This document shows, one piece after another, positions 1 through 64,000 of a DNA stretch of 64,000 bases. The DNA is from an uncultured Clostridia bacterium (GTDB taxonomy: Bacteria > Bacillota > Clostridia > TANB77 > CAG-508). The stretch is taken from contig CAMIVO010000001.1 of the NCBI GenBank assembly GCA_946401865.1, forward strand, positions 10,026 to 74,025, written 5' to 3'. How positions within the stretch are numbered: the stretch's first letter is position 1; each line of letters opens with the position of its first letter. The notes under the pieces were generated by a model. The model saw only the letters and a list, made by a program, of their open reading frames with translations. It was not told the origin of the DNA and did no database searches. A program made the translations under genes and the position numbers.

Positions 1-294
1 ACAAATCAAGGACTAAAATCAAAAGTGAACAATGTAATCCTTACTGGTCAGGGTATCACAAATATAAACAAAAGTGATGTAGCAGGAAAAATTGTACTAA
101 ATATTCCAGTAAAAATTTCTACAGGAAGAGCTGTTAGTACTGTAAAGCCAGAATACAGAACATGTTATGCATTAATAAGGTATATAGCATTAAGACCTTT
201 TGCAAAATCAGTATCTAGTAAAATAGATACAAATTCTAAAGAAAGTCTCTTGAAAAATTTACTATCAAGAGTTAAAGAGTTTTTTTATTCATAA
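1..294 (+). CDS. ftsA: FtsA cell-division protein, C-terminal fragment (5' end outside window)
   Basis: Frame 1 is open from base 1 to TAA 292-294. The tail (VILTGQG...NIPVKIS...KPEY) is FtsA-like and lies directly upstream of ftsZ, the conserved order. Confidence 0.6.
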   Translation, partial: TNQGLKSKVNNVILTGQGITNINKSDVAGKIVLNIPVKISTGRAVSTVKPEYRTCYALIRYIALRPFAKSVSSKIDTNSKESLLKNLLSRVKEFFYS

Positions 295-333
295 AATAAA
301 ATAGTTTTAAAAAAGAAAAGGAGTTTATAAATT

Positions 334-1476
334 ATGATGGAATATGAAGATAATAGTAATATAACAATGATGGATGGATCTGCTACAATAAAAGTTATAG
401 GAGTTGGAGGAGCAGGAAACAACGCAGTAAATAGAATGCTTGATTTAGGAATAAAATCAGTAGAATTTATTGCAGTAAATACAGATAGACAAGCTTTAGC
501 TAAATCAAAAGCTTCGACAAAAATCCAAATCGGGGAAAAAATTACAAGAGGATTGGGAGCTGGCGCTAACCCTGATATTGGTGCACAATCTGCAGAAGAA
601 AGTAAAACAGAGATTTCAGAAGTTCTTAGAGGAGCAGACATGGTATTTGTTACTTGCGGAATGGGTGGTGGTACTGGAACAGGTGCAGCACCTATAGTTG
701 CAGGTTTAGCAAAAGAAATGGGAATTTTAACAATTGGTGTTGTTACAAAACCATTTACATTTGAAGGAAAAAAACGTTTAGCACAAGCTGAGCGCGGAAT
801 AGAAGCTTTAAAATCAAAAGTAGATACATTAATAGTAATACCAAATGACAAATTACTTCAAATTATAGATAGAAAAACATCTATGGCCGAGGCATTCTTA
901 ATGGCAGATGATGTTTTAAGACAAGGTGTTCAAGGTATATCAGATTTAATTACTGTTACTGGAACAGTAAACCTAGATTTTGCTGATGTTAAAACAATAA
1001 TGTTAAATACTGGTATGGCACATATGGGTACTGGACGTGCATCAGGAGAAAATAAAGCAGAAGATGCAGCTAAAGAAGCTATTCAAAGTCCATTACTAGA
1101 AACATCTATAGAAGGTGCAAGAGGTGTTATTATAAATATAACAGGTGGAGAAGACTTAGGATTACAAGAAGTTAATACTGCAGCTGAATTAATTCAACGC
1201 AGTGTTGATCCAGAAGCAAATATAATATTTGGTACAGTAATTGATCCAAATATGAATGATGAAATAAAAATTACAGTTATTGCTACAGGATTTGAAGATC
1301 AAGATTCTTTAAAACCAGGTGGAATAGACAAAATAGGAGGACTTGGACTTGGTTCAACATCAAAACCATGGGAGAAGAAAGCTAGTTCAATTCCATCTAG
1401 TCAAGATTTAAATTCTTCTTCAAATGATTTAGACATACCATCATTTTTAAGAAAAAATAAATCAAAGAATATTTAA
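334..1476 (+). CDS. ftsZ: Cell division GTPase FtsZ
   Basis: 380 aa with tubulin signature [10 protein letters not shown] and N-terminal [13 protein letters not shown]; AAGGAG RBS upstream. Confidence 0.97.
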
Positions 1477-1482
1477 TAAAAA

Positions 1483-1516
1483 AACTCGAAAGTAGATTTT
1501 GCTTTCGAGTTTTTTG
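1483..1516. terminator. Rho-independent terminator after ftsZ (reads as a terminator on both strands)
   Basis: Stem AACTCGAAAG / CTTTCGAGTT, followed by a T-run on the plus strand and preceded by an A-run. Confidence 0.75.
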
Positions 1517-1527
1517 TATGGTTAACA

Positions 1528-1740
1528 CTATGTAGTTACAATTCACAACTTTTAAATTTGTTCAGTCCTGCTAGCGGGCAAAACTTTTTATTTTCTTCTC
1601 AGGTTATCCCACTGGGGCTGTAACAATGCTAATGCATTTAACAGCCCTCAGCGGTCCCCCCGAAAACCTTCGTTAAAAATAAAAAGTATCGCCCTGCGCG
1701 GACTTAATATTCTTTTTAGTTGTGAATTGTAGCACATACG
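1528..1740 (-). other. Long GC-enriched imperfect palindrome E1; candidate structured RNA (6S-like rod) or hairpin DNA element
   Basis: Arms 1528-1629 and 1634-1740 align as reverse complements in several blocks separated by internal loops; apex AATGC-taat-GCATT at 1625-1638. A promoter-like signal and a terminator bracket it on the minus strand. Confidence 0.35.
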
Positions 1741-1749
1741 AACAAAAAT

Positions 1750-1800
1750 TTTATATTTTTTAAAAAATCTATTGACAAATGAAAAAATATGATATATAAT
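1750..1800. promoter_or_regulatory. Overlapping divergent sigmaA-like promoters
   Basis: Plus strand: TTGACA 1772-1777, 17 nt, TATAAT 1795-1800 (serves ORF 1863). Minus strand: TTGTCA (rc of 1773-1778), 17 nt, TATAAA (rc of 1750-1755), pointing into E1. Confidence 0.5.
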
Positions 1801-1862
1801 CCTATTATCAAAAGCGAACAGCAATTCGCAAAACAATTGAACGTTATAAGGAGGATTATATT

Positions 1863-2381
1863 ATGTTAAAGTCAATATTTAAAAAAGAGAGAATAGAAGA
1901 AAAACTAGGAAAAAATGTAAAGCTTTTTGGAGAAGAGATCTCAGTAAAAATTATATATTCAAAAATTCAGAATCCAGAATTAAGTTTAGTAGGAAATGTT
2001 ATAAATGTATATCTTCCTAAAAAATACAAAAAGAATCAAAATTTAGAAATTGTTAAAATAGCATTAGATAAAATGTATGATGAAATTGCAAGAATAGAAA
2101 TTGAAAAAGCTATGGAAGAAACAAGAGTCATGCTAAAAGGTTTAGCTCCAGAAAACTATGAAATAAAAAGAATGCCAAATAAACTTGCAAAAATGACATG
2201 GAATCAAACTCTAATTATAAATCCAGAGATTGTAAAATATGATAGAACTATTTTAAAAAATGTTCTTATATATGAATTTTGTCATTTAAAATATAAAACA
2301 AATTGTAAAAGTTTGTATAATATGGTAAAAAAATACTCAGAAAATTTCGAAGAGTATAACTATATTTTGCAAGTAGCATAA
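1863..2381 (+). CDS. DUF45/YgjP-like (SprT-like) protein with degenerate metal motif
   Basis: 172 aa. The C-terminal YEFCHLKYKTNCKSLY aligns to the HExxH...H region of YgjP-type hydrolases, but the first His is Tyr. Confidence 0.45.
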   Translation: MLKSIFKKERIEEKLGKNVKLFGEEISVKIIYSKIQNPELSLVGNVINVYLPKKYKKNQNLEIVKIALDKMYDEIARIEIEKAMEETRVMLKGLAPENYEIKRMPNKLAKMTWNQTLIINPEIVKYDRTILKNVLIYEFCHLKYKTNCKSLYNMVKKYSENFEEYNYILQVA

Positions 2382-2522
2382 AAATCTCATAATGCTACAT
2401 ATGCTAGGTCTATACAAATATATATTAAATACAACATTTATTAAAAAATATTGAATAATTTTTGAATATATGATATAAAATATATAAACATATTATATGA
2501 GAAATATTGAGGAGGGAACAAA

Positions 2523-2697
2523 ATGAAAGAATTAGTTATGGAAGTAACAAATACATTACCTGATACTGCAACTTTTGATGATATTATTGAAGCTATATAT
2601 ATAAGGTTAAAAATAGAAAATGGAATAATAGATTCTCGGACAAAATGATGGTCTTACTTCAGAGGAACTATTAAAGGAGATTGAAAAATGGAATTAA
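2523..2697 (+). pseudogene. Small antitoxin (addiction-module component) interrupted at an in-frame CGG; +1 shift needed
   Basis: Strong RBS GAGGAGGG. The 41-aa ORF stops at 2646-2648. Skipping C2637 gives ...IENGIIDSGQNDGLTSEELLKEIEKWN*, whose stop overlaps the toxin start (ATGGAATTAA), typical TA coupling. Confidence 0.6.
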
Positions 2698-2996
2698 TTT
2701 GGACAAATCAATCTATTTTAGATTTGAAAGAGTTTCGAAATTATACTAAAATGTCAAATCCAAATGTTTATATTTCAAGTTTAATCAAAAGTGTGGATTT
2801 ATTAGTTGAACAACCACATCTTGGTAAAATTTATTCATATATAAAAGGTGTAATAGTAAGACAATTAATACATGAACAACATAGAGTTTTTTATTATATA
2901 AAAGATAATAAAATTTTTATTATAGCAGTTATACATCATCGTCAAAACATACAAGAAAAATATAGATATATAAAAAAATACTTTGATAATAATTAA
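2688..2996 (+). CDS. ParE/RelE-superfamily toxin (type II TA)
   Basis: 102 aa. Size, the W-T-x-Q N-terminus, the HLG...R motif pattern and its position behind a small antitoxin ORF all fit. Confidence 0.7.
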   Translation: MELIWTNQSILDLKEFRNYTKMSNPNVYISSLIKSVDLLVEQPHLGKIYSYIKGVIVRQLIHEQHRVFYYIKDNKIFIIAVIHHRQNIQEKYRYIKKYFDNN

Positions 2997-3010
2997 TATT
3001 GTCTTAATAA

Positions 3011-3056
3011 AAAATCTCATATATGTGTTTTATTTCACACATATATGAGATTTTTT
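3011..3056. terminator. Bidirectional terminator between the toxin gene and porB
   Basis: 13-bp stem TCTCATATATGTG / CACATATATGAGA flanked by an A-run and a T-run. Confidence 0.75.
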
Positions 3057-3057
3057 A

Positions 3058-4017
3058 TTATTCTTTGTTACTCATTTCTTCTAATGCAAGTAAATCATTC
3101 CAACGTCTATCAACTTCTTTTTGGAATTCTTCTATCATCCATTCATTTCCTTCCTTAAACATATGTCTGAATCTTTTTTGAGGTTTTAAAAATTCTTCTA
3201 TAGGAAGTTTCTTTGCTGGTTTATAAGTTATTTTATACTTACCATCAACTACTTCATATAAAGGCCAGTAACAGGTTTGAACAGCTAGTTTATTTATTTC
3301 CATTAAATCTTCTGTTGGATAGCCCCAACCACGTGGACATGGAGAAAATACATTTAAAAATGTTGGACCATCTGTGTATATAGCTTTTTCAGCTTTTTCA
3401 TATAAATCTCTAAAGTCCATAAAAGCAATTGTTTGTGCAGCATAAGGAATATGATGAGAAACTAATATTTCTGTTAAATCTTTTCTAGATTGCATTTTTC
3501 CTGGAATTACTTTTCCAGCAGGAGAAGTAGTAGTATCTGCAAATCTTGGAGTAGCAGAAGAACGTTGAATACCAGTATTCATATAGGCTCCATTATCATA
3601 ACATACATAAGTTAAGTTATGACCTCTTTCCATTGCTCCAGATAATGCTTGTATACCTATATCATATGTTCCACCATCTCCACCAAATGCGATAAATTTA
3701 GTGTGTTCGTCTTCTTTTTCATCAAGTTTACCTTGCTTTTTCAAACTTTTATATGCAGCTTCTACTCCAGATAGGGTAGAACCGGCACATTCAAATGCTG
3801 TATGAATAAATGAATCTGTCCAAGCTGTATATGGATATGTAAAAGTAGAAACTTCCATACATCCCGTTGCATTTGCAATTACAGCATGATCTTCTTCTTT
3901 TAATGCTCTTAAAATATGTCTTGCAACAACTGGTGCACCACAACCAGCACACATTCTATGTCCTTCTGAGAAACGAGAAGGTTTGTTAGCTATTATTTCT
4001 TTCATATTATATGCCAT
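3058..4017 (-). CDS. porB: 2-oxoacid(pyruvate):ferredoxin oxidoreductase beta subunit (TPP-binding)
   Basis: 319 aa with the GDGG TPP motif and CxGCG N-terminus; last gene of a gamma-delta-alpha-beta operon. Confidence 0.9.
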   Translation of the reverse strand: MAYNMKEIIANKPSRFSEGHRMCAGCGAPVVARHILRALKEEDHAVIANATGCMEVSTFTYPYTAWTDSFIHTAFECAGSTLSGVEAAYKSLKKQGKLDEKEDEHTKFIAFGGDGGTYDIGIQALSGAMERGHNLTYVCYDNGAYMNTGIQRSSATPRFADTTTSPAGKVIPGKMQSRKDLTEILVSHHIPYAAQTIAFMDFRDLYEKAEKAIYTDGPTFLNVFSPCPRGWGYPTEDLMEINKLAVQTCYWPLYEVVDGKYKITYKPAKKLPIEEFLKPQKRFRHMFKEGNEWMIEEFQKEVDRRWNDLLALEEMSNKE

Positions 4018-4018
4018 A

Positions 4019-5212
4019 TTATTTTCCCTCCTTTGTTCTTAATCCTAAATATCTATATGGATTACCAATATTTCCAGTTTTGGCAATTTCTGCTAAATCA
4101 GTGTAAACAGATTCTATATCAGTTGATGGGACATCTCTACCACCAATACCATAAACATAATTAACAGTAGGAACATTAATATTGTTTACAAACATTCCAG
4201 AAGTTACATCTGTAAATAATGCGCCTCCGGCTGCATTTAATGAATCAGATTTATCAAGAACAGCAACAGCTTTACATTTAGATAAAGCCTTTGCAATTTC
4301 TTCTGCAGGGAATGGTCTATAAACTCTAACTTTAAGTAGACCTGCTTTAATTCCTTTTTCTCTTAATCTATCTACTGTATATTTTGCAGTACCAGCAGTT
4401 GAGTTCATACAAACTATTGCAAGTTCGCTATCCGCTAGTTTATATTCTTCAAATAAGCCATAATGTCTACCAGTCCATGCTTCAAAATCTTTTGCAGTAT
4501 CTAATATTACTTGTTTTGCATTTTTCATTGCTTTAGCTTGTTGTGCCTTATGTTCAAATAAATATGCTTGTAAATCAAGAGGTCCAACAGCTATAGGCTC
4601 TTTTCTATTTAATAAATAATGTTCTGGTTTATATGTTCCAACAAATTTTTTTACTTCACTATCTTCTTCTAGCATAATGTTTTCAATTGAATGTGATGTA
4701 ATAAATCCATCTTGACATACCATTAAAGGTAACATTACATCTTTATGTTCTGCAATTCTATGTGCCATAAGTAGGTTATCATATGCCTCTTGGTTATTTT
4801 CTGAAAATAGCATAATCCAACCACTATCACGAACTCCCATAGCATCTGAATGATCATTATGTATGTTTAAAGGTCCTGAAACAGCACGATTTACTAAACT
4901 CATAACTATTGGAAGTCTTAAACTTGATGCAATATAAATCATTTCCCACATTAAAGATAAACCATTTGCAGATGTAGCTGTCATAGCCCTAGCTCCTGCC
5001 GCTTCTGCACCAATACAAGCTGACATTGCACTATGTTCAGATTCAACAGCAACAAATTCTGTATCAACTGCACCATTTGCAACAAATGTTGAAAAATATT
5101 GAGGAATTTCAGTTGATGGAGTGATAGGAAAGGCAGCTACAACATCAGGGTTAATTTGTCTCATAGCAAAGGCGGATGCCTCATTACCACTTAATCTTTC
5201 TCTTATACTCAT
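4019..5212 (-). CDS. porA: 2-oxoacid(pyruvate):ferredoxin oxidoreductase alpha subunit
   Basis: Track ORF 4019-5257. I place the start at MSIRERLSGNEA (5212), 2 nt after the porD stop. The N-terminus is typical of a POR alpha subunit. Confidence 0.88.
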   Translation of the reverse strand: MSIRERLSGNEASAFAMRQINPDVVAAFPITPSTEIPQYFSTFVANGAVDTEFVAVESEHSAMSACIGAEAAGARAMTATSANGLSLMWEMIYIASSLRLPIVMSLVNRAVSGPLNIHNDHSDAMGVRDSGWIMLFSENNQEAYDNLLMAHRIAEHKDVMLPLMVCQDGFITSHSIENIMLEEDSEVKKFVGTYKPEHYLLNRKEPIAVGPLDLQAYLFEHKAQQAKAMKNAKQVILDTAKDFEAWTGRHYGLFEEYKLADSELAIVCMNSTAGTAKYTVDRLREKGIKAGLLKVRVYRPFPAEEIAKALSKCKAVAVLDKSDSLNAAGGALFTDVTSGMFVNNINVPTVNYVYGIGGRDVPSTDIESVYTDLAEIAKTGNIGNPYRYLGLRTKEGK

Positions 5213-5214
5213 AC

Positions 5215-5511
5215 TTAAACACCTTCTTCCTTCATTTCGATAGCTTTGAAAGGACAAACTTTAGCACAAACTCCACATCCTTTACAATAATCAAAATTAA
5301 AATCTTCTCTTTTCATTTCTTTGTTTACTGGAATAGCATTTTCAGGACAAACAGGGAAGCAAAGGCCACATTGTTTACATTTTTCTTCTATATAAACAGG
5401 TTTCATACTTCTCCAATCACCGGTTTTGAATTCTTTACTATTACCAGATGTATAAATATTTCCACCAATGGTAAGCTCTTCCATAGGGGTATTTTTATTT
5501 ATTTCTGTCAT
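5215..5511 (-). CDS. porD: 2-oxoacid:ferredoxin oxidoreductase delta subunit (2x[4Fe-4S] ferredoxin)
   Basis: 98 aa with two Cys clusters, CKQCGLCFPVCP and CKGCGVCAKVCP. Confidence 0.9.
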   Translation of the reverse strand: MTEINKNTPMEELTIGGNIYTSGNSKEFKTGDWRSMKPVYIEEKCKQCGLCFPVCPENAIPVNKEMKREDFNFDYCKGCGVCAKVCPFKAIEMKEEGV

Positions 5512-5540
5512 AATATTTTAACTCCTTTCTTATTTTCTAT

Positions 5541-6119
5541 TTAAATAGATTTTACCTCATTTAATGCCATTTTTATTGCATTCATGTTTCCTTCAATTAC
5601 TTCAGGCTTTTTAGCAAATTTATGTTTAAAAGATCCCTCCATATCTTGAATAAATGCTTCATCTGACATTATACCTGTAACTTTAACAATTGCTGCAAGC
5701 ATAGGTGTATTTGGGAAGTATTTTCCTAAACAATCCATAGATACTTTTCTTGCATCTATTGTGTAAATTTTTCCTTCATATCCTTTTAATACAGATTTTA
5801 AGTATTCTGCTGATTTGGTTGTGTTAATTACAATAGCACCATTTGTTTTTAAACCTGCTGTGACATTAACAGATTCTAAAAGTGTGTCATCAACTACAAC
5901 TACATAATCTGGTTCATAAATATTACTGTGAACTGTAATAGGTGTATCACTTATTCTGTTATAAGCAGTAATTGGAGCACCCATTCTTTCTGGACCATAT
6001 TCTGGAAAGCCTTGAATGTATTTTCCTGTGTTAAAAGCAGCATCTGCTAACAAAAGTGAAGCTGTTTTAGCACCTTGGCCACCACGTCCATGCCATCTAA
6101 TTTCAATTAGGTTATCCAT
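5541..6119 (-). CDS. porC: 2-oxoacid:ferredoxin oxidoreductase gamma subunit
   Basis: 192 aa with an IRWHGRGGQGAKT N-terminus typical of gamma subunits; GGAGG RBS. Confidence 0.9.
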   Translation of the reverse strand: MDNLIEIRWHGRGGQGAKTASLLLADAAFNTGKYIQGFPEYGPERMGAPITAYNRISDTPITVHSNIYEPDYVVVVDDTLLESVNVTAGLKTNGAIVINTTKSAEYLKSVLKGYEGKIYTIDARKVSMDCLGKYFPNTPMLAAIVKVTGIMSDEAFIQDMEGSFKHKFAKKPEVIEGNMNAIKMALNEVKSI

Positions 6120-6151
6120 TTATTTTACCTCCTATATAATATTATAATTGA

Positions 6152-6180
6152 AGTATATTATTTATTATAAAAAAAGTCAA
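6152..6180 (-). promoter_or_regulatory. SigmaA-type promoter of the por operon
   Basis: Minus strand: TTGACT (rc 6175-6180), 17 nt, TATACT (rc 6152-6157); about 30 nt upstream of the GGAGG RBS. Confidence 0.6.
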
Positions 6181-6192
6181 GAGATACTTCCC

Positions 6193-6231
6193 AAGATTTT
6201 GGGGAAGATTTTGGGGACACATCCCAAAATC
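6193..6231. repeat. Tandem AAGATTTTGGGG x2 plus inverted partner CCCAAAATC
   Basis: Direct copies at 6193-6204 and 6205-6216. GATTTTGGGGA-cacat-CCCAAAATC forms a dyad at 6207-6231. Confidence 0.8.
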
Positions 6232-6240
6232 ATGGAAAAG

Positions 6241-6291
6241 AGAACCGTCCCAATTTCCAGTCCCAATTTCCAGAACCGTCCCAATTTCCAA
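6241..6291. repeat. Three direct copies of TCCCAATTTCCA (two with an AGAACCG/AACCG prefix)
   Basis: Copies at 6248-6260, 6261-6273 and 6279-6291, between the divergent por and ispG promoters. Confidence 0.85.
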
Positions 6292-6318
6292 CTTTTTTGA
6301 GAAATTAAAAGATTTGTC

Positions 6319-6347
6319 TTGAGTTAAAGCAAAATTTATGGTATAGT
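6319..6347 (+). promoter_or_regulatory. SigmaA-type promoter of ispG
   Basis: TTGAGT 6319-6324, 17 nt, TATAGT 6342-6347, with a TGG extended -10. Confidence 0.55.
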
Positions 6348-6370
6348 GTAAAAAAATAAGGAGTAAGATT

Positions 6371-7435
6371 ATGATAAATAGAACTAATACAAGAACTATA
6401 AAAGTAGGAAATATTGAAATAGGTGGAAATAACAATGTAATTATTCAATCTATGTGTAACACAAAAACAAAAAATGTAGAAGATACAGTAAATCAAATAT
6501 TAAAACTAGAAAATGCCGGATGTGAAATGATTAGAGTTGCATGTTTAGATGAGGAAGATGCTAAAGCCATAAAGCAAATTAAAGAAAAAATACATATTCC
6601 TATAGTTGCAGATATTCATTTTGATTATAAAATAGCATTAACAGCAATTGAAGCTGGTGTAGATAAAATAAGAATAAATCCCGGAAATATTGGATCAAAA
6701 GAACGTACTAAAGCTGTAGTTGAAGCATGTAAAGAAAAACATATTCCAATAAGAATTGGAGTAAATGGAGGTTCTTTAGAAAAAGATTTATTAAATAAAT
6801 ATGGAAAACCATGTGCAGAAGCAATGATAGAAAGTGCCAAAAATCATATAAAAATATTAGAAGAACTTGACTTTTATGATACATGTATTTCTTTAAAAGC
6901 ATCTAATCTTGATTTATGTATTAAAGCATATGAAATGGCAGCAAATACATTCAATTATCCGCTTCATTTAGGAATAACTGAAGCAGGAACCGCATTTTCA
7001 GGAACAATAAAATCAAGTATAGGGTTAGGTGTATTATTAAGACAAGGAATAGGAAATACAATAAGAGTATCTTTATCAGATGATCCAATAGAAGAAATAA
7101 AAGTTGCAAAAGAAATCTTAAAAGATTGTGGACTATACAAAAAAAGCCCTACACTTGTTGCATGTCCTACTTGCGGAAGAACTGGGTATGATATGATTCC
7201 AATTGCAAAAGAAATGGAAAACTTTTTACAAACACTTGAAAGTGATATAACTGTTGCAGTTATGGGGTGCGTGGTTAATGGACCAGGAGAAGCATCAAAT
7301 GCAGATATAGGTATAGCTGGAGGAAAAGATGAAGCGGTTTTATTTAAAAAAGGAAAAGTTATAAGGAAAATACCACAAGAGCGTATTTTAACAGAACTTA
7401 AACAAGAAATATTAGAAATGATAAAAAAGGATTAA
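6371..7435 (+). CDS. ispG: 4-hydroxy-3-methylbut-2-en-1-yl diphosphate synthase (IspG/GcpE)
   Basis: 354 aa. Shows VIIQSMCNT, the [11 protein letters not shown]-barrel part and the C-terminal CPTCGR...GCVVNGPGE cluster motif. Confidence 0.95.
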
Positions 7436-7443
7436 GAATAAGT

Positions 7444-8073
7444 ATGAAAATTATATATGGAACAACAAACTTGAAGAAAAAGCAACAAGTAGAAGATTTC
7501 TTTAAGGCAACTGGTATCACAAATCTTGAACTAATTTCATCCAAAGATATTGGCTTTTTTGAAGAAATAATTGAAGATGGTAAAACCTTTGAAGAAAACT
7601 CTTTAATTAAAGCAAAAGCAATAAAAAAATTTTGTGATAAAAACAAAATAGAAGGAATAGTAGTTACAGATGATACTGGGTTATGTGTAGATTGCTTAAA
7701 TGGTGAGCCTGGAATATATAGTGCAAGATATGTAAGTAAGAAAGAACACCCAAATGATCATCAAGAAGCTTCTATAAAAAAATTATTAGAAAACATAGAA
7801 AAAACCGGGGATAAAGAAAGAAAAGCAAAATTTGTATGTGTATTAACTGCAATTATGCAAAATGGAGATATAAAACAAGTAAGAGGAGAAACTTTAGGAA
7901 CAATAGCTAAGACTCCAGGACCTATGGGAAAATTAACTTATGGTCCAGTTTTCATTCCAGAAGGTTTTAATAAATGTATGAATGAGCTTAGAGACGACGA
8001 ATTAGGTACAACTCATCGTGAGAAAGCATTTCTAGAACTATTAAAAATTCTTCAAAACACTAACAATGCTTAA
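7444..8073 (+). CDS. rdgB: Non-canonical purine NTP pyrophosphatase (RdgB/HAM1 family)
   Basis: 209 aa with TDDTGLCVDCLNGEPGIYSARY and a THREKAF motif. Confidence 0.85.
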   Translation: MKIIYGTTNLKKKQQVEDFFKATGITNLELISSKDIGFFEEIIEDGKTFEENSLIKAKAIKKFCDKNKIEGIVVTDDTGLCVDCLNGEPGIYSARYVSKKEHPNDHQEASIKKLLENIEKTGDKERKAKFVCVLTAIMQNGDIKQVRGETLGTIAKTPGPMGKLTYGPVFIPEGFNKCMNELRDDELGTTHREKAFLELLKILQNTNNA

Positions 8074-8093
8074 ATTGAAAAGGAGTATATTAA

Positions 8094-18181: not shown

Positions 18182-18192
18182 GAGAGGGAAAT

Positions 18193-18597
18193 ATGGTAAA
18201 ACAAAAATATAAAACAGAGCAAAGAAAAGATTTGCTGGATTATATGATAAAAAATACAGACAACTTTGTAAATGCAGATGATATAGAAAAATACTTGAAA
18301 AATAAAAAAATAAGTATTGGTCTCACAACAATTTACAGGTTTTTAAATTCTTTGGAAAAACAGGGAAAGGTCAGAGTAGAGCTAAAAGACCATACTAAAT
18401 ATTATCAATATATATTAGAAGAATGTACTAACCATTTTCATTTACAATGCAAAAAATGCGGAAAAATTATACATTTACATTGTAATGAAATAGAGGAATT
18501 AAAATTACATATTTCTAAAGAACATAATTTTGAAATAGATTCTATGGCAACAATTATGGGGATATGTGCAGATTGTAAAGGAGTTAAAATAAAATGA
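18193..18597 (+). CDS. zur: Fur-family metalloregulator (probably Zur)
   Basis: 134 aa with a wHTH N-terminus and CxxC...CxxC (CKKCGK, CADCKG); first gene of a metal ABC-uptake operon. Confidence 0.75.
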   Translation: MVKQKYKTEQRKDLLDYMIKNTDNFVNADDIEKYLKNKKISIGLTTIYRFLNSLEKQGKVRVELKDHTKYYQYILEECTNHFHLQCKKCGKIIHLHCNEIEELKLHISKEHNFEIDSMATIMGICADCKGVKIK

Positions 18598-19544
18598 GTA
18601 AAAATAAAAAAATAATAATGATAGTCATAATAATATTAATAATTGTAGGTATTTTAATGGCAATTTTTGTTAAACCAAAAAACACTCAAAAAACTGATAA
18701 ATTAAATGTAGTTGCAACTACTTTTTCAACATATGATTTTACAAGACAAATAGTAGGAGATAAAGCAGATATTACATTTCTATTAGGTCCAGGTGTTGAT
18801 GCACACTCATATGAACCAAGTGCAAAAGATTTAGTTACAATAAAAAATGCTGATGTATTTATATATATTGGTGGAGAAATGGAACAATGGGTAGATAAAA
18901 TTTTGGAAACAGATACAATAGACACTAATAAAACAACATTAATTCATGTTACTGACTATATAGAAACAATTGAAGAACAGGAAGTAGATGGGGCTGAAGA
19001 AGAACATGAACATGGTGCTTTTGATGAGCATATTTGGACATCTCCATCAAACGCAATAAAAATGGTAAAATATCTAAGTGAGCAGTTCGGTAAAATAGAT
19101 AATAATAACAAAGAATCTTATGAAAAAAATGCTGAAAATTACATAAAACAAATTGAAAATGTTAGAAATGAAATACAAGAAATTGTTACAAACAAAAAAA
19201 GAGACAGATTAGTTTTTGGAGATAAAATGCCAATGCAATATTTCTTAAATGAATTTGGTCTAACCGCTTCTGCTGCATTTAATGGTTGTTCAACAGAAGC
19301 GGAACCAGGAACTAAAACAATAACCTATCTAGTAAACAAAGTAAAAGAAGAACAAATACCAGTAGTTTTATATATTGAATTAAGTACAGGTAAAACTGCT
19401 AAATCAATAGCAAATGAAACAGGTGCAAAAGTAATGCAAATTCAAACCTTACACAATATAAGTAAAGATGATTTTAAAAATGGAGAAACATATGTAAGTC
19501 TAATGGAACGTAATCTTCCTGTTTTGAAAGAAGCATTGCAATAA
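18594..19544 (+). CDS. znuA: Metal (zinc) ABC transporter substrate-binding protein, ZnuA/AdcA/TroA family
   Basis: 316 aa with an N-terminal membrane anchor, His/acidic loop EEEHEHGAFDEHIW and the cluster-9 SBP pattern. Confidence 0.8.
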   Translation: MSKNKKIIMIVIIILIIVGILMAIFVKPKNTQKTDKLNVVATTFSTYDFTRQIVGDKADITFLLGPGVDAHSYEPSAKDLVTIKNADVFIYIGGEMEQWVDKILETDTIDTNKTTLIHVTDYIETIEEQEVDGAEEEHEHGAFDEHIWTSPSNAIKMVKYLSEQFGKIDNNNKESYEKNAENYIKQIENVRNEIQEIVTNKKRDRLVFGDKMPMQYFLNEFGLTASAAFNGCSTEAEPGTKTITYLVNKVKEEQIPVVLYIELSTGKTAKSIANETGAKVMQIQTLHNISKDDFKNGETYVSLMERNLPVLKEALQ

Positions 19545-19560
19545 TAATTAAGTATCTAAA

Positions 19561-19746
19561 AAATAAATATATAAATTTCATACGCTCCTCGGCTCAATAC
19601 GGTCTCTAGAGAGAGTAATTTTTAACAAACCGAGCCTCTCGCTGCTCTTGCTTCGCAAGCCTTCGCTTCCTCAGTTTATTAAAACCAACTCTCTCTAACG
19701 CGACCTTCAATCACATTCGTCACGTATTCAATTTATATATTTATTT
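19561..19746. other. Long GC-enriched imperfect palindrome E2, inside the znu operon
   Basis: Termini AAATAAATATATAAATT / AATTTATATATTTATTT; apex CTTGC-ttc-GCAAG at 19647-19659. The arms align in blocks (ATACG, GGTC.C.TAGAGAGAGT, TTTAA.AAAC.GAG). Confidence 0.4.
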
Positions 19747-19789
19747 TATTGAAAACTAATTATAGTAATCAAGGAAAGGAACTAAAAAC

Positions 19790-20458
19790 ATGAGTATTAT
19801 AAAAATAGAAAATATGTCATTTGGATATACAAATTCTTATGAAACTTTATCAAACATAAACATGGAAATTAATGAAGGAGAATTTGTTACAATTATAGGA
19901 GAAAATGGTTCAGGAAAGAGTTCTCTTATCAAATGTATTTTGGGATTGAATAAAGTTCAAAAAGGAAAAATAACAGTTAAAAATAGAATTGGATATTTAC
20001 CTCAAATGACAGAAATTCAAAATAATTTTCCTGCAACAATTGAGGAAATCGTATTAAGTGGAACAATACCTCAAAATATAAGAAAAATCTTCTATACAAA
20101 AGAAGATAAGAAAAAAGCAGAAGAGACTATGAAAAAGTTAAATCTATATGATATGAGAAAAAAGTGTTTTTACGAACTTTCCGGTGGACAAAGGCAAAGA
20201 GTACTTATTGCAAGAGCTTTATGCTCAACAGACAAAGTTCTATTATTAGATGAACCAGTTAATGGATTAGACCCAAAAATAGTAACAGGGATATATGAGA
20301 TGTTATATGATCTAAACAAAAATCAAGGTCTTACAATAATTATGGTATCACATGACATAGATAGAAGTATACAATATTCTACAAGAGTAATAGAAATTGA
20401 AAATGGAAAAATAGTAAAAGATATAAATGCAAAAGACTATAAAAAGGAGGAAATATAG
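19790..20458 (+). CDS. znuC: Metal ABC transporter ATP-binding protein
   Basis: 222 aa with Walker A GENGSGKSS, signature LSGGQRQR and Walker B LLLDEP. Confidence 0.85.
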   Translation: MSIIKIENMSFGYTNSYETLSNINMEINEGEFVTIIGENGSGKSSLIKCILGLNKVQKGKITVKNRIGYLPQMTEIQNNFPATIEEIVLSGTIPQNIRKIFYTKEDKKKAEETMKKLNLYDMRKKCFYELSGGQRQRVLIARALCSTDKVLLLDEPVNGLDPKIVTGIYEMLYDLNKNQGLTIIMVSHDIDRSIQYSTRVIEIENGKIVKDINAKDYKKEEI

Positions 20459-20459
20459 A

Positions 20460-21281
20460 ATGTTTGAAACAATAAAAGAAATGTTAAGTTTTTCTTTTAT
20501 AAATAGAGCTATAATTGTTGGAACATTAGTAAGTTTATGTGCAGCACTACTTGGTGTAAGTTTAGTTTTGAAAAGATATTCAAATATTGGAGATGGACTT
20601 TCTCATGTAGGTTTTGGAATAACAACAGTTGCTGTAGGACTTGGAGCAACATCAACTTTACCAATTGCAATTCCTGCTGTAATTATTGTTGCTATATTAC
20701 TATTAAAAATTGGAAATAACCATAAAATAAAAAGTGATAGTGCAATTGCAATTATATCTTCAAGCGCTTTAGCTATAGGTGTTGCTGTAACATCAGTAAC
20801 AACAGGACTAAATACAGATGTTTGTAATTTTATGTTTGGTAGTATTTTAGCAATGAGTATTAGTGATGTTATATTGAGCATTATAGTTAGTATTTTGGTA
20901 TTAATCCTTTTTGTAATTTATTACAGAAAACTTTTTGCAGTTACATTTGATGAAGATTTTTCTAAGGCAGTTGGATTAAAAACAGGAAGGTATACAAATT
21001 TAATTGCAATATTAACAGCTGTTGTGATTGTAGTTGGAATGAGAATGATGGGAACTTTATTAATTAGTAGTATTATTATCTTTCCTGCATTAACAGCTAT
21101 GAAAATATGTAAATCATACAAGAGAGTTGTAATAGGTTCTGGAATAATAAGTGTCTTTTGTTTTCTTGTAGGAATTCTCTTATCTTATGTATATAATATA
21201 AGCACAGGAGCAATGATAGTAATTGTTAATTTAGTACTATTTTTACTATTTACAGTTCTTAACAAGATAATAAAAGAATAA
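20460..21281 (+). CDS. znuB: Metal ABC transporter permease (ZnuB family)
   Basis: Polytopic membrane protein. Start placed at MFETIKEML (20460) behind AGGAGG; the track ORF begins at 20427. Confidence 0.8.
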   Translation: MFETIKEMLSFSFINRAIIVGTLVSLCAALLGVSLVLKRYSNIGDGLSHVGFGITTVAVGLGATSTLPIAIPAVIIVAILLLKIGNNHKIKSDSAIAIISSSALAIGVAVTSVTTGLNTDVCNFMFGSILAMSISDVILSIIVSILVLILFVIYYRKLFAVTFDEDFSKAVGLKTGRYTNLIAILTAVVIVVGMRMMGTLLISSIIIFPALTAMKICKSYKRVVIGSGIISVFCFLVGILLSYVYNISTGAMIVIVNLVLFLLFTVLNKIIKE

Positions 21282-21498
21282 TGTTATTTGCTACTTGCGT
21301 GCCATTCGTACTGGAGATTTTTGGCTTGAAAAAGGAAATGATGAAACATCTTATTATCAAGATTATTATTATATAAAAGCTATTTCTGTTGAAGTTATGA
21401 ATCAAAGAGGACAAGAAGATGTAGAAAATTAATATTTGCATTTTAAAATTTAATGTGATAATATTACAGTGATATTTTAAATTTAGGAGGTTGTTGTT

Positions 21499-22284
21499 AT
21501 GGAGAAAATTTTACTTGTATTCTCAGAAAGAACAGTTCAATCTGCTGTACAAGGTTTTACAGTAAGTCTAAATGATAACATAACTAATAAAGTTAGAGAA
21601 AAATTGGAATCACTTACAGAGCAAGAACTGATTGAAATTAAGGAGTTCTTAAATAAACTATTAAATTTATTATATGATGGTCAGCTATATGAAATGAATA
21701 TAAACACAAATGAGATGAGTTTAATAAATAATTTAACAGAAGAGGAAAAATTTAAAATTAAAACAATAGCATTATATTTTATTGGTAGATTGCCAGTTAA
21801 AGCAGATTTAGATATATTAAAAAAGGCTTATTATTTAGAGAATAACAAATATATAAAGATGGATATTGCATATTCAACATTTCAGATGTTTGATGAAGAA
21901 ATAGAGTTAGATTTTATAAAAAAATTAACAACAAATGATGAATATAATGAAATGATTCGTTCATGGACAATGGCATTTTTTAAAAATTCAACTAGTCCAT
22001 ATGAATATAGAGATACATTAGAAGATGACTGGACAGTAGCTAAAACTCCAAGAATAAATCGTTTGAAAATTAATGAAAAGGAAAATCCAAAATTTAAAAA
22101 AGCAATGGCATATAGATTAGTAGATTTAGTTATAATGTATCTATTTATCAAAAATAGAGGAAAAAGTTCATTAACTAATGAAGAAAAAGAAATAATTAAT
22201 AATGCTAGTGTTGATTTCGAGTATTATTCTGAAAATAAAAAACAAATTATCAATGATTTTAAGAAAAAAATACTAGAGTATTAA
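21499..22284 (+). CDS. Hypothetical protein (261 aa)
   Basis: ORF with an AGGAGG RBS; no recognisable motif. Confidence 0.5.
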   Translation: MEKILLVFSERTVQSAVQGFTVSLNDNITNKVREKLESLTEQELIEIKEFLNKLLNLLYDGQLYEMNINTNEMSLINNLTEEEKFKIKTIALYFIGRLPVKADLDILKKAYYLENNKYIKMDIAYSTFQMFDEEIELDFIKKLTTNDEYNEMIRSWTMAFFKNSTSPYEYRDTLEDDWTVAKTPRINRLKINEKENPKFKKAMAYRLVDLVIMYLFIKNRGKSSLTNEEKEIINNASVDFEYYSENKKQIINDFKKKILEY

Positions 22285-22346
22285 TAAAAGCAATATTAAT
22301 TTAGTGTTATTTAGTAAGAAAAATGTATATTAAGGAGAAATGTTAT

Positions 22347-22634
22347 ATGGAAAGAAAATTTAATAAGGGAGATATTGTTCAACATTTTAAAAGAGAAAAA
22401 ATGACAGAAGAACAATTAAAAGAAGAACCAAATGTGTATTTATATGAAATTATTGGAACTGCAAGACATACAGAAAATCAAGAAGAATTATTAATTTATA
22501 AACCTTTATATAAAACTGATTGTGTAGAAGGTGTTGATTTTGTAGCAAGACCACTTGAAATGTTTATGTCTGAAGTAGATCATGTAAAATATCCGGAAAT
22601 CAAACAAAAATATCGTTTTGAATTAAAGAAATAG
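22347..22634 (+). CDS. DUF1653-family small protein
   Basis: [10 protein letters not shown]...[24 protein letters not shown] matches the DUF1653 pattern. Start placed at the ATG after AAGGAG. Confidence 0.65.
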
Positions 22635-22663
22635 TTATAGATAATGAAAATAGGGAAATATTT

Positions 22664-23884
22664 ATGGAACCAAAGAAAGAGATTAAAATAAGTTTAAAAA
22701 CAGCATTAATAGGTACAATAATGATTATAATTATTATTGGAATAATATTATGTAGAATATTTTTTTATTGTGACAATATTACAGAATATAAAGGAGATTA
22801 TAAAAAAATTTCTTATAGAGGTAGTGAGGATTCGAGATTTAAAAGTATTATTAGTCAAAATGGAAATTTAAATAATGATAAAAAATATAAAATTGTTTCC
22901 AATCAGAAAGAATTTAATACTGTATTAGAAATAATTAAAAATAATATTATCAATGCGTATAATTATTATACTGATTATGAAGCTAGGTATATAACTGTAC
23001 CAGATAATTATACGGTAGATATTAAAGATTTTTATAATATCTATGGCATAGATGAATCCAAGTTTGATATTAATGATTATTCAAGTTATGGTAATGTTAA
23101 TTGGAATGCTAAATCATTATTAATAATTGAATGTTGTGGTCAACCATCTCTAAAAACAACCTTAATGGAATGTAAAGAAAACGAAGAATCTGTAAATGTT
23201 AAAATTTTTTGGGATAGTCATGGCGTTACAGGAGGTATAGGTGCTAATATATTTTTTATTCCTATTTCTAAAAGAATATCTAATGCTAATATAGAATTTC
23301 AATATAAAAAATATAATGATTTTGGAATGGCATATAAGCCAATAATATATTTATATCCTGAACATGAGCAAGAAACAACAGTTACTTTAGGTTATCCATA
23401 TAAACTAACAACATCATATCCTAAATATACTGATAAATGGAAAGTTCTAGCTCATCCAAATGGAGATTTAAAAGAGTTAAATACAGGAAGGAATCTTTAT
23501 TCTTTATACTATGAAAGTGATAATGTTGTAAATTTTAAAGTAGAAAAAGATGGCTTTTGTGTAAAAGGAACGGAAATTGAACCATTTTTAGAAGATAAAC
23601 TTGCTAAGTTAGGATTAACTGATAGGGAATCAGAAGAGTTTATTATATATTGGTTACCAAAACTTGAAAGTAATGAATATAATTATATAAGATTTGCTAC
23701 AACTGATGAAATAGATACAAATATGCCATTAAATATAAACCCAAAACCAGATACATTAATTAGAATTTTAATGACATATAAAGGTTTGAATAATCCTATA
23801 TGTGTTGAAGAACAAGAAATAAAAACACAAGAAAGAGCAGGTTTCGTAGCTGTTGAATGGGGTGGAACAGAACTAAATAAGTAG
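22664..23884 (+). CDS. Hypothetical membrane-anchored protein (406 aa)
   Basis: N-terminal TM helix. Its first ~12 codons resemble those of ORF 61528. Confidence 0.5.
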   Translation: MEPKKEIKISLKTALIGTIMIIIIIGIILCRIFFYCDNITEYKGDYKKISYRGSEDSRFKSIISQNGNLNNDKKYKIVSNQKEFNTVLEIIKNNIINAYNYYTDYEARYITVPDNYTVDIKDFYNIYGIDESKFDINDYSSYGNVNWNAKSLLIIECCGQPSLKTTLMECKENEESVNVKIFWDSHGVTGGIGANIFFIPISKRISNANIEFQYKKYNDFGMAYKPIIYLYPEHEQETTVTLGYPYKLTTSYPKYTDKWKVLAHPNGDLKELNTGRNLYSLYYESDNVVNFKVEKDGFCVKGTEIEPFLEDKLAKLGLTDRESEEFIIYWLPKLESNEYNYIRFATTDEIDTNMPLNINPKPDTLIRILMTYKGLNNPICVEEQEIKTQERAGFVAVEWGGTELNK

Positions 23885-23907
23885 CAGAAGCACCGCTTCT
23901 GCTTTTT
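23884..23907 (+). terminator. Rho-independent terminator
   Basis: GCAGAAGC-acc-GCTTCTGC followed by TTTTT. Confidence 0.8.
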
Positions 23908-23995
23908 AAAATTTTATTTATTCTTTTTCATGAAAATAATTGACAAATAAACAGATGTTTGATAATATATAAAACAGAAAAGAGGTAGATATAAT

Positions 23996-25024
23996 ATGGA
24001 AAATAAATTAATTGGAAATGAAAAAGATATTATATTTTATACTGATGAAGATGGTAATACTAAAATACAAGTCATTTTACAAAACGAAGATGTTTGGCTT
24101 AATACACAAGCTATTGCTAATTTATTTGATGTACAAAGACCTGATATAACTAAACATATAAATAATATTTATAAAGAAGATGAATTAAATAAAAATTCAA
24201 CTTGTTCCATTTTGGAACAAGTTCAAAAAGAAGGAAATAGAACTGTTATAAGAAATATTTCATATTATAATTTGGACATGATAATTTCGGTAGGATATAG
24301 GGTAAATTCAAAAAAAGCAGTAAAATTTAGACAATGGGCTAGTAAAGTAATTAAAGAATATATTATAAAAGGTTTTGTATTAGATGACGATAGATTTTTA
24401 AAAGGTGGAAAAGTAAATCAACAATATTTTGATGAATTATTAGAAAGAATTAAAACAATTCGTACAAGTGAAAGAATGTCTTATCAAAAAATAACAGATT
24501 TATTTATTGCAACTTCTATTGACTATGATAAAAAATCTGAAGAAGCAAATACATTTTTTAAAATTATTCAAAATAAATTGCACTTTGCTATAACAAACCA
24601 TACTGCGGCTGAATTAATTTATGAAAGAGCAAATTCAGAAAAAGAAAATATGGGGCTAACTACTTGGAAAGAAGCACCAGAAGGAATGATATATAAATAT
24701 GATGTATCAATAGCAAAAAATTATTTAACAGAAACAGAACTGAAAAAATTAAATAATTTAACAACTTTATTTTTAGACTATGCAGAATCTATGGCTGAAG
24801 AAAATCAAGTAATGACAATGAAAGATTGGATAAGTGAAACAGATAATTTATTAAAATTTAGAAAAAAAGAAATATTACAAAATTCTGGAAAGATTTCTCA
24901 CAAGCAAGCAATTGAAAAAGCAGAAAATGAATATGAAAAATACAAAGTAATTCAAGACAAAAAGTTTGTTTCTGATTTTGATAGATTGCTTTTAGGAACA
25001 GAAAAGATTAACAAAAATAAATAG
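23996..25024 (+). CDS. RhuM-family (virulence protein RhuM-like) protein
   Basis: 342 aa. The N-terminal FYTDEDGNTKIQV...VWLNTQAIANLFDV and SYYNLDMIISVGYRVNSKKAVKFRQWA are characteristic of the family. Confidence 0.75.
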   Translation: MENKLIGNEKDIIFYTDEDGNTKIQVILQNEDVWLNTQAIANLFDVQRPDITKHINNIYKEDELNKNSTCSILEQVQKEGNRTVIRNISYYNLDMIISVGYRVNSKKAVKFRQWASKVIKEYIIKGFVLDDDRFLKGGKVNQQYFDELLERIKTIRTSERMSYQKITDLFIATSIDYDKKSEEANTFFKIIQNKLHFAITNHTAAELIYERANSEKENMGLTTWKEAPEGMIYKYDVSIAKNYLTETELKKLNNLTTLFLDYAESMAEENQVMTMKDWISETDNLLKFRKKEILQNSGKISHKQAIEKAENEYEKYKVIQDKKFVSDFDRLLLGTEKINKNK

Positions 25025-25038
25025 GAAGAAAATATTTT

Positions 25039-25752
25039 ATGGAAGAATATAATGAATTTTTAAGTAGAATTAACAAATCTATAAAGAAAGAATTTTGTAT
25101 TGAAAAAAATTTCTTTTATCCTAATCAATCATTAGAAGCAAAAGTAAATAAAAATAATTGTTTTAAAGAATTTTACGGAGATACTACCACTTTTGATTTG
25201 GAACAAAAAGATAAAGATAAAATAGATTCGATAATTTTAAAGTTATATTCAAATGTGCCAGAATGTCTTTGCGAAAAACTTGATAAATCTCATTTACATA
25301 TGACATTACATGATTTATCAAGTAATGTAAAACTTAAAATTATAGAAAAAACACTAGAAAACAATGAAAATAAAATTAAAGAGATTTTAAAAAGTGAAGA
25401 GTTGTTATCAGGTACAATAAGATTAAAGACATATTGCATAACTAACATATTAAATATTAGTTTGGTACTTGTATTATTACCTATTGGTAAAAATGAGTAT
25501 GAAAAACTTATGACTATTTATAATCTCATAGACAAGGTACAAGTGTTGAAGTATAAATTTCTACCACATATAACTTTGGGATACTATAATATTAATGGTT
25601 TTGATATTCCATCTGTAATTAATCTTGAAAAACTTGTGAATGAACTGAATCAACATGAATTTGAAATAAATGTAAATACTAAATATTTATTTTATCAACA
25701 TTTTACAAGCATGAATAATTATAAAAAAATATTAAAGCTTTGTAATAATTAA
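25039..25752 (+). CDS. 2H phosphoesterase superfamily protein (LigT-like fold)
   Basis: 237 aa with two H-x-T-x motifs (HMTLHDL and HITLGYY). Confidence 0.55.
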   Translation: MEEYNEFLSRINKSIKKEFCIEKNFFYPNQSLEAKVNKNNCFKEFYGDTTTFDLEQKDKDKIDSIILKLYSNVPECLCEKLDKSHLHMTLHDLSSNVKLKIIEKTLENNENKIKEILKSEELLSGTIRLKTYCITNILNISLVLVLLPIGKNEYEKLMTIYNLIDKVQVLKYKFLPHITLGYYNINGFDIPSVINLEKLVNELNQHEFEINVNTKYLFYQHFTSMNNYKKILKLCNN

Positions 25753-25826
25753 GGTGAGTACAATAATATATCTTAAAACATTTAAATTATATGATAAAAA
25801 TATTCCTATTATATATTCATTTTAAA

Positions 25827-25853
25827 GCAGAAGCTAAGAACCGCTTCTGCTTT
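25827..25853. terminator. Bidirectional terminator; same stem as 23884-23907
   Basis: GCAGAAGC-taagaacc-GCTTCTGC flanked by an A-run and a T-run; lies between convergent genes. Confidence 0.75.
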
Positions 25854-25861
25854 AAAAATAC

Positions 25862-26446
25862 TTATTTATTCATATAAAATTTTCTCTCTGCAAGTTTATC
25901 TTGAATTCCACGTAAAGTTTCGCCAAATCTTTGGAAATGGACGATTTCTCTTTGACGTAAGAATTTAAGAGGATCTAAAACATCAAGATTATCTCTACAC
26001 AAATCTATTAATTTTTCATAAGTTGCTCTTGCTTTTTGTTCTGCAGCTAAATCTTCTTGTAAATTTGCAATAGGGTCACCTTTAGCTGCAATATATGCTG
26101 CAGTAAATGGAACACCTTCTGCAGACACAGGATATACATCTACACCATGATCTGTATAATATGGTGCCAAACCTGCTTTTTCAAGTTCTTCAATAGAAGC
26201 ATTTTTAGTTAATTGATGAACTATAGTTCCAACCATTTCTAAGTGAGCTAATTCTTCTGTTCCAATATCATTTAAAACCGCTTTAGCTGTTTGGTCTGGC
26301 ATGCCAAATCTTTGAGATAAATATCTTAAAGAAGCGGCAAGTTCTCCATCTGGTCCACCATATTGGCTTATTATTACTTTAGCAAGACGAGGATCAGTTT
26401 GTTTAATATTAATTGGATATTCTAAAACTTTATTATATGTCCACAT
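25862..26446 (-). CDS. cotJC: Spore coat protein CotJC (manganese-catalase family)
   Basis: 194 aa with the GELAASLRYLSQRF...EELAHLE di-metal motifs. Confidence 0.9.
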   Translation of the reverse strand: MWTYNKVLEYPINIKQTDPRLAKVIISQYGGPDGELAASLRYLSQRFGMPDQTAKAVLNDIGTEELAHLEMVGTIVHQLTKNASIEELEKAGLAPYYTDHGVDVYPVSAEGVPFTAAYIAAKGDPIANLQEDLAAEQKARATYEKLIDLCRDNLDVLDPLKFLRQREIVHFQRFGETLRGIQDKLAERKFYMNK

Positions 26447-26793
26447 TATCTATTTCCTCCTTCCCAAGGCCAAGGTTCTTCAAGCCATCTCCATTTGTTA
26501 CATGGATAATTTATTGTAAGTGGGCCATAAATTTTTTGATAAACATCTTTTAGTTCTTTTAATTCTTTACAATATTTGTTGTGTAAGCATAAAGCCTTTT
26601 CATCTTTTGGATGAGTATCTAGATACTCTGCAAGTTCAATTATTGCAAATTCTAAACATTTTATCTCTTGAAGCATTTTTTTGCGTTTATCATCTTTACA
26701 TTCACAAGAATTGTTTGGCATCATTTGTGCCACTGGCAAAACATTTTCAGGCATATCATTTATGCAAGATCTTTCTTCATTTTCTATTGACAT
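26446..26793 (-). CDS. cotJB: Spore coat protein CotJB
   Basis: 115 aa with the EFAIIELAEYLDTHP...YGPLT pattern; sits between cotJA and cotJC. Confidence 0.85.
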   Translation of the reverse strand: MSIENEERSCINDMPENVLPVAQMMPNNSCECKDDKRKKMLQEIKCLEFAIIELAEYLDTHPKDEKALCLHNKYCKELKELKDVYQKIYGPLTINYPCNKWRWLEEPWPWEGGNR

Positions 26794-27158
26794 TTATTGC
26801 ACCCCTCTCCAATAGCGTTTGTAGCTTCTAAATATTTTATTTCTTTCATAGAATCTCCAGGAAAGTAAGGACTAACTAATTCTGGAAAAATAGTTCCATT
26901 TTTTAATCCGACACATGGCTTAAAAGTTTTATCCATAGTTTGAATTGGAACATAACTTTGTGCAAGTACAGGATTTTCTGGAAATACATTTGAAATATTA
27001 TCATCATCAAAACCACAACTACAATTTTCATTATAATTTTGAATATTTTCAACATTTTTGCATGCATCTTCTATTACATCAGGTTTAATACAATTATTTG
27101 AATTTAAATTTGAATAATTATTGTTCAAACAGCAATATCTTCTGCGTATATTTCTCAT
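26784..27158 (-). CDS. cotJA: Spore coat-associated protein CotJA
   Basis: 124 aa with LAQSYVPIQ...GTIFPELVSPY. Confidence 0.8.
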   Translation of the reverse strand: MRNIRRRYCCLNNNYSNLNSNNCIKPDVIEDACKNVENIQNYNENCSCGFDDDNISNVFPENPVLAQSYVPIQTMDKTFKPCVGLKNGTIFPELVSPYFPGDSMKEIKYLEATNAIGEGCNKCQ

Positions 27159-27320
27159 ATAAAAAACCTCCTAAAACTTTATAATATATTTTATTCTAAA
27201 AAAATACAAAATGTTATATTTTTTTTATAAAAAATATTGAAAAAAAGAAAAAAATATATATAATGAGATTAGAAAATATGATGTATAATATTTATATTTT
27301 TATAGGTAGGTAAGGAAGAT

Positions 27321-27992
27321 ATGGACAATTTTGCTCAACATTTAAAAGTATTATTTCCTACATTGGTAACAACAATAACAAAGGGTAATAAAACAATACA
27401 AATTTATAGAATTCCCAAAGAAGATAAAGAAGTGCTTAGAATAGAAACTATAGAGGATGGAAATAGAAAGAGTATAGAAAAAAGAAGGATTGATGGAAAT
27501 ACTATATATGCAGAACAAACAATATCTGATGATAATATTACAAAAACAACACAGATTGTTATTAAAAACGGAATTACAGTAAATAGAATTAAACAATATA
27601 TAAAAAGGAATCAAAATCGAAATCAATCTCACACAAAAATAATAACATATGAATGTGATGGAAAAACTTCAAACAAAATATCTAGTATAGAATATATTAT
27701 CAAAGAAGGGAGTTATACAAGAATGGATTGGTTTTCTATAACAAGATGTCCATATAATGATACATCTATTGTTATAGCATATTCACCATATAAAATTAGA
27801 ACAGAAAAACCACTGATAGCAGGTGTTGTGAAATGTGATTATGATGCTTTAGACAATAATTCGATTTTTTTACCTGACTATACTCCTATGCCTTCATATG
27901 AAGCAAATTCGGTTGAATATAATTGGGCTCAAAGGGTATTAAAAGAAAAACAAGAAGAATATGAAGCATTATTATCTTACAAAGAAAGATAA
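27321..27992 (+). CDS. Hypothetical protein (223 aa)
   Basis: ORF with an upstream RBS-like AGGTAAGGAAG. Confidence 0.45.
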   Translation: MDNFAQHLKVLFPTLVTTITKGNKTIQIYRIPKEDKEVLRIETIEDGNRKSIEKRRIDGNTIYAEQTISDDNITKTTQIVIKNGITVNRIKQYIKRNQNRNQSHTKIITYECDGKTSNKISSIEYIIKEGSYTRMDWFSITRCPYNDTSIVIAYSPYKIRTEKPLIAGVVKCDYDALDNNSIFLPDYTPMPSYEANSVEYNWAQRVLKEKQEEYEALLSYKER

Positions 27993-28087
27993 AATTTAAG
28001 ATAAATTATTGAGTTTTAGCCAATTTTGTGATATATTAATAATGAAAAAAGTTTTACTAATAAAAATAATAAAAGGAGGAGAATAAG

Positions 28088-28525
28088 ATGGACAAAAAAA
28101 TCGATCCAGAAGAATTAAAAAAGAAAGGTGGAAAAACTTTTAAAGAGTTTAAAGAATTCATAGCAAAGGGAAATGTTATGGATATGGCTGTCGGTGTTAT
28201 TATGGGTTCAGCTTTCGGAAAAATAGTAACATCTATTGTTAATGATATACTTATGCCTTTAATTGGTATTGTAATTGGTGGTGTTGATTTTACTAATTTA
28301 AGTATAAAAATTAAAGATGCTACTATTACATATGGAAATTTTATCCAAAATGTTATTGATTTCTTAATTATAGCATTCTGCATATTCTTTATGGTTAAAA
28401 CAATTAATAAAATTACTAAAAAAGGTAAAGAAGAAGAAAAAGTTGAAGAAGAACCTAAAAAAGAAGAAAATACAGTTTTATTGGAAGAAATTAGAGATTT
28501 ATTAAAAGAAAAACAAAATGTATAA
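28088..28525 (+). CDS. mscL: Large-conductance mechanosensitive channel
   Basis: 145 aa with [27 protein letters not shown]...LMPLIG. Confidence 0.92.
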
Positions 28526-28596
28526 TTTTTAACAAAGGACCTTTACTTATTTGAAAATATTTTCAAAAAGATTGGTCCTTTTTAAAAATCTTAATT

Positions 28597-28603
28597 TGTC
28601 GAA
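28597..28603 (+). promoter_or_regulatory. Candidate 0A box upstream of spo0A
   Basis: Exact TGTCGAA match; a second, weaker GTCGAAA lies on the opposite strand near 28665. Confidence 0.35.
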
Positions 28604-28731
28604 ATAGGTAGAATTAAGACGATGAAAAATGGTAAAAATTGCCAATTATCACTTGCAAATTTTTCGACCCTATTATATAATGAAAATTGTAAATAATTTA
28701 CAAATTTTTATATATTTAGGAGGAAAAAGCT

Positions 28732-29547
28732 GTGAACGATAAAATAACAGTATTAATTGCAGATGACAATGAAGAATTTAGCAAAACATTAGCAACATAT
28801 CTTACAAATCAACAAGATATGGAAATTATTGGAATTGCCAAAGACGGCACAGAAGCACTAGATATAATAAAAGAAAAATCACCAGACGTAGCAATATTAG
28901 ATGTAATTATGCCACATTTAGATGGAATAGGAGTCTTAGAAAGATTAAATAGTAGTAATAGTTTAAGCAAAAAACCATTATGTATTATGCTTTCAGCAGT
29001 AGGACAAGACAAAATTACAGGAAAGGCTCTTGCTTTAGGAGCAGAGTATTATGTAGTAAAACCATTTGATATTGAATTGTTAATTCAAAGAATTAGAGAA
29101 ATTAAAAACTTTAAACCAAATGGATCAAATAGTTTTATTATAAATGAAACTAAAAGAACTCCTTACATAGATGTAAATTCAACTAAAACAAAAGATCAAC
29201 TAGAAGCGCTGGTTACTAATGTTATTCATGGTGTTGGAGTACCAGCACATATAAAAGGTTACCAATATTTAAGAGAAGCTATAATGCTTGTTGTAAATGA
29301 TATAGATGTTATTAATCAAATAACTAAAACTTTATATCCAGAAATAGCTCAAAAATTTGGAACCACACCATCAAGAGTAGAAAGAGCAATTCGCCACGCA
29401 ATAGAAGTTGCATGGGGTAGAGGCGAGGTAGCTTTGATGGAAAATATATTTGGCTATACGGTTTCAGCGGCAAAAGGCAAACCAACAAATTCAGAATTTA
29501 TTGCAATGATTGCAGATAAACTAAGATTAGAATTAAAATCAGCATAA
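28732..29547 (+). CDS. spo0A: Sporulation master regulator Spo0A
   Basis: 271 aa with a GTG start. Has a receiver domain (DDNEEF...DVIMPHLDG) and the Spo0A C-terminal HTH ([11 protein letters not shown]...[17 protein letters not shown]). Confidence 0.95.
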
Positions 29548-29726
29548 AAAATAAAAAAAACGGAAATTAAATTTTGTAGCATTATAATGCAAACGAAATA
29601 TTATTTCCGCTTTTTGTTGACTTTTTTAAGGAATTATATTATAATTTTTGAAAAATAAGTATTGGAGAACAAGTTAAATATTGAAGATATAGTCTAATTA
29701 CTTTATATAAAAAGGAGAGATGTATT

Positions 29727-30233
29727 ATGAGTAGTTTTGTCAAAAAAATTGACGTATCAAAAATAGAATTGATAGGATGGGAAAGTGAAAAAGTTCTTAG
29801 TGATGAAGAACTTCGAAGCAAAATTCCTGAAATGTTTTCAAGATTTTATGCTGACTTTGATTATTTATTAGCTAAATCAAATTTAATAGGTTGTACTATC
29901 AACTCTTCTGACGGAGTGTCATATTTCTTAGGAATGGATAAAGCTAAATTAAACGATAAAGATATAGAGGGTATTTTAAAAAGTGATGGAACATCACATA
30001 AAATTTTTAATATAAATAATTCAGATAGTTTTTCATATTTTGTTGAATGTTCAGATGAACCTGGTGATATTCATAAATATATAGATATGGAAAGAAATAA
30101 AGCTAAAGAAGCAGGAACAAGAATAACTGGAGATATTATAGAAAGTTATTTACCAGATGGAACATGTCATATTTATTTTCCTAAGAAAATTGGACCAGTT
30201 ACTAAAGAAATGCAAGAATTAGAACAAGAATAG
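29727..30233 (+). CDS. Hypothetical protein, possibly GyrI-like small-molecule-binding fold
   Basis: 168 aa. The pattern KIELIGWESEKVLS...IPEMFSRFY is reminiscent of GyrI-like/Cass2 proteins. Has its own TTGACT-17-TATAAT promoter near 29614-29642. Confidence 0.35.
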   Translation: MSSFVKKIDVSKIELIGWESEKVLSDEELRSKIPEMFSRFYADFDYLLAKSNLIGCTINSSDGVSYFLGMDKAKLNDKDIEGILKSDGTSHKIFNINNSDSFSYFVECSDEPGDIHKYIDMERNKAKEAGTRITGDIIESYLPDGTCHIYFPKKIGPVTKEMQELEQE

Positions 30234-30357
30234 ATTAAAAATTTTATTATAGCGGGACAATCCTGCCTTTTTATTTTTATAAACAAGTATTTTATTTTTT
30301 AAGAAAATTATAAATTCATATCTTAGAGATTAGTATAAAAAAGCTTTTTGATTATTG

Positions 30358-30386
30358 TTTACATATAAAGAAAATTTTGATATAAT
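30358..30386 (+). promoter_or_regulatory. SigmaA-type promoter P1 (drives the radical-SAM/ATP-grasp pair); duplicate of P2
   Basis: TTTACA 30358-30363, 17 nt, TATAAT 30381-30386. The 30-nt block matches 32844-32873 with 2 mismatches. Confidence 0.6.
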
Positions 30387-30437
30387 TAGCAAATGGATTA
30401 AAATAACATATATAAGAGATGATTAAAGGAAGTAAAA

Positions 30438-31517
30438 ATGAATATTAAAAAAAGAGAACTATGGGAATACAAATTGGATATATTATATCGTGGAATAAGT
30501 ATTAGTAAAAAATGTTTTGATACTTTAAAAAAGGGGATTAATAATCAAATTAATAATGATGATTATATTACAACTAAAGGTTTAATGATTGTTTTAGATA
30601 ATAAAATTTATGTAAATGCAGATATAAATGAGGAAAGCTATTTTCAAATAGATTATGAGGATGAACAATACATATTAAAATATAATAATAAATTAATTTG
30701 TAATATCAGAATAATCCAACCGCCTGAATTTGCATTAATGAGAAAAAAATTGAGCAGTGGAGAGTTATTAACTAATCTTATAAATATTCATGGTGATCGT
30801 GTAAGAATTCAACCAATTGAAGGATGTGCATTTAGGTGTGCATTTTGCAGTTTAAATATATTTAATTATAAAAAATATTCTATAGATATTTTAGATGAAG
30901 CATTTCAGTATGCATTAAATAATTGTAGTTTTGAGCATGTATTAATTAGTGGAGGAACACCTAAATTAAATCAAGAGGATTATACTTATTTAAATAATGT
31001 GTATCAATTTTTTGGTAAAAAATATGGGGATAAGATTCCGATAGATATTATGCTTGCACCAAGAGGATTAGAAATTAATGACAATAGTATTGAACAATAC
31101 GAAATATTCTTAAATAAATTAAAAGAATGGAATATAAGCGGATTATCAATAAATTTGGAATTATTTAATGATGAAATGAGAAAAAAATATATACCAAATA
31201 AGGACAATATAGGCAAATTAAATTATTTGAAATTTATTGAATTAGCAGTTAAAATTTTTGGAAAAGGAAATGTTAGATCATGCATTATTATTGGATTGGA
31301 AGAGATAAGTGATAGTTTGAAAGCAGTAGAAGAACTATCAAAAATTGGATGTATGCCTGTTTTATCTCCATATATTCCAATCAATAATACAATTAACAAA
31401 CCACGTCCGGAACTAACTAAAGAAGTCTTATTACAGGCAAAAAAAATTACAGACAATTATAGTATAGAGCTAGGTCCAAAATGTAATTCATGTAAACATA
31501 ATACAATTAATTTTTAA
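30438..31517 (+). CDS. Radical SAM enzyme with an ~125-aa N-terminal extension
   Basis: 359 aa with CAFRCAFC (CxxxCxxC) at about aa 129-136, a GGTP glycine-rich motif and C-terminal CNSCKH. Confidence 0.8.
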   Translation: MNIKKRELWEYKLDILYRGISISKKCFDTLKKGINNQINNDDYITTKGLMIVLDNKIYVNADINEESYFQIDYEDEQYILKYNNKLICNIRIIQPPEFALMRKKLSSGELLTNLINIHGDRVRIQPIEGCAFRCAFCSLNIFNYKKYSIDILDEAFQYALNNCSFEHVLISGGTPKLNQEDYTYLNNVYQFFGKKYGDKIPIDIMLAPRGLEINDNSIEQYEIFLNKLKEWNISGLSINLELFNDEMRKKYIPNKDNIGKLNYLKFIELAVKIFGKGNVRSCIIIGLEEISDSLKAVEELSKIGCMPVLSPYIPINNTINKPRPELTKEVLLQAKKITDNYSIELGPKCNSCKHNTINF

Positions 31518-31541
31518 ATATGTATAAAGGATATAAAATAA

Positions 31542-32675
31542 ATGAAAAAATATATATGGTTGGGTATAAGAGAGTCTGAAATACTATATACAGATTTTAT
31601 TGATAAGTCAATTACTATTTTTGGAAAAAATAATAAAAATCTTCAAAATGAATTAAAAAAAACGATTAACCATAATGCAATAAAAAATAATAATATTATT
31701 AATAAATTTTATCAAATGAATATAAATAAATGTTTAGAACTAAATAATAATGTAAAATTTATGTGTTATAGTCAAATTTATAATTATTATCTTATTAAAA
31801 AAAGCGGATTACTAGATAGTGTTATATGTCTTAATAATCAGAAATTAGTTAAGTTTGTACACGATAAATTTAAAGTAAAAGCATTTTTAAAAGAAGATAT
31901 ACCTATATTAAAATATACAATTATTAAAGGAGAAGAGTTTGAATATAAAAAACTAGCTAAACAATTTAATACGAATGAATTAGTTGCTCAAACTAGAAAT
32001 TGTTCAGGTGGCTTTGGGACTTTTATAATTGACAAAAATACAGACATAAAACTAAATAAAAAAGAAAATTATATGATTACAAAATATTGTACTAATAATT
32101 TATCTATAAATATAAGTGTATTAATATCAAATGGTGATATTTGTGTTTTACCTGGATCTATGCAAATAATAGAAAAAATAAATAATAGACTTATGTATAA
32201 AGGTAGTGATTTTATTGCTTATAGAGAATTAATTAGCAAACAAATAGATATAAAAGCAAAGCAGTATGCATATATAATAGCAGAAATTTTACAAAAAAAG
32301 GGTTATAGAGGATTATTAGGTATTGACATGATTGTTTTTGAAGATGATGTATATTTATCTGAAATAAATCCAAGATTTCAAAATTCAAGTTCTATAATAA
32401 ATAAGTCGTTAAAGGATAATAATTTGTTATCGCTTCAACAGCTCCAATATAATTGTTTTTTTGAAAAAGAGATTAAATTAAATAAATTTGATATTAATTA
32501 TTGTACATATATAAACGAATACGGTCAAATAAATAAAACGTTTAATATAAATAAAATTGAAAGTTGGGATTTAAATAATAAAATTTCAAAATATGAAGAT
32601 ATGAGTTATATTAGTACAGATGTCTATGATAAGTCTATATTATTGCATAATGGCTATAAAATAGGTAATAAATAG
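31542..32675 (+). CDS. ATP-grasp family ligase
   Basis: 377 aa with C-terminal LGIDMIVFEDDVYLSEINPRFQNS, typical of ATP-grasp Mg/ATP sites; starts 24 nt after the radical SAM gene. Confidence 0.7.
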   Translation: MKKYIWLGIRESEILYTDFIDKSITIFGKNNKNLQNELKKTINHNAIKNNNIINKFYQMNINKCLELNNNVKFMCYSQIYNYYLIKKSGLLDSVICLNNQKLVKFVHDKFKVKAFLKEDIPILKYTIIKGEEFEYKKLAKQFNTNELVAQTRNCSGGFGTFIIDKNTDIKLNKKENYMITKYCTNNLSINISVLISNGDICVLPGSMQIIEKINNRLMYKGSDFIAYRELISKQIDIKAKQYAYIIAEILQKKGYRGLLGIDMIVFEDDVYLSEINPRFQNSSSIINKSLKDNNLLSLQQLQYNCFFEKEIKLNKFDINYCTYINEYGQINKTFNINKIESWDLNNKISKYEDMSYISTDVYDKSILLHNGYKIGNK

Positions 32676-32700
32676 TATATAAATAATCTTGATGTAAAAC

Positions 32701-32802
32701 ATATTTGGTTATACAGTATCAAGCACAAAAGGCAAACCAACAAATTTAGAATTTATTGCAATGATTGCAGATAAACTAAGATTAGAATTAAAATCAGCAT
32801 AG
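32701..32802 (+). pseudogene. Orphan duplicate of the spo0A 3' end (last 33 codons plus stop)
   Basis: About 93 of 102 nt match 29446-29547 by manual alignment. Translates [33 protein letters not shown]. Confidence 0.9.
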
Positions 32803-32808
32803 TAATAA

Positions 32809-32832
32809 AAGATGTCGAAAGACATCTTTTTT
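32809..32832 (+). terminator. Rho-independent terminator behind the spo0A 3' duplicate
   Basis: AAGATGTC-gaaa-GACATCTT followed by TTTT. Confidence 0.8.
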
Positions 32833-32843
32833 ATATATATTTA

Positions 32844-32872
32844 TTTACATATAAGGAAAATTTTGGTATAAT
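32844..32872 (+). promoter_or_regulatory. SigmaA-type promoter P2 (nifS-like gene)
   Basis: TTTACA 32844-32849, 17 nt, TATAAT 32867-32872. Confidence 0.6.
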
Positions 32873-32914
32873 TTGGATAAAAGAATAATAATTTTAAAGA
32901 GATAAAAACAAGAG

Positions 32915-34060
32915 GTGATGTTTTTGAATAGTATTTATTTCGACAACAATGCAACTACAAAAATTGATGAAGAAGTATTAAATTCAATGATGCCATATTT
33001 AAAAGAAGAATATGGAAATCCAAGTAGTATTTATTCATTTGGTGCAAATGTAAAAGAAGAGATAGAAAAAGCAAGAAAAAGTGTTGCGGAATTATTAAAT
33101 GCAAAAACTGATGAGATAATTTTTACAAGTGGAGCAAGTGAAAGTAATACTACTGCAATTATGAATGCAGTAAGAAATAATCCAGAAAAAAAGCATATAA
33201 TTACAACAAAAGTAGAACACGCATCAATTATGGAAGCTATGAAGTATTTAGAACAAAAAGAAAACTACAAAGTTACATATTTATCAGTTGATAAACAAGG
33301 AAGAATTAACCTAGAAGAATTAAAACAATCAATAACAGAGAATACATGCTTAATTGCTGTTATGATGGCAAATAATGAAATTGGAAATATATATCCTATA
33401 AAAGAAATTAGTAAAATAGCAAAAGAAAACAACATATTATTTCATACTGATGCTGTTCAAGCAATTGGAAAAATTAGAATTGATGTAGAAGATTTACAAG
33501 TTGATACATTATCTTTTTCAGGTCATAAAATACATGCACCTAAAGGAATTGGAGTATTATACATAAAAAAAGATACTCCGTTTATTCCATTAATATTTGG
33601 ACATCAAGAAAAAAATAGAAGAGGTGGAACTGAAAATGTTCCATATATCATAGGACTTGGAAAAGCATGTGAACTAATTTTAAAAGATGAATATAAAAAG
33701 AATGAGAGAATACAATTTTTAAGAGATAAACTAGAAAATGAGATTAAACAAAACATCGAAGATATTGTTATATATGGAGATACCGAAAATAGAGTGCCAA
33801 ATACAATAAGTGTAGGTTTTAAAGGTGTAGATGCAATTCAGCTGATGCTTATGCTTGAAGGCCAAAATATATTGGTTTCTACTGGTTCAGCATGTAATTC
33901 TGAGATGGCAGAGCCTTCGTATGTTTTAACTGCTTGTAATGCCGATGTATGTAATTATAGTCCAATTAGAATAAGTTTAAATAAGTATAATACAGAAGAA
34001 GAAATAGATAGTTTTGTAAGAGTATTAAAAAATGTTATTAAAAATATGAGGAGGAAATAA
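32915..34060 (+). CDS. nifS: Cysteine desulfurase (NifS/IscS-like, class V aminotransferase)
   Basis: 381 aa with IYFDNNATT, the SFSGHKIHAPKG PLP-lysine motif and the GSACNS active-site Cys loop. Confidence 0.88.
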   Translation: MMFLNSIYFDNNATTKIDEEVLNSMMPYLKEEYGNPSSIYSFGANVKEEIEKARKSVAELLNAKTDEIIFTSGASESNTTAIMNAVRNNPEKKHIITTKVEHASIMEAMKYLEQKENYKVTYLSVDKQGRINLEELKQSITENTCLIAVMMANNEIGNIYPIKEISKIAKENNILFHTDAVQAIGKIRIDVEDLQVDTLSFSGHKIHAPKGIGVLYIKKDTPFIPLIFGHQEKNRRGGTENVPYIIGLGKACELILKDEYKKNERIQFLRDKLENEIKQNIEDIVIYGDTENRVPNTISVGFKGVDAIQLMLMLEGQNILVSTGSACNSEMAEPSYVLTACNADVCNYSPIRISLNKYNTEEEIDSFVRVLKNVIKNMRRK

Positions 34061-34062
34061 AT

Positions 34063-34665
34063 ATGTCTGTTCTAATAAATTTTAAAATATGTGATAATGC
34101 AAAAGAATGTGGAGGAATTGCAATTTGTCCAACAGGAGCACTAAAATGGAATGAAGAGAAAGAAACAATTGAAATAGATAATGACAAATGTATATCTTGT
34201 GGATTATGCCAAAATGAATGTCCAATAGGTGCAATAAGGGTAGCCAAAACTGAAGAAGAATACAAAAAAATAAAAGAAGAAATTGATAATGATCCTAGAA
34301 CTCAAAAAGACTTATTTGTTGATAGGTACGGAGCAGCACCTTTATCAGACTTTTTTATGCTCGACATTAATGAATTAAAAGATAAGATTAACAAAAATAA
34401 TAATATAATTGTAGAATTTTATAATGATGATTCTATTGAATGTTTATTAAAATCAATTCCTATAAAAGATATTGTTGAAAACTTTCCTGATAATACTTTG
34501 TTTTATAAAATTGAATGTAATGATGAGAATAAAAAGACTCTAAATATTAATGAATTACCAGCTATATTGGTATATAAAAATGGTGAAATTGCAGGGAAGA
34601 TAGAAGGCTATTATTCTGTTGACCAAAAAGAAGAACTATTTGAAAAAATTAATCAATTCATTTAG
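34063..34665 (+). CDS. 4Fe-4S ferredoxin domain fused to a thioredoxin-like domain
   Basis: 200 aa with an N-terminal CISCGLCQNECP cluster motif and a C-terminal Trx-like fold pattern (LPAILVYKNGE). Confidence 0.55.
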   Translation: MSVLINFKICDNAKECGGIAICPTGALKWNEEKETIEIDNDKCISCGLCQNECPIGAIRVAKTEEEYKKIKEEIDNDPRTQKDLFVDRYGAAPLSDFFMLDINELKDKINKNNNIIVEFYNDDSIECLLKSIPIKDIVENFPDNTLFYKIECNDENKKTLNINELPAILVYKNGEIAGKIEGYYSVDQKEELFEKINQFI

Positions 34666-34721
34666 AATTTATTATTTTTAAATGAATTGATTCACCTAAA
34701 TAAAATTAGGGGATATATAAT

Positions 34722-35261
34722 ATGAAACTGTTAATTAATGTAAGCAACAGAGAGAAAAACTGTTATAAAATTTTAAGTGAGATTAGAAATGATAATGATT
34801 ACGTATTTTCTTTATCTGATAATAAAATAAAACCATGCAATGGATGTAGTGATTGTAAAAAGGGCTTAGTAAAATATTGTTCAATAAATGATGATATGCA
34901 AGAATTATATAAACAAATGTCCAAATATGAAAAAATTGTTATTGCAACTCCAATATATATGAATTTTTTATGTGGTCAATTGAAAATCTTAATTGATAGA
35001 TTAAGATCACATTCTATGAATCCAGAACTACTAAAAAATAAGAATCTATATTTGATAATAACTGGAATGTTGAGTGAAGAAGAAAATAAAGAAGTTATTG
35101 ATATGATAACAAAATATTTTGAGAGTCTAACTGAATTTATGGAATTTAATTTTCATTATGTAGGATATCTTTCAAGTGGTAATAGTGAAGAAATTGATGC
35201 TATTGAAAAAAATAATACAAACTATAAGGAAATTGTGGAAAATATGAAAAATGAGATATAA
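34722..35261 (+). CDS. Flavodoxin-like NAD(P)H-dependent FMN reductase family protein
   Basis: 179 aa with CNGCSDCKKG...IATPIYMNFLCGQLKILIDRL, typical of the FMN_red / iron-sulfur flavoprotein family. Confidence 0.55.
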   Translation: MKLLINVSNREKNCYKILSEIRNDNDYVFSLSDNKIKPCNGCSDCKKGLVKYCSINDDMQELYKQMSKYEKIVIATPIYMNFLCGQLKILIDRLRSHSMNPELLKNKNLYLIITGMLSEEENKEVIDMITKYFESLTEFMEFNFHYVGYLSSGNSEEIDAIEKNNTNYKEIVENMKNEI

Positions 35262-35377
35262 TTTACTTGAAAATTATATGAATTTACACAATCAAAAACA
35301 TCATATAAATACACCACCTCATATAATACGAATGCTATTATATAAAGAAACAATGTATTAATTTTAGGAGAAAAAAT

Positions 35378-36340
35378 ATGGATATACAGGACCCTCAATT
35401 AAAAAGAATTCATGAATTTATAGAAGAACTTGAAACAAAATTAAAAGATTTACCAGATAATATTGAAGTAAAAGAAACAGATAATATTTCCAAATCTTTA
35501 TATCCTGAATATTGTGATTTAAATAAAGAAAGGATAGAGAAAAGAATATTTAAGTTAATTAGTTTGTTTAAAAGAATGAAAAAATGGGATGGACAGAAAC
35601 TACAAGAAGGAAAAAAGTATATAATAACAGAAATAGCACATATTGAATATGACTTAAATTATTTACTAAAACATGGTACACAAAATCCAAGAAATGGCTT
35701 TATAAATAGTTTAAAAGGAAAAGAAATAATAAATCAACCTCCAATTTATGAATATCCATATTCAACAAATGAATATTTTAATGAATGGAGAGAAAGAATA
35801 ATAGACTATTATATTAAGAAATACGGAGGAAATCCACTAAGAAGAATTAAATTAAGAAGACTAATGATACCAGCTACCATGGGTGAGAATTATCCAGATT
35901 TAGTTGAAGAAGTTATTTTTTTATCAACAGATAATATTTTAAGAAGAATGAATATTAGAGATTTTAAAAAATATGTTATGAATAAAAATAATGAACATAT
36001 TAAAGTGTTAATAATTGGGCCATCAAGGTATAAAGGTTTTAATAAATACACATATGATTTACAAGCGGATAATTGCAGTACGATTGAGCAAATTGTTTTA
36101 TACAATGGGATAGAAATAATATATCCATTAGATGAGTTATACAATCTAAAATCAATTGTTTTACCACCAACAGTTCAATACATAGAACCAAGAGCTTTTT
36201 ATATTTGTAATTGTTTAGAAAGTATTATATTGCCAGAGAAAATAAGAATAGGAGAAGAAGCTTTTGAAGGAACCAAACTTGTAGTCGATAGTAATGGAAG
36301 AGTTAGTAAGGTTAAACAAGATGATTTAAAGAGAAAATAA
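35378..36340 (+). CDS. Protein with C-terminal BspA-type leucine-rich repeats
   Basis: 320 aa; the IVLPPTVQYIEPRAFYICNCLESIILPEKIRIGEEAFEG pattern fits. Confidence 0.55.
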   Translation: MDIQDPQLKRIHEFIEELETKLKDLPDNIEVKETDNISKSLYPEYCDLNKERIEKRIFKLISLFKRMKKWDGQKLQEGKKYIITEIAHIEYDLNYLLKHGTQNPRNGFINSLKGKEIINQPPIYEYPYSTNEYFNEWRERIIDYYIKKYGGNPLRRIKLRRLMIPATMGENYPDLVEEVIFLSTDNILRRMNIRDFKKYVMNKNNEHIKVLIIGPSRYKGFNKYTYDLQADNCSTIEQIVLYNGIEIIYPLDELYNLKSIVLPPTVQYIEPRAFYICNCLESIILPEKIRIGEEAFEGTKLVVDSNGRVSKVKQDDLKRK

Positions 36341-36466
36341 AAAAATTTTATATAATTTCGTTAAGTAAAGCAAAAAACAATAAAGAAAATAAACAAGAAA
36401 AATTATATAAATGGCTTGAATTTATAAATAATCTAGAGAAGGAAACTCAGAAAGGACCAAAAAAAC

Positions 36467-37363
36467 ATGATAATCATCACATCAGGAAGAGGAAATATTG
36501 ATATTGATGCATATGGCGGAGCAATTGCATATGCATATTTACTTAATTTAAAAGGAATAAAAGCAAAAGCAGTTTGTACAGGAAACTTAAATGAAAGCAT
36601 AACACCTAGTATGCTTAAATTAAAATACAAACTAGATGATTACACTAAAAATGAAGATGACCAATTTATTATAGTTGATCTTTCTTATAAAGATTTCTTT
36701 GATAAAATAGTTGAAGAAGATAAAGTAATTGAAATAATTGATCATCATTATGGATATGAAGAATATTGGAGAAAAAAACTTGATAAAAAAGCAATAATAG
36801 AGCAAGTAGGTGCAATGGCAACCATTATTGTAGAAATGTATGAAAAAGATAATTTATTAGAAAAAATGCCTGTTGATATTGCAAAACTTTTAATGGCTGC
36901 AATTTTAGATAATACTTTAAATTTAAAATCAAATGTTACAACTAACAGAGATATTGAGAGCTATAATAAGTTACAAAACATAGTTCAAGATGAAAATTTT
37001 GCTCAAAATTATTTTATGGAATGTCAACAAGTAATAGAAAAAGATTTTTCTCAAGCTATAAGAAATGACATAAAAATTGAAGATATTGATTATTCATTGC
37101 CAAGAGTAATTGGACAATTAGTTTTATGGGATAAAACCCTTCTTTGGAAAAATAAGGAAATAATAAAAGAAGTTCTAAACGAAAAAGGCGATAAATGGAT
37201 AATGAATGTGATTTGCCTAAAAGAAGGAAAAAATTACATAATGGCTTCTAATAAGGAAGTAATGAAAAATTTAGAAGAACTATTAGAAACAAAAGCTAAT
37301 AATGAAATTATTGAATTAAATAAATTGATGCTAAGAAAAGAACTAATGAAAAAGGCAATGTGA
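36467..37363 (+). CDS. DHH-family phosphoesterase
   Basis: 298 aa with an N-terminal DIDAYGG motif and the IIDHH motif. Confidence 0.65.
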   Translation: MIIITSGRGNIDIDAYGGAIAYAYLLNLKGIKAKAVCTGNLNESITPSMLKLKYKLDDYTKNEDDQFIIVDLSYKDFFDKIVEEDKVIEIIDHHYGYEEYWRKKLDKKAIIEQVGAMATIIVEMYEKDNLLEKMPVDIAKLLMAAILDNTLNLKSNVTTNRDIESYNKLQNIVQDENFAQNYFMECQQVIEKDFSQAIRNDIKIEDIDYSLPRVIGQLVLWDKTLLWKNKEIIKEVLNEKGDKWIMNVICLKEGKNYIMASNKEVMKNLEELLETKANNEIIELNKLMLRKELMKKAM

Positions 37364-37406
37364 GAATAAATAGATAAAATACAATAAACAGACGGAGGAA
37401 AAAATC

Positions 37407-38024
37407 TTGTATACAATTTTAGAAAATTCTACCTTTGAATTAGTAGAGAAAAAATCAAAATTTATAGCAAATTTAATATATGTAGAAAGCAAAGAAGAAG
37501 CGGAAAATATTATAAAAGAATATAAAAAGAAATATTATGATGCAAGACACAATTGCTATGCATATAGAGTGCTAAATCAAGATGAAATTTACGAAAAATC
37601 GAGTGATGATGGCGAGCCTTCTGGAACTGCTGGAGCTCCAATGTTAAATCTTTTACAAAAAAATGATTTATGTAATGTAATAATAATTGTTACAAGATAT
37701 TTTGGGGGAATTTTACTTGGTACAGGAGGCTTAGTTAGAGCATATTCGGGTGCAACAGTAGGTGCAATAGATAATTGCAAAAAAGCAAAGATAGAGCCTG
37801 GTACTGAGTTTCAAATTGAATTAGATTATCCAAATTATCAATCTTTGCAGTATTATTGTAACAAAAATAATATTATAATTAAAAACAGTGAATATAATGA
37901 AAACATTACTTGTATTTTAGAGATGAATAATACTATAAAAGATAGATTTTTAGAAGATTTAAATAATAAAAAATTAAATATCTTAGATATAAAAAATCAA
38001 AAAGATATAATGATTATAGAATAA
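37407..38024 (+). CDS. yigZ: YigZ/IMPACT-family protein (UPF0029)
   Basis: 205 aa with a TTG start; shows KSKFIA...ARHNCYAY...DDGEPSGTAGAPML. Confidence 0.85.
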   Translation: MYTILENSTFELVEKKSKFIANLIYVESKEEAENIIKEYKKKYYDARHNCYAYRVLNQDEIYEKSSDDGEPSGTAGAPMLNLLQKNDLCNVIIIVTRYFGGILLGTGGLVRAYSGATVGAIDNCKKAKIEPGTEFQIELDYPNYQSLQYYCNKNNIIIKNSEYNENITCILEMNNTIKDRFLEDLNNKKLNILDIKNQKDIMIIE

Positions 38025-38046
38025 CATCATTATATCTTTTTCGCTT

Positions 38047-38937
38047 TTAATATTTTAATCCTAATCCATATAAGTCTTCATCAATCATTGTATGAACTCT
38101 TTTTAAAGTTCTTTCATTAGTAGATTTTAAGCTATTTTCAACAAATTCTGGATGTTCTATTAAGAATTGTTTTGCAGTTTCAAATGGATTGTCATAATAT
38201 TTGCAATCAAAATTATATTGTTCTTGATTAATAAATCCAAGATCTAAAGCCTGTTTAAGTAAATCTTTATCAACAATAACTATTGCATGAGATTTAACTC
38301 CAATTTTAGCTAAATTCTCTTTTCCACCTTCATTTCTGTCTATAATTACCATAGAGTTTTCTACTTTACCATTTAATTTTTCTATAGCAGGGACCCACAT
38401 TTTTGTAAAGCTAGATGCAATTGTTATCATATCTGCAACATGAAGAACTTTTGCTCCTTGTAAATCAGCTGTTTCTTCTGCTGTAGAAAAATCATAATTA
38501 CTTTTTAAAGCTGTTACATCTTTGAAAACTGTTATGTGAGGTTTCTTTAAAAGATATGCTAAAATGTTTGAAAAATACCAATCTCTTCTTTCGCCACCAG
38601 AAATATATTCAAAATTATCTAATCCTATATTTTTTTCAATATATTCTTTTAATTGATCTATTACATAATGATAAATTTTATTTTTATTATATTGTTCAAT
38701 AACCCTATCAAAGATTTTTTTAGGTAAATCCTTTTTATTAGAATCTCCATTTTTTATTAATGCAAGTTCTTCGGTAATAAAATCTAATAGTACTTGTGCT
38801 TCTTGTTCACTTCCATATAAAAAATGTGTGTTAAAGAAATATGGACCAATTAATCCTGATGTATACCAGAATGGCTCATTTTCTTTACAAAATTTAATTG
38901 CTTTTGTTTCAAAGATGTAGTTTGTGATGTTTGACAT
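38047..38937 (-). CDS. Orotate-phosphoribosyltransferase-like (type I PRTase fold) protein
   Basis: 296 aa. The AIKF...SGLIGPYFFN N-terminus resembles OPRT; the PRPP loop VLHVADMITIASSF is degenerate. Confidence 0.45.
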   Translation of the reverse strand: MSNITNYIFETKAIKFCKENEPFWYTSGLIGPYFFNTHFLYGSEQEAQVLLDFITEELALIKNGDSNKKDLPKKIFDRVIEQYNKNKIYHYVIDQLKEYIEKNIGLDNFEYISGGERRDWYFSNILAYLLKKPHITVFKDVTALKSNYDFSTAEETADLQGAKVLHVADMITIASSFTKMWVPAIEKLNGKVENSMVIIDRNEGGKENLAKIGVKSHAIVIVDKDLLKQALDLGFINQEQYNFDCKYYDNPFETAKQFLIEHPEFVENSLKSTNERTLKRVHTMIDEDLYGLGLKY

Positions 38938-39143
38938 TTTAAAATTCCTCCTTATAAAAATAATAAATTTTTTTAATGAATTGTAAAATTATTGTATCAT
39001 AAAATAAAAAAAATTTCAAAAAAATATTGATATTTTTTTTTATTTGGGCTAAAATAGAGAAAGTTTAAAAAGATGATAATATACAAATCGTTAAAAAGCT
39101 CTATTTAAAGCTATTTTACATAAGGAAAAGGGAGGATTTAAAA

Positions 39144-40547
39144 TTGAAAGGAAATAAAATTAAATTAATAACAGAAATTTTAGCAATAGTTGTTATTGTT
39201 TTAATATCATTTGTAGGAGTGTATATGCAAGACTACAATAAAATGATAAACAAAGTTAAAGAATTTACATACAGTAAGGACCTAGACGGATATAGAGAAG
39301 TAGTTTTAGAGGTTTCAAATATAGATGATACAGAAACCAACGAAGGAAGTACTGAAAACAATGAAGATGCAGAAGCTTCTGAAGATGGTGAATCAAATAG
39401 CCAAGAAAAAGAAACTGAAAAAAGTTATTATGAAGAATATAAAGAAGCAAAAAAAATAATTGAAAAAAGATTAAAATTATTAGGTGTACAAGATTATAAT
39501 ATTAGTCAAAATGGAGATAATGGTTCTATATATTTGCAAATTCCAGAAAATGAAAATACAGATCATGTTTTAAGCAACTTGTTACAAATAGGAAATTTTG
39601 AAATTAAAGATTCAGAAGATTCATCTAAAGTATTTATAAATAATGATAACCTAAAAAAAGTTTCAACAGTATATAATACTACAGCTAATGGAACAATAGT
39701 ATATCTTCAGTTTGATTTTGATAAAAATGGAAAGAAAACTCTAAAAGACCTAAGTTCTGGAGAATACAAAACAAATACCGAAGATAATACAAGTAGTGCA
39801 AATGAAGAAGAAACACCAGAAAATAATTCAGAAGAAACTGCTGAATCTACTGAAAATAGTGAAACTGAACAAAAAGAAGAGAATAAACAGAAAAAAATTA
39901 TTTTAGCTATTGATGACAGTGATTTAATTACATCAAGTTTTGATGATGTTATGGAAACAGGTTCAATTAACTTATCTATGAATAGAGCCACAACAGATCA
40001 AGAGTCAATAAATGATACAGAAAAATCAGCTTCAACAATTGCTAATATATTAAATTCTGGAAAAATGCCTTTAACATATGAAATTAAACAAAATGCATAT
40101 ATACAAAGTGATATAACCAAATCTACTTTAAGCAAAATATGTTTTATAATTTCAATTATTTTTGCTGTTTGTTTAATATATATAATTCTTAAATTTAAAT
40201 CTAAGGGTATTATTGCAGTAATTGCAAATATTGGATTTATTGCACTAGACTTATTACTTGTTAGATATGCAAATGTTTCAATTTCACTTGAAAGCATTGT
40301 TGTAGCAGTTATTATTGCATTATGCAATTATTTAATGGTATATGAATTTTTAAGTACAAAAGAAGCTAAAAAAACACAAGAACTATTTAAGTCACAAATT
40401 ATAAAAGCTATTCCTATTCTATTAATAGCAATAATATTTACATTTTCAGCATTTACTAAACTTTCAACAGCAGGAATGTTCTTATTCTGGGGTGTAACAT
40501 TAAGCTTTATATATAACTACACACTTACTAGAGATATGATTAAATAA
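39144..40547 (+). CDS. Multi-pass membrane protein with weak SecD-like features and an acidic low-complexity insert
   Basis: 467 aa with a TTG start: N-terminal TM, periplasmic-type domain (LQIGNFEIKD, GKMPLTYEI) and C-terminal TM bundle. Confidence 0.4.
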   Translation: MKGNKIKLITEILAIVVIVLISFVGVYMQDYNKMINKVKEFTYSKDLDGYREVVLEVSNIDDTETNEGSTENNEDAEASEDGESNSQEKETEKSYYEEYKEAKKIIEKRLKLLGVQDYNISQNGDNGSIYLQIPENENTDHVLSNLLQIGNFEIKDSEDSSKVFINNDNLKKVSTVYNTTANGTIVYLQFDFDKNGKKTLKDLSSGEYKTNTEDNTSSANEEETPENNSEETAESTENSETEQKEENKQKKIILAIDDSDLITSSFDDVMETGSINLSMNRATTDQESINDTEKSASTIANILNSGKMPLTYEIKQNAYIQSDITKSTLSKICFIISIIFAVCLIYIILKFKSKGIIAVIANIGFIALDLLLVRYANVSISLESIVVAVIIALCNYLMVYEFLSTKEAKKTQELFKSQIIKAIPILLIAIIFTFSAFTKLSTAGMFLFWGVTLSFIYNYTLTRDMIK

Positions 40548-40568
40548 ATAGGAAAGGACGAAAAATAA

Positions 40569-41231
40569 ATGAAAAATAAGTTATTATATTTAATTTTAAT
40601 ATTAATTATTATATTTGGCGCAATTGTCTATGCTATAAAAGGTTTTAATAAAGAACTTAATTATTCAAACAGACAAGAGTTTGAAATTTCATCTGCTTCT
40701 ACTTTGGATGAAATAAAAATAGAAGAAATTGCAAAATCTGTTATTACAGATAGGGGAGTAAAAGTACAAAAGTTAGAAAGATTTAATAATGCATTAGAAA
40801 TAATTTCTACAAGTATTTCAGAAGAAGAAAAAGAAAATATTATTAATAAAATAAACGAAGAATGTAATGAAAGTATTTCAAATGAAAATACTAAAATTAT
40901 ATCTATTACAAGTACAAGAATAATTGATATTCTTAAACCATATCTTTTACCAGCAATTATAACTTTTTCAGCAGTATTGTTATATTTCTTGTTTTTATAT
41001 AATAAACTTGGAATAAAAATGGTTTTAATGAAAGCAATATCTATACCAATATTGTTTGAAATAGCGTATTATGCTATAATTGCAATTACTAGAATTCCAT
41101 TTGGAAGAATTACAAATAGTTTAGCAATTGGTATTTATATTTTATCAATCGGAGCATTAAGTATATGTTTCCAAAATGAAAAAGAAAAAATTATTATGGA
41201 AGAAAAAAACAAAAAGGAGAATGATGAGTAA
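40569..41231 (+). CDS. Membrane protein with weak SecF-like features
   Basis: 220 aa: N-terminal TM, a small alpha/beta-like domain, then C-terminal TMs. Adjacent to the SecD-like gene. Confidence 0.35.
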
Positions 41232-41710
41232 TGGGAGAAAATCAGGAGGTTATTTTAACTCAAGAAGGTTATAAAAAATTAGAAGAACAATTAAATTATT
41301 TAAAAACAGAGAAAAGAACAGAAATTGCAGAAAGAATTAAAACTGCAAGAGGATTTGGAGATTTATCTGAAAACTCTGAATATGATGAAGCAAAATCTGC
41401 TCAAAGAGAAAATGAAGAAGAAATTGCAGAACTTGAACAAAAAATAAGAAACGCAAAAATTATTGACGAAGCAGAAATTGATACTAAAACTGTTCAAATA
41501 GGAAATCTTGTAAAATTATTAGATATTGAATTTAATGAGGAGGTTGAATATACAATTGTTGGATCAACAGAAGTAAATTTAGCTGAAAACAAAGTGTCAA
41601 ATGTATCTCCAATAGGAAAAGCCCTATTAGGAAGAAAAAAAGGAGAAACAGTTGATGTAGAAGCACCAGCAGGAGTTATTCAATATAAAATTTTAGCAAT
41701 AAAGAAATAA
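41231..41710 (+). CDS. greA: Transcription elongation factor GreA
   Basis: 159 aa with [13 protein letters not shown]...[13 protein letters not shown] and the C-terminal FKBP-like domain. Confidence 0.92.
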
Positions 41711-41739
41711 AAAAACAAAACTATCATATATTTTAAAAG

Positions 41740-42549
41740 GTGAAATATATGATAGTTTTTTTTATAGAAGAGTCAAATAAATTTAAGTTTTTTAAGAAAA
41801 TTGAAGTTAAAGAAGATAAAATTTATATAAATAAAAAAATAGACAAGATAAATAAAAATATTGTACATAATATTTTAAAAATACTCAAAAATAATAATTG
41901 TAGAAATGTTGTTATTTCAAAAAATTTGAAGAAAAGCCAATTACTTTTAAATTGCATGTATAGTAATAATATAAATATAATTCAAGGAAAAATGTTATCT
42001 AAAATTATGGTAGAAGATTTAATAACTAATATTTGTGATAAAAATAAAATTAATTTAAAAGACTGCAAAATAGCTTTTTCACTAAATTATGCAGAAAACT
42101 ATATTTTAAATGCAATTGAAAATCTATCAAAAAAATTTAAAACAATTAGTATTGTTACAAATAATATACAACAATTTGAGCAATTTAAAGGTAAATTATA
42201 TAATGAATATGGTGTTATACTTACACTTTCAAATAACAAGAAAAAAGCTCTTTTAAGAAGTAATATAATTGTTAATGTGGATTTTCCAGATGAAGTTTTA
42301 AATAAATATTATATTTATGATAATGCAATTATTATAAATTTGGAAGAATATGTAAATATTCATAAAAAACGTTTTTCTGGGAAGATAATAAATGATTATA
42401 ATATTCTGTTAAAGGAAAACTCAAATATTGCAATTGAATTACAAAAAGTTGAATATAAAAAATATGATTTAAAAGATTTAGCAGAGTTGTTTGTTATAAA
42501 ATATCCAAGAGAGGCTGAAAATATAGTTGTTGACAAATTATTTATATAA
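41740..42549 (+). CDS. Hypothetical protein (269 aa)
   Basis: ORF with a GTG start; no recognisable motif. Confidence 0.4.
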   Translation: MKYMIVFFIEESNKFKFFKKIEVKEDKIYINKKIDKINKNIVHNILKILKNNNCRNVVISKNLKKSQLLLNCMYSNNINIIQGKMLSKIMVEDLITNICDKNKINLKDCKIAFSLNYAENYILNAIENLSKKFKTISIVTNNIQQFEQFKGKLYNEYGVILTLSNNKKKALLRSNIIVNVDFPDEVLNKYYIYDNAIIINLEEYVNIHKKRFSGKIINDYNILLKENSNIAIELQKVEYKKYDLKDLAELFVIKYPREAENIVVDKLFI

Positions 42550-42630
42550 AGACTAAATATAATTATATTATGTATAAAACTTCTAAATATGTTAATAATA
42601 AAAATAATTAAGTTTTTAGGAGGATTATAT

Positions 42631-43491
42631 ATGGGAATGCATTTTAGAGAAAGTGAAGAAAAAATCACAATTGGAATGATTGTAGCTGGAATTATAATTA
42701 TAGGTATACTTTTAACAAGTTTAATAGTATATTTGTTAAATGTAAATAGTTCAAAAGTTAATGATAGTGTTTTACAAAATACTCAAATTTCAAAACTAGA
42801 AAATACAGATGAATTTGAAGATGTAAGTAGCGAGTTTGGAAAATCTGTTAATGAAGCTATAAATGAGATAAATTCAGATAGTTCTTTAAATGTAACTTCA
42901 AATACAAATTCAGAAAGTGTTTCTACAAATACAAATACCGAAAATACTTCAAATATAAAATCAGAAAATACCACAATTGAAACAAAAACCAACAGTACGG
43001 ATAATACAAATAAAAATGAAACTTCAGAAACTACTGCTAATATAAATAAAGATGATAAAACTGAAGAAAATAAAGAAGAAAAAAATAATATTACATTTAT
43101 AGAGCCAGTAAAAGGAGAAATTATACGTGAATTTGCGCCAGATTCACTTGTCTATTCTGAAACTTTAAAAGAATGGATAACTCATAATGGCGTAGATATC
43201 AAGGCTGATAAGACAAGTGTTGTTGTTTCAGCATGTGATGGAAAAGTTTCTGCAATAAAAAACGATCCAAGATATGGGCTAACTGTTATAATAGAGCATA
43301 ATAATGGATACAAAACTATTTATGCAAATTTACTAACTGCCGAATATGTTGTAGAAGGTGAAGAAGTAACTGCTGGACAAACAATTGGAACTGTTGGAAA
43401 CTCAGCAAATTTTGAAATAGCAGATGATTATCATTTACATTTTGAAATCATAAAAGATGGAGAATATATAAATCCACTTCAATATTTTTAA
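42631..43491 (+). CDS. M23-family (LytM-type) metallopeptidase with a membrane anchor and a Ser/Thr/Asn-rich linker
   Basis: HNGVDI...GYKTIYANL...HLHFEI motifs. Start placed at the ATG after GGAGG (track ORF starts at 42589). Confidence 0.8.
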   Translation: MGMHFRESEEKITIGMIVAGIIIIGILLTSLIVYLLNVNSSKVNDSVLQNTQISKLENTDEFEDVSSEFGKSVNEAINEINSDSSLNVTSNTNSESVSTNTNTENTSNIKSENTTIETKTNSTDNTNKNETSETTANINKDDKTEENKEEKNNITFIEPVKGEIIREFAPDSLVYSETLKEWITHNGVDIKADKTSVVVSACDGKVSAIKNDPRYGLTVIIEHNNGYKTIYANLLTAEYVVEGEEVTAGQTIGTVGNSANFEIADDYHLHFEIIKDGEYINPLQYF

Positions 43492-43766
43492 AAACTGTCA
43501 ATTAGAATTGCAGTTCAGTTAAAATAATCTTAAAGCCCGCGACAAGTTTATATATTTATTTTTAAAGTAAACTTGTGCGGGGACCACTTTCTTACAAAAT
43601 GTTTTCAAATATGAGAATTTTTAGGAAGCTTGACTTCCGTTAAAAAATTCCATATTTGATTACATTTTTGTTAGAAAGAAGGGATTTACGCATAAAAATA
43701 AATATATAAACTTTAGACAGGGCAAAATTATTTATTTTCTGAACTACAATTATAATTGACAGTTTT
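43491..43766. other. Long imperfect palindrome E3 (276 bp), flanked by T/A-runs on both sides
   Basis: Termini AAAACTGTCAATTAGAATTGCAGTTCAG / CTGAACTACAATTATAATTGACAGTTTT; apex GGAAG-cttga-CTTCC at 43624-43638. An internal inverted pair of AAATAAATATATAAA is shared with E2. Confidence 0.45.
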
Positions 43767-43850
43767 TTTTAAAAATATTTGAAAAATTTTGTATTTTATG
43801 CTAATATATTAAAGAAAAAAATAATGGAGAAATATAAGGGATAATTAGTT

Positions 43851-44705
43851 ATGATAAATATACTTTTATGTGGTAATAATAAAGTTTTTGATGGAATGCT
43901 CACAGAGCTTATATCAATAACCAATAGAACAAATGAAGCAATTAGATGTTATATATTTACAGCAGAATTAACAAGAATAAAAAAAGAATATATTGCACTA
44001 GGTGAAGAAGAAGCTGAATTTTTAGATAATTTAGTAAAATCTAAAAATCCAAATTCAGAAGTAAAATCAATTGACGTTACTTCTATTTATGAACAAGAAT
44101 TTATGAAAAGTCCTAATGAAAGTGCATATTGTACACCATATACTTTACTTAGACTTTTAGCAGATAAGATTGAGGAAATTCCTGATAAATTATTATATTT
44201 AGATGTAGATATGATGATTGATGGTGATATTTCAGAATTATTTAACATAGATATAGAAGATTATGAATATGCTGCTGTAAAAGAAAAATATGGATGTGTA
44301 TTTATTAGACCAGATTATATAAATGCTGGTATGTTACTTTTAAATATGAAAAAAATAAAAGAAACAGGACTTTTAGAAAAAGCAAGAACTAAGATAAAAA
44401 CCAAAAAAATGCTTTTTGCAGATCAAGATGCAGTATATTGGTCAACAACTAAAAAGAAGCTTCTTCCAAGAAGATATAATGAACAATCTAAATTTGATAG
44501 GGAAGACACTTTAGTATGTCATTTTTGCAAGAGACTAATGTTTAGACCATATCCACATACTACAAATTTTAAACAATGGAATATTGAAAAAGTACATAAT
44601 GAATTAAAATGCCATAGATTTGATGATGACTTAAATAAATATTTAGAATTAAAAAAAGAGTTTGAAAAAAGTAAAAGGGGAAAAGTAAAAAATGAATACA
44701 AATAG
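43851..44705 (+). CDS. Glycosyltransferase family 8 protein
   Basis: 284 aa with a YLDVDMMI DxD motif and GT8-type N-terminus. Confidence 0.7.
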   Translation: MINILLCGNNKVFDGMLTELISITNRTNEAIRCYIFTAELTRIKKEYIALGEEEAEFLDNLVKSKNPNSEVKSIDVTSIYEQEFMKSPNESAYCTPYTLLRLLADKIEEIPDKLLYLDVDMMIDGDISELFNIDIEDYEYAAVKEKYGCVFIRPDYINAGMLLLNMKKIKETGLLEKARTKIKTKKMLFADQDAVYWSTTKKKLLPRRYNEQSKFDREDTLVCHFCKRLMFRPYPHTTNFKQWNIEKVHNELKCHRFDDDLNKYLELKKEFEKSKRGKVKNEYK

Positions 44706-46545
44706 TAAAAAAGAAATACCTATATTTTTTGCATTAAATGATGCATATATTCCGTTTTTAGCAGTTACAATAAAATCTTTAATAGATAATTCATCAGAAA
44801 ATTATTTATATAATTTAAGGATTTTATATACAAGTATCTCTAAAGAAAATATTGAAAGAATAAAAAAATTTGCCAAAGATAATGTAATAATTGAATTTGT
44901 TGATTTGAATTATTATATAGATAGAATAAAAGATAAGCTTTATACTAGAGATTACTATTCTAAAGATACATATTTTAGATTATTTTTACCTACTTTATAT
45001 CCTGAGTATGATAAAATATTATATTTAGATTGTGATATAGTTATTTTAGATGATATTGCAAAATTATATAATACTAATATTAATAATTATCTATTAGGGG
45101 CTGTTACAGAAGAAACAGCAATTTATACTCAAGAAGTAAAAAATTATGCCAAACGTGTAATTGGAGTTAGTGATAATAAACATTACTTTAATGCGGGTAT
45201 TCTATTAATGAATTTAAAAGAACTTAGAGAATTTGGCTTGCAAGAAAAATTCTTATATTTATTAGAAAAAAATATCTACTCAGTAGCACAAGACCAAGAT
45301 TATTTAAATAGAATGTGCAAGGGAAGAGTAAAATATTTAAGCCAAATGTGGAACAAATCTCCTGCTCCTCTAAAAAATGTTAATCCAAACAAAATAAAAA
45401 TTATACATTATACATTAGCTCGTAAGCCATGGCATAATGATTCAGTTCTATATAGTGAGTATTTCTGGAATTATGCTAAGCAAACTGACTTTTATGAAGA
45501 AATTTTAGAAATTAAGAGAAATTATACCCCTGAGCAATTAAAAGAGGATGAGGAAAAAACAAAAAAACTATTTGAACTTGCTGAATTTGAAACTGAATGT
45601 GTAGGATATGATAGAACACCTAGAAGCTACAGTAAAATTAAAAATACTTTATTATCATTAAGAAAAAGAAATGTTTTAGTAAAACAATCTGAAGATAGGT
45701 TAGCAATACTAGAAGAAATTGCAAAACTTGAAAAAGAAGGAAAATTTGATGTAGATGCAGAAAATGATCCACCAACCATTCCAATTATGCCAGGAGAAGT
45801 AGATTACTTAAATGAAAAACTAACAAGTAAATTAAAGACTACAGTTGCAAATACTATTGGTCTTGGATTTATTAAAGAATTACTTAGAAAAAATCAGCTT
45901 ATGATTAAAGAAATAAATGGCTTAGAAAACATAAATGATCTTACAGGTGGAGCAATTCTAACTTGCAATCATTTTAATCCATTTGATGTTTTTGCAGTTG
46001 AAACAGCATTTAGATCTTCAAACAAAAAAAGAAAAACTTTGTATAAAGTAATAAGAGAAGGAAATTATACAAATTTTCCTGGATTTTATGGATATTTGTT
46101 TAGAAATAGTAATACATTGCCTTTAGCTACTTCTCCAAAAGCAATGGAAGAATTTATAAGAGCTGTTGAAAAAATACTTGCTGATGATGAATATATACTT
46201 ATTTATCCAGAACAAAGCTTATGGTGGAACTATAAAAAGCCAAAGCCATTAAAAAGCGGTGCATTCAGATTCGCAAGTAAAAACAATGTACCAGTAGTTC
46301 CAATTTTTATTACTATGAAAAACAGTGATAAAATCGGAGATGATGGATTCCCAATTCTTGAATATTACATAAACATAGATAAGCCAATTTATCCAGATGA
46401 AAGTCTTTCAGTTAAAGAAAATACAGAAAATATGAAAGCTAAAAATTATGAAGTATGGAAAAATATATACGAAAATTTCTACAATATTCCATTAGAATAT
46501 ACAACTCAAAAGGAAGAAGATAGTGAAAAAAGCAAAAAAGAATAA
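44692..46545 (+). CDS. Fusion protein: N-terminal GT8 glycosyltransferase plus C-terminal PlsC-type acyltransferase
   Basis: 617 aa with YLDCDIVI DxD at about aa 100 and NHFNPFDV (HX4D) plus YPEQSLWW in the C-terminal half. Confidence 0.7.
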   Translation: MNTNSKKEIPIFFALNDAYIPFLAVTIKSLIDNSSENYLYNLRILYTSISKENIERIKKFAKDNVIIEFVDLNYYIDRIKDKLYTRDYYSKDTYFRLFLPTLYPEYDKILYLDCDIVILDDIAKLYNTNINNYLLGAVTEETAIYTQEVKNYAKRVIGVSDNKHYFNAGILLMNLKELREFGLQEKFLYLLEKNIYSVAQDQDYLNRMCKGRVKYLSQMWNKSPAPLKNVNPNKIKIIHYTLARKPWHNDSVLYSEYFWNYAKQTDFYEEILEIKRNYTPEQLKEDEEKTKKLFELAEFETECVGYDRTPRSYSKIKNTLLSLRKRNVLVKQSEDRLAILEEIAKLEKEGKFDVDAENDPPTIPIMPGEVDYLNEKLTSKLKTTVANTIGLGFIKELLRKNQLMIKEINGLENINDLTGGAILTCNHFNPFDVFAVETAFRSSNKKRKTLYKVIREGNYTNFPGFYGYLFRNSNTLPLATSPKAMEEFIRAVEKILADDEYILIYPEQSLWWNYKKPKPLKSGAFRFASKNNVPVVPIFITMKNSDKIGDDGFPILEYYINIDKPIYPDESLSVKENTENMKAKNYEVWKNIYENFYNIPLEYTTQKEEDSEKSKKE

Positions 46546-47308
46546 TGAAAAAATATATTATTATACAGATGAACTTGAAGATGATTTTGCAACAATGGAA
46601 AATATAAAATTGGTAAATGTAGACGAAAACTATAAATTTATACACAAAAATCCAATTTGGAATATAGCATCTCTTTTTACACAAAATGTTTTAAGTATGC
46701 CAATTAAGTATTTATATGCTAAAATAAAATTTAATATAAAATATATTGGAAAAGAAAAATTAAAAAATGCAAAAAACAGGGGATATTTTATTTATGCAAA
46801 TCATACTCAAATTTTTGCAGATACTTTTATACCAAGCCTTGCAAATTACCCTAAAAGAAACTTCTTTATTGTTAATCCTGCAAATATATCAATGCCAGGT
46901 TTAAAACTTTTGGTTAGACTATTAGGTGCATATCCTATTCCTTCAAATCTAAAAGCATATAAGAATTTTTTAAAAGCAATAAAAACAACAATTGAAAGAA
47001 AACATAGTATAACAATATATCCAGAAGCTCATATTTGGCCTTATTATACAAAAATAAGAAATTTTAAGACAGTTTCATTTAAATACCCAATTGAATTAAA
47101 TGCAGATGTTTTTTGTTTAACAAATACCTATCATAAAAGGAAAAATGGAAAAGTTCAAATTATTTCTTATATAGATGGTCCATTTAAAGTAAATAATGGT
47201 CTTTCAAAAAAAGAAGCTGAACAAGATTTAAGAGATAGAGTATATAGTAAAATGGTTGAAAGAAGTCAAAATTCAGACTTTGAAAAAATAAAATATATAA
47301 AAAAATAA
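46523..47308 (+). CDS. PlsC-family (lysophospholipid) acyltransferase
   Basis: 261 aa with ANHTQIFADTF (HX4D) and IYPEAHIW motifs. Confidence 0.65.
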   Translation: MKKAKKNNEKIYYYTDELEDDFATMENIKLVNVDENYKFIHKNPIWNIASLFTQNVLSMPIKYLYAKIKFNIKYIGKEKLKNAKNRGYFIYANHTQIFADTFIPSLANYPKRNFFIVNPANISMPGLKLLVRLLGAYPIPSNLKAYKNFLKAIKTTIERKHSITIYPEAHIWPYYTKIRNFKTVSFKYPIELNADVFCLTNTYHKRKNGKVQIISYIDGPFKVNNGLSKKEAEQDLRDRVYSKMVERSQNSDFEKIKYIKK

Positions 47309-47341
47309 ATATAATTATTTTAAATAGAGAGGAAACATTAT

Positions 47342-49238
47342 ATGAAAATAGGAAACAATTTATTAAATACATTAAAAGAAAAACCACTTTTTAAATTTAA
47401 AAAATTAAAATTAGATAATATAGGAGATATAGAAGAATTAAAAAAAGACTATTCTGAAGCTGATGTAAAACCAAAAAAGCATAATTTCAAACCTGGAGAA
47501 CATTATCCAGAAACACATTATGAAACAATAAAAGAATTCTATTTAAAAACAATAGAAAAGTTTCCAGATAGAACTTTTATTTTAGATAAAGATAATCCAA
47601 AAGATGATAAATTTAAAGAATATACATTTAAAAAATTTAATGAGGATGTACAGGCACTAGGTACTGCTTTAACCAATAAGTATAATTTAAAAAATGAAAG
47701 AATAGTTATAATTGGTGAGAATCAATATGCTTGGTATGTTTCTTATATTGCACTTTTAATTGGAGCTGGAATTGCAGTTCCTGTAGATAAAGAGCTTCCT
47801 GAAAATGAAATTGAAAATGTTGTTAATAGATCAAAAGCAACAGCAGTTATTTACTCTACACATATAAAAGATAAAATAACAACTATAATTGATAATCTTC
47901 CACATGTTAAATACTTTATTCAAATGAAAAGTGATGATAAATTAGAAGGAAGAATGGTAGGTTTTAATACTGTAATAAAAGAAGGGAATGAACTTATCAA
48001 AAATGGAGATAATTCATTTATGGATATAGAAATAGATCCTGATGAATTTAAAGCATTATTTTTTACATCTGGAACAACTTCAAATAGTAAAGGTGTAATG
48101 GTAAATAATAGACAACTTGCAAATAATATAAATGCTGTTTCAGCTTATGTTGCAATTAATGAAAATGAAAGATTCTTTTCAGTATTACCTCTTCACCATA
48201 CATATGAATCAAGTATTGGATTTTTACTACCATTAGCAGTTGGCGCTTCAATAACTGTTTGTCAAGGATTAAGATATATTTCAGATAACTTAAAAGAAAC
48301 AAGTCCAAGTATTTTAATAGCTGTACCATTATTATTAGAAAGTCTATACAAGAATATTATGAAAAACATTAGAAAAAGTAAAAAAGAAAAAATTGTATCT
48401 TCAATGATGCAAATTACAAATATTTTAAAAAATTTTGGTATTGATATTAAAAGAAAAGTATTTAAAGAAATATATGATGGAATTGGTGGTAGAATGAAAT
48501 ATATGGTTTCTGCTGCAGCTCCTATTGATAAAAAGGTTGGTAAATGGTATACAGATTTAGGAATTATCTTCCTACAAGGATATGGTTTAACAGAGACATC
48601 ACCAATATCTGCTGTTACTCCTGATTTTGATACTAAAGTTGGTTCAGCCGGAAAAACTATAATTAATGGTAAAATTAAAGTAGATAAACCAGATGAAAAA
48701 GGAGAGGGAGAACTTTTAATATCTACAAACACTTTAATGATGGGATACTATGAAAATGAAGAAGCTACTAAAGAGGTTATAGAATATGACGAAGAGGGAA
48801 GAAGATGGTTCCATTCAGGAGATATTGGATATGTAGATAAAAATGATTTTGTTTATATAACAGGAAGAATTAAAAATGTAATTGTTACTCAAAATGGAAA
48901 AAATATTTTCCCAGAAGAGCTTGAATTATTACTATCAAGTATAGAAGAAATACAAGAATGTATGGTATATGGAAAAGAGGTAGAGCGGAGAAAAAGAGCT
49001 AATTGTAACTTGTAGAGCTATACCAAATTATGACAAAATTAAAGAATTATATGGAGATATAAGTGATAAAGAAGTTCATAAAATCATATGGGATAAAATA
49101 AAACAAGTTAATAAAAAAGTTACAAATTATAAGGCAATAAAAAGCTTAGAATTAAAAGATGGTGAATTTATAAAAACAACTACTAAAAAAATTAAAAGAT
49201 TTATAGAGATAAAAGAAGGAAAAATTAAAAATATATAA
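47342..49238 (+). pseudogene. Long-chain acyl-CoA ligase (AMP-binding family) with a +1 break at in-frame CGG 48986-48988
   Basis: FFTSGTTSNSKGV and GYGLTETS motifs. Skipping C48986 continues ...KEVEGEKELIVTCRAIPNYDKIKELYG... to TAA 49236-49238. Confidence 0.8.
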
Positions 49239-49272
49239 TAAATATTTTGGCTTTAGTAGGAGAAAATAGTAT

Positions 49273-49908
49273 ATGGATGTAAATAATAACTTAAGAAACT
49301 ATATAGAACAAAATATTTTTCCACTATATGAGAAAAATTATATTGGTGATGGAATAGATAGAATTAAATATGTTATAAAACGAAGTGAAAATATAATTAA
49401 AGAAAATGATTTAAAAGTGAATGATGATATCTTATATACAGCTATAAGTTATCATGATATTAGAAAAAATAATGATGAAAAAAATCATGAAAAGATTAGT
49501 GGAGAGATAATGTTTAAAGATGAGTTTTTGGCAAGCTATTTTACATTAGAGCAAAGAAAAATTATTCAAGAGGCAATAGAGGACCAAAGAGCAAATGCGG
49601 AAAACGAGCCTAGAAATATATATGGAAAAATATTATCTTCTGCCTCTAGAAACTCATCTGTTGAACAATGTTTAAAAAGATCCTATATTTATGGTAAAAA
49701 GAAAAATCCAGACTTATCTGATGTAGAAATTTTTGAGGGTGCATATAAGGTGCTTTCTAATAAGTTCGGAGAAAACGGATATGCTAAATTCTATTTTAAA
49801 GACACCACATATGAAAATTTTCTAAAAGATATAAGGCAATTGCTTTCTGATAAAAATAAATTTATTGAAGCTCAAAGAGCATGTATTGCCAATCTAAATC
49901 TAATATGA
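49273..49908 (+). CDS. HD-domain phosphohydrolase
   Basis: 211 aa with the YHDIRK H..HD pattern. Confidence 0.65.
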   Translation: MDVNNNLRNYIEQNIFPLYEKNYIGDGIDRIKYVIKRSENIIKENDLKVNDDILYTAISYHDIRKNNDEKNHEKISGEIMFKDEFLASYFTLEQRKIIQEAIEDQRANAENEPRNIYGKILSSASRNSSVEQCLKRSYIYGKKKNPDLSDVEIFEGAYKVLSNKFGENGYAKFYFKDTTYENFLKDIRQLLSDKNKFIEAQRACIANLNLI

Positions 49909-49921
49909 GGGGCAACATAAA

Positions 49922-50593
49922 GTGGATGCTATTAATGCACAATTAAAAGAATATATCGAAAAAAGCATATTTCCAAAATATAATAAATATTATTCACATG
50001 GTATGATACATATTAATAGTGTTATTAATAATATGTTGATGCTTGCAAATTATTATAACTTAGACCAAAATATGGCATATGTAATAGCCAGTTATCATGA
50101 TATAGGTTTAAATGTAAATAGGGAAAATCACGAATATGAATCTGGTAAAATTTTAGAAAGTGAAATAGAATTAAAAAAATACTTTACACCTGAACAAATT
50201 GAAGTAATGAAACAAGCAGTTGAAGATCATAGAGGATCTAGAAAAATAAGACCAAGAAATATTTATGTTGAATGTGTTTCTGACTCTGACAGGGATTTCG
50301 ATATAAAAATTCATATAAAAAGACAGATTTCAACATCAATTAAGAATTATCCACAAAAAAAATCTTTTGATGAACATTTTAAAAATTGCTATGAGTATGC
50401 CTGCGAAAGAATTAATGATAATGGTAAATTTAATCTATGGACAAATAATCCTATTTTAGTTGAAAGAAGAGATAATTTTCAAAAGGATTTCTTAAATAAA
50501 GAATATGCTAAATTGCTTTACAAAGAAGAATGGGATAGAATCTCAGCAGATGGTACAAAAGAAAAAATAATAAATTTTTATGAAGATTATTAA
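49922..50593 (+). CDS. HD-domain phosphohydrolase (tandem paralogue)
   Basis: 223 aa with a GTG start; shows HINSV...YHDIGL...EDHRG. Confidence 0.65.
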   Translation: MDAINAQLKEYIEKSIFPKYNKYYSHGMIHINSVINNMLMLANYYNLDQNMAYVIASYHDIGLNVNRENHEYESGKILESEIELKKYFTPEQIEVMKQAVEDHRGSRKIRPRNIYVECVSDSDRDFDIKIHIKRQISTSIKNYPQKKSFDEHFKNCYEYACERINDNGKFNLWTNNPILVERRDNFQKDFLNKEYAKLLYKEEWDRISADGTKEKIINFYEDY

Positions 50594-50611
50594 AAAGCAA
50601 TTTAAAAAATC

Positions 50612-50800
50612 TTGACAAATACTGAAATATTAAGTACAATAAATAAAGATATTATGAGATAATTAAATATAAAGATAAAAATATGGAAACCAAGGGAGTA
50701 TTTTCTTTGATTTCCATATTTTTATTGTTATAAAAAAACTTTATAATACAAAATCAAAGATTCTTTCTGGTTTCAAATATATTAAAAGGAGGATAATAAA
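50612..50800 (+). promoter_or_regulatory. Promoter plus conserved structured leader L1 with an intrinsic terminator (candidate attenuator/riboswitch or sRNA)
   Basis: TTGACA 50612-50617, 17 nt, TACAAT 50635-50640. Terminator ATATGGAAACCAAGG...CTTTGATTTCCATAT plus T-run at 50681-50726, then a second hairpin before the RBS. Near-duplicate at 55883-56073. Confidence 0.55.
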
Positions 50801-51679
50801 ATGATTGATTTACATATACATACAACTTGTTCAGATGGACAATTAACTGTAAAGCAATTACTAAAAAAAGCAAACAGTGAAGGAATATCTGTAATTTCTT
50901 TTTGTGATCACAATGTTTTAGGTGCATATCAAGTATTAGATAATATGGATTTAAGTAAATACAGAACAAAAATTATAACAGGTATAGAATTCGATTTTGT
51001 ATTTAAACATAAAGACTTTCACATGTTGGGATATGATTTTGATTGGAAAATGATGAATAAAAGTAATTTAATAAATACCAAAAGTGACGAAGAAATTATT
51101 CAAGAGGAAAATAAAAAATTAACCTTTTTAAAAGAAGTTTGTAGAAAACAAGGAATTAAATTTGATGAAGATTTAATTATAAGTAGAAAAAATGATAAAT
51201 CAAGCACTGTTATGAAATATCATATGATGGAATTTAAAGAAAATGATAAGATTTTAGATGAAATGCTAGGTAAAAATAGAGAAAAAAGTTTTGCAAGAGG
51301 CTATGTACATAATCCTAATAGTCCATTCTTTATAGATGAAACAATTGGATTACCCACAGCAATTGATGTAGCAAATTTAATACATTCATGTGGTGGTAAG
51401 GTAGTTTTGGCACATCCTTTTGACTATAAGGATATAAATCACAAACAATATATTCAGGATATCTATAATTTAGGCATTTTAGATGGTATAGAATGTTTAC
51501 ATACAAGACATGGAATTGAACAAATTGAGTATATTAAGTGTTTTTGTCAAAAAAACAATTTATTGATAACAGGTGGAAGCGATTTTCATAGAGAACTAAA
51601 ACAAACCTTAGGATATGGTGCTAGTGGTACTATTCCTATAACTGAAGAATATTGCTTAAAAAATGTAGATAATTTTTAA
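50801..51679 (+). CDS. PHP-domain phosphoesterase
   Basis: 292 aa with MIDLHIHTTCSDG and CDHN motifs. Confidence 0.8.
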   Translation: MIDLHIHTTCSDGQLTVKQLLKKANSEGISVISFCDHNVLGAYQVLDNMDLSKYRTKIITGIEFDFVFKHKDFHMLGYDFDWKMMNKSNLINTKSDEEIIQEENKKLTFLKEVCRKQGIKFDEDLIISRKNDKSSTVMKYHMMEFKENDKILDEMLGKNREKSFARGYVHNPNSPFFIDETIGLPTAIDVANLIHSCGGKVVLAHPFDYKDINHKQYIQDIYNLGILDGIECLHTRHGIEQIEYIKCFCQKNNLLITGGSDFHRELKQTLGYGASGTIPITEEYCLKNVDNF

Positions 51680-51793
51680 ACAAAAAAAACTAAGATAAAT
51701 CAAATTATAAAATAAAATTGAAAACAAATTGCTTTAAATGTTGTTTTTTATGTATATATGTGATAAAATACATAAAAAAGGAGGCAGAAAAAA

Positions 51794-52120
51794 ATGAGTG
51801 ATGGTAAAAATAAACTAATAATAAAAAATTTAATTAGTTTTATTCTTTCATTTTTCCCTAGATTTAGTATGATATTATTTGCATTATGTCTAAAATCAGA
51901 AAATATTGATTTCAAAGATGCAATGGATAATGCTTTTGGGACAATAGTTTTTGGACCTTTTGCATTAATTATATTATGTATGAGTTTATTAATTGCTTTA
52001 CCAGCTTTTATAATGACGATAAAATATATGATAGAAATTATAAAAAGCAAGAAAAAAATAGTAATTCCGATAATAGAAATTTTGATTTATATATTAGAAA
52101 TTATTAGATTTATAAAATAA
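51794..52120 (+). CDS. Small membrane protein
   Basis: 108 aa with three predicted hydrophobic helices. Confidence 0.45.
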   Translation: MSDGKNKLIIKNLISFILSFFPRFSMILFALCLKSENIDFKDAMDNAFGTIVFGPFALIILCMSLLIALPAFIMTIKYMIEIIKSKKKIVIPIIEILIYILEIIRFIK

Positions 52121-52170
52121 TTATATATGAATTTAATCTTTATTCAAAAATAAAAAAAGGAGTTTTTTTA

Positions 52171-52898
52171 ATGATTAAAAAATAGCAAAACCTATAAATT
52201 TAGTATACACTGGTCAAAATATTAATCTTCCAAAAAGTTTAAAGGATAAAATTGAAGATTTTTGGAGTAAAGCAATTTTAGAAACTCCAACGTTATATAA
52301 TGGAGAAGATTTTGCAGTTGAAGAAGTCACAGAGGCAGAAAATGAAATTATTATAAAAGTTTCTAAAACAAATTATGCTCACTATTTATATGACGAAAGA
52401 ATTGGAATAGATGATGAAAAATATAGATGTATTTGTCCATGGAGTGGAATTTTACTTTTAACAAACGATAATTATTGGGTGTTTGGACAAGCAAGTGAAA
52501 AAACTTCTTTTCCAAATGGTTTCCAATTATCTGGTGGTGGAATTGATAAAAAGGACATAACAGGCTCAAATATTGATTTAATTCAAAATTTAAAGCGCGA
52601 ATTAAAAGAGGAAGTGAATCTTAATTTAAATGAAATAAATTATAAATTTCAGTACATCGAATATCCAAATACTAAAAGAAATGCTTATGGATTTATTGCA
52701 GTTGGTAAATTAAATATGTCAAAAAACGAATTGCAAAATCATTTTAAACAATATAAAGAATTTTTAGAAAAGAATAATTTAGAAGTAGAATTCAATAATT
52801 TAATATTTCTTAAAAAGGGTGAGGCTATTAAGGAATTAGATTCATATACTAATCCTAAAAGGGTCTATTTAAGAGATTTGATTTCTGAAGTTGAATGA
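52171..52898 (+). pseudogene. NUDIX-like hydrolase with a frame break in an A6 run just after the start codon
   Basis: GGAG RBS and ATG 52171, then atg att aaa aaa TAG. One extra A would give MIKKIAKPINLVYTGQN..., joining the long frame that contains the track ORF 52479-52898 (GGGID...LKRELKEEVNL). Confidence 0.6.
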
Positions 52899-53469
52899 GA
52901 TAAAATCAAAAGAAGTGAAAAGACAATATTTGAAAAAAATAGCAGAGGAGCTAAAACATAATAAGATGGAATTATGGGAAGTATTAGATAAAAATGGAAA
53001 TAAGACAGGTGAAATAATGGAAAAAAATGATGAAACATTTTTTGAAAAAGGCTTTTGTCATTTAGGAGCAGAGATATGGATTATAAATAGTAAAAATAAA
53101 TTTTTAATTCAAAAAAGAGCTAGCAACAAAAAAATTTTTCCCAACATGTGGGCTATGATGGGAGGTTCTGTTATTGCAGGTGAAAACCCAAAGCAAACAA
53201 TTGTAAGAGAGGCTAAAGAAGAGTTGGATATTAATATTGATATTAATAAATTAGAATTTATAACCAAATTTAGAGTAGACTCACTTATAGTAGAAACATA
53301 TTTATTAAGAAATGATTTTAAGATAAAGAACATGAAGTTAAAAAAAGATGAAGTATCTGAAGTAAAATGGATGACACTAAAAGAAATTGAAAATTTAGTT
53401 GATAAAGAACAATTTTTTAAAAATAGATGGAAATATGTAAAAAAATATTTAGATAATTTATATATCTAA
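52891..53469 (+). CDS. NUDIX hydrolase
   Basis: 192 aa with Nudix box GGSVIAGENPKQTIVREAKEELDI. Confidence 0.8.
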   Translation: MNEIKSKEVKRQYLKKIAEELKHNKMELWEVLDKNGNKTGEIMEKNDETFFEKGFCHLGAEIWIINSKNKFLIQKRASNKKIFPNMWAMMGGSVIAGENPKQTIVREAKEELDINIDINKLEFITKFRVDSLIVETYLLRNDFKIKNMKLKKDEVSEVKWMTLKEIENLVDKEQFFKNRWKYVKKYLDNLYI

Positions 53470-53545
53470 AAATTCAACTTTGAACCAAAAACAGCGAGAG
53501 AGTACAGGAAACAAGGATGTAAGATTGTGCAAAATGAAATATACG

Positions 53546-53565
53546 ACATTGTACAAAATAAAAGT
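53546..53565 (+). repeat. Motif M copy 1 (ACATTGTACAAAATAAAAGT), with a half-copy at 53524-53539
   Basis: One of six copies of ACWTTGYAYAAAATNAAAGT, all on the plus strand upstream of cassette genes. Confidence 0.7.
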
Positions 53566-53629
53566 TTCCGTGCATTGCGATGCTGAAAAATCAATAGTTA
53601 CATAATATTGATATCAGACTGATAGATAG

Positions 53630-53658
53630 TTGTAATTATCAGTCTTTTGTTATATAAT
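53630..53658 (+). promoter_or_regulatory. SigmaA-type promoter (shared module with 60210-60238)
   Basis: TTGTAA-17-TATAAT. The block TAGTTGTAATTATCAGTYTTTTGTTATATAATAA is repeated upstream of the deaminase gene. Confidence 0.55.
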
Positions 53659-53727
53659 AAGTAAAAATTAAGAACATAAGTAATATTGCGCACAGGCAGA
53701 AGATTTAAATACTAAAAGGAGATTTTT

Positions 53728-54339
53728 ATGATAATTATAGAGGAAAATAACATAAATAAAGTATGGAAAAACGCATTAGAAAAGCTATATAAAAATGGGT
53801 ATATACCACAAGATTCAAGATTTTTTAAAATGGATACATTAATAATCGAAATGAATGAGCCTGAACTTTGCGAACCAGATTCCCAATTTCCAATGGATAA
53901 AGCTAATATAGATATTATTAATAACTTTATTATTACTGGAGAAAATGAGAAAAAAGTATGCCATGAATGGACCAAACTATATTTTCATAGATTATTTGAT
54001 AATCCCAATTCTCAAATTGAATATATGATAGAAAGAATAAAAAAAGATAGAGTAGGTATTGCATGTAATTGGATAAAAGATGACCAAAAAGCTGAAATCA
54101 AACCTTGCATGCTAAGTATTACTGCAAGTAACGAAAATGGAAAAGTTAATTTCCAATTACATTCAAGAGCATGTAATATATATGACAAGTTACTCATGAA
54201 TCTTCAAGAATTTATTACGGTACAAAAATATATTGCATCAAGATGCAGCTTGAAGATAGGAAGATTCACCATGTTTATAGATTATGCACAGATTTCAGTA
54301 AAAGACAAAAAGAAAGTAGAAGATATAATTTCTAAGTAA
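53728..54339 (+). CDS. Divergent thymidylate-synthase-fold protein (ThyA / dCMP-hydroxymethylase-like)
   Basis: 203 aa. RVGIACNW...KPCMLSITASNENGKVNFQLHSRACN...MNL aligns with ThyA RRIIVSAWN...[25 protein letters not shown]...FNI. Confidence 0.6.
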   Translation: MIIIEENNINKVWKNALEKLYKNGYIPQDSRFFKMDTLIIEMNEPELCEPDSQFPMDKANIDIINNFIITGENEKKVCHEWTKLYFHRLFDNPNSQIEYMIERIKKDRVGIACNWIKDDQKAEIKPCMLSITASNENGKVNFQLHSRACNIYDKLLMNLQEFITVQKYIASRCSLKIGRFTMFIDYAQISVKDKKKVEDIISK

Positions 54340-54394
54340 TTCATTTTATTTTTTTAGATTTAATTATAATTTATCAAAAAAATGGAGAAAAAAT

Positions 54395-54943
54395 ATGGAC
54401 AATTATATAATAATTCATGGTTCATATGGTAATCCATATAAAAATTGGATTCCATATTTAAAAAAGAAATTAAGTATTAGAAAACTAAATTGTATTATAC
54501 CAAGTTTTCCAACGCCACACAATCAAAACTATAATTCTTGGGAAACAGTACTTTTAGCTTACTTTAAGGTTGGATATATAACTGAGAATACTACCATTAT
54601 AACACATAGCTTAGGCAGTATCTTTGTTGTAAAATTTTTAATAGAAAACAAAATTAAAGTGAAAAGAATTATAACTGTTGCAGGTTTTAATAAAATAAAA
54701 TATGATGAAGATAATTCATTATATGATTCTTTTTATATGGAAGATAACGAATTGAATAAAATTGTTGATTTATGTGAAGATATTTATTGTTTTTATTCTG
54801 ATAATGATCCATACGTCAATATTGACAAAGCAATGCAGTTTGCTAAATTAATAAATGGAAAAGGAATTTTAATAAAAAACGCAGGGCATTTTAACGAAAA
54901 GTCTGGATATATTGAATTTAAAGAATTATTAAAATATATTTAA
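54395..54943 (+). CDS. YdeN/RBBP9-type serine hydrolase (alpha/beta fold)
   Basis: 182 aa with IIIHGSYGNP, the nucleophile motif THSLGS and C-terminal D...GHF. Confidence 0.65.
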   Translation: MDNYIIIHGSYGNPYKNWIPYLKKKLSIRKLNCIIPSFPTPHNQNYNSWETVLLAYFKVGYITENTTIITHSLGSIFVVKFLIENKIKVKRIITVAGFNKIKYDEDNSLYDSFYMEDNELNKIVDLCEDIYCFYSDNDPYVNIDKAMQFAKLINGKGILIKNAGHFNEKSGYIEFKELLKYI

Positions 54944-55075
54944 ATTAAGAATATAAAATAATAGTTCTAAATAGCTTAAAAGATAAAAACATTACAAGAA
55001 GAGAGGGCTCAAATAAAAATGGAGTGTGGAAGATTATAGAAAAACACTAATTTATAACTGCTTTTATATAGGAGT

Positions 55076-55714
55076 ATGAATAACATGGATGATATAATAA
55101 AAAATACAATCAAATTTTATGTTTTATGCAATAAATTAAAGGATTTAATTAGAAAAGGTCCATTAACATGGAATGTAAAAAGAGAAAGAATAGAAAGTGT
55201 AGCAGAACACATTTATGGTGTTCAAATGTTAGCAATTTCAATTTATTTTCAATTCAATTATAAGTTAGATTTAAATAAAGTTATATTTATGCTTGCAATT
55301 CACGAATTAGAAGAAATTAAAATAGGTGATTTAGCTTTTTATGAAACAACTCGTGTAGATAAATTAATAAATGGTAGGAAAGCTACAGAATATATTTTAG
55401 AAAATTTCAGTGGAAAAGAAGAAATATTAAATTTATTAGACGAATATAATGAAAGAAAAACTGAAGAAGCAATTTTTGCATATCATTGTGATAAATTAGA
55501 ATGTGATATTCAAATGAAACTATATGATCAAGAAGGATGCCTTGATTTAAATAATCAAACAAAAAATCCAATAATAAATCTTCCTAGTGTTAGAAAAGTT
55601 CTAGATAGTGAGAAAAATATTTCTAATGCTTGGATTGAATTTGATAGAGATAAATATGAAAATGACCCTATTTTTATTGATATCATCAATTGGCTTAAAG
55701 ATAATAAGATTTAA
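55076..55714 (+). CDS. YfbR-like HD-domain 5'-deoxynucleotidase
   Basis: 212 aa with ESVAEHIYGV...AIHELEEIKIGDL. Confidence 0.7.
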   Translation: MNNMDDIIKNTIKFYVLCNKLKDLIRKGPLTWNVKRERIESVAEHIYGVQMLAISIYFQFNYKLDLNKVIFMLAIHELEEIKIGDLAFYETTRVDKLINGRKATEYILENFSGKEEILNLLDEYNERKTEEAIFAYHCDKLECDIQMKLYDQEGCLDLNNQTKNPIINLPSVRKVLDSEKNISNAWIEFDRDKYENDPIFIDIINWLKDNKI

Positions 55715-55750
55715 AAAAGTATGATTTGATTTAGATTATATATAAAATAG

Positions 55751-55814
55751 GGAATAGAAGTTGATTTGCAATTTTTTGAAAAATATAATTTTTAAAATTG
55801 CAAATTATTTTATT
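55751..55814 (+). terminator. Terminator module H copy 1
   Basis: GGAATAGAAG box, then ATTTGCAATTTT...AAAATTGCAAAT stem followed by a T-rich tail. Confidence 0.6.
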
Positions 55815-55882
55815 AATATAGAAAAATGATTTTCAAAAGATATATTAAATAAAATATTGACATCGGAAAAAACGCAAATCTA

Positions 55883-56073
55883 TTGAAAAATCGTAAAATA
55901 TATGTATAATAAATAAAGTTGTAATGAGATAATTAAATATAATAATGTAGATATGGAAACCAAGGGAGTGTTCTCTTTGATTTCCATATTTTTATTGTAA
56001 AAAATCACACTTTATAATAAGAAATTAAAGCTACTTTCTGGTTTTAAATATATTAAAAGGAGGATTAAGGAAT
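55883..56073 (+). promoter_or_regulatory. Promoter plus conserved structured leader L2 (duplicate of L1)
   Basis: TTGAAA-16-TATAAT (55905-55910). Terminator at 55951-55996 is identical in its stem to L1, and the second hairpin shows a C-to-T change that keeps pairing (C-G becomes U-G). Confidence 0.55.
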
Positions 56074-56505
56074 ATGAGTGAAAGACATGTTTCAAGAATA
56101 GTAGTTGATTTACTGCTAGAAAGGAGAATCTCTACAACAGGTAAAACAGAAATTCTAATGATGTTAGCAGAGTATTTAGACAATCAATATGATTTACCAG
56201 GTGGACATTTAGAACCAGGAGAAGATTTATATGAGGCAATGATAAGAGAAGCAAAAGAAGAGTTGGGAATTGAGATAGAAAGAGAAGATATGCAAATGGT
56301 TCATATTTATCATCATTTTGAAAAAGACATGTTAAAATTTGTTTTTAGAGTTAAAAAATTTAAAAACGAAATACAAAACTTAGAACCCGAAAAGTGTAAA
56401 GAATTAAAATGGGTAGACATTGAGAATTTACCAAATAACACAATAAGTGGAATAAGAAAAGAACTAGAGTATATTAAATCAAAAAAGTATTATAGCTGTG
56501 ATTAA
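56074..56505 (+). CDS. NUDIX hydrolase
   Basis: 143 aa with Nudix box GGHLEPGEDLYEAMIREAKEELGIE. Confidence 0.85.
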   Translation: MSERHVSRIVVDLLLERRISTTGKTEILMMLAEYLDNQYDLPGGHLEPGEDLYEAMIREAKEELGIEIEREDMQMVHIYHHFEKDMLKFVFRVKKFKNEIQNLEPEKCKELKWVDIENLPNNTISGIRKELEYIKSKKYYSCD

Positions 56506-56712
56506 ATTATAAGTAAACAAAGAAAGGAGCCGTTTTAAAATGAATGATTTAGCAGTAGTTTTAAGTAATGTGAATTGCCATGATTATTGTAAAAAAAGAT
56601 ATAAAAAAGAAAATGAGCTATCAGAATAACTTTCAAAAGAATTATATTTGAATTACAATATGGATGAAAGTTAGTAGAAGCATACTTTGATAGGCCTATT
56701 TTGCAATATGTG

Positions 56713-56732
56713 ACTTTGCACAAAATAAAAGT
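56713..56732 (+). repeat. Motif M copy (ACTTTGCACAAAATAAAAGT)
   Basis: Upstream of the NUDIX gene at 56840; preceded by the inverted half ATTTTGCAA. Confidence 0.6.
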
Positions 56733-56839
56733 GTCTGGACATTTAAACAATCATGAAAACTACTTTATAATAAAATTTGCTAAAAGTCTTGTTAATTTTG
56801 TTCGTATATGTTAAAGTATTTACAAACGGAGGTAACCAA

Positions 56840-57331
56840 ATGAATGATAATAAAAAAATTACAACTTATGATGTTTTTAATAACGAATATACCGTTGATT
56901 TAGAAAACCTTGATTTATCAGTCCACATATATGGAATTGCAATAAACGATAATAAAATTTTAATTTCTCCTCAATATGATGGTTATGATTTTCCAGGTGG
57001 AACCATAAAAAAGGGAGAAACACACATTGAAACTTTAATTCGTGAATTTCAAGAGGAAACAGGCTATTTAGTAGAGCCTACAGAAATAGTAAAAGTTTAT
57101 ACATCTTTTTTTCACCATAATAAAAGAAATAAAGATTATCAAAGCTACTTAATATTTTACTTTGTCAATATTGTTGATGGAAAAATTTCTGATGAGGGAT
57201 TTGATGAAGATGAAAAAGAATATGCCCAAAAAGCAAAATGGGTGGACATAGAATATCTTAGAAACAATAAACATTCGTGTAGCATTAATATAAAAGATGA
57301 ATTAATTGATTCAATTTTAAATAGATTATAA
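56840..57331 (+). CDS. NUDIX hydrolase
   Basis: Nudix box GGTIKKGETHIETLIREFQEETGY. Start placed at the ATG after GGAGG (track ORF begins at TTG 56777). Confidence 0.8.
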   Translation: MNDNKKITTYDVFNNEYTVDLENLDLSVHIYGIAINDNKILISPQYDGYDFPGGTIKKGETHIETLIREFQEETGYLVEPTEIVKVYTSFFHHNKRNKDYQSYLIFYFVNIVDGKISDEGFDEDEKEYAQKAKWVDIEYLRNNKHSCSINIKDELIDSILNRL

Positions 57332-57404
57332 AAATATTATATAAATATAATAACAGGAGAAAGAAGAGTACATAGCAAATGATAATGAAACCAGGAGGAA
57401 AGAG

Positions 57405-57773
57405 ATGAAAATATATATTTCACATTCAAGCAAATATGATTATACAAGCAAAATTTATAATCCTATCAAAAATTCTAATTTAATACAATCTAATACAATT
57501 TTTTTACCACATGAAGACAAAGATAAAATAGTAAACACAAAAGATATTATTTCCAATTATGATTTAGTAATTGCAGAAGTATCATTACCAGCTACGGGGC
57601 AAGGTATAGAATTGGGTTGGGCAGATTATGCTAAAACACCTATATTGTGTATATATGAAAAAGGAAGAAAAATAAGTTCATCATTAAAATTTATTACAAA
57701 TAATTTTATTGAATATGAAGATATTAATGATATGGTAAACAAGATAAGCAATTTTATTAAAGTAATGAAATAA
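57405..57773 (+). CDS. Nucleoside 2-deoxyribosyltransferase-like protein
   Basis: 122 aa with MKIYISHS...LVIAEVSLPATGQGIELGWA, typical of the NDT/Rcl-like fold. Confidence 0.55.
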   Translation: MKIYISHSSKYDYTSKIYNPIKNSNLIQSNTIFLPHEDKDKIVNTKDIISNYDLVIAEVSLPATGQGIELGWADYAKTPILCIYEKGRKISSSLKFITNNFIEYEDINDMVNKISNFIKVMK

Positions 57774-57903
57774 ATACATAAAAATAGACACAATGTTCAA
57801 AATATTTAAACTTAATTAAAATTTGCAGTTTTGGAGGTAGGTGACGAAAAATATTAATTGGTTTTTCAATAATAATTAATATAATAATTCAGGAGAATAG
57901 AAT

Positions 57904-58718
57904 ATGAAAATAAAAAGAGGATTATCAATACTTTTTTATATGATTTTTTTTATATTTTTACCTATATATAGTGAATATTTAGAATATATTCAATTAAATG
58001 AAATGTATAGAGTAATATTAATATTATCATTATTTTTTTTAGATGCTATATTTTGCATATATATGAATAACATTGAAGACGAAGTATATAAAAAACTAAG
58101 AGTACCATATGTGATATTATGGTCTTTGATAATATTATCATTTTCATTTATAATATTTTTATCTATAGAAATCATATTATGTTTTTGGGCTTTCTTATTT
58201 ATAGTATATACATTAATTAAGTTTTTTGTTTACAAAAAAGTTTCCGAAAATCCATTAGAGAAAACAGTACTGAGTGGTGGCAAATTTAGATTTATAATTA
58301 TAATAATATTTTTTATACGGTATAATTGGATTTTCGATATATAAAAATATGTCTGTACTGACTATATATAATAAAACAACCACAGGTTTTTTTGTTGATT
58401 ATGAAAAAGAAAAAATATATAATATCTATGAAAAATATTATCCAATATTTTCTTACGAAATAAATGGAAGTAGATATACAAATTTTACAGATACACCTGT
58501 TTTTTTTAGAATTCATAAACCTGAAGATGAGAAAGAAATAAAACTGTTGTACAATGAAAGTAATCCAAATCATATTATTGTTAAAAGTCAAGTTATTTGG
58601 AATGTTATTCGGTGCTATAATTGTTTTTCTATTGATATTAATTATTATAATATTATATACAAAATATTATTTGAAATATAATAATAAAAAAGCTCAGAAA
58701 AATAAAAATATGGAATAA
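57904..58718 (+). pseudogene. Membrane protein (N-terminal TM bundle, soluble DUF3592-like middle, C-terminal TM) read through three frames via two in-frame CGG breaks
   Basis: Skipping C58318 joins ...IIIIFFI-GIIGFSIYKNMSVLTIYNK... Skipping C58610 gives ...QVIWNVI-GAIIVFLLILIIIILYTKYYLKYNNKKAQKNKNME* (a clean TM helix) ending at 58716-58718. Confidence 0.65.

Positions 58719-64000: not shown

Follow-up and report, generated by a model that had tools for sequence, protein, structure and literature searches.

How a 3.3-kb cassette came to lie directly behind spo0A, the sporulation master gene, and what it carries are the questions raised by a 64-kb stretch of DNA (hereafter, the window). The host is an uncultured gut Clostridium. 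All sequence observations of the preliminary description were reproduced. It had proposed a Campbell-type or otherwise homology-mediated insertion of foreign DNA, and the comparison with relatives bears this out through an empty site in 97%-identical contigs and through repeat copies that are reciprocal chimeras. The reading that we favor, and hold as a whole to be moderately probable, is that a 3,255-bp circle entered by a single crossover, with homologous recombination as the catalyst and a two-enzyme, small-molecule module as the cargo. The entry route would then be ordinary, and the interest of the locus lies in the conserved enzyme pair.

Table 1. Features of the spo0A–nifS interval in window coordinates
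Feature	Position	Strand	Remarks
spo0A, intact, last part from incoming DNA	28732..29547	+	TIGR02875, 380 bits
Repeat copy A, attL-like junction	29434..29547	+	Left part resident spo0A; foreign from stop codon TAA on
54-nt identical run, interval that must hold the crossover	29493..29546	.	Bordered by resident-type and foreign-type differences, with the sides exchanged between the copies
Cassette-borne terminator, now ending the spo0A transcript	29550..29618	+	Hairpin −18.7 kcal/mol, z = −4.6, then U-run
Promoter-like site before the 168-aa ORF	29617..29645	+	TTGACT-17-TATAAT; 11/12 consensus match only
168-aa orphan ORF, part of incoming DNA	29727..30233	+	No significant family match
Weak terminator-like hairpin 3′ of the 168-aa ORF	30252..30276	+	z = −1.1, hence not significant alone
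P1, native-type promoter copy, now driving the radical SAM and ATP-grasp genes	30344..30387	+	Extended −10
Radical SAM enzyme, 359 aa	30438..31517	+	PF04055; NF045502, 130.3 bits (cutoff 125)
ATP-grasp enzyme, 377 aa	31542..32675	+	PF02655, PF02222; 24 nt 3′ of the radical SAM gene
Repeat copy B, attR-like junction	32689..32802	+	Left part foreign spo0A fragment; resident from stop codon TAG on
Resident spo0A terminator, now also closing the cassette operon	32807..32830	+	Kept in L148, L149 and L157
P2, resident promoter	32841..32873	+	TTTACA-17-TATAAT; 49/53 identical to L148
nifS cysteine desulfurase, resident right flank	32915..34060	+	PF00266, 3e-93; TIGR03402, 500 bits

Repeat copies and the empty site

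The last 102 nt of spo0A (29446–29547) recur at 32701–32802 with exactly 93 positions identical, as had been estimated, and the second copy, translated as 36 protein letters, stops at TAG where resident spo0A stops at TAA. The true start of the repeat lies at 29434 and 32689, which gives 103 identical positions of 114 over its full extent; copy B contains an in-frame TAA at 32695–32697. Within the repeat, the longest perfect run is the 54 nt of 29493–29546 (partner 32748–32801), the two cores match at 65/66 positions, and a 74-nt core pattern has just two occurrences in the window, with none expected from shuffled sequences. The differences of copy B are unevenly placed, 9 of them falling in the opening 39 nt and 1 in the 75 nt that follow. 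Compared with the conspecific contig L148, copy A agrees at 45 of 47 positions 5′ of the core but at only 20 of 44 past the stop codon, where its sequence shows no relationship to the native terminator, which is conserved. Copy B is the mirror image: its 5′ part matches L148 at 37/47 positions and the sister species L157 at 41/47, whereas from its stop codon through the terminator it agrees with L148 at 35 of 36. The two copies are thus reciprocal chimeras of resident and foreign sequence, just as a single crossover of a circle with the chromosome in the last 54 nt of spo0A would leave them.

As the preliminary description suggested, the spo0A–nifS interval of related strains was searched for empty sites, and three conspecific contigs (L148, L149 and L151) provide them: at 97% nucleotide identity over 3.7 kb they lack the cassette, have the order cotJCBA-orf223-mscL-spo0A-terminator-promoter-LOG-nifS, and hold no counterpart of 29557–30343 or 30388–32688. 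The site has not merely been filled, as the LOG-family gene that stands between promoter and nifS in relatives is missing here; its absence is a separate indel that needs a second event. The interval is a mosaic in this clade, in which the LOG gene, a methyltransferase gene and others vary between close relatives.

The Spo0A protein equals that of L148 except for K154E, with identical C-termini, so that its C-terminal sequence is unaltered by the insertion. Behind each spo0A end stands its own terminator with hairpin and U-run, as previously noted; the cassette-borne one has no counterpart in the conspecific contigs, and the resident one (hairpin and U-run at 32802–32834, −12.9 kcal/mol, z = −5.1) includes a perfect 0A box (TGTCGAA, 32813–32819). 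The reported 30-nt promoter block was also recovered at 30358–30387 and 32844–32873, with 2 mismatches and 0 occurrences expected by chance; both copies have the TTTACA-17-TATAAT arrangement with TG ahead of the −10 element, and P1 and P2 are identical at 30 of 33 positions. The idea that a duplicated promoter brackets the insert has to be given up, however, as P1 was brought in with the foreign DNA and represents the native promoter in a sister-lineage form, being 35/37 identical to that of L157 and 85% identical to that of L148. P2 drives LOG-nifS in relatives and nifS directly in the window; nifS itself has 94% nucleotide identity to its L148 counterpart, and the annotated start of the homologue is 3 codons later.

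Route of entry

In the favored reading, a 3,255-bp circular DNA carrying, in order, a 114-nt fragment of the spo0A 3′ end, a terminator, the 168-aa ORF, P1 and the radical SAM and ATP-grasp genes would have undergone a single crossover with the chromosome in the final 54 nt of spo0A. The coding C-terminus of spo0A has remained unaltered and ends now in the incoming TAA and terminator, and the displaced resident end (TAG, terminator and P2) lies 3′ of the cargo, where it terminates the P1-driven operon and still drives nifS. The circular intermediate is deduced from this arrangement, and ordinary homologous recombination is most likely the catalyst. Given that the foreign spo0A fragment and P1 both resemble one locus of a diverged relative, the copy B 5′ part and P1 each being L157-like, the insert is best taken as a piece of the variable region behind spo0A in that relative. 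Such a segment, once flanked by direct repeats, could loop out and then re-enter relatives by homology.

Foreign DNA has landed behind spo0A repeatedly. In 5 of 80 related species (L018, L019, L039, L041 and L077), a tyrosine integrase gene of one family (PF00589) is located 170–220 nt 3′ of the spo0A stop, and integrase fragments occur there in four more (L080, L071, L093, a Paenibacillus, and L033). In L039, a 6.5-kb integrase-bearing element sits between spo0A-end repeats. L043 repeats the architecture seen in the window, with a 1,662-bp insert that has a transglutaminase-like ORF and no integrase between 196-nt spo0A-end repeats, the right copy of which is followed by native flank syntenic with L027. 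In the literature searched, no description of spo0A as an element target was found.

This traffic raises the possibility, which we regard as unlikely though deserving of attention, that the cassette represents an element of the CIME type, decayed or hitchhiking, whose attP mimics the spo0A 3′ end and whose tyrosine integrase acted in trans or has since been lost. The integrase family at the same position and the repeats flanking the L039 element fit such an origin, as does the definition of CIMEs with regard to flanking repeats and a missing integrase (PMC5704250), and two independent integrase-less inserts at one gene end, in the window and in L043, could equally indicate a dedicated site-specific system. 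However, tblastn with the L039 integrase and resolvase as queries found no recombinase in the insert or the 64-kb window, in agreement with the absence of an integrase previously asserted. The other four species with an integrase have no spo0A-end repeat of at least 15 nt inside 8 kb, so the att core may be short, or intergenic rather than in the coding end, and the L039 repeat, at 506 bp, takes in the 5′ end of the integrase gene, which suggests tandem accretion instead of a clean att site. Moreover, the arms of the cassette have no sequence in common with the integrase elements, and a site-specific route leaves the native-type promoter copy P1 inside the element unexplained.

The integrated state is known from a single metagenome-assembled contig of 83,872 bp, and a free circle or a second-strain allele might have been threaded into the chromosome path via the 54–76-nt repeat. 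The identical core exceeds common assembler k-mers, and all other contigs with cassette genes are just 0.7–2.1 kb long, as if assemblies broke at the repeats. We nevertheless consider such an artefact improbable: both junctions, that of the ATP-grasp gene with the foreign spo0A fragment and that of resident spo0A with the foreign terminator, are unique sequence, which means that a spo0A end is physically part of the cassette; without replication genes, a 3.3-kb circle would not persist unintegrated; and an equivalent architecture is seen independently in L043, a separate assembly. An origin in situ, by local tandem duplication and divergence of an ancestral cassette later deleted in the "empty" relatives, would suit an interval in which genes come and go among close relatives but is very improbable, because the divergence of copy B is sharply uneven, its divergent part is closer to the sister species than to the resident allele, as befits foreign DNA and not a decayed local duplicate, and the sequence past the copy A stop is unrelated to the native terminator.

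The cargo and its relatives

The two cargo enzymes were reproduced as first described, including the radical SAM motif near residue 129 (C130-x3-C134-x2-C137), and their catalytic motifs are intact. In the radical SAM protein, C352 and H354 are invariant and, among 43 homologues, at least 90% retain C305 and C349; residues 1–120 form a β-rich domain without assigned function, and the AlphaFold model has a pLDDT of 95. The enzyme belongs to the unnamed NCBIfam family NF045502, sister to the NitD family of the Nit1C cluster; each of the 43 homologues in the alignment matches NF045502, and 42 also have a weak TIGR04043 match. The nearest solved relatives of its profile are ThiH, MqnE and HydG. 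The ATP-grasp gene, with a 24-nt gap and no terminator between, is predicted to be co-transcribed with it. Its product (model pLDDT 92) has invariant K109 and an E274-x-N276-P-R278 Mg/ATP motif and is PurK/carbamoyl-phosphate-synthase-like, its nearest solved relatives being PurK, carbamoyl-phosphate synthetase and biotin carboxylase. The best profile match is 3ax6 (E = 8e-7), and in structure comparisons PurK, biotin carboxylase and PurT rank highest (TM about 0.6, E = 2.5e-14), with the structural matches of the cargo covering generic cores only (TM 0.45–0.6). Neither protein fits any characterized subfamily, just as neither could be placed in a named subfamily from the sequence alone.

The neighborhoods of homologues indicate that the pair forms a conserved module: of 37 dereplicated groups of distant homologues (29–43% identity, bacteria and archaea), 22 have an ATP-grasp gene of the same cluster adjoining the radical SAM gene, and the ATP-grasp cluster also pairs, in both gene orders, with another radical SAM branch of 29% identity. 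The pairing is old and widely spread and predates the insertion. Yet it is not obligatory, as among the 8 closest radical SAM groups (57–100% identity) the ATP-grasp gene adjoins only in the window; the other close groups adjoin guanylate-kinase-like, NUDIX, HD, metallophosphoesterase, GNAT or SPASM radical SAM genes. In 7 distant groups, the pair is adjacent to aspartate carbamoyltransferase, and some distant homologues are adjacent to nSTAND NTPases.

The 168-aa ORF has no significant family in Pfam, NCBIfam, PHROGs or PADLOC, where PbeC appears at 13.5 bits only (E = 0.005). Among 1.84 billion representatives, a single other cluster is related (77% identity); its longest contig measures 1,856 bp, exactly as does the contig of a radical SAM homologue (cluster of at least 90% identity), and the two are therefore probably on one contig.

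Taken together, the two enzymes would make up an old, self-contained module whose target is a small molecule. The radical SAM enzyme would perform a radical step, after which the ATP-grasp enzyme would make an acyl- or carboxy-phosphate and couple it to an amine, with an amino acid or a nucleotide precursor as candidate substrate. Modification followed by ATP-dependent ligation, the function guessed from sequence at the outset, is hence a reasonable proposal. Some clusters for ribosomally synthesized peptides (RiPPs) contain ATP-grasp and radical SAM enzymes together (PMC8939145), and RiPP maturation, or an anti-phage module producing a modified nucleotide, would suit cargo borne by mobile DNA at a hot spot for insertions; the guanylate-kinase-like, NUDIX, HD and metallophosphoesterase neighbors of close homologues and the nSTAND NTPases of distant ones lend themselves to the same view. 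We rate either function as rather improbable. No small ORF is conserved beside the pair across non-redundant loci, consistent with the earlier failure to see a precursor-peptide ORF nearby, no SPASM, twitch or RRE domain was detected, and the ATP-grasp enzyme belongs to the PurK/carbamoyl-phosphate-synthase type rather than to that of the graspetides. As for defense, PADLOC matches are absent for both proteins, viperin is a generic match at rank 49 only, and 2.9 million viral contigs yielded no relatives.

Comparison with known systems

The insertion resembles Campbell-type integration in its single reciprocal crossover, chimeric direct repeats, intact target gene and empty site in conspecifics. 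It differs in that the event is natural rather than engineered and the circle is deduced, and in that the homology patch spans the gene end and the downstream promoter, split by the 168-aa ORF. Elements at the 3′ end of a protein gene are exemplified by the ICESt1/CIME family at fda in Streptococcus thermophilus. As with CIMEs (PMC5704250), the window element is small and without genes for integration or transfer, and as with CIMEs and integrative mobilizable elements, integrase-bearing elements occupy the same locus in related species, in one case as a tandem with a remnant; unlike CIMEs, it holds a chromosomal promoter copy, and neither a cognate integrase nor a mapped att core was found for it.

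Mobile DNA is tied to a key sporulation gene in skin-type elements too. Skin in sigK and its relatives split the reading frame of their host gene, and in the mother cell a recombinase of the element's own cuts them out, whereas the spo0A gene of the window was never interrupted and a recombinase is absent.

As for the cargo, the ATP-grasp enzyme has the three-domain architecture and intact ATP/Mg motifs of PurK and carbamoyl-phosphate-synthase-like enzymes, without a purine-operon context. Identity with PurK was rejected (TIGR01161, 34 bits against a cutoff of 318; 10–14% identity). In pyrrolysine biosynthesis, PylB, a radical SAM amino-acid mutase, is followed by PylC, an ATP-grasp ligase. 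The window pair follows the same two-gene logic on a small molecule, and ThiH, HydG and MqnE are in the same broad clade; the likeness is one of logic only, as the pylD, pylS and pylT context is missing and no PylB or PylC model is among the NCBIfam matches of the cargo.

The Nit1C cluster includes NitD, a radical SAM enzyme of the MSMEG_0568 family, and NitF, an AIR-synthase-like ATP enzyme (PMC8567248). NitD membership was rejected for the window enzyme, which scores 58.6 bits with TIGR04043, below the cutoff of 303.7. Further differences from Nit1C are that nitrilase, GNAT and flavoprotein genes are missing and that the partner is an ATP-grasp rather than a PurM-fold enzyme. In both, however, a radical SAM enzyme of the same clade is paired with an ATP-dependent enzyme related to those of the purine pathway, and the most distant homologues found adjoin an AIR-synthase-like gene of the sll0787 type.

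Organization of the spo0A–nifS interval

The source organism is an uncultured gut Clostridium that is very AT-rich (25% GC), and in its genome spo0A is followed by a 168-aa open reading frame (ORF168), a radical SAM gene, an ATP-grasp gene, and nifS, an arrangement given in a preliminary description of the sequence and seen in both the ORF map and the raw sequence. The DNA enclosed by two copies of the spo0A 3′ end, A and B, which we call the cassette or insert, has a GC content of 22.6% vs 25.4% for the whole window and is not clearly marked by composition.

Features of the spo0A–nifS interval (positions in the window)
Feature	Position	Remark
spo0A	28732-29547	TIGR02875, 380 bits
spo0A-end repeat, copy A	29434-29547	
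168-aa ORF (ORF168)	29727-30233	ORF map
P1 promoter copy	30344-30387	within incoming DNA
Radical SAM gene, 359 aa	30438-31517	ORF map
ATP-grasp gene, 377 aa	31542-32675	24 nt after radical SAM gene
spo0A-end repeat, copy B	32689-32802	
nifS	starts 32915	

The figure of 93 identical positions out of 102 reported for the repeated spo0A end (29446-29547 and 32701-32802) is exact, but the true repeat begins earlier, at the starts listed in the table, with 103 of 114 positions identical between the copies and a perfectly identical run of 54 nt at 29493-29546. Its 74-nt core is found at exactly two places in the window, none being expected from shuffled sequence. Copy B ends in TAG, as had been noted, its translation finishing in KSA before the stop, and a significant hairpin terminator follows each of the two spo0A ends. 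The 30-nt promoter block is likewise present twice with two mismatches, again with no occurrence expected by chance; both copies, P1 before the radical SAM gene and P2 before nifS, read TTTACA-17-TATAAT with an extended −10 element. Nowhere along the 64 kb did an Rfam family attain its gathering score.

Perfect Spo0A boxes (TGTCGAA) number five in the window (1.6 expected for its whole length), three of which are at the spo0A locus (28597-28603, 32813-32819, and 32939-32945 (minus strand)), namely upstream of spo0A, in the resident spo0A terminator just before P2, and in the first codons of nifS. P1 has no upstream Spo0A box.

The unoccupied site in related strains

The best match to the window Spo0A among 185,579 species representatives was 78% identical, and within 8 kb of spo0A in the 80 best relatives neither nifS, mscL, nor the cassette was present. 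Exact-sequence searches with the window Spo0A (first residue V or M) and with the radical SAM protein found no match. Because the Spo0A scan of the genome collection yielded species-level relatives only (≤78% amino-acid identity), conspecific sites were approached through NifS homologues, leading to contigs of conspecific strains (L148-L156; NifS 97% identical, DNA 97% identical across 3.7 kb) and of a sister species (L157; NifS 91%). The gene order in L148-L156 is cotJC-cotJB-cotJA-orf223-mscL-spo0A-[219-aa LOG-family gene]-nifS, and that in L157 is the same; the cassette is therefore absent from the conspecific strains. The search for empty sites that had been proposed in the preliminary description thus has a positive outcome, in that L148, L149, and L151 run from spo0A through its terminator and the promoter into the LOG-family gene and nifS. 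The conspecific flanks align to the window in three blocks, up to 29556, at 32689-32890, and from 32927 onward.

The window also lacks the LOG-family gene (L148 3993-4739; L157 7379-7990). Since a single crossover does not account for this loss, we regard it as a separate indel. In close relatives, the gene (PF03641) encodes 203-219 aa and precedes nifS by 4-10 nt; in the window, where it is gone, P2 is about 40 nt from nifS (32873-32927). The region after nifS is mosaic as well (window 34060-36470 vs L149 4471-5145 and L157 9142-9800): a 224-aa methyltransferase, located between nifS and a ferredoxin–thioredoxin fusion gene in conspecific contigs, is missing from the window, which has 179-aa and 320-aa ORFs ahead of a DHH gene, both lacking in L157.

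A proposed single reciprocal exchange at the end of spo0A

Copies A and B were aligned with L148, L149, and L157, and matches were counted segment by segment. In the 5′ part of the repeat, copy A is of the resident type (45/47 to L148), whereas copy B is foreign (37/47 to L148 vs 41/47 to L157). The assignment is reversed in the stop codon and terminator, where copy A is foreign (20/44 to L148) and copy B resident (35/36 to L148, 32/36 to L157), and in the promoter segment, where copy A matches L148 at 31 of 59 positions and the resident copy B at 49 of 53 (43/53 to L157). In the shared core, the copies agree at 65 of 66 positions. Copies A and B are therefore reciprocal chimeras of resident and incoming DNA, as the direct repeats of a Campbell-type single crossover are, and the unoccupied site that belongs with such an event exists in L148, L149, and L151 at 97% nucleotide identity. 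The earlier proposal of an insertion is thereby supported and sharpened.

Judged from the sequence, exactly this pattern would result if a circular molecule had recombined with the chromosome in one reciprocal exchange. On this circle, a foreign spo0A fragment with its TAA would have been followed by the circle's own terminator and then by ORF168, P1, and the two enzyme genes, radical SAM first and ATP-grasp second; the exchange point would fall within 29493-29546, and the inserted unit would measure 3,255 bp. In this event, spo0A would receive a new stop codon and terminator from the incoming DNA, and the cargo operon, lacking its own terminator, would read through the spo0A fragment into the resident spo0A terminator. 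The window Spo0A differs from that of L148 by K154E alone, its C-terminus being unaltered.

The promoter block had also been taken to bracket the insert; it is truly duplicated, but P1 sits within the incoming DNA. P1 is a copy of the native promoter found after the spo0A terminator in relatives; it agrees with that of the sister species L157 at 35 of 37 positions, more closely than with the resident P2 (30/33, or 32/37 when the same span is compared). A leaning to the L157 type is likewise seen in the foreign spo0A fragment, and on this evidence the two chromosome-like patches of the incoming DNA look like one locus of a diverged relative. Mainly because both patches resemble that same locus, we infer that the crossover was catalyzed by ordinary homologous recombination. 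The incoming DNA would then be a segment of the relative's variable spo0A-downstream region, and a segment lying between direct repeats may loop out as a circle and re-enter related genomes by homology, without a recombinase.

The spo0A terminus as a landing site and competing explanations

Across Clostridia, mobile DNA has repeatedly landed directly behind spo0A. At locus L043, a 1,662-bp insert has the same architecture as the cassette, with a transglutaminase-like ORF alone and no integrase; it is flanked by 196-nt spo0A-end repeats that are 94% identical, the right copy leading into native flank syntenic with L027. At L039, a 6.5-kb element that includes a resolvase begins 216 nt past spo0A with a tyrosine integrase. 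A 506-bp direct repeat here (97% identical; 2894-3399 and 9425-9930) runs from the spo0A end across the intergenic region and 154 nt into the integrase gene; this suggests tandem accretion, a complete element lying beside what is left of another. Homologues of this integrase lie 170-220 nt behind spo0A in L018, L019, L041, and L077, placing the family beside spo0A in five species, with remnants in four more (L080, L071, L033, and the Paenibacillus L093). The literature searches returned nothing relevant on spo0A as an attachment site, and no description of a landing site downstream of spo0A was found in the searchable literature.

The main rival to homologous recombination is that the cassette is a cis-mobilizable element inserted site-specifically. 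Such CIMEs are flanked by attL and attR and lack integration and transfer genes (PMC5704250), and the layout of the cassette, with direct repeats at both ends and no integrase between them, is of that form. As had been stated, no integrase is present: in the window, tblastn with the L039 tyrosine integrase and resolvase gave a best E value of 1.6, and family profile searches found no recombinase domain in the three ORFs of the insert, so the cassette does not carry the integrase or recombinase of an autonomous integrative element (IME, ICE, or prophage). In a search for the att core of the integrase elements, L018, L041, and L077 gave no repeat of at least 15 nt, and these elements have no arm sequence in common with the cassette. 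On these results, the site-specific reading stays a rival and is not preferred. Some 50 nt ahead of the spo0A-adjacent integrase genes (L039 3150-3200; L019, L018, L041, L077), the motif ATAAAC-N8-9-TTTATTG is conserved, and its two half-sites recur within the final 54 nt of spo0A, there in the opposite order (TTTATTG-N12-ATAAAC); given its shortness and AT-richness, we do not call it an att core.

The shared core of 54-76 nt could in principle have misled the assembler, and the integrated state is known from one metagenome-assembled contig; however, both key junctions are unique sequence, and a 3.3-kb circle without a replication gene should not persist alone. A decayed local duplicate does not account for the divergence of copy B, which is too uneven (9 differences in 39 nt, then 1 in 75) and resembles the sister species. 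Homology-facilitated illegitimate recombination of a linear fragment fails because, with an anchor at one end, the cargo could not come to lie to the left of the foreign spo0A fragment.

The cargo proteins

The radical SAM protein scores 38.3 bits against PF04055 (threshold 29.5) and has the radical SAM core fold in its structure model. The cysteines of its CxxxCxxC motif, C130, C134, and C137, are invariant in 43 homologues, the SAM-binding stretch ISGGTP is present, C352 and H354 are also invariant, and C305 and C349 are kept in at least 90% of the homologues; the N-terminal, β-rich domain of 120 residues matched nothing. The sole NCBIfam model whose cutoff it passes is NF045502, an unnamed ‘variant_rSAM’ domain family with no assigned function (130.3 bits vs a cutoff of 125; profile positions 5-331 of 357), which is matched by all 43 aligned homologues. 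Structure and profile searches return generic radical SAM cores, with ThiH, MqnE, and HydG marginally nearest. Several named families can be set aside: lysine 2,3-aminomutase (KamA), with 23.6 bits vs a cutoff of 199, the aminomutase fold 2a5h being matched at E = 0.009 over 70 residues and outside the top 50 structural matches; viperin, a generic core match at rank 49 of the structure search; and SPASM/twitch RiPP maturases, given that PF13186 matches none of the 43 homologues and that non-redundant loci have no conserved small ORF.

The ATP-grasp protein scores 46.3 bits against PF02655 (threshold 23.2) and 31.4 against PF02222 (threshold 27), and both the catalytic lysine and the E-x-N-P-R motif are retained, with K109, E274, N276, and R278 invariant. 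Its fold matches those of PurK and biotin carboxylase with a probability of 1.0. PurK, carbamoyl-phosphate synthetase, biotin carboxylase, and PurT are nearest, and it lies far under every equivalog cutoff, including that of PurK/N5-CAIR synthetase (TIGR01161, 34.1 bits vs 318.4).

ORF168 is an orphan with one other cluster (77% identical) among 1.84 billion representatives. The longest contig of this relative is 1,856 bp, as is the contig with a radical SAM homologue from the 90%-identity cluster, and because the two lengths agree both genes are probably on one contig. For the three cassette proteins, PADLOC, PHROGs, and PDB sequence searches gave nothing specific, and structure searches of the PDB and viral models gave generic radical SAM and ATP-grasp cores only.

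Neither enzyme can be placed in a characterized subfamily, as was found before, the unnamed NF045502 being the one family reached.

Conservation of the radical SAM/ATP-grasp pair

Neighbors were clustered at 64 loci with a radical SAM homologue, which dereplicated at 90% identity into 45 groups. The distant groups, which come from environmental bacteria and archaea at 27-43% identity, number 37, and in 22 of them an ATP-grasp gene of the same cluster stands beside the radical SAM gene, many of the remaining loci being on contigs too short to tell. The pairing therefore appears old and functional rather than an accident of insertion. It is not obligatory, as among the eight closest radical SAM groups the ATP-grasp partner is found in the window alone; the others adjoin a guanylate-kinase-like protein, NUDIX, HD, metallophosphoesterase, GNAT, or SPASM radical SAM gene. 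Close homologues of the window ATP-grasp (52-55% identical) occur in reverse gene order, paired with a 29%-identical radical SAM protein of the NF045502 type, and in one subgroup there are also an ABC-F ATPase, a GNAT, a PaaK-like ligase, and a RaSEA-like radical SAM enzyme. Aspartate carbamoyltransferase (TIGR00670, above cutoff) is beside the radical SAM gene in seven groups, and the most distant of the groups carry an sll0787-type AIR-synthase-like gene, which is likewise found in Nit1C clusters (PMC8567248).

The absence of a precursor-peptide ORF was noted before and extends to the homologues: no small ORF is conserved beside the pair in non-redundant loci, and small ORFs cluster just between near-identical contigs, which speaks against a RiPP precursor. 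PADLOC had no match for either enzyme at E ≤ 1, the viral contig collection held no relatives of either, and literature searches produced nothing relevant on a radical SAM plus ATP-grasp defence system or on this pair.

Some homologous loci vary in structure. Just upstream of the pair, a CA/AC dinucleotide tract (L010 7758-7934; L011, L012) differs in length among three contigs that are nearly the same elsewhere (7, 6, and 3 Thr-His repeats) and may be a phase-variable switch. In L013 (9159-10576) and L014, the radical SAM partner is split into 102-aa N-terminal and 314-aa ORFs, so that it is a pseudogene or else a naturally divided protein, with the N-terminal domain apart from the core. An environmental ATP-grasp (L109 8059-9825) continues at its C-terminus into a second radical SAM-like domain, residues 340-465 giving weak matches of the MoaA/SPASM-maturase type. 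Elsewhere in the window, a one-directional run of small ORFs (49273-62379) appears by eye to encode nucleotide-hydrolase-type enzymes, namely three HD-like, one PHP-like, two NUDIX-like, one metallophosphoesterase-like, and one deaminase-like, gene types that resemble the neighbors of radical SAM homologues in related gut genomes. A 52-nt motif (TATACGACATTGTACAAAATAAAAGT...) appears there four times (53540, 56707, 60143, and 61346), and a leader of about 160 nt is repeated (50631-50794 and 55901-56065).

Proposed function and comparison with known systems

The cargo probably constitutes a two-step small-molecule pathway, as read from the proteins and their neighbors, in which the radical SAM enzyme would carry out a radical rearrangement or bond formation and the ATP-grasp enzyme would form an acyl- or carboxy-phosphate and couple it to an amine. 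An amino-acid substrate is suggested by the nearest radical SAM relatives, which act on amino acids, and a nucleotide precursor by the ATP-grasp fold together with the neighbors (aspartate carbamoyltransferase, guanylate-kinase-like protein, NUDIX, and HD). More tentatively, the NF045502 radical SAM enzyme and the PurK/carbamoyl-phosphate-synthase-like ATP-grasp might form a self-sufficient, horizontally mobile pathway to an undescribed metabolite, in which an amino-acid or nucleotide precursor would undergo radical rearrangement or C–C bond formation and then be carboxylated or ligated in an ATP-dependent step. Such a pathway would be conserved in organisms as distant as gut Clostridia, candidate-phyla bacteria, and Asgard archaea, and here it would ride on an integrase-less cassette plugged into the terminus of spo0A, the master regulator of sporulation, with a borrowed copy of the native promoter.

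Nothing here upsets current understanding, the insertion mechanism being of a known kind and uncharacterized radical SAM families being numerous. Three aspects are new: the spo0A terminus as a recurrent target, an insert of minimal, plug-in build that borrows a native promoter, and the recognition of its cargo as an uncharacterized but conserved two-enzyme module. The locus is a clean natural example of a tiny, recombinase-less cassette entering the terminus of an essential regulatory gene and leaving it undamaged: a substitute gene end and terminator arrive with the insert, whose operon in turn reuses the resident terminator. It also flags a module of only two genes, a size suited to direct expression in a heterologous host and to metabolomics.

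Two known pairs invite comparison. The likeness to PylB/PylC is one of logic, neither model being among the NCBIfam matches at E ≤ 0.01. The logic is also like that of NitD with the ATP-dependent NitF; tested for membership, the radical SAM protein falls outside the MSMEG_0568/NitD family (TIGR04043, 58.6 bits vs a cutoff of 303.7) and has no nitrilase, GNAT, or AIR-synthase-like neighbors, and the module stands as a sister to the likewise unexplained NitD/NitF pair of Nit1C.

Follow-up and report, generated by a model that had tools for sequence, protein, structure and literature searches.

The M23-GT8 intergenic region

Within the analysed window (the whole 64,000-nucleotide stretch of DNA, from an uncultured, low-GC gut member of the Clostridia) the plus strand carries a gene for a 300-aa M23 peptidase (42589-43491, with the stop codon TAA at 43489-43491; taken from the ORF list and matched to Pfam PF01551, E = 1.9e-26), followed by a gene for a 284-aa glycosyltransferase of family 8 (GT8; 43851-44705, likewise from the ORF list; Pfam PF01501). 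The host genome measures 1.74 Mb in 90 contigs (26.6% G+C, 96.5% complete), and its sister genomes are uncultured Clostridium/Clostridia gut MAGs. A promoter-like site stands ahead of GT8 (TTGAAA, 17 nt, TG-n-TAATAT; 43779-43807, plus strand), and between the two genes lies the palindrome analysed here, hereafter E3.

The sequence claims of the initial annotation all hold. E3 had been described as a 276-bp near-complete palindrome that starts at the last base of the M23 stop codon, where the reading frame does end (43491), with 28-nt termini that differ at two positions and with T-runs on both sides. We found the outer arms (43490-43518 and 43739-43767, 29 nt each) to be 93% complementary, and the complementarity of the flanks to reach outward to 43481 and 43779, which gives a palindrome of 276-299 bp overall and overlaps the final 11 nt of the M23 coding sequence. 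A 291-nt stretch spanning E3 folded at -100.3 kcal/mol as RNA (z = -12.9) and at -71.1 kcal/mol as DNA (z = -13.9), and in neither case did any of 200 shuffles fold as well. The palindrome is real (z about -13), although 'near-complete' was a generous description of arms that, over their whole length, are only ~72% identical. The apex hairpin GGAAG-CTTGA-CTTCC was confirmed at 43624-43638 (plus strand), and the 15-mer noted earlier in each arm (43547-43561 and 43696-43710) lies inside a perfect, 100% complementary 21-nt inverted repeat (AAGTTTATATATTTATTTTTA at 43544-43564 and its partner at 43693-43713, plus-strand coordinates).

A multicopy element family in the host genome

The palindrome lies far beyond chance because E3 is a multicopy repeat. 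A blastn census of the host genome recovered 17 full-length internal copies of the family (244-246 bp) and nine truncated or internally deleted ones; in addition, 50 of the 180 contig ends of the host assembly stop within the same repeat (i.e., 28% of the assembly's contig breaks are due to this single family), and we estimate the total in the host genome at ~50 copies. In the alignment of the copies E3 itself occupies 244 bp (43507-43750, plus strand); the apex hairpin is invariant across the family and the inner 21-mer is conserved in all copies. The copies are 92-98% identical, and the similarity between them ends sharply at 12-nt TIRs (GTTACAATTCAC...GTGAATTGTAAC, 244-246 bp apart) that come in two types, GTTACAATTCAC or GTTACAGTTCAG, with the consensus GT(T/A)AC(A/T)(G/A)TTCA(G/C). 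Perfect 8-bp duplications of varied sequence bracket nine copies (C21, C22, C24, C40, C42, C43, C5, C3 and C33), two of which are shortened forms (C3, a 165-bp deletion derivative, and C33, a 66-bp mini-element), and three others (C2, C20 and C8) have target duplications that agree at 7 of 8 positions.

All of the 20 copies examined are intergenic, and 17 of these have co-directional flanking genes; the usual position is at most 100 bp beyond the stop codon of the gene upstream, with ~100 bp remaining to the start codon of the gene that follows. Family members occur in either orientation relative to the neighbouring genes. The E3 core was not found in 40 relatives, and it had no exact match in species-representative genomes.

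E3 is a non-autonomous, non-coding DNA transposon (MITE), which is an ordinary kind of element: it is short and gene-less (no ORF of at least 40 aa within its 244 bp), it belongs to a multicopy family with sharp TIR ends and a fixed 8-bp duplication, and its ends are shared with an autonomous element (see below). The idea that E3 is a member of a family of hairpin elements was well founded, since many further members exist genome-wide, but this family is defined by sequence (12-nt TIRs and 8-bp target duplications) and not, as had been proposed, by shape, and a 276-bp palindrome requires no new 'shape-defined' class of element. The very stable fold, the T-runs on both sides and the usual location of the copies just after stop codons are also what one would expect of a purpose-built giant bidirectional terminator, or of a structured RNA gene, that evolved in place; we hold this to be barely credible, as ~50 nearly identical copies with TIRs and target duplications denote transposition, the copies lie in both orientations relative to neighbouring genes, and Rfam covariance models matched nothing in the window at the gathering score, the only matches being sub-threshold ones of a generic hairpin or microRNA-like kind.

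Two further elements of the window had been grouped with E3, and the grouping stands for one of them. E1 (1535-1733, plus strand; 199 bp, three copies) has the same class of ends (GTTACAATTCAC ... GTGAATTGTAGC) and represents, judged by repeat and end comparison, a second family of MITEs in the superfamily of E3, whereas E2 (19544-19763, plus strand) is one of 4-5 copies of a small repeat of a different family, whose ends are not those of E3, and has only the AT-rich 15-mer in common with E3. The 15-mer is indeed present at both ends of E2 (19561 and 19732), but it ties the two elements together only weakly, as the sister copies of E2 are without it. A genome-wide search found 76 occurrences where ~1 would be expected from base composition; 71 of them belong to the E3 family, two to E2, and three are unrelated singles. 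With 71 of 76 in the E3 family, the link between E2 and E3 may be an AT-rich coincidence.

Boundaries of the E3 copy and a probable split terminator

As a family member E3 is a mosaic: its core (43544-43716, element positions 38-210) is ~100% identical to the canonical copies, and its outer ~30 nt at both ends are of the GTTACAGTTCAG class, as in copy C40. The left TIR (ATTGCAGTTCAG, 43507-43518, plus strand) matches GTTACAGTTCAG at 10 of 12 positions and the right TIR (CTGAACTACAAT, 43739-43750, plus strand) matches CTGAACTGTAAC at 9 of 12; the tips read ATTG/CAAT against GTTA/TAAC in the sister copies, with two identical changes at either end. Since its tips are degenerate, the E3 copy is probably immobile now.

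A clean 8-bp direct duplication is absent beside the aligned tips of E3, where the adjoining 8-mers (CAATTAGA, TATAATTG) form an inverted pair, and a direct repeat (ATTAGAAT/ATTATAAT) is obtained only if the insert is taken to be 240 bp (43509-43748), that is, 2 nt shorter per tip than in the sisters. The 12-mers CAATTAGAATTG / CAATTATAATTG fit a direct and an inverted reading equally well (both 11/12), because the hairpin apex is itself palindromic, and the boundaries of the insert are uncertain, being exact to ±2 nt only.

Except for the length of the T-run, each flank of the element (43481-43506 and 43751-43779) is the inverted counterpart of the other, and we read the two as halves of a split host hairpin. 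The left half (43481-43508, plus strand) is composed of AATATTTTTAAAAA, the stem CTGTCAAT and a loop, is an inverted copy of 43749-43779, and holds the left target duplication (ATTAGAAT, 43501-43508, on the symmetric reading). Inverted-repeat and rejoining analysis placed the right half at 43749-43779 (plus strand), with the stem TGACAG, a run of eight T (T8, 43763-43770) and AAAAATATT; it holds the right target duplication (ATTATAAT, 43749-43756). When the 240 bp (43509-43748) and one copy of ATTAGAAT/ATTATAAT are taken away, the remaining sequence is AATATTTTTAAAAACTGTCAATTAGAATTGACAGTTTTTTTTAAAAATATT, and the predicted element-free M23-GT8 spacer reads ...AAAAACTGTCAATTAGAATTGACAGTTTTTTTT.... 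The hairpin restored in this way (CTGTCAAT-TAGA-ATTGACAG) begins immediately 3' of the M23 stop codon and has an 8-bp stem with only 3 G-C pairs, a 4-nt loop, an A-tract/T-tract extension and the T8; the rejoined flanks fold at -15.3 kcal/mol, which is the 0.3 percentile of random 52-mers. Hairpins are found directly 3' of the relatives' M23 genes as well. A terminator consensus scan of the present, element-containing sequence found none.

Since a hairpin with T8 reappears immediately behind the M23 stop codon once the insert is taken out, E3 has probably divided a terminator, and its extra-long palindrome would then probably be the sum of a MITE and of the pre-existing terminator on either side of it. 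The giant bidirectional terminator of the initial annotation thus gives way to a probable ordinary terminator hairpin, split by an insert, that lends the locus its look.

The outermost ~17 nt of each 28-nt terminus (AAAAACTGTCAATTAGA / TATAATTGACAGTTTTT) occur at no other copy, and CTGTCAATTA stands beside a family end at the E3 locus only. Were this outer stem a part of the mobile element, E3 would represent a sub-family with longer TIRs (~29-40 nt) and there would be no host terminator to account for; such a sub-family would be in keeping with the 8-mers beside the aligned tips being inverted and not direct, with the same end deviations at both tips (ATTG/CAAT), and with a promoter spacing of 28 nt that is exact for the aligned tips. 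We regard it as unlikely, however, given that the extension is present in no other copy of the genome, that C40 and the autonomous element L194, whose ends are of this class too, stop at GTTAC and are bracketed by clean duplications, that the final 11 nt of the M23 reading frame take part in the complementarity, and that the rejoined flanks yield a stop-adjacent hairpin with a T8 tail. A terminator split by the insert is the reading that we retain.

No empty-site allele was found, neither the predicted empty site nor the M23 3' end had an exact match in metagenome contigs, and exact-protein look-ups for the M23 and GT8 proteins gave no result. The nearest M23 orthologues are only 66-67% identical, and synteny upstream of GT8 is not conserved in relatives. 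A general preference for hairpins as targets was considered and rejected, the rejoined sites of 13 sister copies folding no better than random (mean -4.0 vs -3.9 kcal/mol). Copy C24 likewise sits within a terminator-like hairpin.

Related insertion sequences in the genus

Of 81 same-genus genomes, 47 show strong enrichment of the TIR 12-mer, with as many as 47 matches (vs 0-2 for a reversed control pattern); TIR pairs are here spaced ~60-80, 146, 200-250, 296 and 460 bp apart around many interiors that are unrelated to E3. Judged from these sequences, they make up a genus-wide superfamily with only the ends in common.

A search with PF03050 (DDE_Tnp_IS66) brought out six complete, single-ORF IS66-transposase elements in same-genus genomes, which match NF033517 as well, all with GTTAC... 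ends and perfect 8-bp duplications: L194 (genome G082, 1823 bp, end GTTACAGTTCAGTAAAAAATTTT, duplication ATTTGAGG), L191 (G154, 1672 bp, end GTTACTGTTCAGAC, duplication CAATATTT), L202 (G059, 1544 bp, end GTTACTGTTCAGCC, duplication TTTATTTA), L205 (G161, 1704 bp, end GTTACTAGTCAG, duplication TTCAATTA), L195 (G148, 1907 bp, end GTTACTAGATAATGG, duplication CTTACAGG) and L177 (G055, 1954 bp, end GTTACTAGATAATGG, duplication CATTGATG). These elements span 1.5-1.95 kb, have ORFs of 400-537 aa, that of L191 being 497 aa long, with no separate TnpA/TnpB and, since their NF033517 scores fall under the NCBI cut-off, are distant members of the family. The 12-nt end of L194 is identical to that of C40, and the element agrees with the left end of E3 (ATTGCAGTTCAGTTAAAATA) at 16 of 20 positions. 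Two genomes (G154 and G059) contain an IS66-type IS together with 204-253-bp palindromic MITEs that have the same ends and perfect 8-bp duplications. In the G154 MITEs, E2-like interior motifs (CTCGGCTCAATAC ... CGCATTCG) lie within GTTAC-type arms, and in L219, one of these MITEs, an AT-rich inverted repeat agrees with the inner 21-mer of E3 at 17 of 21 positions and at the same offset; this hints at a deeper connection between E2 and E3, and suggests that the elements may be modular, built of ends, an AT-rich inner repeat and an exchangeable core.

The E3-family ends (GT(A/T)AC..TCAG) and the 8-bp target duplication are like those of the ISBst12 group of the IS66 family (ISBst12, ISDge4), a group known by duplications of 8-9 bp and by GTAA/GT(T/A)AC-type ends, whereas E3, unlike that group, is without a transposase, 244 bp long and palindromic throughout. 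ISDge4, from Deinococcus geothermalis, has the TIRs GTGACTACTCAGCA / GTAACTGCTCAGCA; its transposase is 449 aa long, and its direct repeat, CCTCGATG, measures 8 bp (PMC12898284). A PF03050 search found no IS66-family transposase in the host genome assembly; either this genome has orphan copies only, or assembly or binning has lost the IS. As far as the literature was searched, MITEs derived from IS66/ISBst12 elements are apparently undescribed: searches for IS66 with MITE, or for IS elements with promoter targeting, returned nothing relevant, a text search for the TIR sequence returned unrelated primers only, and promoter-proximal targeting by the ISBst12 group was not described in the literature searched.

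Several other candidates for the parent transposase were rejected. Five TIR-rich genomes contain no PF00872, PF12762 or PF01610, the matches to PF01609 and PF00665 are without the TIR, and the rve-type IS of the host (C19/C27) has different ends and 22-24-bp duplications.

We further weighed the possibility that E3 is a REP/BIME palindrome spread by a RAYT (HUH/Y1), or that it was moved by PD-(D/E)XK 'putative transposases', both of which we judge very improbable. A fragment of a Y1/RAYT-like gene does occur in the host genome, as do REP-like palindromes rich in GC, but the latter differ in sequence from the E3 family, and REPs, which are palindromes of 20-40 nt that go with a Y1 transposase, have neither target duplications nor TIRs of the E3 kind. 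As for the PD-(D/E)XK proteins, an AAA-ATPase_like/PDDEXK_9 gene is bracketed by the same TIRs in G042, and a PDDEXK_2 gene is flanked by two mini-MITEs in G016; yet each of these mini-MITEs has its own duplication, which makes them separate insertions, and PDDEXK_9 genes with the TIR occur only in G042, the 9 complete and ~70 further loci elsewhere being without it. As the association with the TIR does not extend beyond G042, we rejected these proteins as the transposase. Against both possibilities stands the existence of an IS66-type DDE transposase with identical ends, and it is an element of this type that we favour as the mobiliser of E3.

Spacing between the elements and predicted promoters

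The 98 element-tip flanks of the host genome were scanned for outward sigma-70-like sites (TTGACA and TATAAT separated by 16-18 nt, with 10 or more of the 12 positions matching, at most 80 nt away), the promoters referred to here being predictions by consensus match. There were 32 outward matches within 80 nt, and in 18 of them the -35 box lies 36-40 nt from the tip (mode 38-39), a 5-nt cluster for which simulation gave P < 5e-6 (AT-rich random control, ~0.4 matches per 5-nt bin); inward-facing matches numbered only three in total. Many of the outward sites are of consensus grade.

The loci of the relatives repeat this spacing, a promoter site being present in 11 of 39 flanks and lying at 37-40 nt in all 11. 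Among the autonomous elements the offset is 39 nt for L202 and L205, 28 nt for L194, and 28 and 35 nt for L177 (the 35-nt site having a poor -10 box); L191 and L205 also show weak off-register matches at 5 and 33 nt. Beside E1, a TTGACA-17-TATAAT site begins 38 nt beyond the right tip. The -35 box of the promoter-like site ahead of GT8 (43779-43784) begins 28 nt past the E3 tip at 43750, and exactly 28 nt was found in all three of the GTTACAGTTCAG-class elements checked (E3, C40 and the IS L194). The same arm faces the promoter in 9 of 10 copies with distinguishable arms, E3 being the exception.

As selection alone would not yield a precision of 5 nt, the insertion machinery appears to pick the position itself, at a fixed distance upstream of promoters, by a cue that we infer from the spacing. 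This regularity was unexpected, and it is the part of the E3 findings that is worth following up.

We assign a probability of about 0.85 to the reading that E3 is a ~50-copy MITE which was moved by an ISBst12-type transposase and landed in the M23 terminator, at a fixed distance from a promoter. An IS66-family DDE transposase of the ISBst12 type, acting in trans, would bind the GT(T/A)AC(A/T)(G/A)TTCA(G/C) ends and insert the gene-less element with an 8-bp target duplication, choosing sites upstream of sigma-70-type promoters such that the tips come to lie 36-40 nt from the -35 box, or 28 nt in the GTTACAGTTCAG class to which E3 belongs. At the M23 locus this promoter-relative target would have been the apex of the terminator hairpin, 28 nt before the GT8 -35 box, and the presence of E3 in a terminator would be a by-product, because the M23 terminator happens to coincide with the promoter-relative target. 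E3 would now have half of the host hairpin on each side, and these halves would extend its palindrome to 276-299 bp. Since E3 folds back on itself, the old stem and T8 can still close in the RNA, so that termination of the M23 transcript is probably retained, and the predicted GT8 promoter would seem to be untouched.

How the position is recognised can be addressed more tentatively. We give somewhat less than even odds to the view that machinery of the ISBst12 type reads promoters directly and in a fixed register, either through contact with promoter-bound RNA polymerase or through recognition of the DNA ahead of the -35 box, which is bent and rich in A-tracts; there would then be two registers, one of 36-40 nt and another, about one helical turn closer, of 28 nt for the GTTACAGTTCAG class, and possibly a preferred orientation of the element. 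A direct reading of this kind would explain why ~50 copies are present without gene hits, and why some of them (E3 included) lie inside the terminator of the upstream gene. The 5-nt-sharp spacing suggests that promoter architecture serves this DDE transposon as a safe-harbour signal. If the targeting holds, promoters of uncultured Clostridia could be located from the positions of the elements, and the enzyme may offer a tool for promoter-proximal insertion.

Comparison with known systems

The Correia/NEMIS elements of Neisseria and the RUP elements of Streptococcus pneumoniae are short, non-coding, multicopy, intergenic, hairpin-forming and TIR-bounded, and are mobilised in trans; the former have a TA duplication and the 26-bp Correia TIR, and the latter are tied to an element of the IS630 type. 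The E3 family resembles both in being short, non-coding, multicopy, intergenic, hairpin-forming and bounded by TIRs, but it differs from them in its 8-bp duplications and IS66-type ends, and is a separate family.

Mobile insertion cassettes (MICs) combine IS ends with passenger genes, and the arrangement in G042, where the same TIRs enclose the AAA-ATPase_like and PDDEXK_9 gene, is of a similar make (at least 10 copies of this TIR-bracketed passenger gene stand at contig ends, and a complete copy is absent from the assembly). E3, unlike the MICs, is gene-less.

The yeast retrotransposons Ty3, Ty1 and Tf1 keep to a short and constant distance ahead of transcription signals when they insert, and thereby spare genes. 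Their enzymes are unrelated to those considered here and act on eukaryotic polymerases, whereas the cue followed by the E3 family is deduced from spacing alone; the likeness is therefore one of working only, in that the E3 family, too, lies a fixed short distance upstream of predicted sigma-70 promoters. Should promoters be read directly, bacteria would have in these elements an equivalent of the way in which polymerases guide Ty3 and Tf1 to their targets in yeast.

Mosaic copies and a possible modular architecture

Two copies of the MITE family, E3 (window 43507-43750) and C40 (C40:5874-6108 of G000, the genome containing the window), have the family core joined to ends of another class (GTTACAGTTCAG), the core itself being ~100% identical to that of canonical copies. 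In other copies the inner arms are A/A, B/B or swapped, and the core of the C42 copy is flipped. Such patterns suggest that arms, and also whole copies, have recombined with or converted one another. E1 (window 1535-1733), a 199-bp MITE present in three copies in G000, encloses an unrelated interior within E3-family ends, and its sister copies bear the variant ends TTCAAATTCACAGC and GTCTAGTTCAGTC. A consensus promoter (TTGACA-17-TATAAT) is predicted 38 nt past the right tip of E1, with its start at 1772.

In the same-genus relative G154, MITEs with GTTAC-type ends (L217-L220) have as their inner module the interior motifs of E2 (window 19544-19763; CTCGGCTCAATACGG ... AATCACATTCG). In L219, an AT-rich inner repeat additionally resembles the E3 21-mer and lies at an identical offset. 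The elements may be modular, composed of ends, an inner repeat and an exchangeable core.

Other repeats and insertion sequences

Outside the window, G000 harbors a 1.17 kb rve-type IS (PF00665 transposase, ends TTGTAGTGTTACAATTGATGTGAAAC) at C19:7201-8372 and C27:9651-10823, flanked by unusually long direct duplications (22 and 24 bp); the C19 copy disrupts a Y1/RAYT-like gene (motif YCLMNNHVHLVI). The pair of 27-nt inverted sequences around GGTACCGGAGATTTTTGACATAT (window 11994-12048) is a REP-like unit belonging to a second, GC-richer repeat system, and a similar unit adjoins copy C13:37500.

Family ends beside PD-(D/E)XK genes and in mini-MITEs

In the relative G042, the E3-type TIR was found 120-165 bp upstream of a gene encoding AAA-ATPase_like (PF09820) and PDDEXK_9 (PF08011) domains at no fewer than 10 contig ends (loci L041-L050, L089-L092, L093-L142), and in a single case ~85 bp past its 3' end; copies of this gene from genomes other than G042 were without the TIR. 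The G042 arrangement probably represents a cassette with a passenger gene, its copies multiplied by the same transposase that would move the family. At L035 (G016:C13), a PDDEXK_2 gene (Rpn-like 'putative transposase') lies between two directly oriented mini-MITEs with family ends (539-606, 68 bp; 1658-1735, 78 bp), each with its own 8-bp duplication. G000 has a 66-bp mini-MITE as well (C33:15724-15789; ends ATTACAGTTCAGTAAAAAAC...CTGAATTGTAAT, duplication AAATTACC), whose left end agrees with the autonomous IS66-type IS of the relative G082 at 18 of the first 19 nt of that IS.

What the first reader, a model, noticed from the sequence alone, without database searches (positions are those of the whole stretch)
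50612..50800. Duplicated promoter-leader module with intrinsic terminator upstream of a PHP gene and a NUDIX gene (candidate attenuator, riboswitch or sRNA)
Regions 50635-50800 and 55905-56073 align along their whole length. The order is: the -10 element; AAATAAAG; ATGAGATAATTAAATATAA; a strong terminator hairpin ATATGGAAACCAAGGGAGT.TTCTCTTTGATTTCCATAT plus a T-run; CTTTATAATA; a second hairpin AAATYAAAG...CTTTCTGGTTT; then AAATATATTAAAAGGAGGAT and the start codon.
In hairpin 2 the one stem difference (C in L1, T in L2, opposite G) preserves pairing, a small hint of RNA-level selection.
A terminator between promoter and RBS, conserved in front of two different phosphohydrolase genes, implies conditional read-through. 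That would be a ligand, protein or tRNA-independent attenuator; alternatively it is a short ~85-nt sRNA followed by a second promoter. I see no resemblance to riboswitch classes I can recognise by eye; for example it lacks ykkC-type conserved GC-rich cores.
Basis: partly seen in the sequence, partly recalled or inferred. Interest (0 to 1): 0.6.

Follow-up and report, generated by a model that had tools for sequence, protein, structure and literature searches.

The report
Shared leader-terminator before NUDIX, PHP, HelD genes
The two look-alike stretches are copies of an uncatalogued promoter-plus-stop-signal leader that one genus of uncultured gut bacteria places only in front of a Nudix hydrolase, a PHP phosphoesterase and the RNA-polymerase-rescue protein HelD, so it most likely switches these genes on together; what it senses is still unknown.

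Summary
The two modules are 86-87% identical and are the only copies in this 1.74-Mb genome.

They belong to a family of at least 19 sequence lineages (about 32 distinct sequences). I found it only in one genus of uncultured gut and rumen Clostridia. It has no Rfam match.

Each member has, in order:
- a near-consensus sigma-A promoter;
- 13-15 nt later, a nearly invariant box X (ATGAGATAAT[TAAATAT]), which reads as an extended -10 element;
- an RNA hairpin with a covarying base, two conserved G.U pairs and a U tract;
- a box B' (UUGGUU(U)C) just 5' of the Shine-Dalgarno sequence (SD), which can replace the hairpin's 3' arm.

The gene downstream is always a MutT-like NUDIX, a PHP esterase or HelD. 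These three also share operons.

Short versions leave no room for a second promoter. The genes must therefore be read through the hairpin, which points to a transcription attenuator defining a small regulon.

The input signal is unknown. Neither an antiterminator nor a small-molecule aptamer is supported. X behaves like a promoter-linked protein- or sigma-recognition site.

The leader is neither the B. subtilis helD convergent-promoter rifampicin alarm nor the actinobacterial rifamycin-associated element (RAE).

An earlier scan note (e1-4731954) describes a similar unit before a NUDIX gene in another genome.

The parts
50612..50640 (+). Promoter P1 of copy 1: TTGACA, 17 nt, TACAAT
   Evidence: 11 of 12. 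The homologous promoter scores 10-12 of 12 in all other lineages.
50654..50670 (+). Box X of copy 1: ATGAGATAATTAAATAT. It contains the extended -10-like TGAGATAAT and the mini-frame AUG AGA UAA. It starts 13 nt after the -10 hexamer.
   Evidence: Invariant in 24 of 25 aligned members. The core ATGAGATAAT is kept in the divergent member L128.
50681..50719 (+). Terminator hairpin of copy 1. The 5' arm is ATATGGAAACCAAGGGAG and the 3' arm is TTTTCTTTGATTTCCATAT.
   Evidence: Folding (-16.6 kcal/mol). Covariation.
50720..50728 (+). U tract of copy 1 (TTTTATTGT)
50768..50782 (+). Box B' of copy 1: TGGTTTCAAATATAT. It is complementary to ATATGGAAACCA of the 5' arm.
   Evidence: duplex -10.0 kcal/mol; 0 of 300 shuffles as good.
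50788..50803 (+). SD (GGAGG) and ATG of the PHP gene
50801..51679 (+). PHP-family phosphoesterase, 292 aa. Nearest models are RNase RNM/AM and 3',5'-nucleoside bisphosphate phosphatase, both below their cut-offs.
55883..55910 (+). Promoter P1 of copy 2: TTGAAA, 16 nt, TATAAT
   Evidence: 11 of 12
55924..55940 (+). Box X of copy 2: ATGAGATAATTAAATAT, starting 13 nt after the -10 hexamer
55951..55989 (+). Terminator hairpin of copy 2
   Evidence: (-15.9 kcal/mol)
55990..55998 (+). U tract of copy 2
56039..56053 (+). Box B' of copy 2: TGGTTTTAAATATAT
   Evidence: -8.2 kcal/mol; shuffle fraction 0.03.
56059..56076 (+). SD (GGAGG) and ATG of the NUDIX gene
56074..56505 (+). MutT-like NUDIX hydrolase, 143 aa; the core gene of the regulon
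   Evidence: It lies downstream of the leader in 19 of 25 loci.

Best explanation
Both copies belong to an uncatalogued cis-acting 5' leader that works as a transcription attenuator. It ties three gene families into one small regulon: a MutT-like NUDIX hydrolase (the core gene), a PHP phosphoesterase like RNase AM or pAp phosphatase, and the RNA-polymerase recycling ATPase HelD.

Proposed mechanism
1. A near-consensus sigma-A promoter fires.
2. About 6 nt into the transcript lies box X. It is nearly invariant, and its conserved core is exactly an extended -10-like element (TGnGATAAT).
3. About 35-40 nt into the transcript, a 16-18-bp RNA hairpin followed by a U tract stops most transcripts. 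This leaves a short RNA of roughly 75-80 nt.
4. The genes are made only from polymerases that read through.
5. In read-through RNA, box B' lies just 5' of the Shine-Dalgarno sequence. It can displace the weaker, G.U-rich 3' arm and re-pair with the 5' arm. The ribosome-binding site stays open.

The input is not a small-molecule aptamer and not a classical antiterminator helix. X is the probable input site. It could be a promoter-proximal sigma-dependent pause or loading site, or the binding site of an unidentified protein, that changes how efficiently polymerase passes the terminator. HelD is one of the regulated genes, so the signal plausibly reports trouble with transcription.

Shown by tool results: the anatomy, conservation, covariation, gene association and operon links; the absence of a second promoter; the absence of a supported antiterminator.

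Inferred: termination and its conditional relief, the role of X, and the nature of the signal.
For: Family and distribution
- A covariance model of X plus the hairpin finds full-length homologues at 57-101 bits in other species of the genus.
- Pattern scans add 9 genome loci and about 25 metagenome loci.
- All carry TTGACA-17-TATAAT-type promoters (10-12 of 12), with X 13-15 nt after the -10 hexamer.

Hairpin
- Across 25 distinct sequences, 90% of cells are paired and 6 of 16 pairs change on both sides.
- No shuffle reaches the observed covariation score, and the slid registers collapse.
- G.U is invariant at two positions (25 of 25 and 24 of 25). These pairs exist only in plus-strand RNA.
- Stem energy is -12 to -20 kcal/mol, followed by 4-6 U.

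Gene association
- The downstream gene is NUDIX in 19 loci, PHP in 7 and HelD in 4-5.
- Operons occur as NUDIX-PHP, PHP-NUDIX and HelD-NUDIX.
- No other neighbouring gene is conserved.
- The helicase scores 471 bits against the HelD_BACSU equivalog, whose cut-off is 419.

No second promoter
- In short forms there is no promoter-like site between hairpin and ATG.

Box B'
- Its complementarity to the 5' arm beats shuffles in 16 of 19 lineages (-8 to -15 kcal/mol).
- It lies 14-28 nt before the ATG.
- Its flank tracks the stem base: AUAU with AUAU, GUU with AAU or UAA.

Box X
- The core ATGAGATAAT is kept in a divergent HelD leader that has lost the upper stem (L128).
- X is also kept in front of an unrelated multibranch terminator (L129).
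- The promoter scan itself flags TG-n-GATAAT as promoter-like in L087 and L091.
Against: - Termination, read-through and the transcription start are all inferred.
- No alternative structure that would prevent termination is supported. X with the 3' arm, and the 3' arm with the SD, pair no better than shuffled controls.
- No trans-acting factor is identified, and no regulator gene is conserved nearby.
- Box B' lies downstream of the termination point, so it cannot affect the termination decision. Its role is unexplained.
- The family is narrow. Many members are close relatives, which inflates the apparent invariance of X.
- The pattern scans required an exact 13 nt of X, so they could not reveal variants.
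- In L129, X lies 64 nt from the -10 hexamer, which argues against a strictly promoter-proximal role. That HelD gene carries a stop codon, however, and may be decaying.
Confidence: 0.55

Rival explanations
1. X is a DNA operator for a repressor or activator that sits over positions +6 to +22 of the promoter and carries all the regulation. The hairpin is only a leaky or constitutive terminator, or an RNA-stabilising stem.
For: - X keeps a fixed distance (13-15 nt) from the -10 hexamer, while its distance to the hairpin varies from 10 to 19 nt.
- X does not pair significantly with anything in the leader.
- X persists when the hairpin is replaced.
- Precedent: the actinobacterial RAE before helD lies about 20 bp downstream of the P1 start (PMC10719064).
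Against: - X has no dyad or direct-repeat symmetry (read directly from the sequence).
- No regulator gene is linked to it.
- This reading leaves several conserved features unexplained: the hairpin sequence, its G.U pairs and box B'.
- In L129, X lies 64 nt from the promoter.
Confidence: 0.2
2. It is a riboswitch. X together with the conserved upper hairpin binds a nucleotide-derived ligand that shifts the balance between termination and read-through.
For: - The downstream genes all act on nucleotides or RNA polymerase.
- The upper stem is conserved in sequence (AACCAAGGG ... CTCTT) with invariant wobble pairs.
- The expression platform is a terminator.
Against: - There is no Rfam match, even at E up to 10.
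- Only about 35 nt precede the hairpin.
- The X-to-hairpin spacing and spacer sequence vary.
- L128 loses the upper stem and L129 swaps the whole hairpin, while both keep X.
- No competing helix is supported.
Confidence: 0.1
3. The promoter-to-terminator unit is a stand-alone trans-acting small RNA of about 75-80 nt, with X as its single-stranded seed. The genes behind it are expressed incidentally by read-through.
For: - It has the canonical sRNA build: a strong promoter, a conserved unpaired 5' segment, and a terminator hairpin with a U tail.
Against: - It is never found away from NUDIX, PHP or HelD, apart from two truncated loci (L077, L083).
- It is always in the same orientation and directly abuts their SD.
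- Box B' is conserved downstream of the terminator, outside the would-be sRNA.
- No extra complementary sites to X stand out in the genome.
Confidence: 0.07
4. It is a ribosome-mediated attenuator. The mini-frame AUG AGA UAA inside X is translated, and a stalled ribosome changes leader folding, as in antibiotic-sensing uORF leaders such as vmlR.
For: - AUG AGA followed by a stop is kept in every variant, including the one with a deletion (AUG AGA AAU UAA in L106).
- Three-codon uORFs are functional in vmlR (PMC9226507).
Against: - The predicted start leaves only about 6 nt before the AUG, so there is no room for an SD.
- No anti-antiterminator or antiterminator pairing is detectable.
- A ribosome on X would not reach the hairpin, which lies 10-19 nt further on.
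- The regulated genes have nothing to do with translation.
Confidence: 0.05
5. It is a B. subtilis-type rifampicin alarm made of convergent sense and antisense promoters, or merely the duplicated terminator of the preceding genes.
For: - helD in B. subtilis is controlled by a convergent promoter pair in its 5' UTR (PMC12802891).
- The hairpin has an A-rich 5' flank and scores weakly on the minus strand.
Against: - No antisense promoter recurs at any fixed position in 15 lineages.
- The conserved G.U pairs become A.C mismatches on the minus strand.
- Upstream genes differ from locus to locus, while the unit stays with the downstream gene.
Confidence: 0.03

Closest known systems
Intrinsic-terminator leaders (transcription attenuators) of Firmicutes, for example the vmlR leader of B. 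subtilis (PMC9226507)
   Same: - Promoter, then a short leader, an intrinsic terminator before the SD, and expression by read-through.
- In vmlR, re-pairing after read-through also affects the ribosome-binding region.
- A very short frame lies near the 5' end.
   Different: - The mini-frame has no SD.
- No anti-antiterminator or antiterminator helices are detectable.
- The regulated genes act on nucleotides and RNA polymerase, not on the ribosome.
- There is no sequence homology.
Lambdoid late-promoter unit (PR', a -10-like sigma-dependent pause element in the initial transcribed region, terminator tR', short 6S RNA), read through only with the antiterminator Q. This comparison rests on my own knowledge.
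   Same: - A strong promoter.
- A -10-like element (here TGnGATAAT at about +9 to +17) early in the transcribed region.
- A terminator shortly after it.
- By prediction, an abundant short terminated RNA.
   Different: - The setting is chromosomal housekeeping-type genes, not phage late genes.
- No Q-like gene or Q-binding element is identified.
- Pausing is untested.
- X is conserved over 16-17 nt, more than a -10-like element needs.
Rifamycin-associated element (RAE) of Actinobacteria, before helR/helD, arr, rgt, rox and rph (PMC10719064)
   Same: - A conserved box a few to about 20 bp downstream of the P1 transcription start.
- It overlaps a second sense promoter-like element.
- It is shared by helD and a set of small enzymes.
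   Different: - The RAE is a 19-bp palindrome that overlaps a -35 element. X is not palindromic and resembles an extended -10 element.
- The phylum and HelD class differ.
- The RAE unit has no terminator.
[quoted passage not shown]
   Same: - It controls a Class I-type helD.
- It relies on an unusually strong promoter in the helD upstream region.
- It is reported there to occur also before hydrolase genes.
   Different: - It requires an antisense promoter 45-100 bp away. None is conserved here.
- The leader here has a sense-strand terminator instead.

Membership tests
Terminator-based transcription attenuator | Promoter upstream of the leader, and no other promoter between terminator and gene | tested here: met
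   P1 scores 10-12 of 12 in every lineage. In short forms no promoter-like site lies between hairpin and ATG. This is a consensus scan only; no 5'-end data were available.
Terminator-based transcription attenuator | Stable RNA hairpin followed directly by a U tract, upstream of the SD | tested here: met
   -12 to -20 kcal/mol with 4-6 U.
Terminator-based transcription attenuator | A mutually exclusive antiterminator structure, or a bound factor, that relieves termination | tested here: inconclusive
   Pairing of X with the 3' arm, and of the 3' arm with the SD, is no better than shuffles. The only supported alternative helix (5' arm with B') forms after the termination point. A protein or RNA-polymerase-based input is not testable here.
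Terminator-based transcription attenuator | Condition-dependent ratio of terminated to read-through transcripts | not testable with these tools
Riboswitch | Match to a described class | tested here: not met
   No Rfam 15 hit at gathering score. At E up to 10 there were only chance hairpin matches.
Riboswitch | Aptamer with fixed architecture and conserved junction or loop nucleotides held by covarying stems | tested here: not met
   There is a single hairpin. The X-to-hairpin spacer varies from 10 to 19 nt. The upper stem is lost in L128 and the whole hairpin is replaced in L129, while X stays.
B. subtilis helD/pps convergent dual-promoter system | Antisense promoter in the 5' UTR, 45-100 bp from the sense promoter | tested here: not met
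   The scan of 15 lineages found no recurrent minus-strand promoter. Criteria were taken from PMC12802891.
Rifamycin-associated element (RAE) | 19-bp palindrome | tested here: not met
   X (ATGAGATAATTAAATAT) is not self-complementary beyond TAATTA; this is read directly from the sequence.
Rifamycin-associated element (RAE) | Induction of the downstream genes by rifamycins | not testable with these tools
   Needs experiments.
Sigma-dependent promoter-proximal pause with antitermination (Q-type) | -10-like element on the non-template strand within about +1 to +25 | tested here: met
   TGAGATAAT lies at about +9 to +17 in all typical members. The promoter scan flags it, with the extended TG, in L087 and L091. 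In L128 conservation ends exactly after GATAAT.
Sigma-dependent promoter-proximal pause with antitermination (Q-type) | Dedicated antiterminator protein and a demonstrated pause | not tested
   No candidate gene is linked. Pausing needs in vitro transcription.
NusG-paralogue (RfaH/LoaP) antitermination | A second NusG-family gene in the genome | tested here: not met
   G000, at 96.5% completeness, has one PF02357 match.
uORF-dependent (ribosome-mediated) attenuator | Translated upstream frame with its own ribosome-binding site | tested here: not met
   The frame AUG AGA UAA is present, but it starts about 6 nt from the predicted 5' end and no conserved SD precedes it.
Trans-acting sRNA gene | Occurs independently of a fixed downstream gene | tested here: not met
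   All intact copies abut NUDIX, PHP or HelD.

The most novel reading that the evidence does not exclude
The leader is a third, independently evolved alarm for RNA-polymerase inhibition, alongside the actinobacterial RAE and the Bacillus convergent promoters.

In this reading, a consensus promoter feeds polymerases into a sigma-A-dependent pause at box X, and the state of those complexes sets read-through of the terminator. That state could be polymerase traffic, backtracking, or a factor loaded at X.

The response would couple HelD, which releases stalled polymerase, with a NUDIX hydrolase and a PHP nuclease or phosphatase. Those two enzymes would clear aberrant nucleotides or abortive 5'-triphosphorylated oligonucleotides.
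Probability: 0.15. Interest if true: 0.8.

Novelty: new member of a known kind. Interest (0 to 1): 0.55.

Why it matters
- The leader gives a testable regulon for three poorly understood proteins. HelD is known to rescue stalled RNA polymerase and, in Bacillus and Actinobacteria, to protect against rifampicin. Here it shares a leader and operons with a MutT-like Nudix hydrolase and an RNase-AM-like PHP enzyme. This points to a joint function in transcription quality control or in defence against polymerase inhibitors in gut anaerobes.
- It would be a further way of regulating helD, distinct from the two described so far.
- It offers a compact model of about 120 nt for terminator control without an obvious antiterminator.
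- Its reach is limited to one genus of uncultured bacteria, and the signal is unknown.

Tried and rejected
1. Rfam at gathering score and at E up to 10 gave only chance hairpin hits.
2. BLAST of the module against 60 relatives gave AT-rich noise, apart from one true hit.
3. Wider searches found nothing outside the genus:
   - covariance model over the order;
   - hairpin pattern over 400 genomes in 50 genera of the family;
   - viral contigs;
   - plasmids and phages.
4. Antisense or second sense promoter: none is conserved.
5. Antiterminator by X with the 3' arm, and SD sequestration by the 3' arm: neither beats shuffles.
6. Leader peptide starting after the SD-like AAGGGAG: a UUG frame exists only in the GGAAACC lineage (seen by reading).
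7. NusG paralogue: absent.
8. Conserved neighbouring regulator: none.
9. Invertible segment between the inverted boxes: rejected by reasoning. The boxes are only about 28-100 bp apart, and the G.U pattern argues for RNA.
10. Fur/PerR-type or LexA-type operator in X or in GAAC...GTTC: the half-sites and spacing do not fit (comparison from memory).
12. NUDIX paralogues at 40-50% identity in 14 genomes have no leader.

Full report
**What is in the window**

The two stretches (50590-50815 and 55860-56090) align at 87% column identity, from the -35 hexamer to the start codon. In the whole 1.74-Mb, 90-contig assembly there are just these two copies.

Each copy starts with the best promoter-like site of the 49-58 kb region:
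- TTGACA-17-TACAAT at 50612-50640;
- TTGAAA-16-TATAAT at 55883-55910.

Thirteen nucleotides after the -10 hexamer comes ATGAGATAATTAAATAT, which I call box X (50654-50670 and 55924-55940).

A hairpin of about -16 kcal/mol follows, then a U tract (50681-50728 and 55951-55998).

Further downstream come:
- a lineage-specific segment;
- the box TGGTTT(C/T)AAATATAT, which I call B';
- a strong Shine-Dalgarno sequence (SD);
- the start of a PHP phosphoesterase (50801-51679) or a NUDIX hydrolase (56074-56505).

**It is a family, not a local duplication**

A covariance model of X plus the hairpin found full-length matches of 57-101 bits in other species of the same genus.

Exact-pattern scans found 9 true loci in the species-representative genomes and about 25 in metagenome contigs. 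The chance hits were easy to recognise.

After removing near-duplicates there are about 32 distinct sequences in at least 19 lineages. Looking upstream of homologous genes added three divergent members.

The record titles name uncultured Clostridia from human, goat and deer gut.

I did not find the unit in any of these searches:
- 378 genomes from 49 other genera of the family;
- a sample of the order;
- viral contigs;
- plasmids or phages.

Rfam 15 has no match.

**Which genes it precedes**

Every intact copy lies directly upstream of one of three gene families.

| Gene family | Loci | Identification |
|---|---|---|
| MutT-like NUDIX hydrolase, 143-148 aa | 19 of 25 | |
| PHP esterase | 7 | Nearest RNase RNM/AM and 3',5'-nucleoside bisphosphate phosphatase, below cut-offs |
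| HelD | 4-5 | 471 bits against HelD_BACSU, cut-off 419 |

The three families also share operons behind the leader: NUDIX-PHP, PHP-NUDIX and HelD-NUDIX. One genome has a NUDIX-HelD pair without the leader.

Upstream genes differ from locus to locus, and no regulator gene is conserved nearby. HelD is rare in the genus (14 of 300 genomes) and is absent from the window's genome. NUDIX paralogues of 40-50% identity lack the leader.

The unit therefore belongs to the downstream genes and defines a small accessory regulon.

**What is conserved, and at which level**

*Promoter.* It scores 10-12 of 12 against the consensus in every lineage.

*Hairpin.* It is an RNA element on the plus strand.
- In 25 distinct sequences, 90% of cells pair.
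- Six of 16 pairs show changes on both sides: AUAUGG/CCAUAU, GUUGG/UCAAC, GCUGG/UCAGC, and one G-C to A-U.
- None of 500 shuffles reaches the observed covariation score, and the slid registers collapse.
- Two wobble pairs are kept in 25 of 25 and 24 of 25 sequences. On the minus strand they would be A.C mismatches.
- The upper 5' arm AACCAAGGG is invariant.

*Box X.* It is invariant in 24 of 25 aligned members.
- It starts 13-15 nt after the -10 hexamer.
- Its distance to the hairpin varies from 10 to 19 nt, and the spacer is not conserved.
- In a divergent HelD leader (L128), conservation stops exactly after ATGAGATAAT. There the upper stem is lost and CCAAGGG sits in the loop.
- In another variant (L129), X precedes an unrelated multibranch terminator and lies 64 nt from the -10 hexamer. 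That HelD gene has an internal stop.
- The conserved core TGAGATAAT is an extended -10 element with one mismatch. The promoter scan itself flags it in two lineages.
- It also spells the frame AUG AGA UAA.

*Box B'.* It lies 14-28 nt before the ATG and is complementary to the 5' arm.
- The duplex is -8 to -15 kcal/mol.
- It beats shuffled controls (fraction at or below 0.05) in 16 of 19 lineages.
- Its flank follows the stem base of each lineage.

They look like a degenerate second copy of the hairpin.

**How it most likely works**

In short forms only 35-40 nt separate the hairpin from the ATG, and no promoter-like site lies there. The genes therefore depend on the upstream promoter, and polymerase must pass the hairpin and U tract.

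This is the logic of a transcription attenuator. Most transcripts should end as an RNA of about 75-80 nt, and the genes should be expressed from read-through.

In read-through RNA, B' offers the 5' arm a better, fully Watson-Crick partner than the G.U-rich 3' arm. A re-pairing that loops out the 3' arm and the U tract is plausible, and folding keeps the SD mostly unpaired. B' lies beyond the termination point, so it cannot decide termination. Its role is unexplained; it could concern mRNA stability, ribosome access or processing.

I found no supported antiterminator. X with the 3' arm, and the 3' arm with the SD, pair no better than composition-matched shuffles.

Three properties of X fit a recognition site for a protein or for sigma-A in a promoter-proximal paused complex:
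- its spacing is fixed to the promoter and variable to the hairpin;
- it pairs with no partner in the leader;
- it survives when the hairpin is exchanged.

These properties do not fit part of a ligand-binding fold.

The genome has a single NusG gene, so a LoaP/RfaH-type factor is unlikely.

The signal is unknown. HelD removes stalled RNA polymerase, and helD is induced by sub-inhibitory rifampicin in other phyla (PMC12802891, PMC10719064). A signal related to transcription stress is therefore a reasonable but untested guess.

**Comparison with known systems**

*B. subtilis helD and pps.* These are controlled by a sense promoter and a stronger antisense promoter 45-100 bp apart. No conserved antisense promoter exists here, so this is not that system.

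*Actinobacterial RAE.* It is a 19-bp palindrome about 20 bp downstream of the P1 start, and it overlaps the -35 of a second promoter. X shares the position class but is not palindromic, and the RAE unit has no terminator. This is not a member.

*vmlR-type leaders.* They use a three-codon uORF with its own SD, plus anti-antiterminator and antiterminator helices. The mini-frame here has no room for an SD, and no such helices are detectable.

*Lambdoid PR'/tR' unit.* From my own knowledge, it has a strong promoter, an early -10-like pause element, a nearby terminator and a short terminated RNA. This is the closest anatomical analogue. No Q-like factor is known here.

**Limits**

- The transcription start, termination and regulation are all inferred.
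- The family is narrow and many members are closely related.
- The collection scans demanded an exact 13 nt of X. The invariance of X therefore rests mainly on the covariance-model hits and the three variants found through the proteins.

**Verdict**

This is a real, conserved and uncatalogued leader of the attenuator kind, linking NUDIX, PHP and HelD genes. The riboswitch reading and the sRNA-plus-second-promoter reading are not.

Noticed in passing
window 49273-57331: A same-strand run of small genes for nucleotide-handling enzymes: two HD proteins, a PHP, at least three NUDIX proteins, a ThyA-fold fragment, a YdeN-type serine hydrolase and a YfbR-like HD_3 protein. Only two of these genes carry the leader.
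   Followed up: partly
L036 1637-2509 (also L035, L073, L095): In the G015 lineage the PHP gene behind the leader is split by an apparent one-base insertion about 40 codons in (GTTGTTCGGAGCA where the window has GTTTTAGGTGCA). The same break appears in several independent assemblies, so it is probably real. It could be a pseudogene or a frameshift site.
   Followed up: partly
L068 5868-6390, L076 3842-4495, L106: In three lineages the PHP gene is deleted down to its first 25 codons or so. These are fused to, or lie just before, the NUDIX gene. Other decayed copies are L077 (deletion into PHP), L066 (HelD in two pieces), G090 (HelD with a stop) and G321 (HelD pseudogene). The regulon genes decay often.
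   Followed up: partly
L083 about 110-150 and L104 about 110-150: A shared sequence (GTTTTCG..ATTAGAATGTTGAT.TATCAAT) marks a rearrangement junction. In L083 it cuts the leader after the hairpin. In L104 it lies about 90 nt upstream of the promoter. It may be the end of a mobile element or a recombination site. It is not present in the window above chance.
   Followed up: partly
L085 and L097, between the U tract and B': An insertion of about 80 nt in two HelD leaders contains a partial extra copy of the hairpin's 3' arm (CCTAAGTTTCTTTGATT).
   Followed up: no
G000 contig 38, 1-709 (L110); also L109, L112, L114: A NUDIX paralogue (49% identical) follows a HicB-like antitoxin gene and one or two GGGGACGGTCC hairpins. 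It has no leader.
   Followed up: no
L129 (G090:C54): In this variant leader a 49-nt insert with a GC-rich hairpin separates the promoter from X. The terminator is a long stem enclosing two small AAAGGG-containing hairpins.
   Followed up: partly
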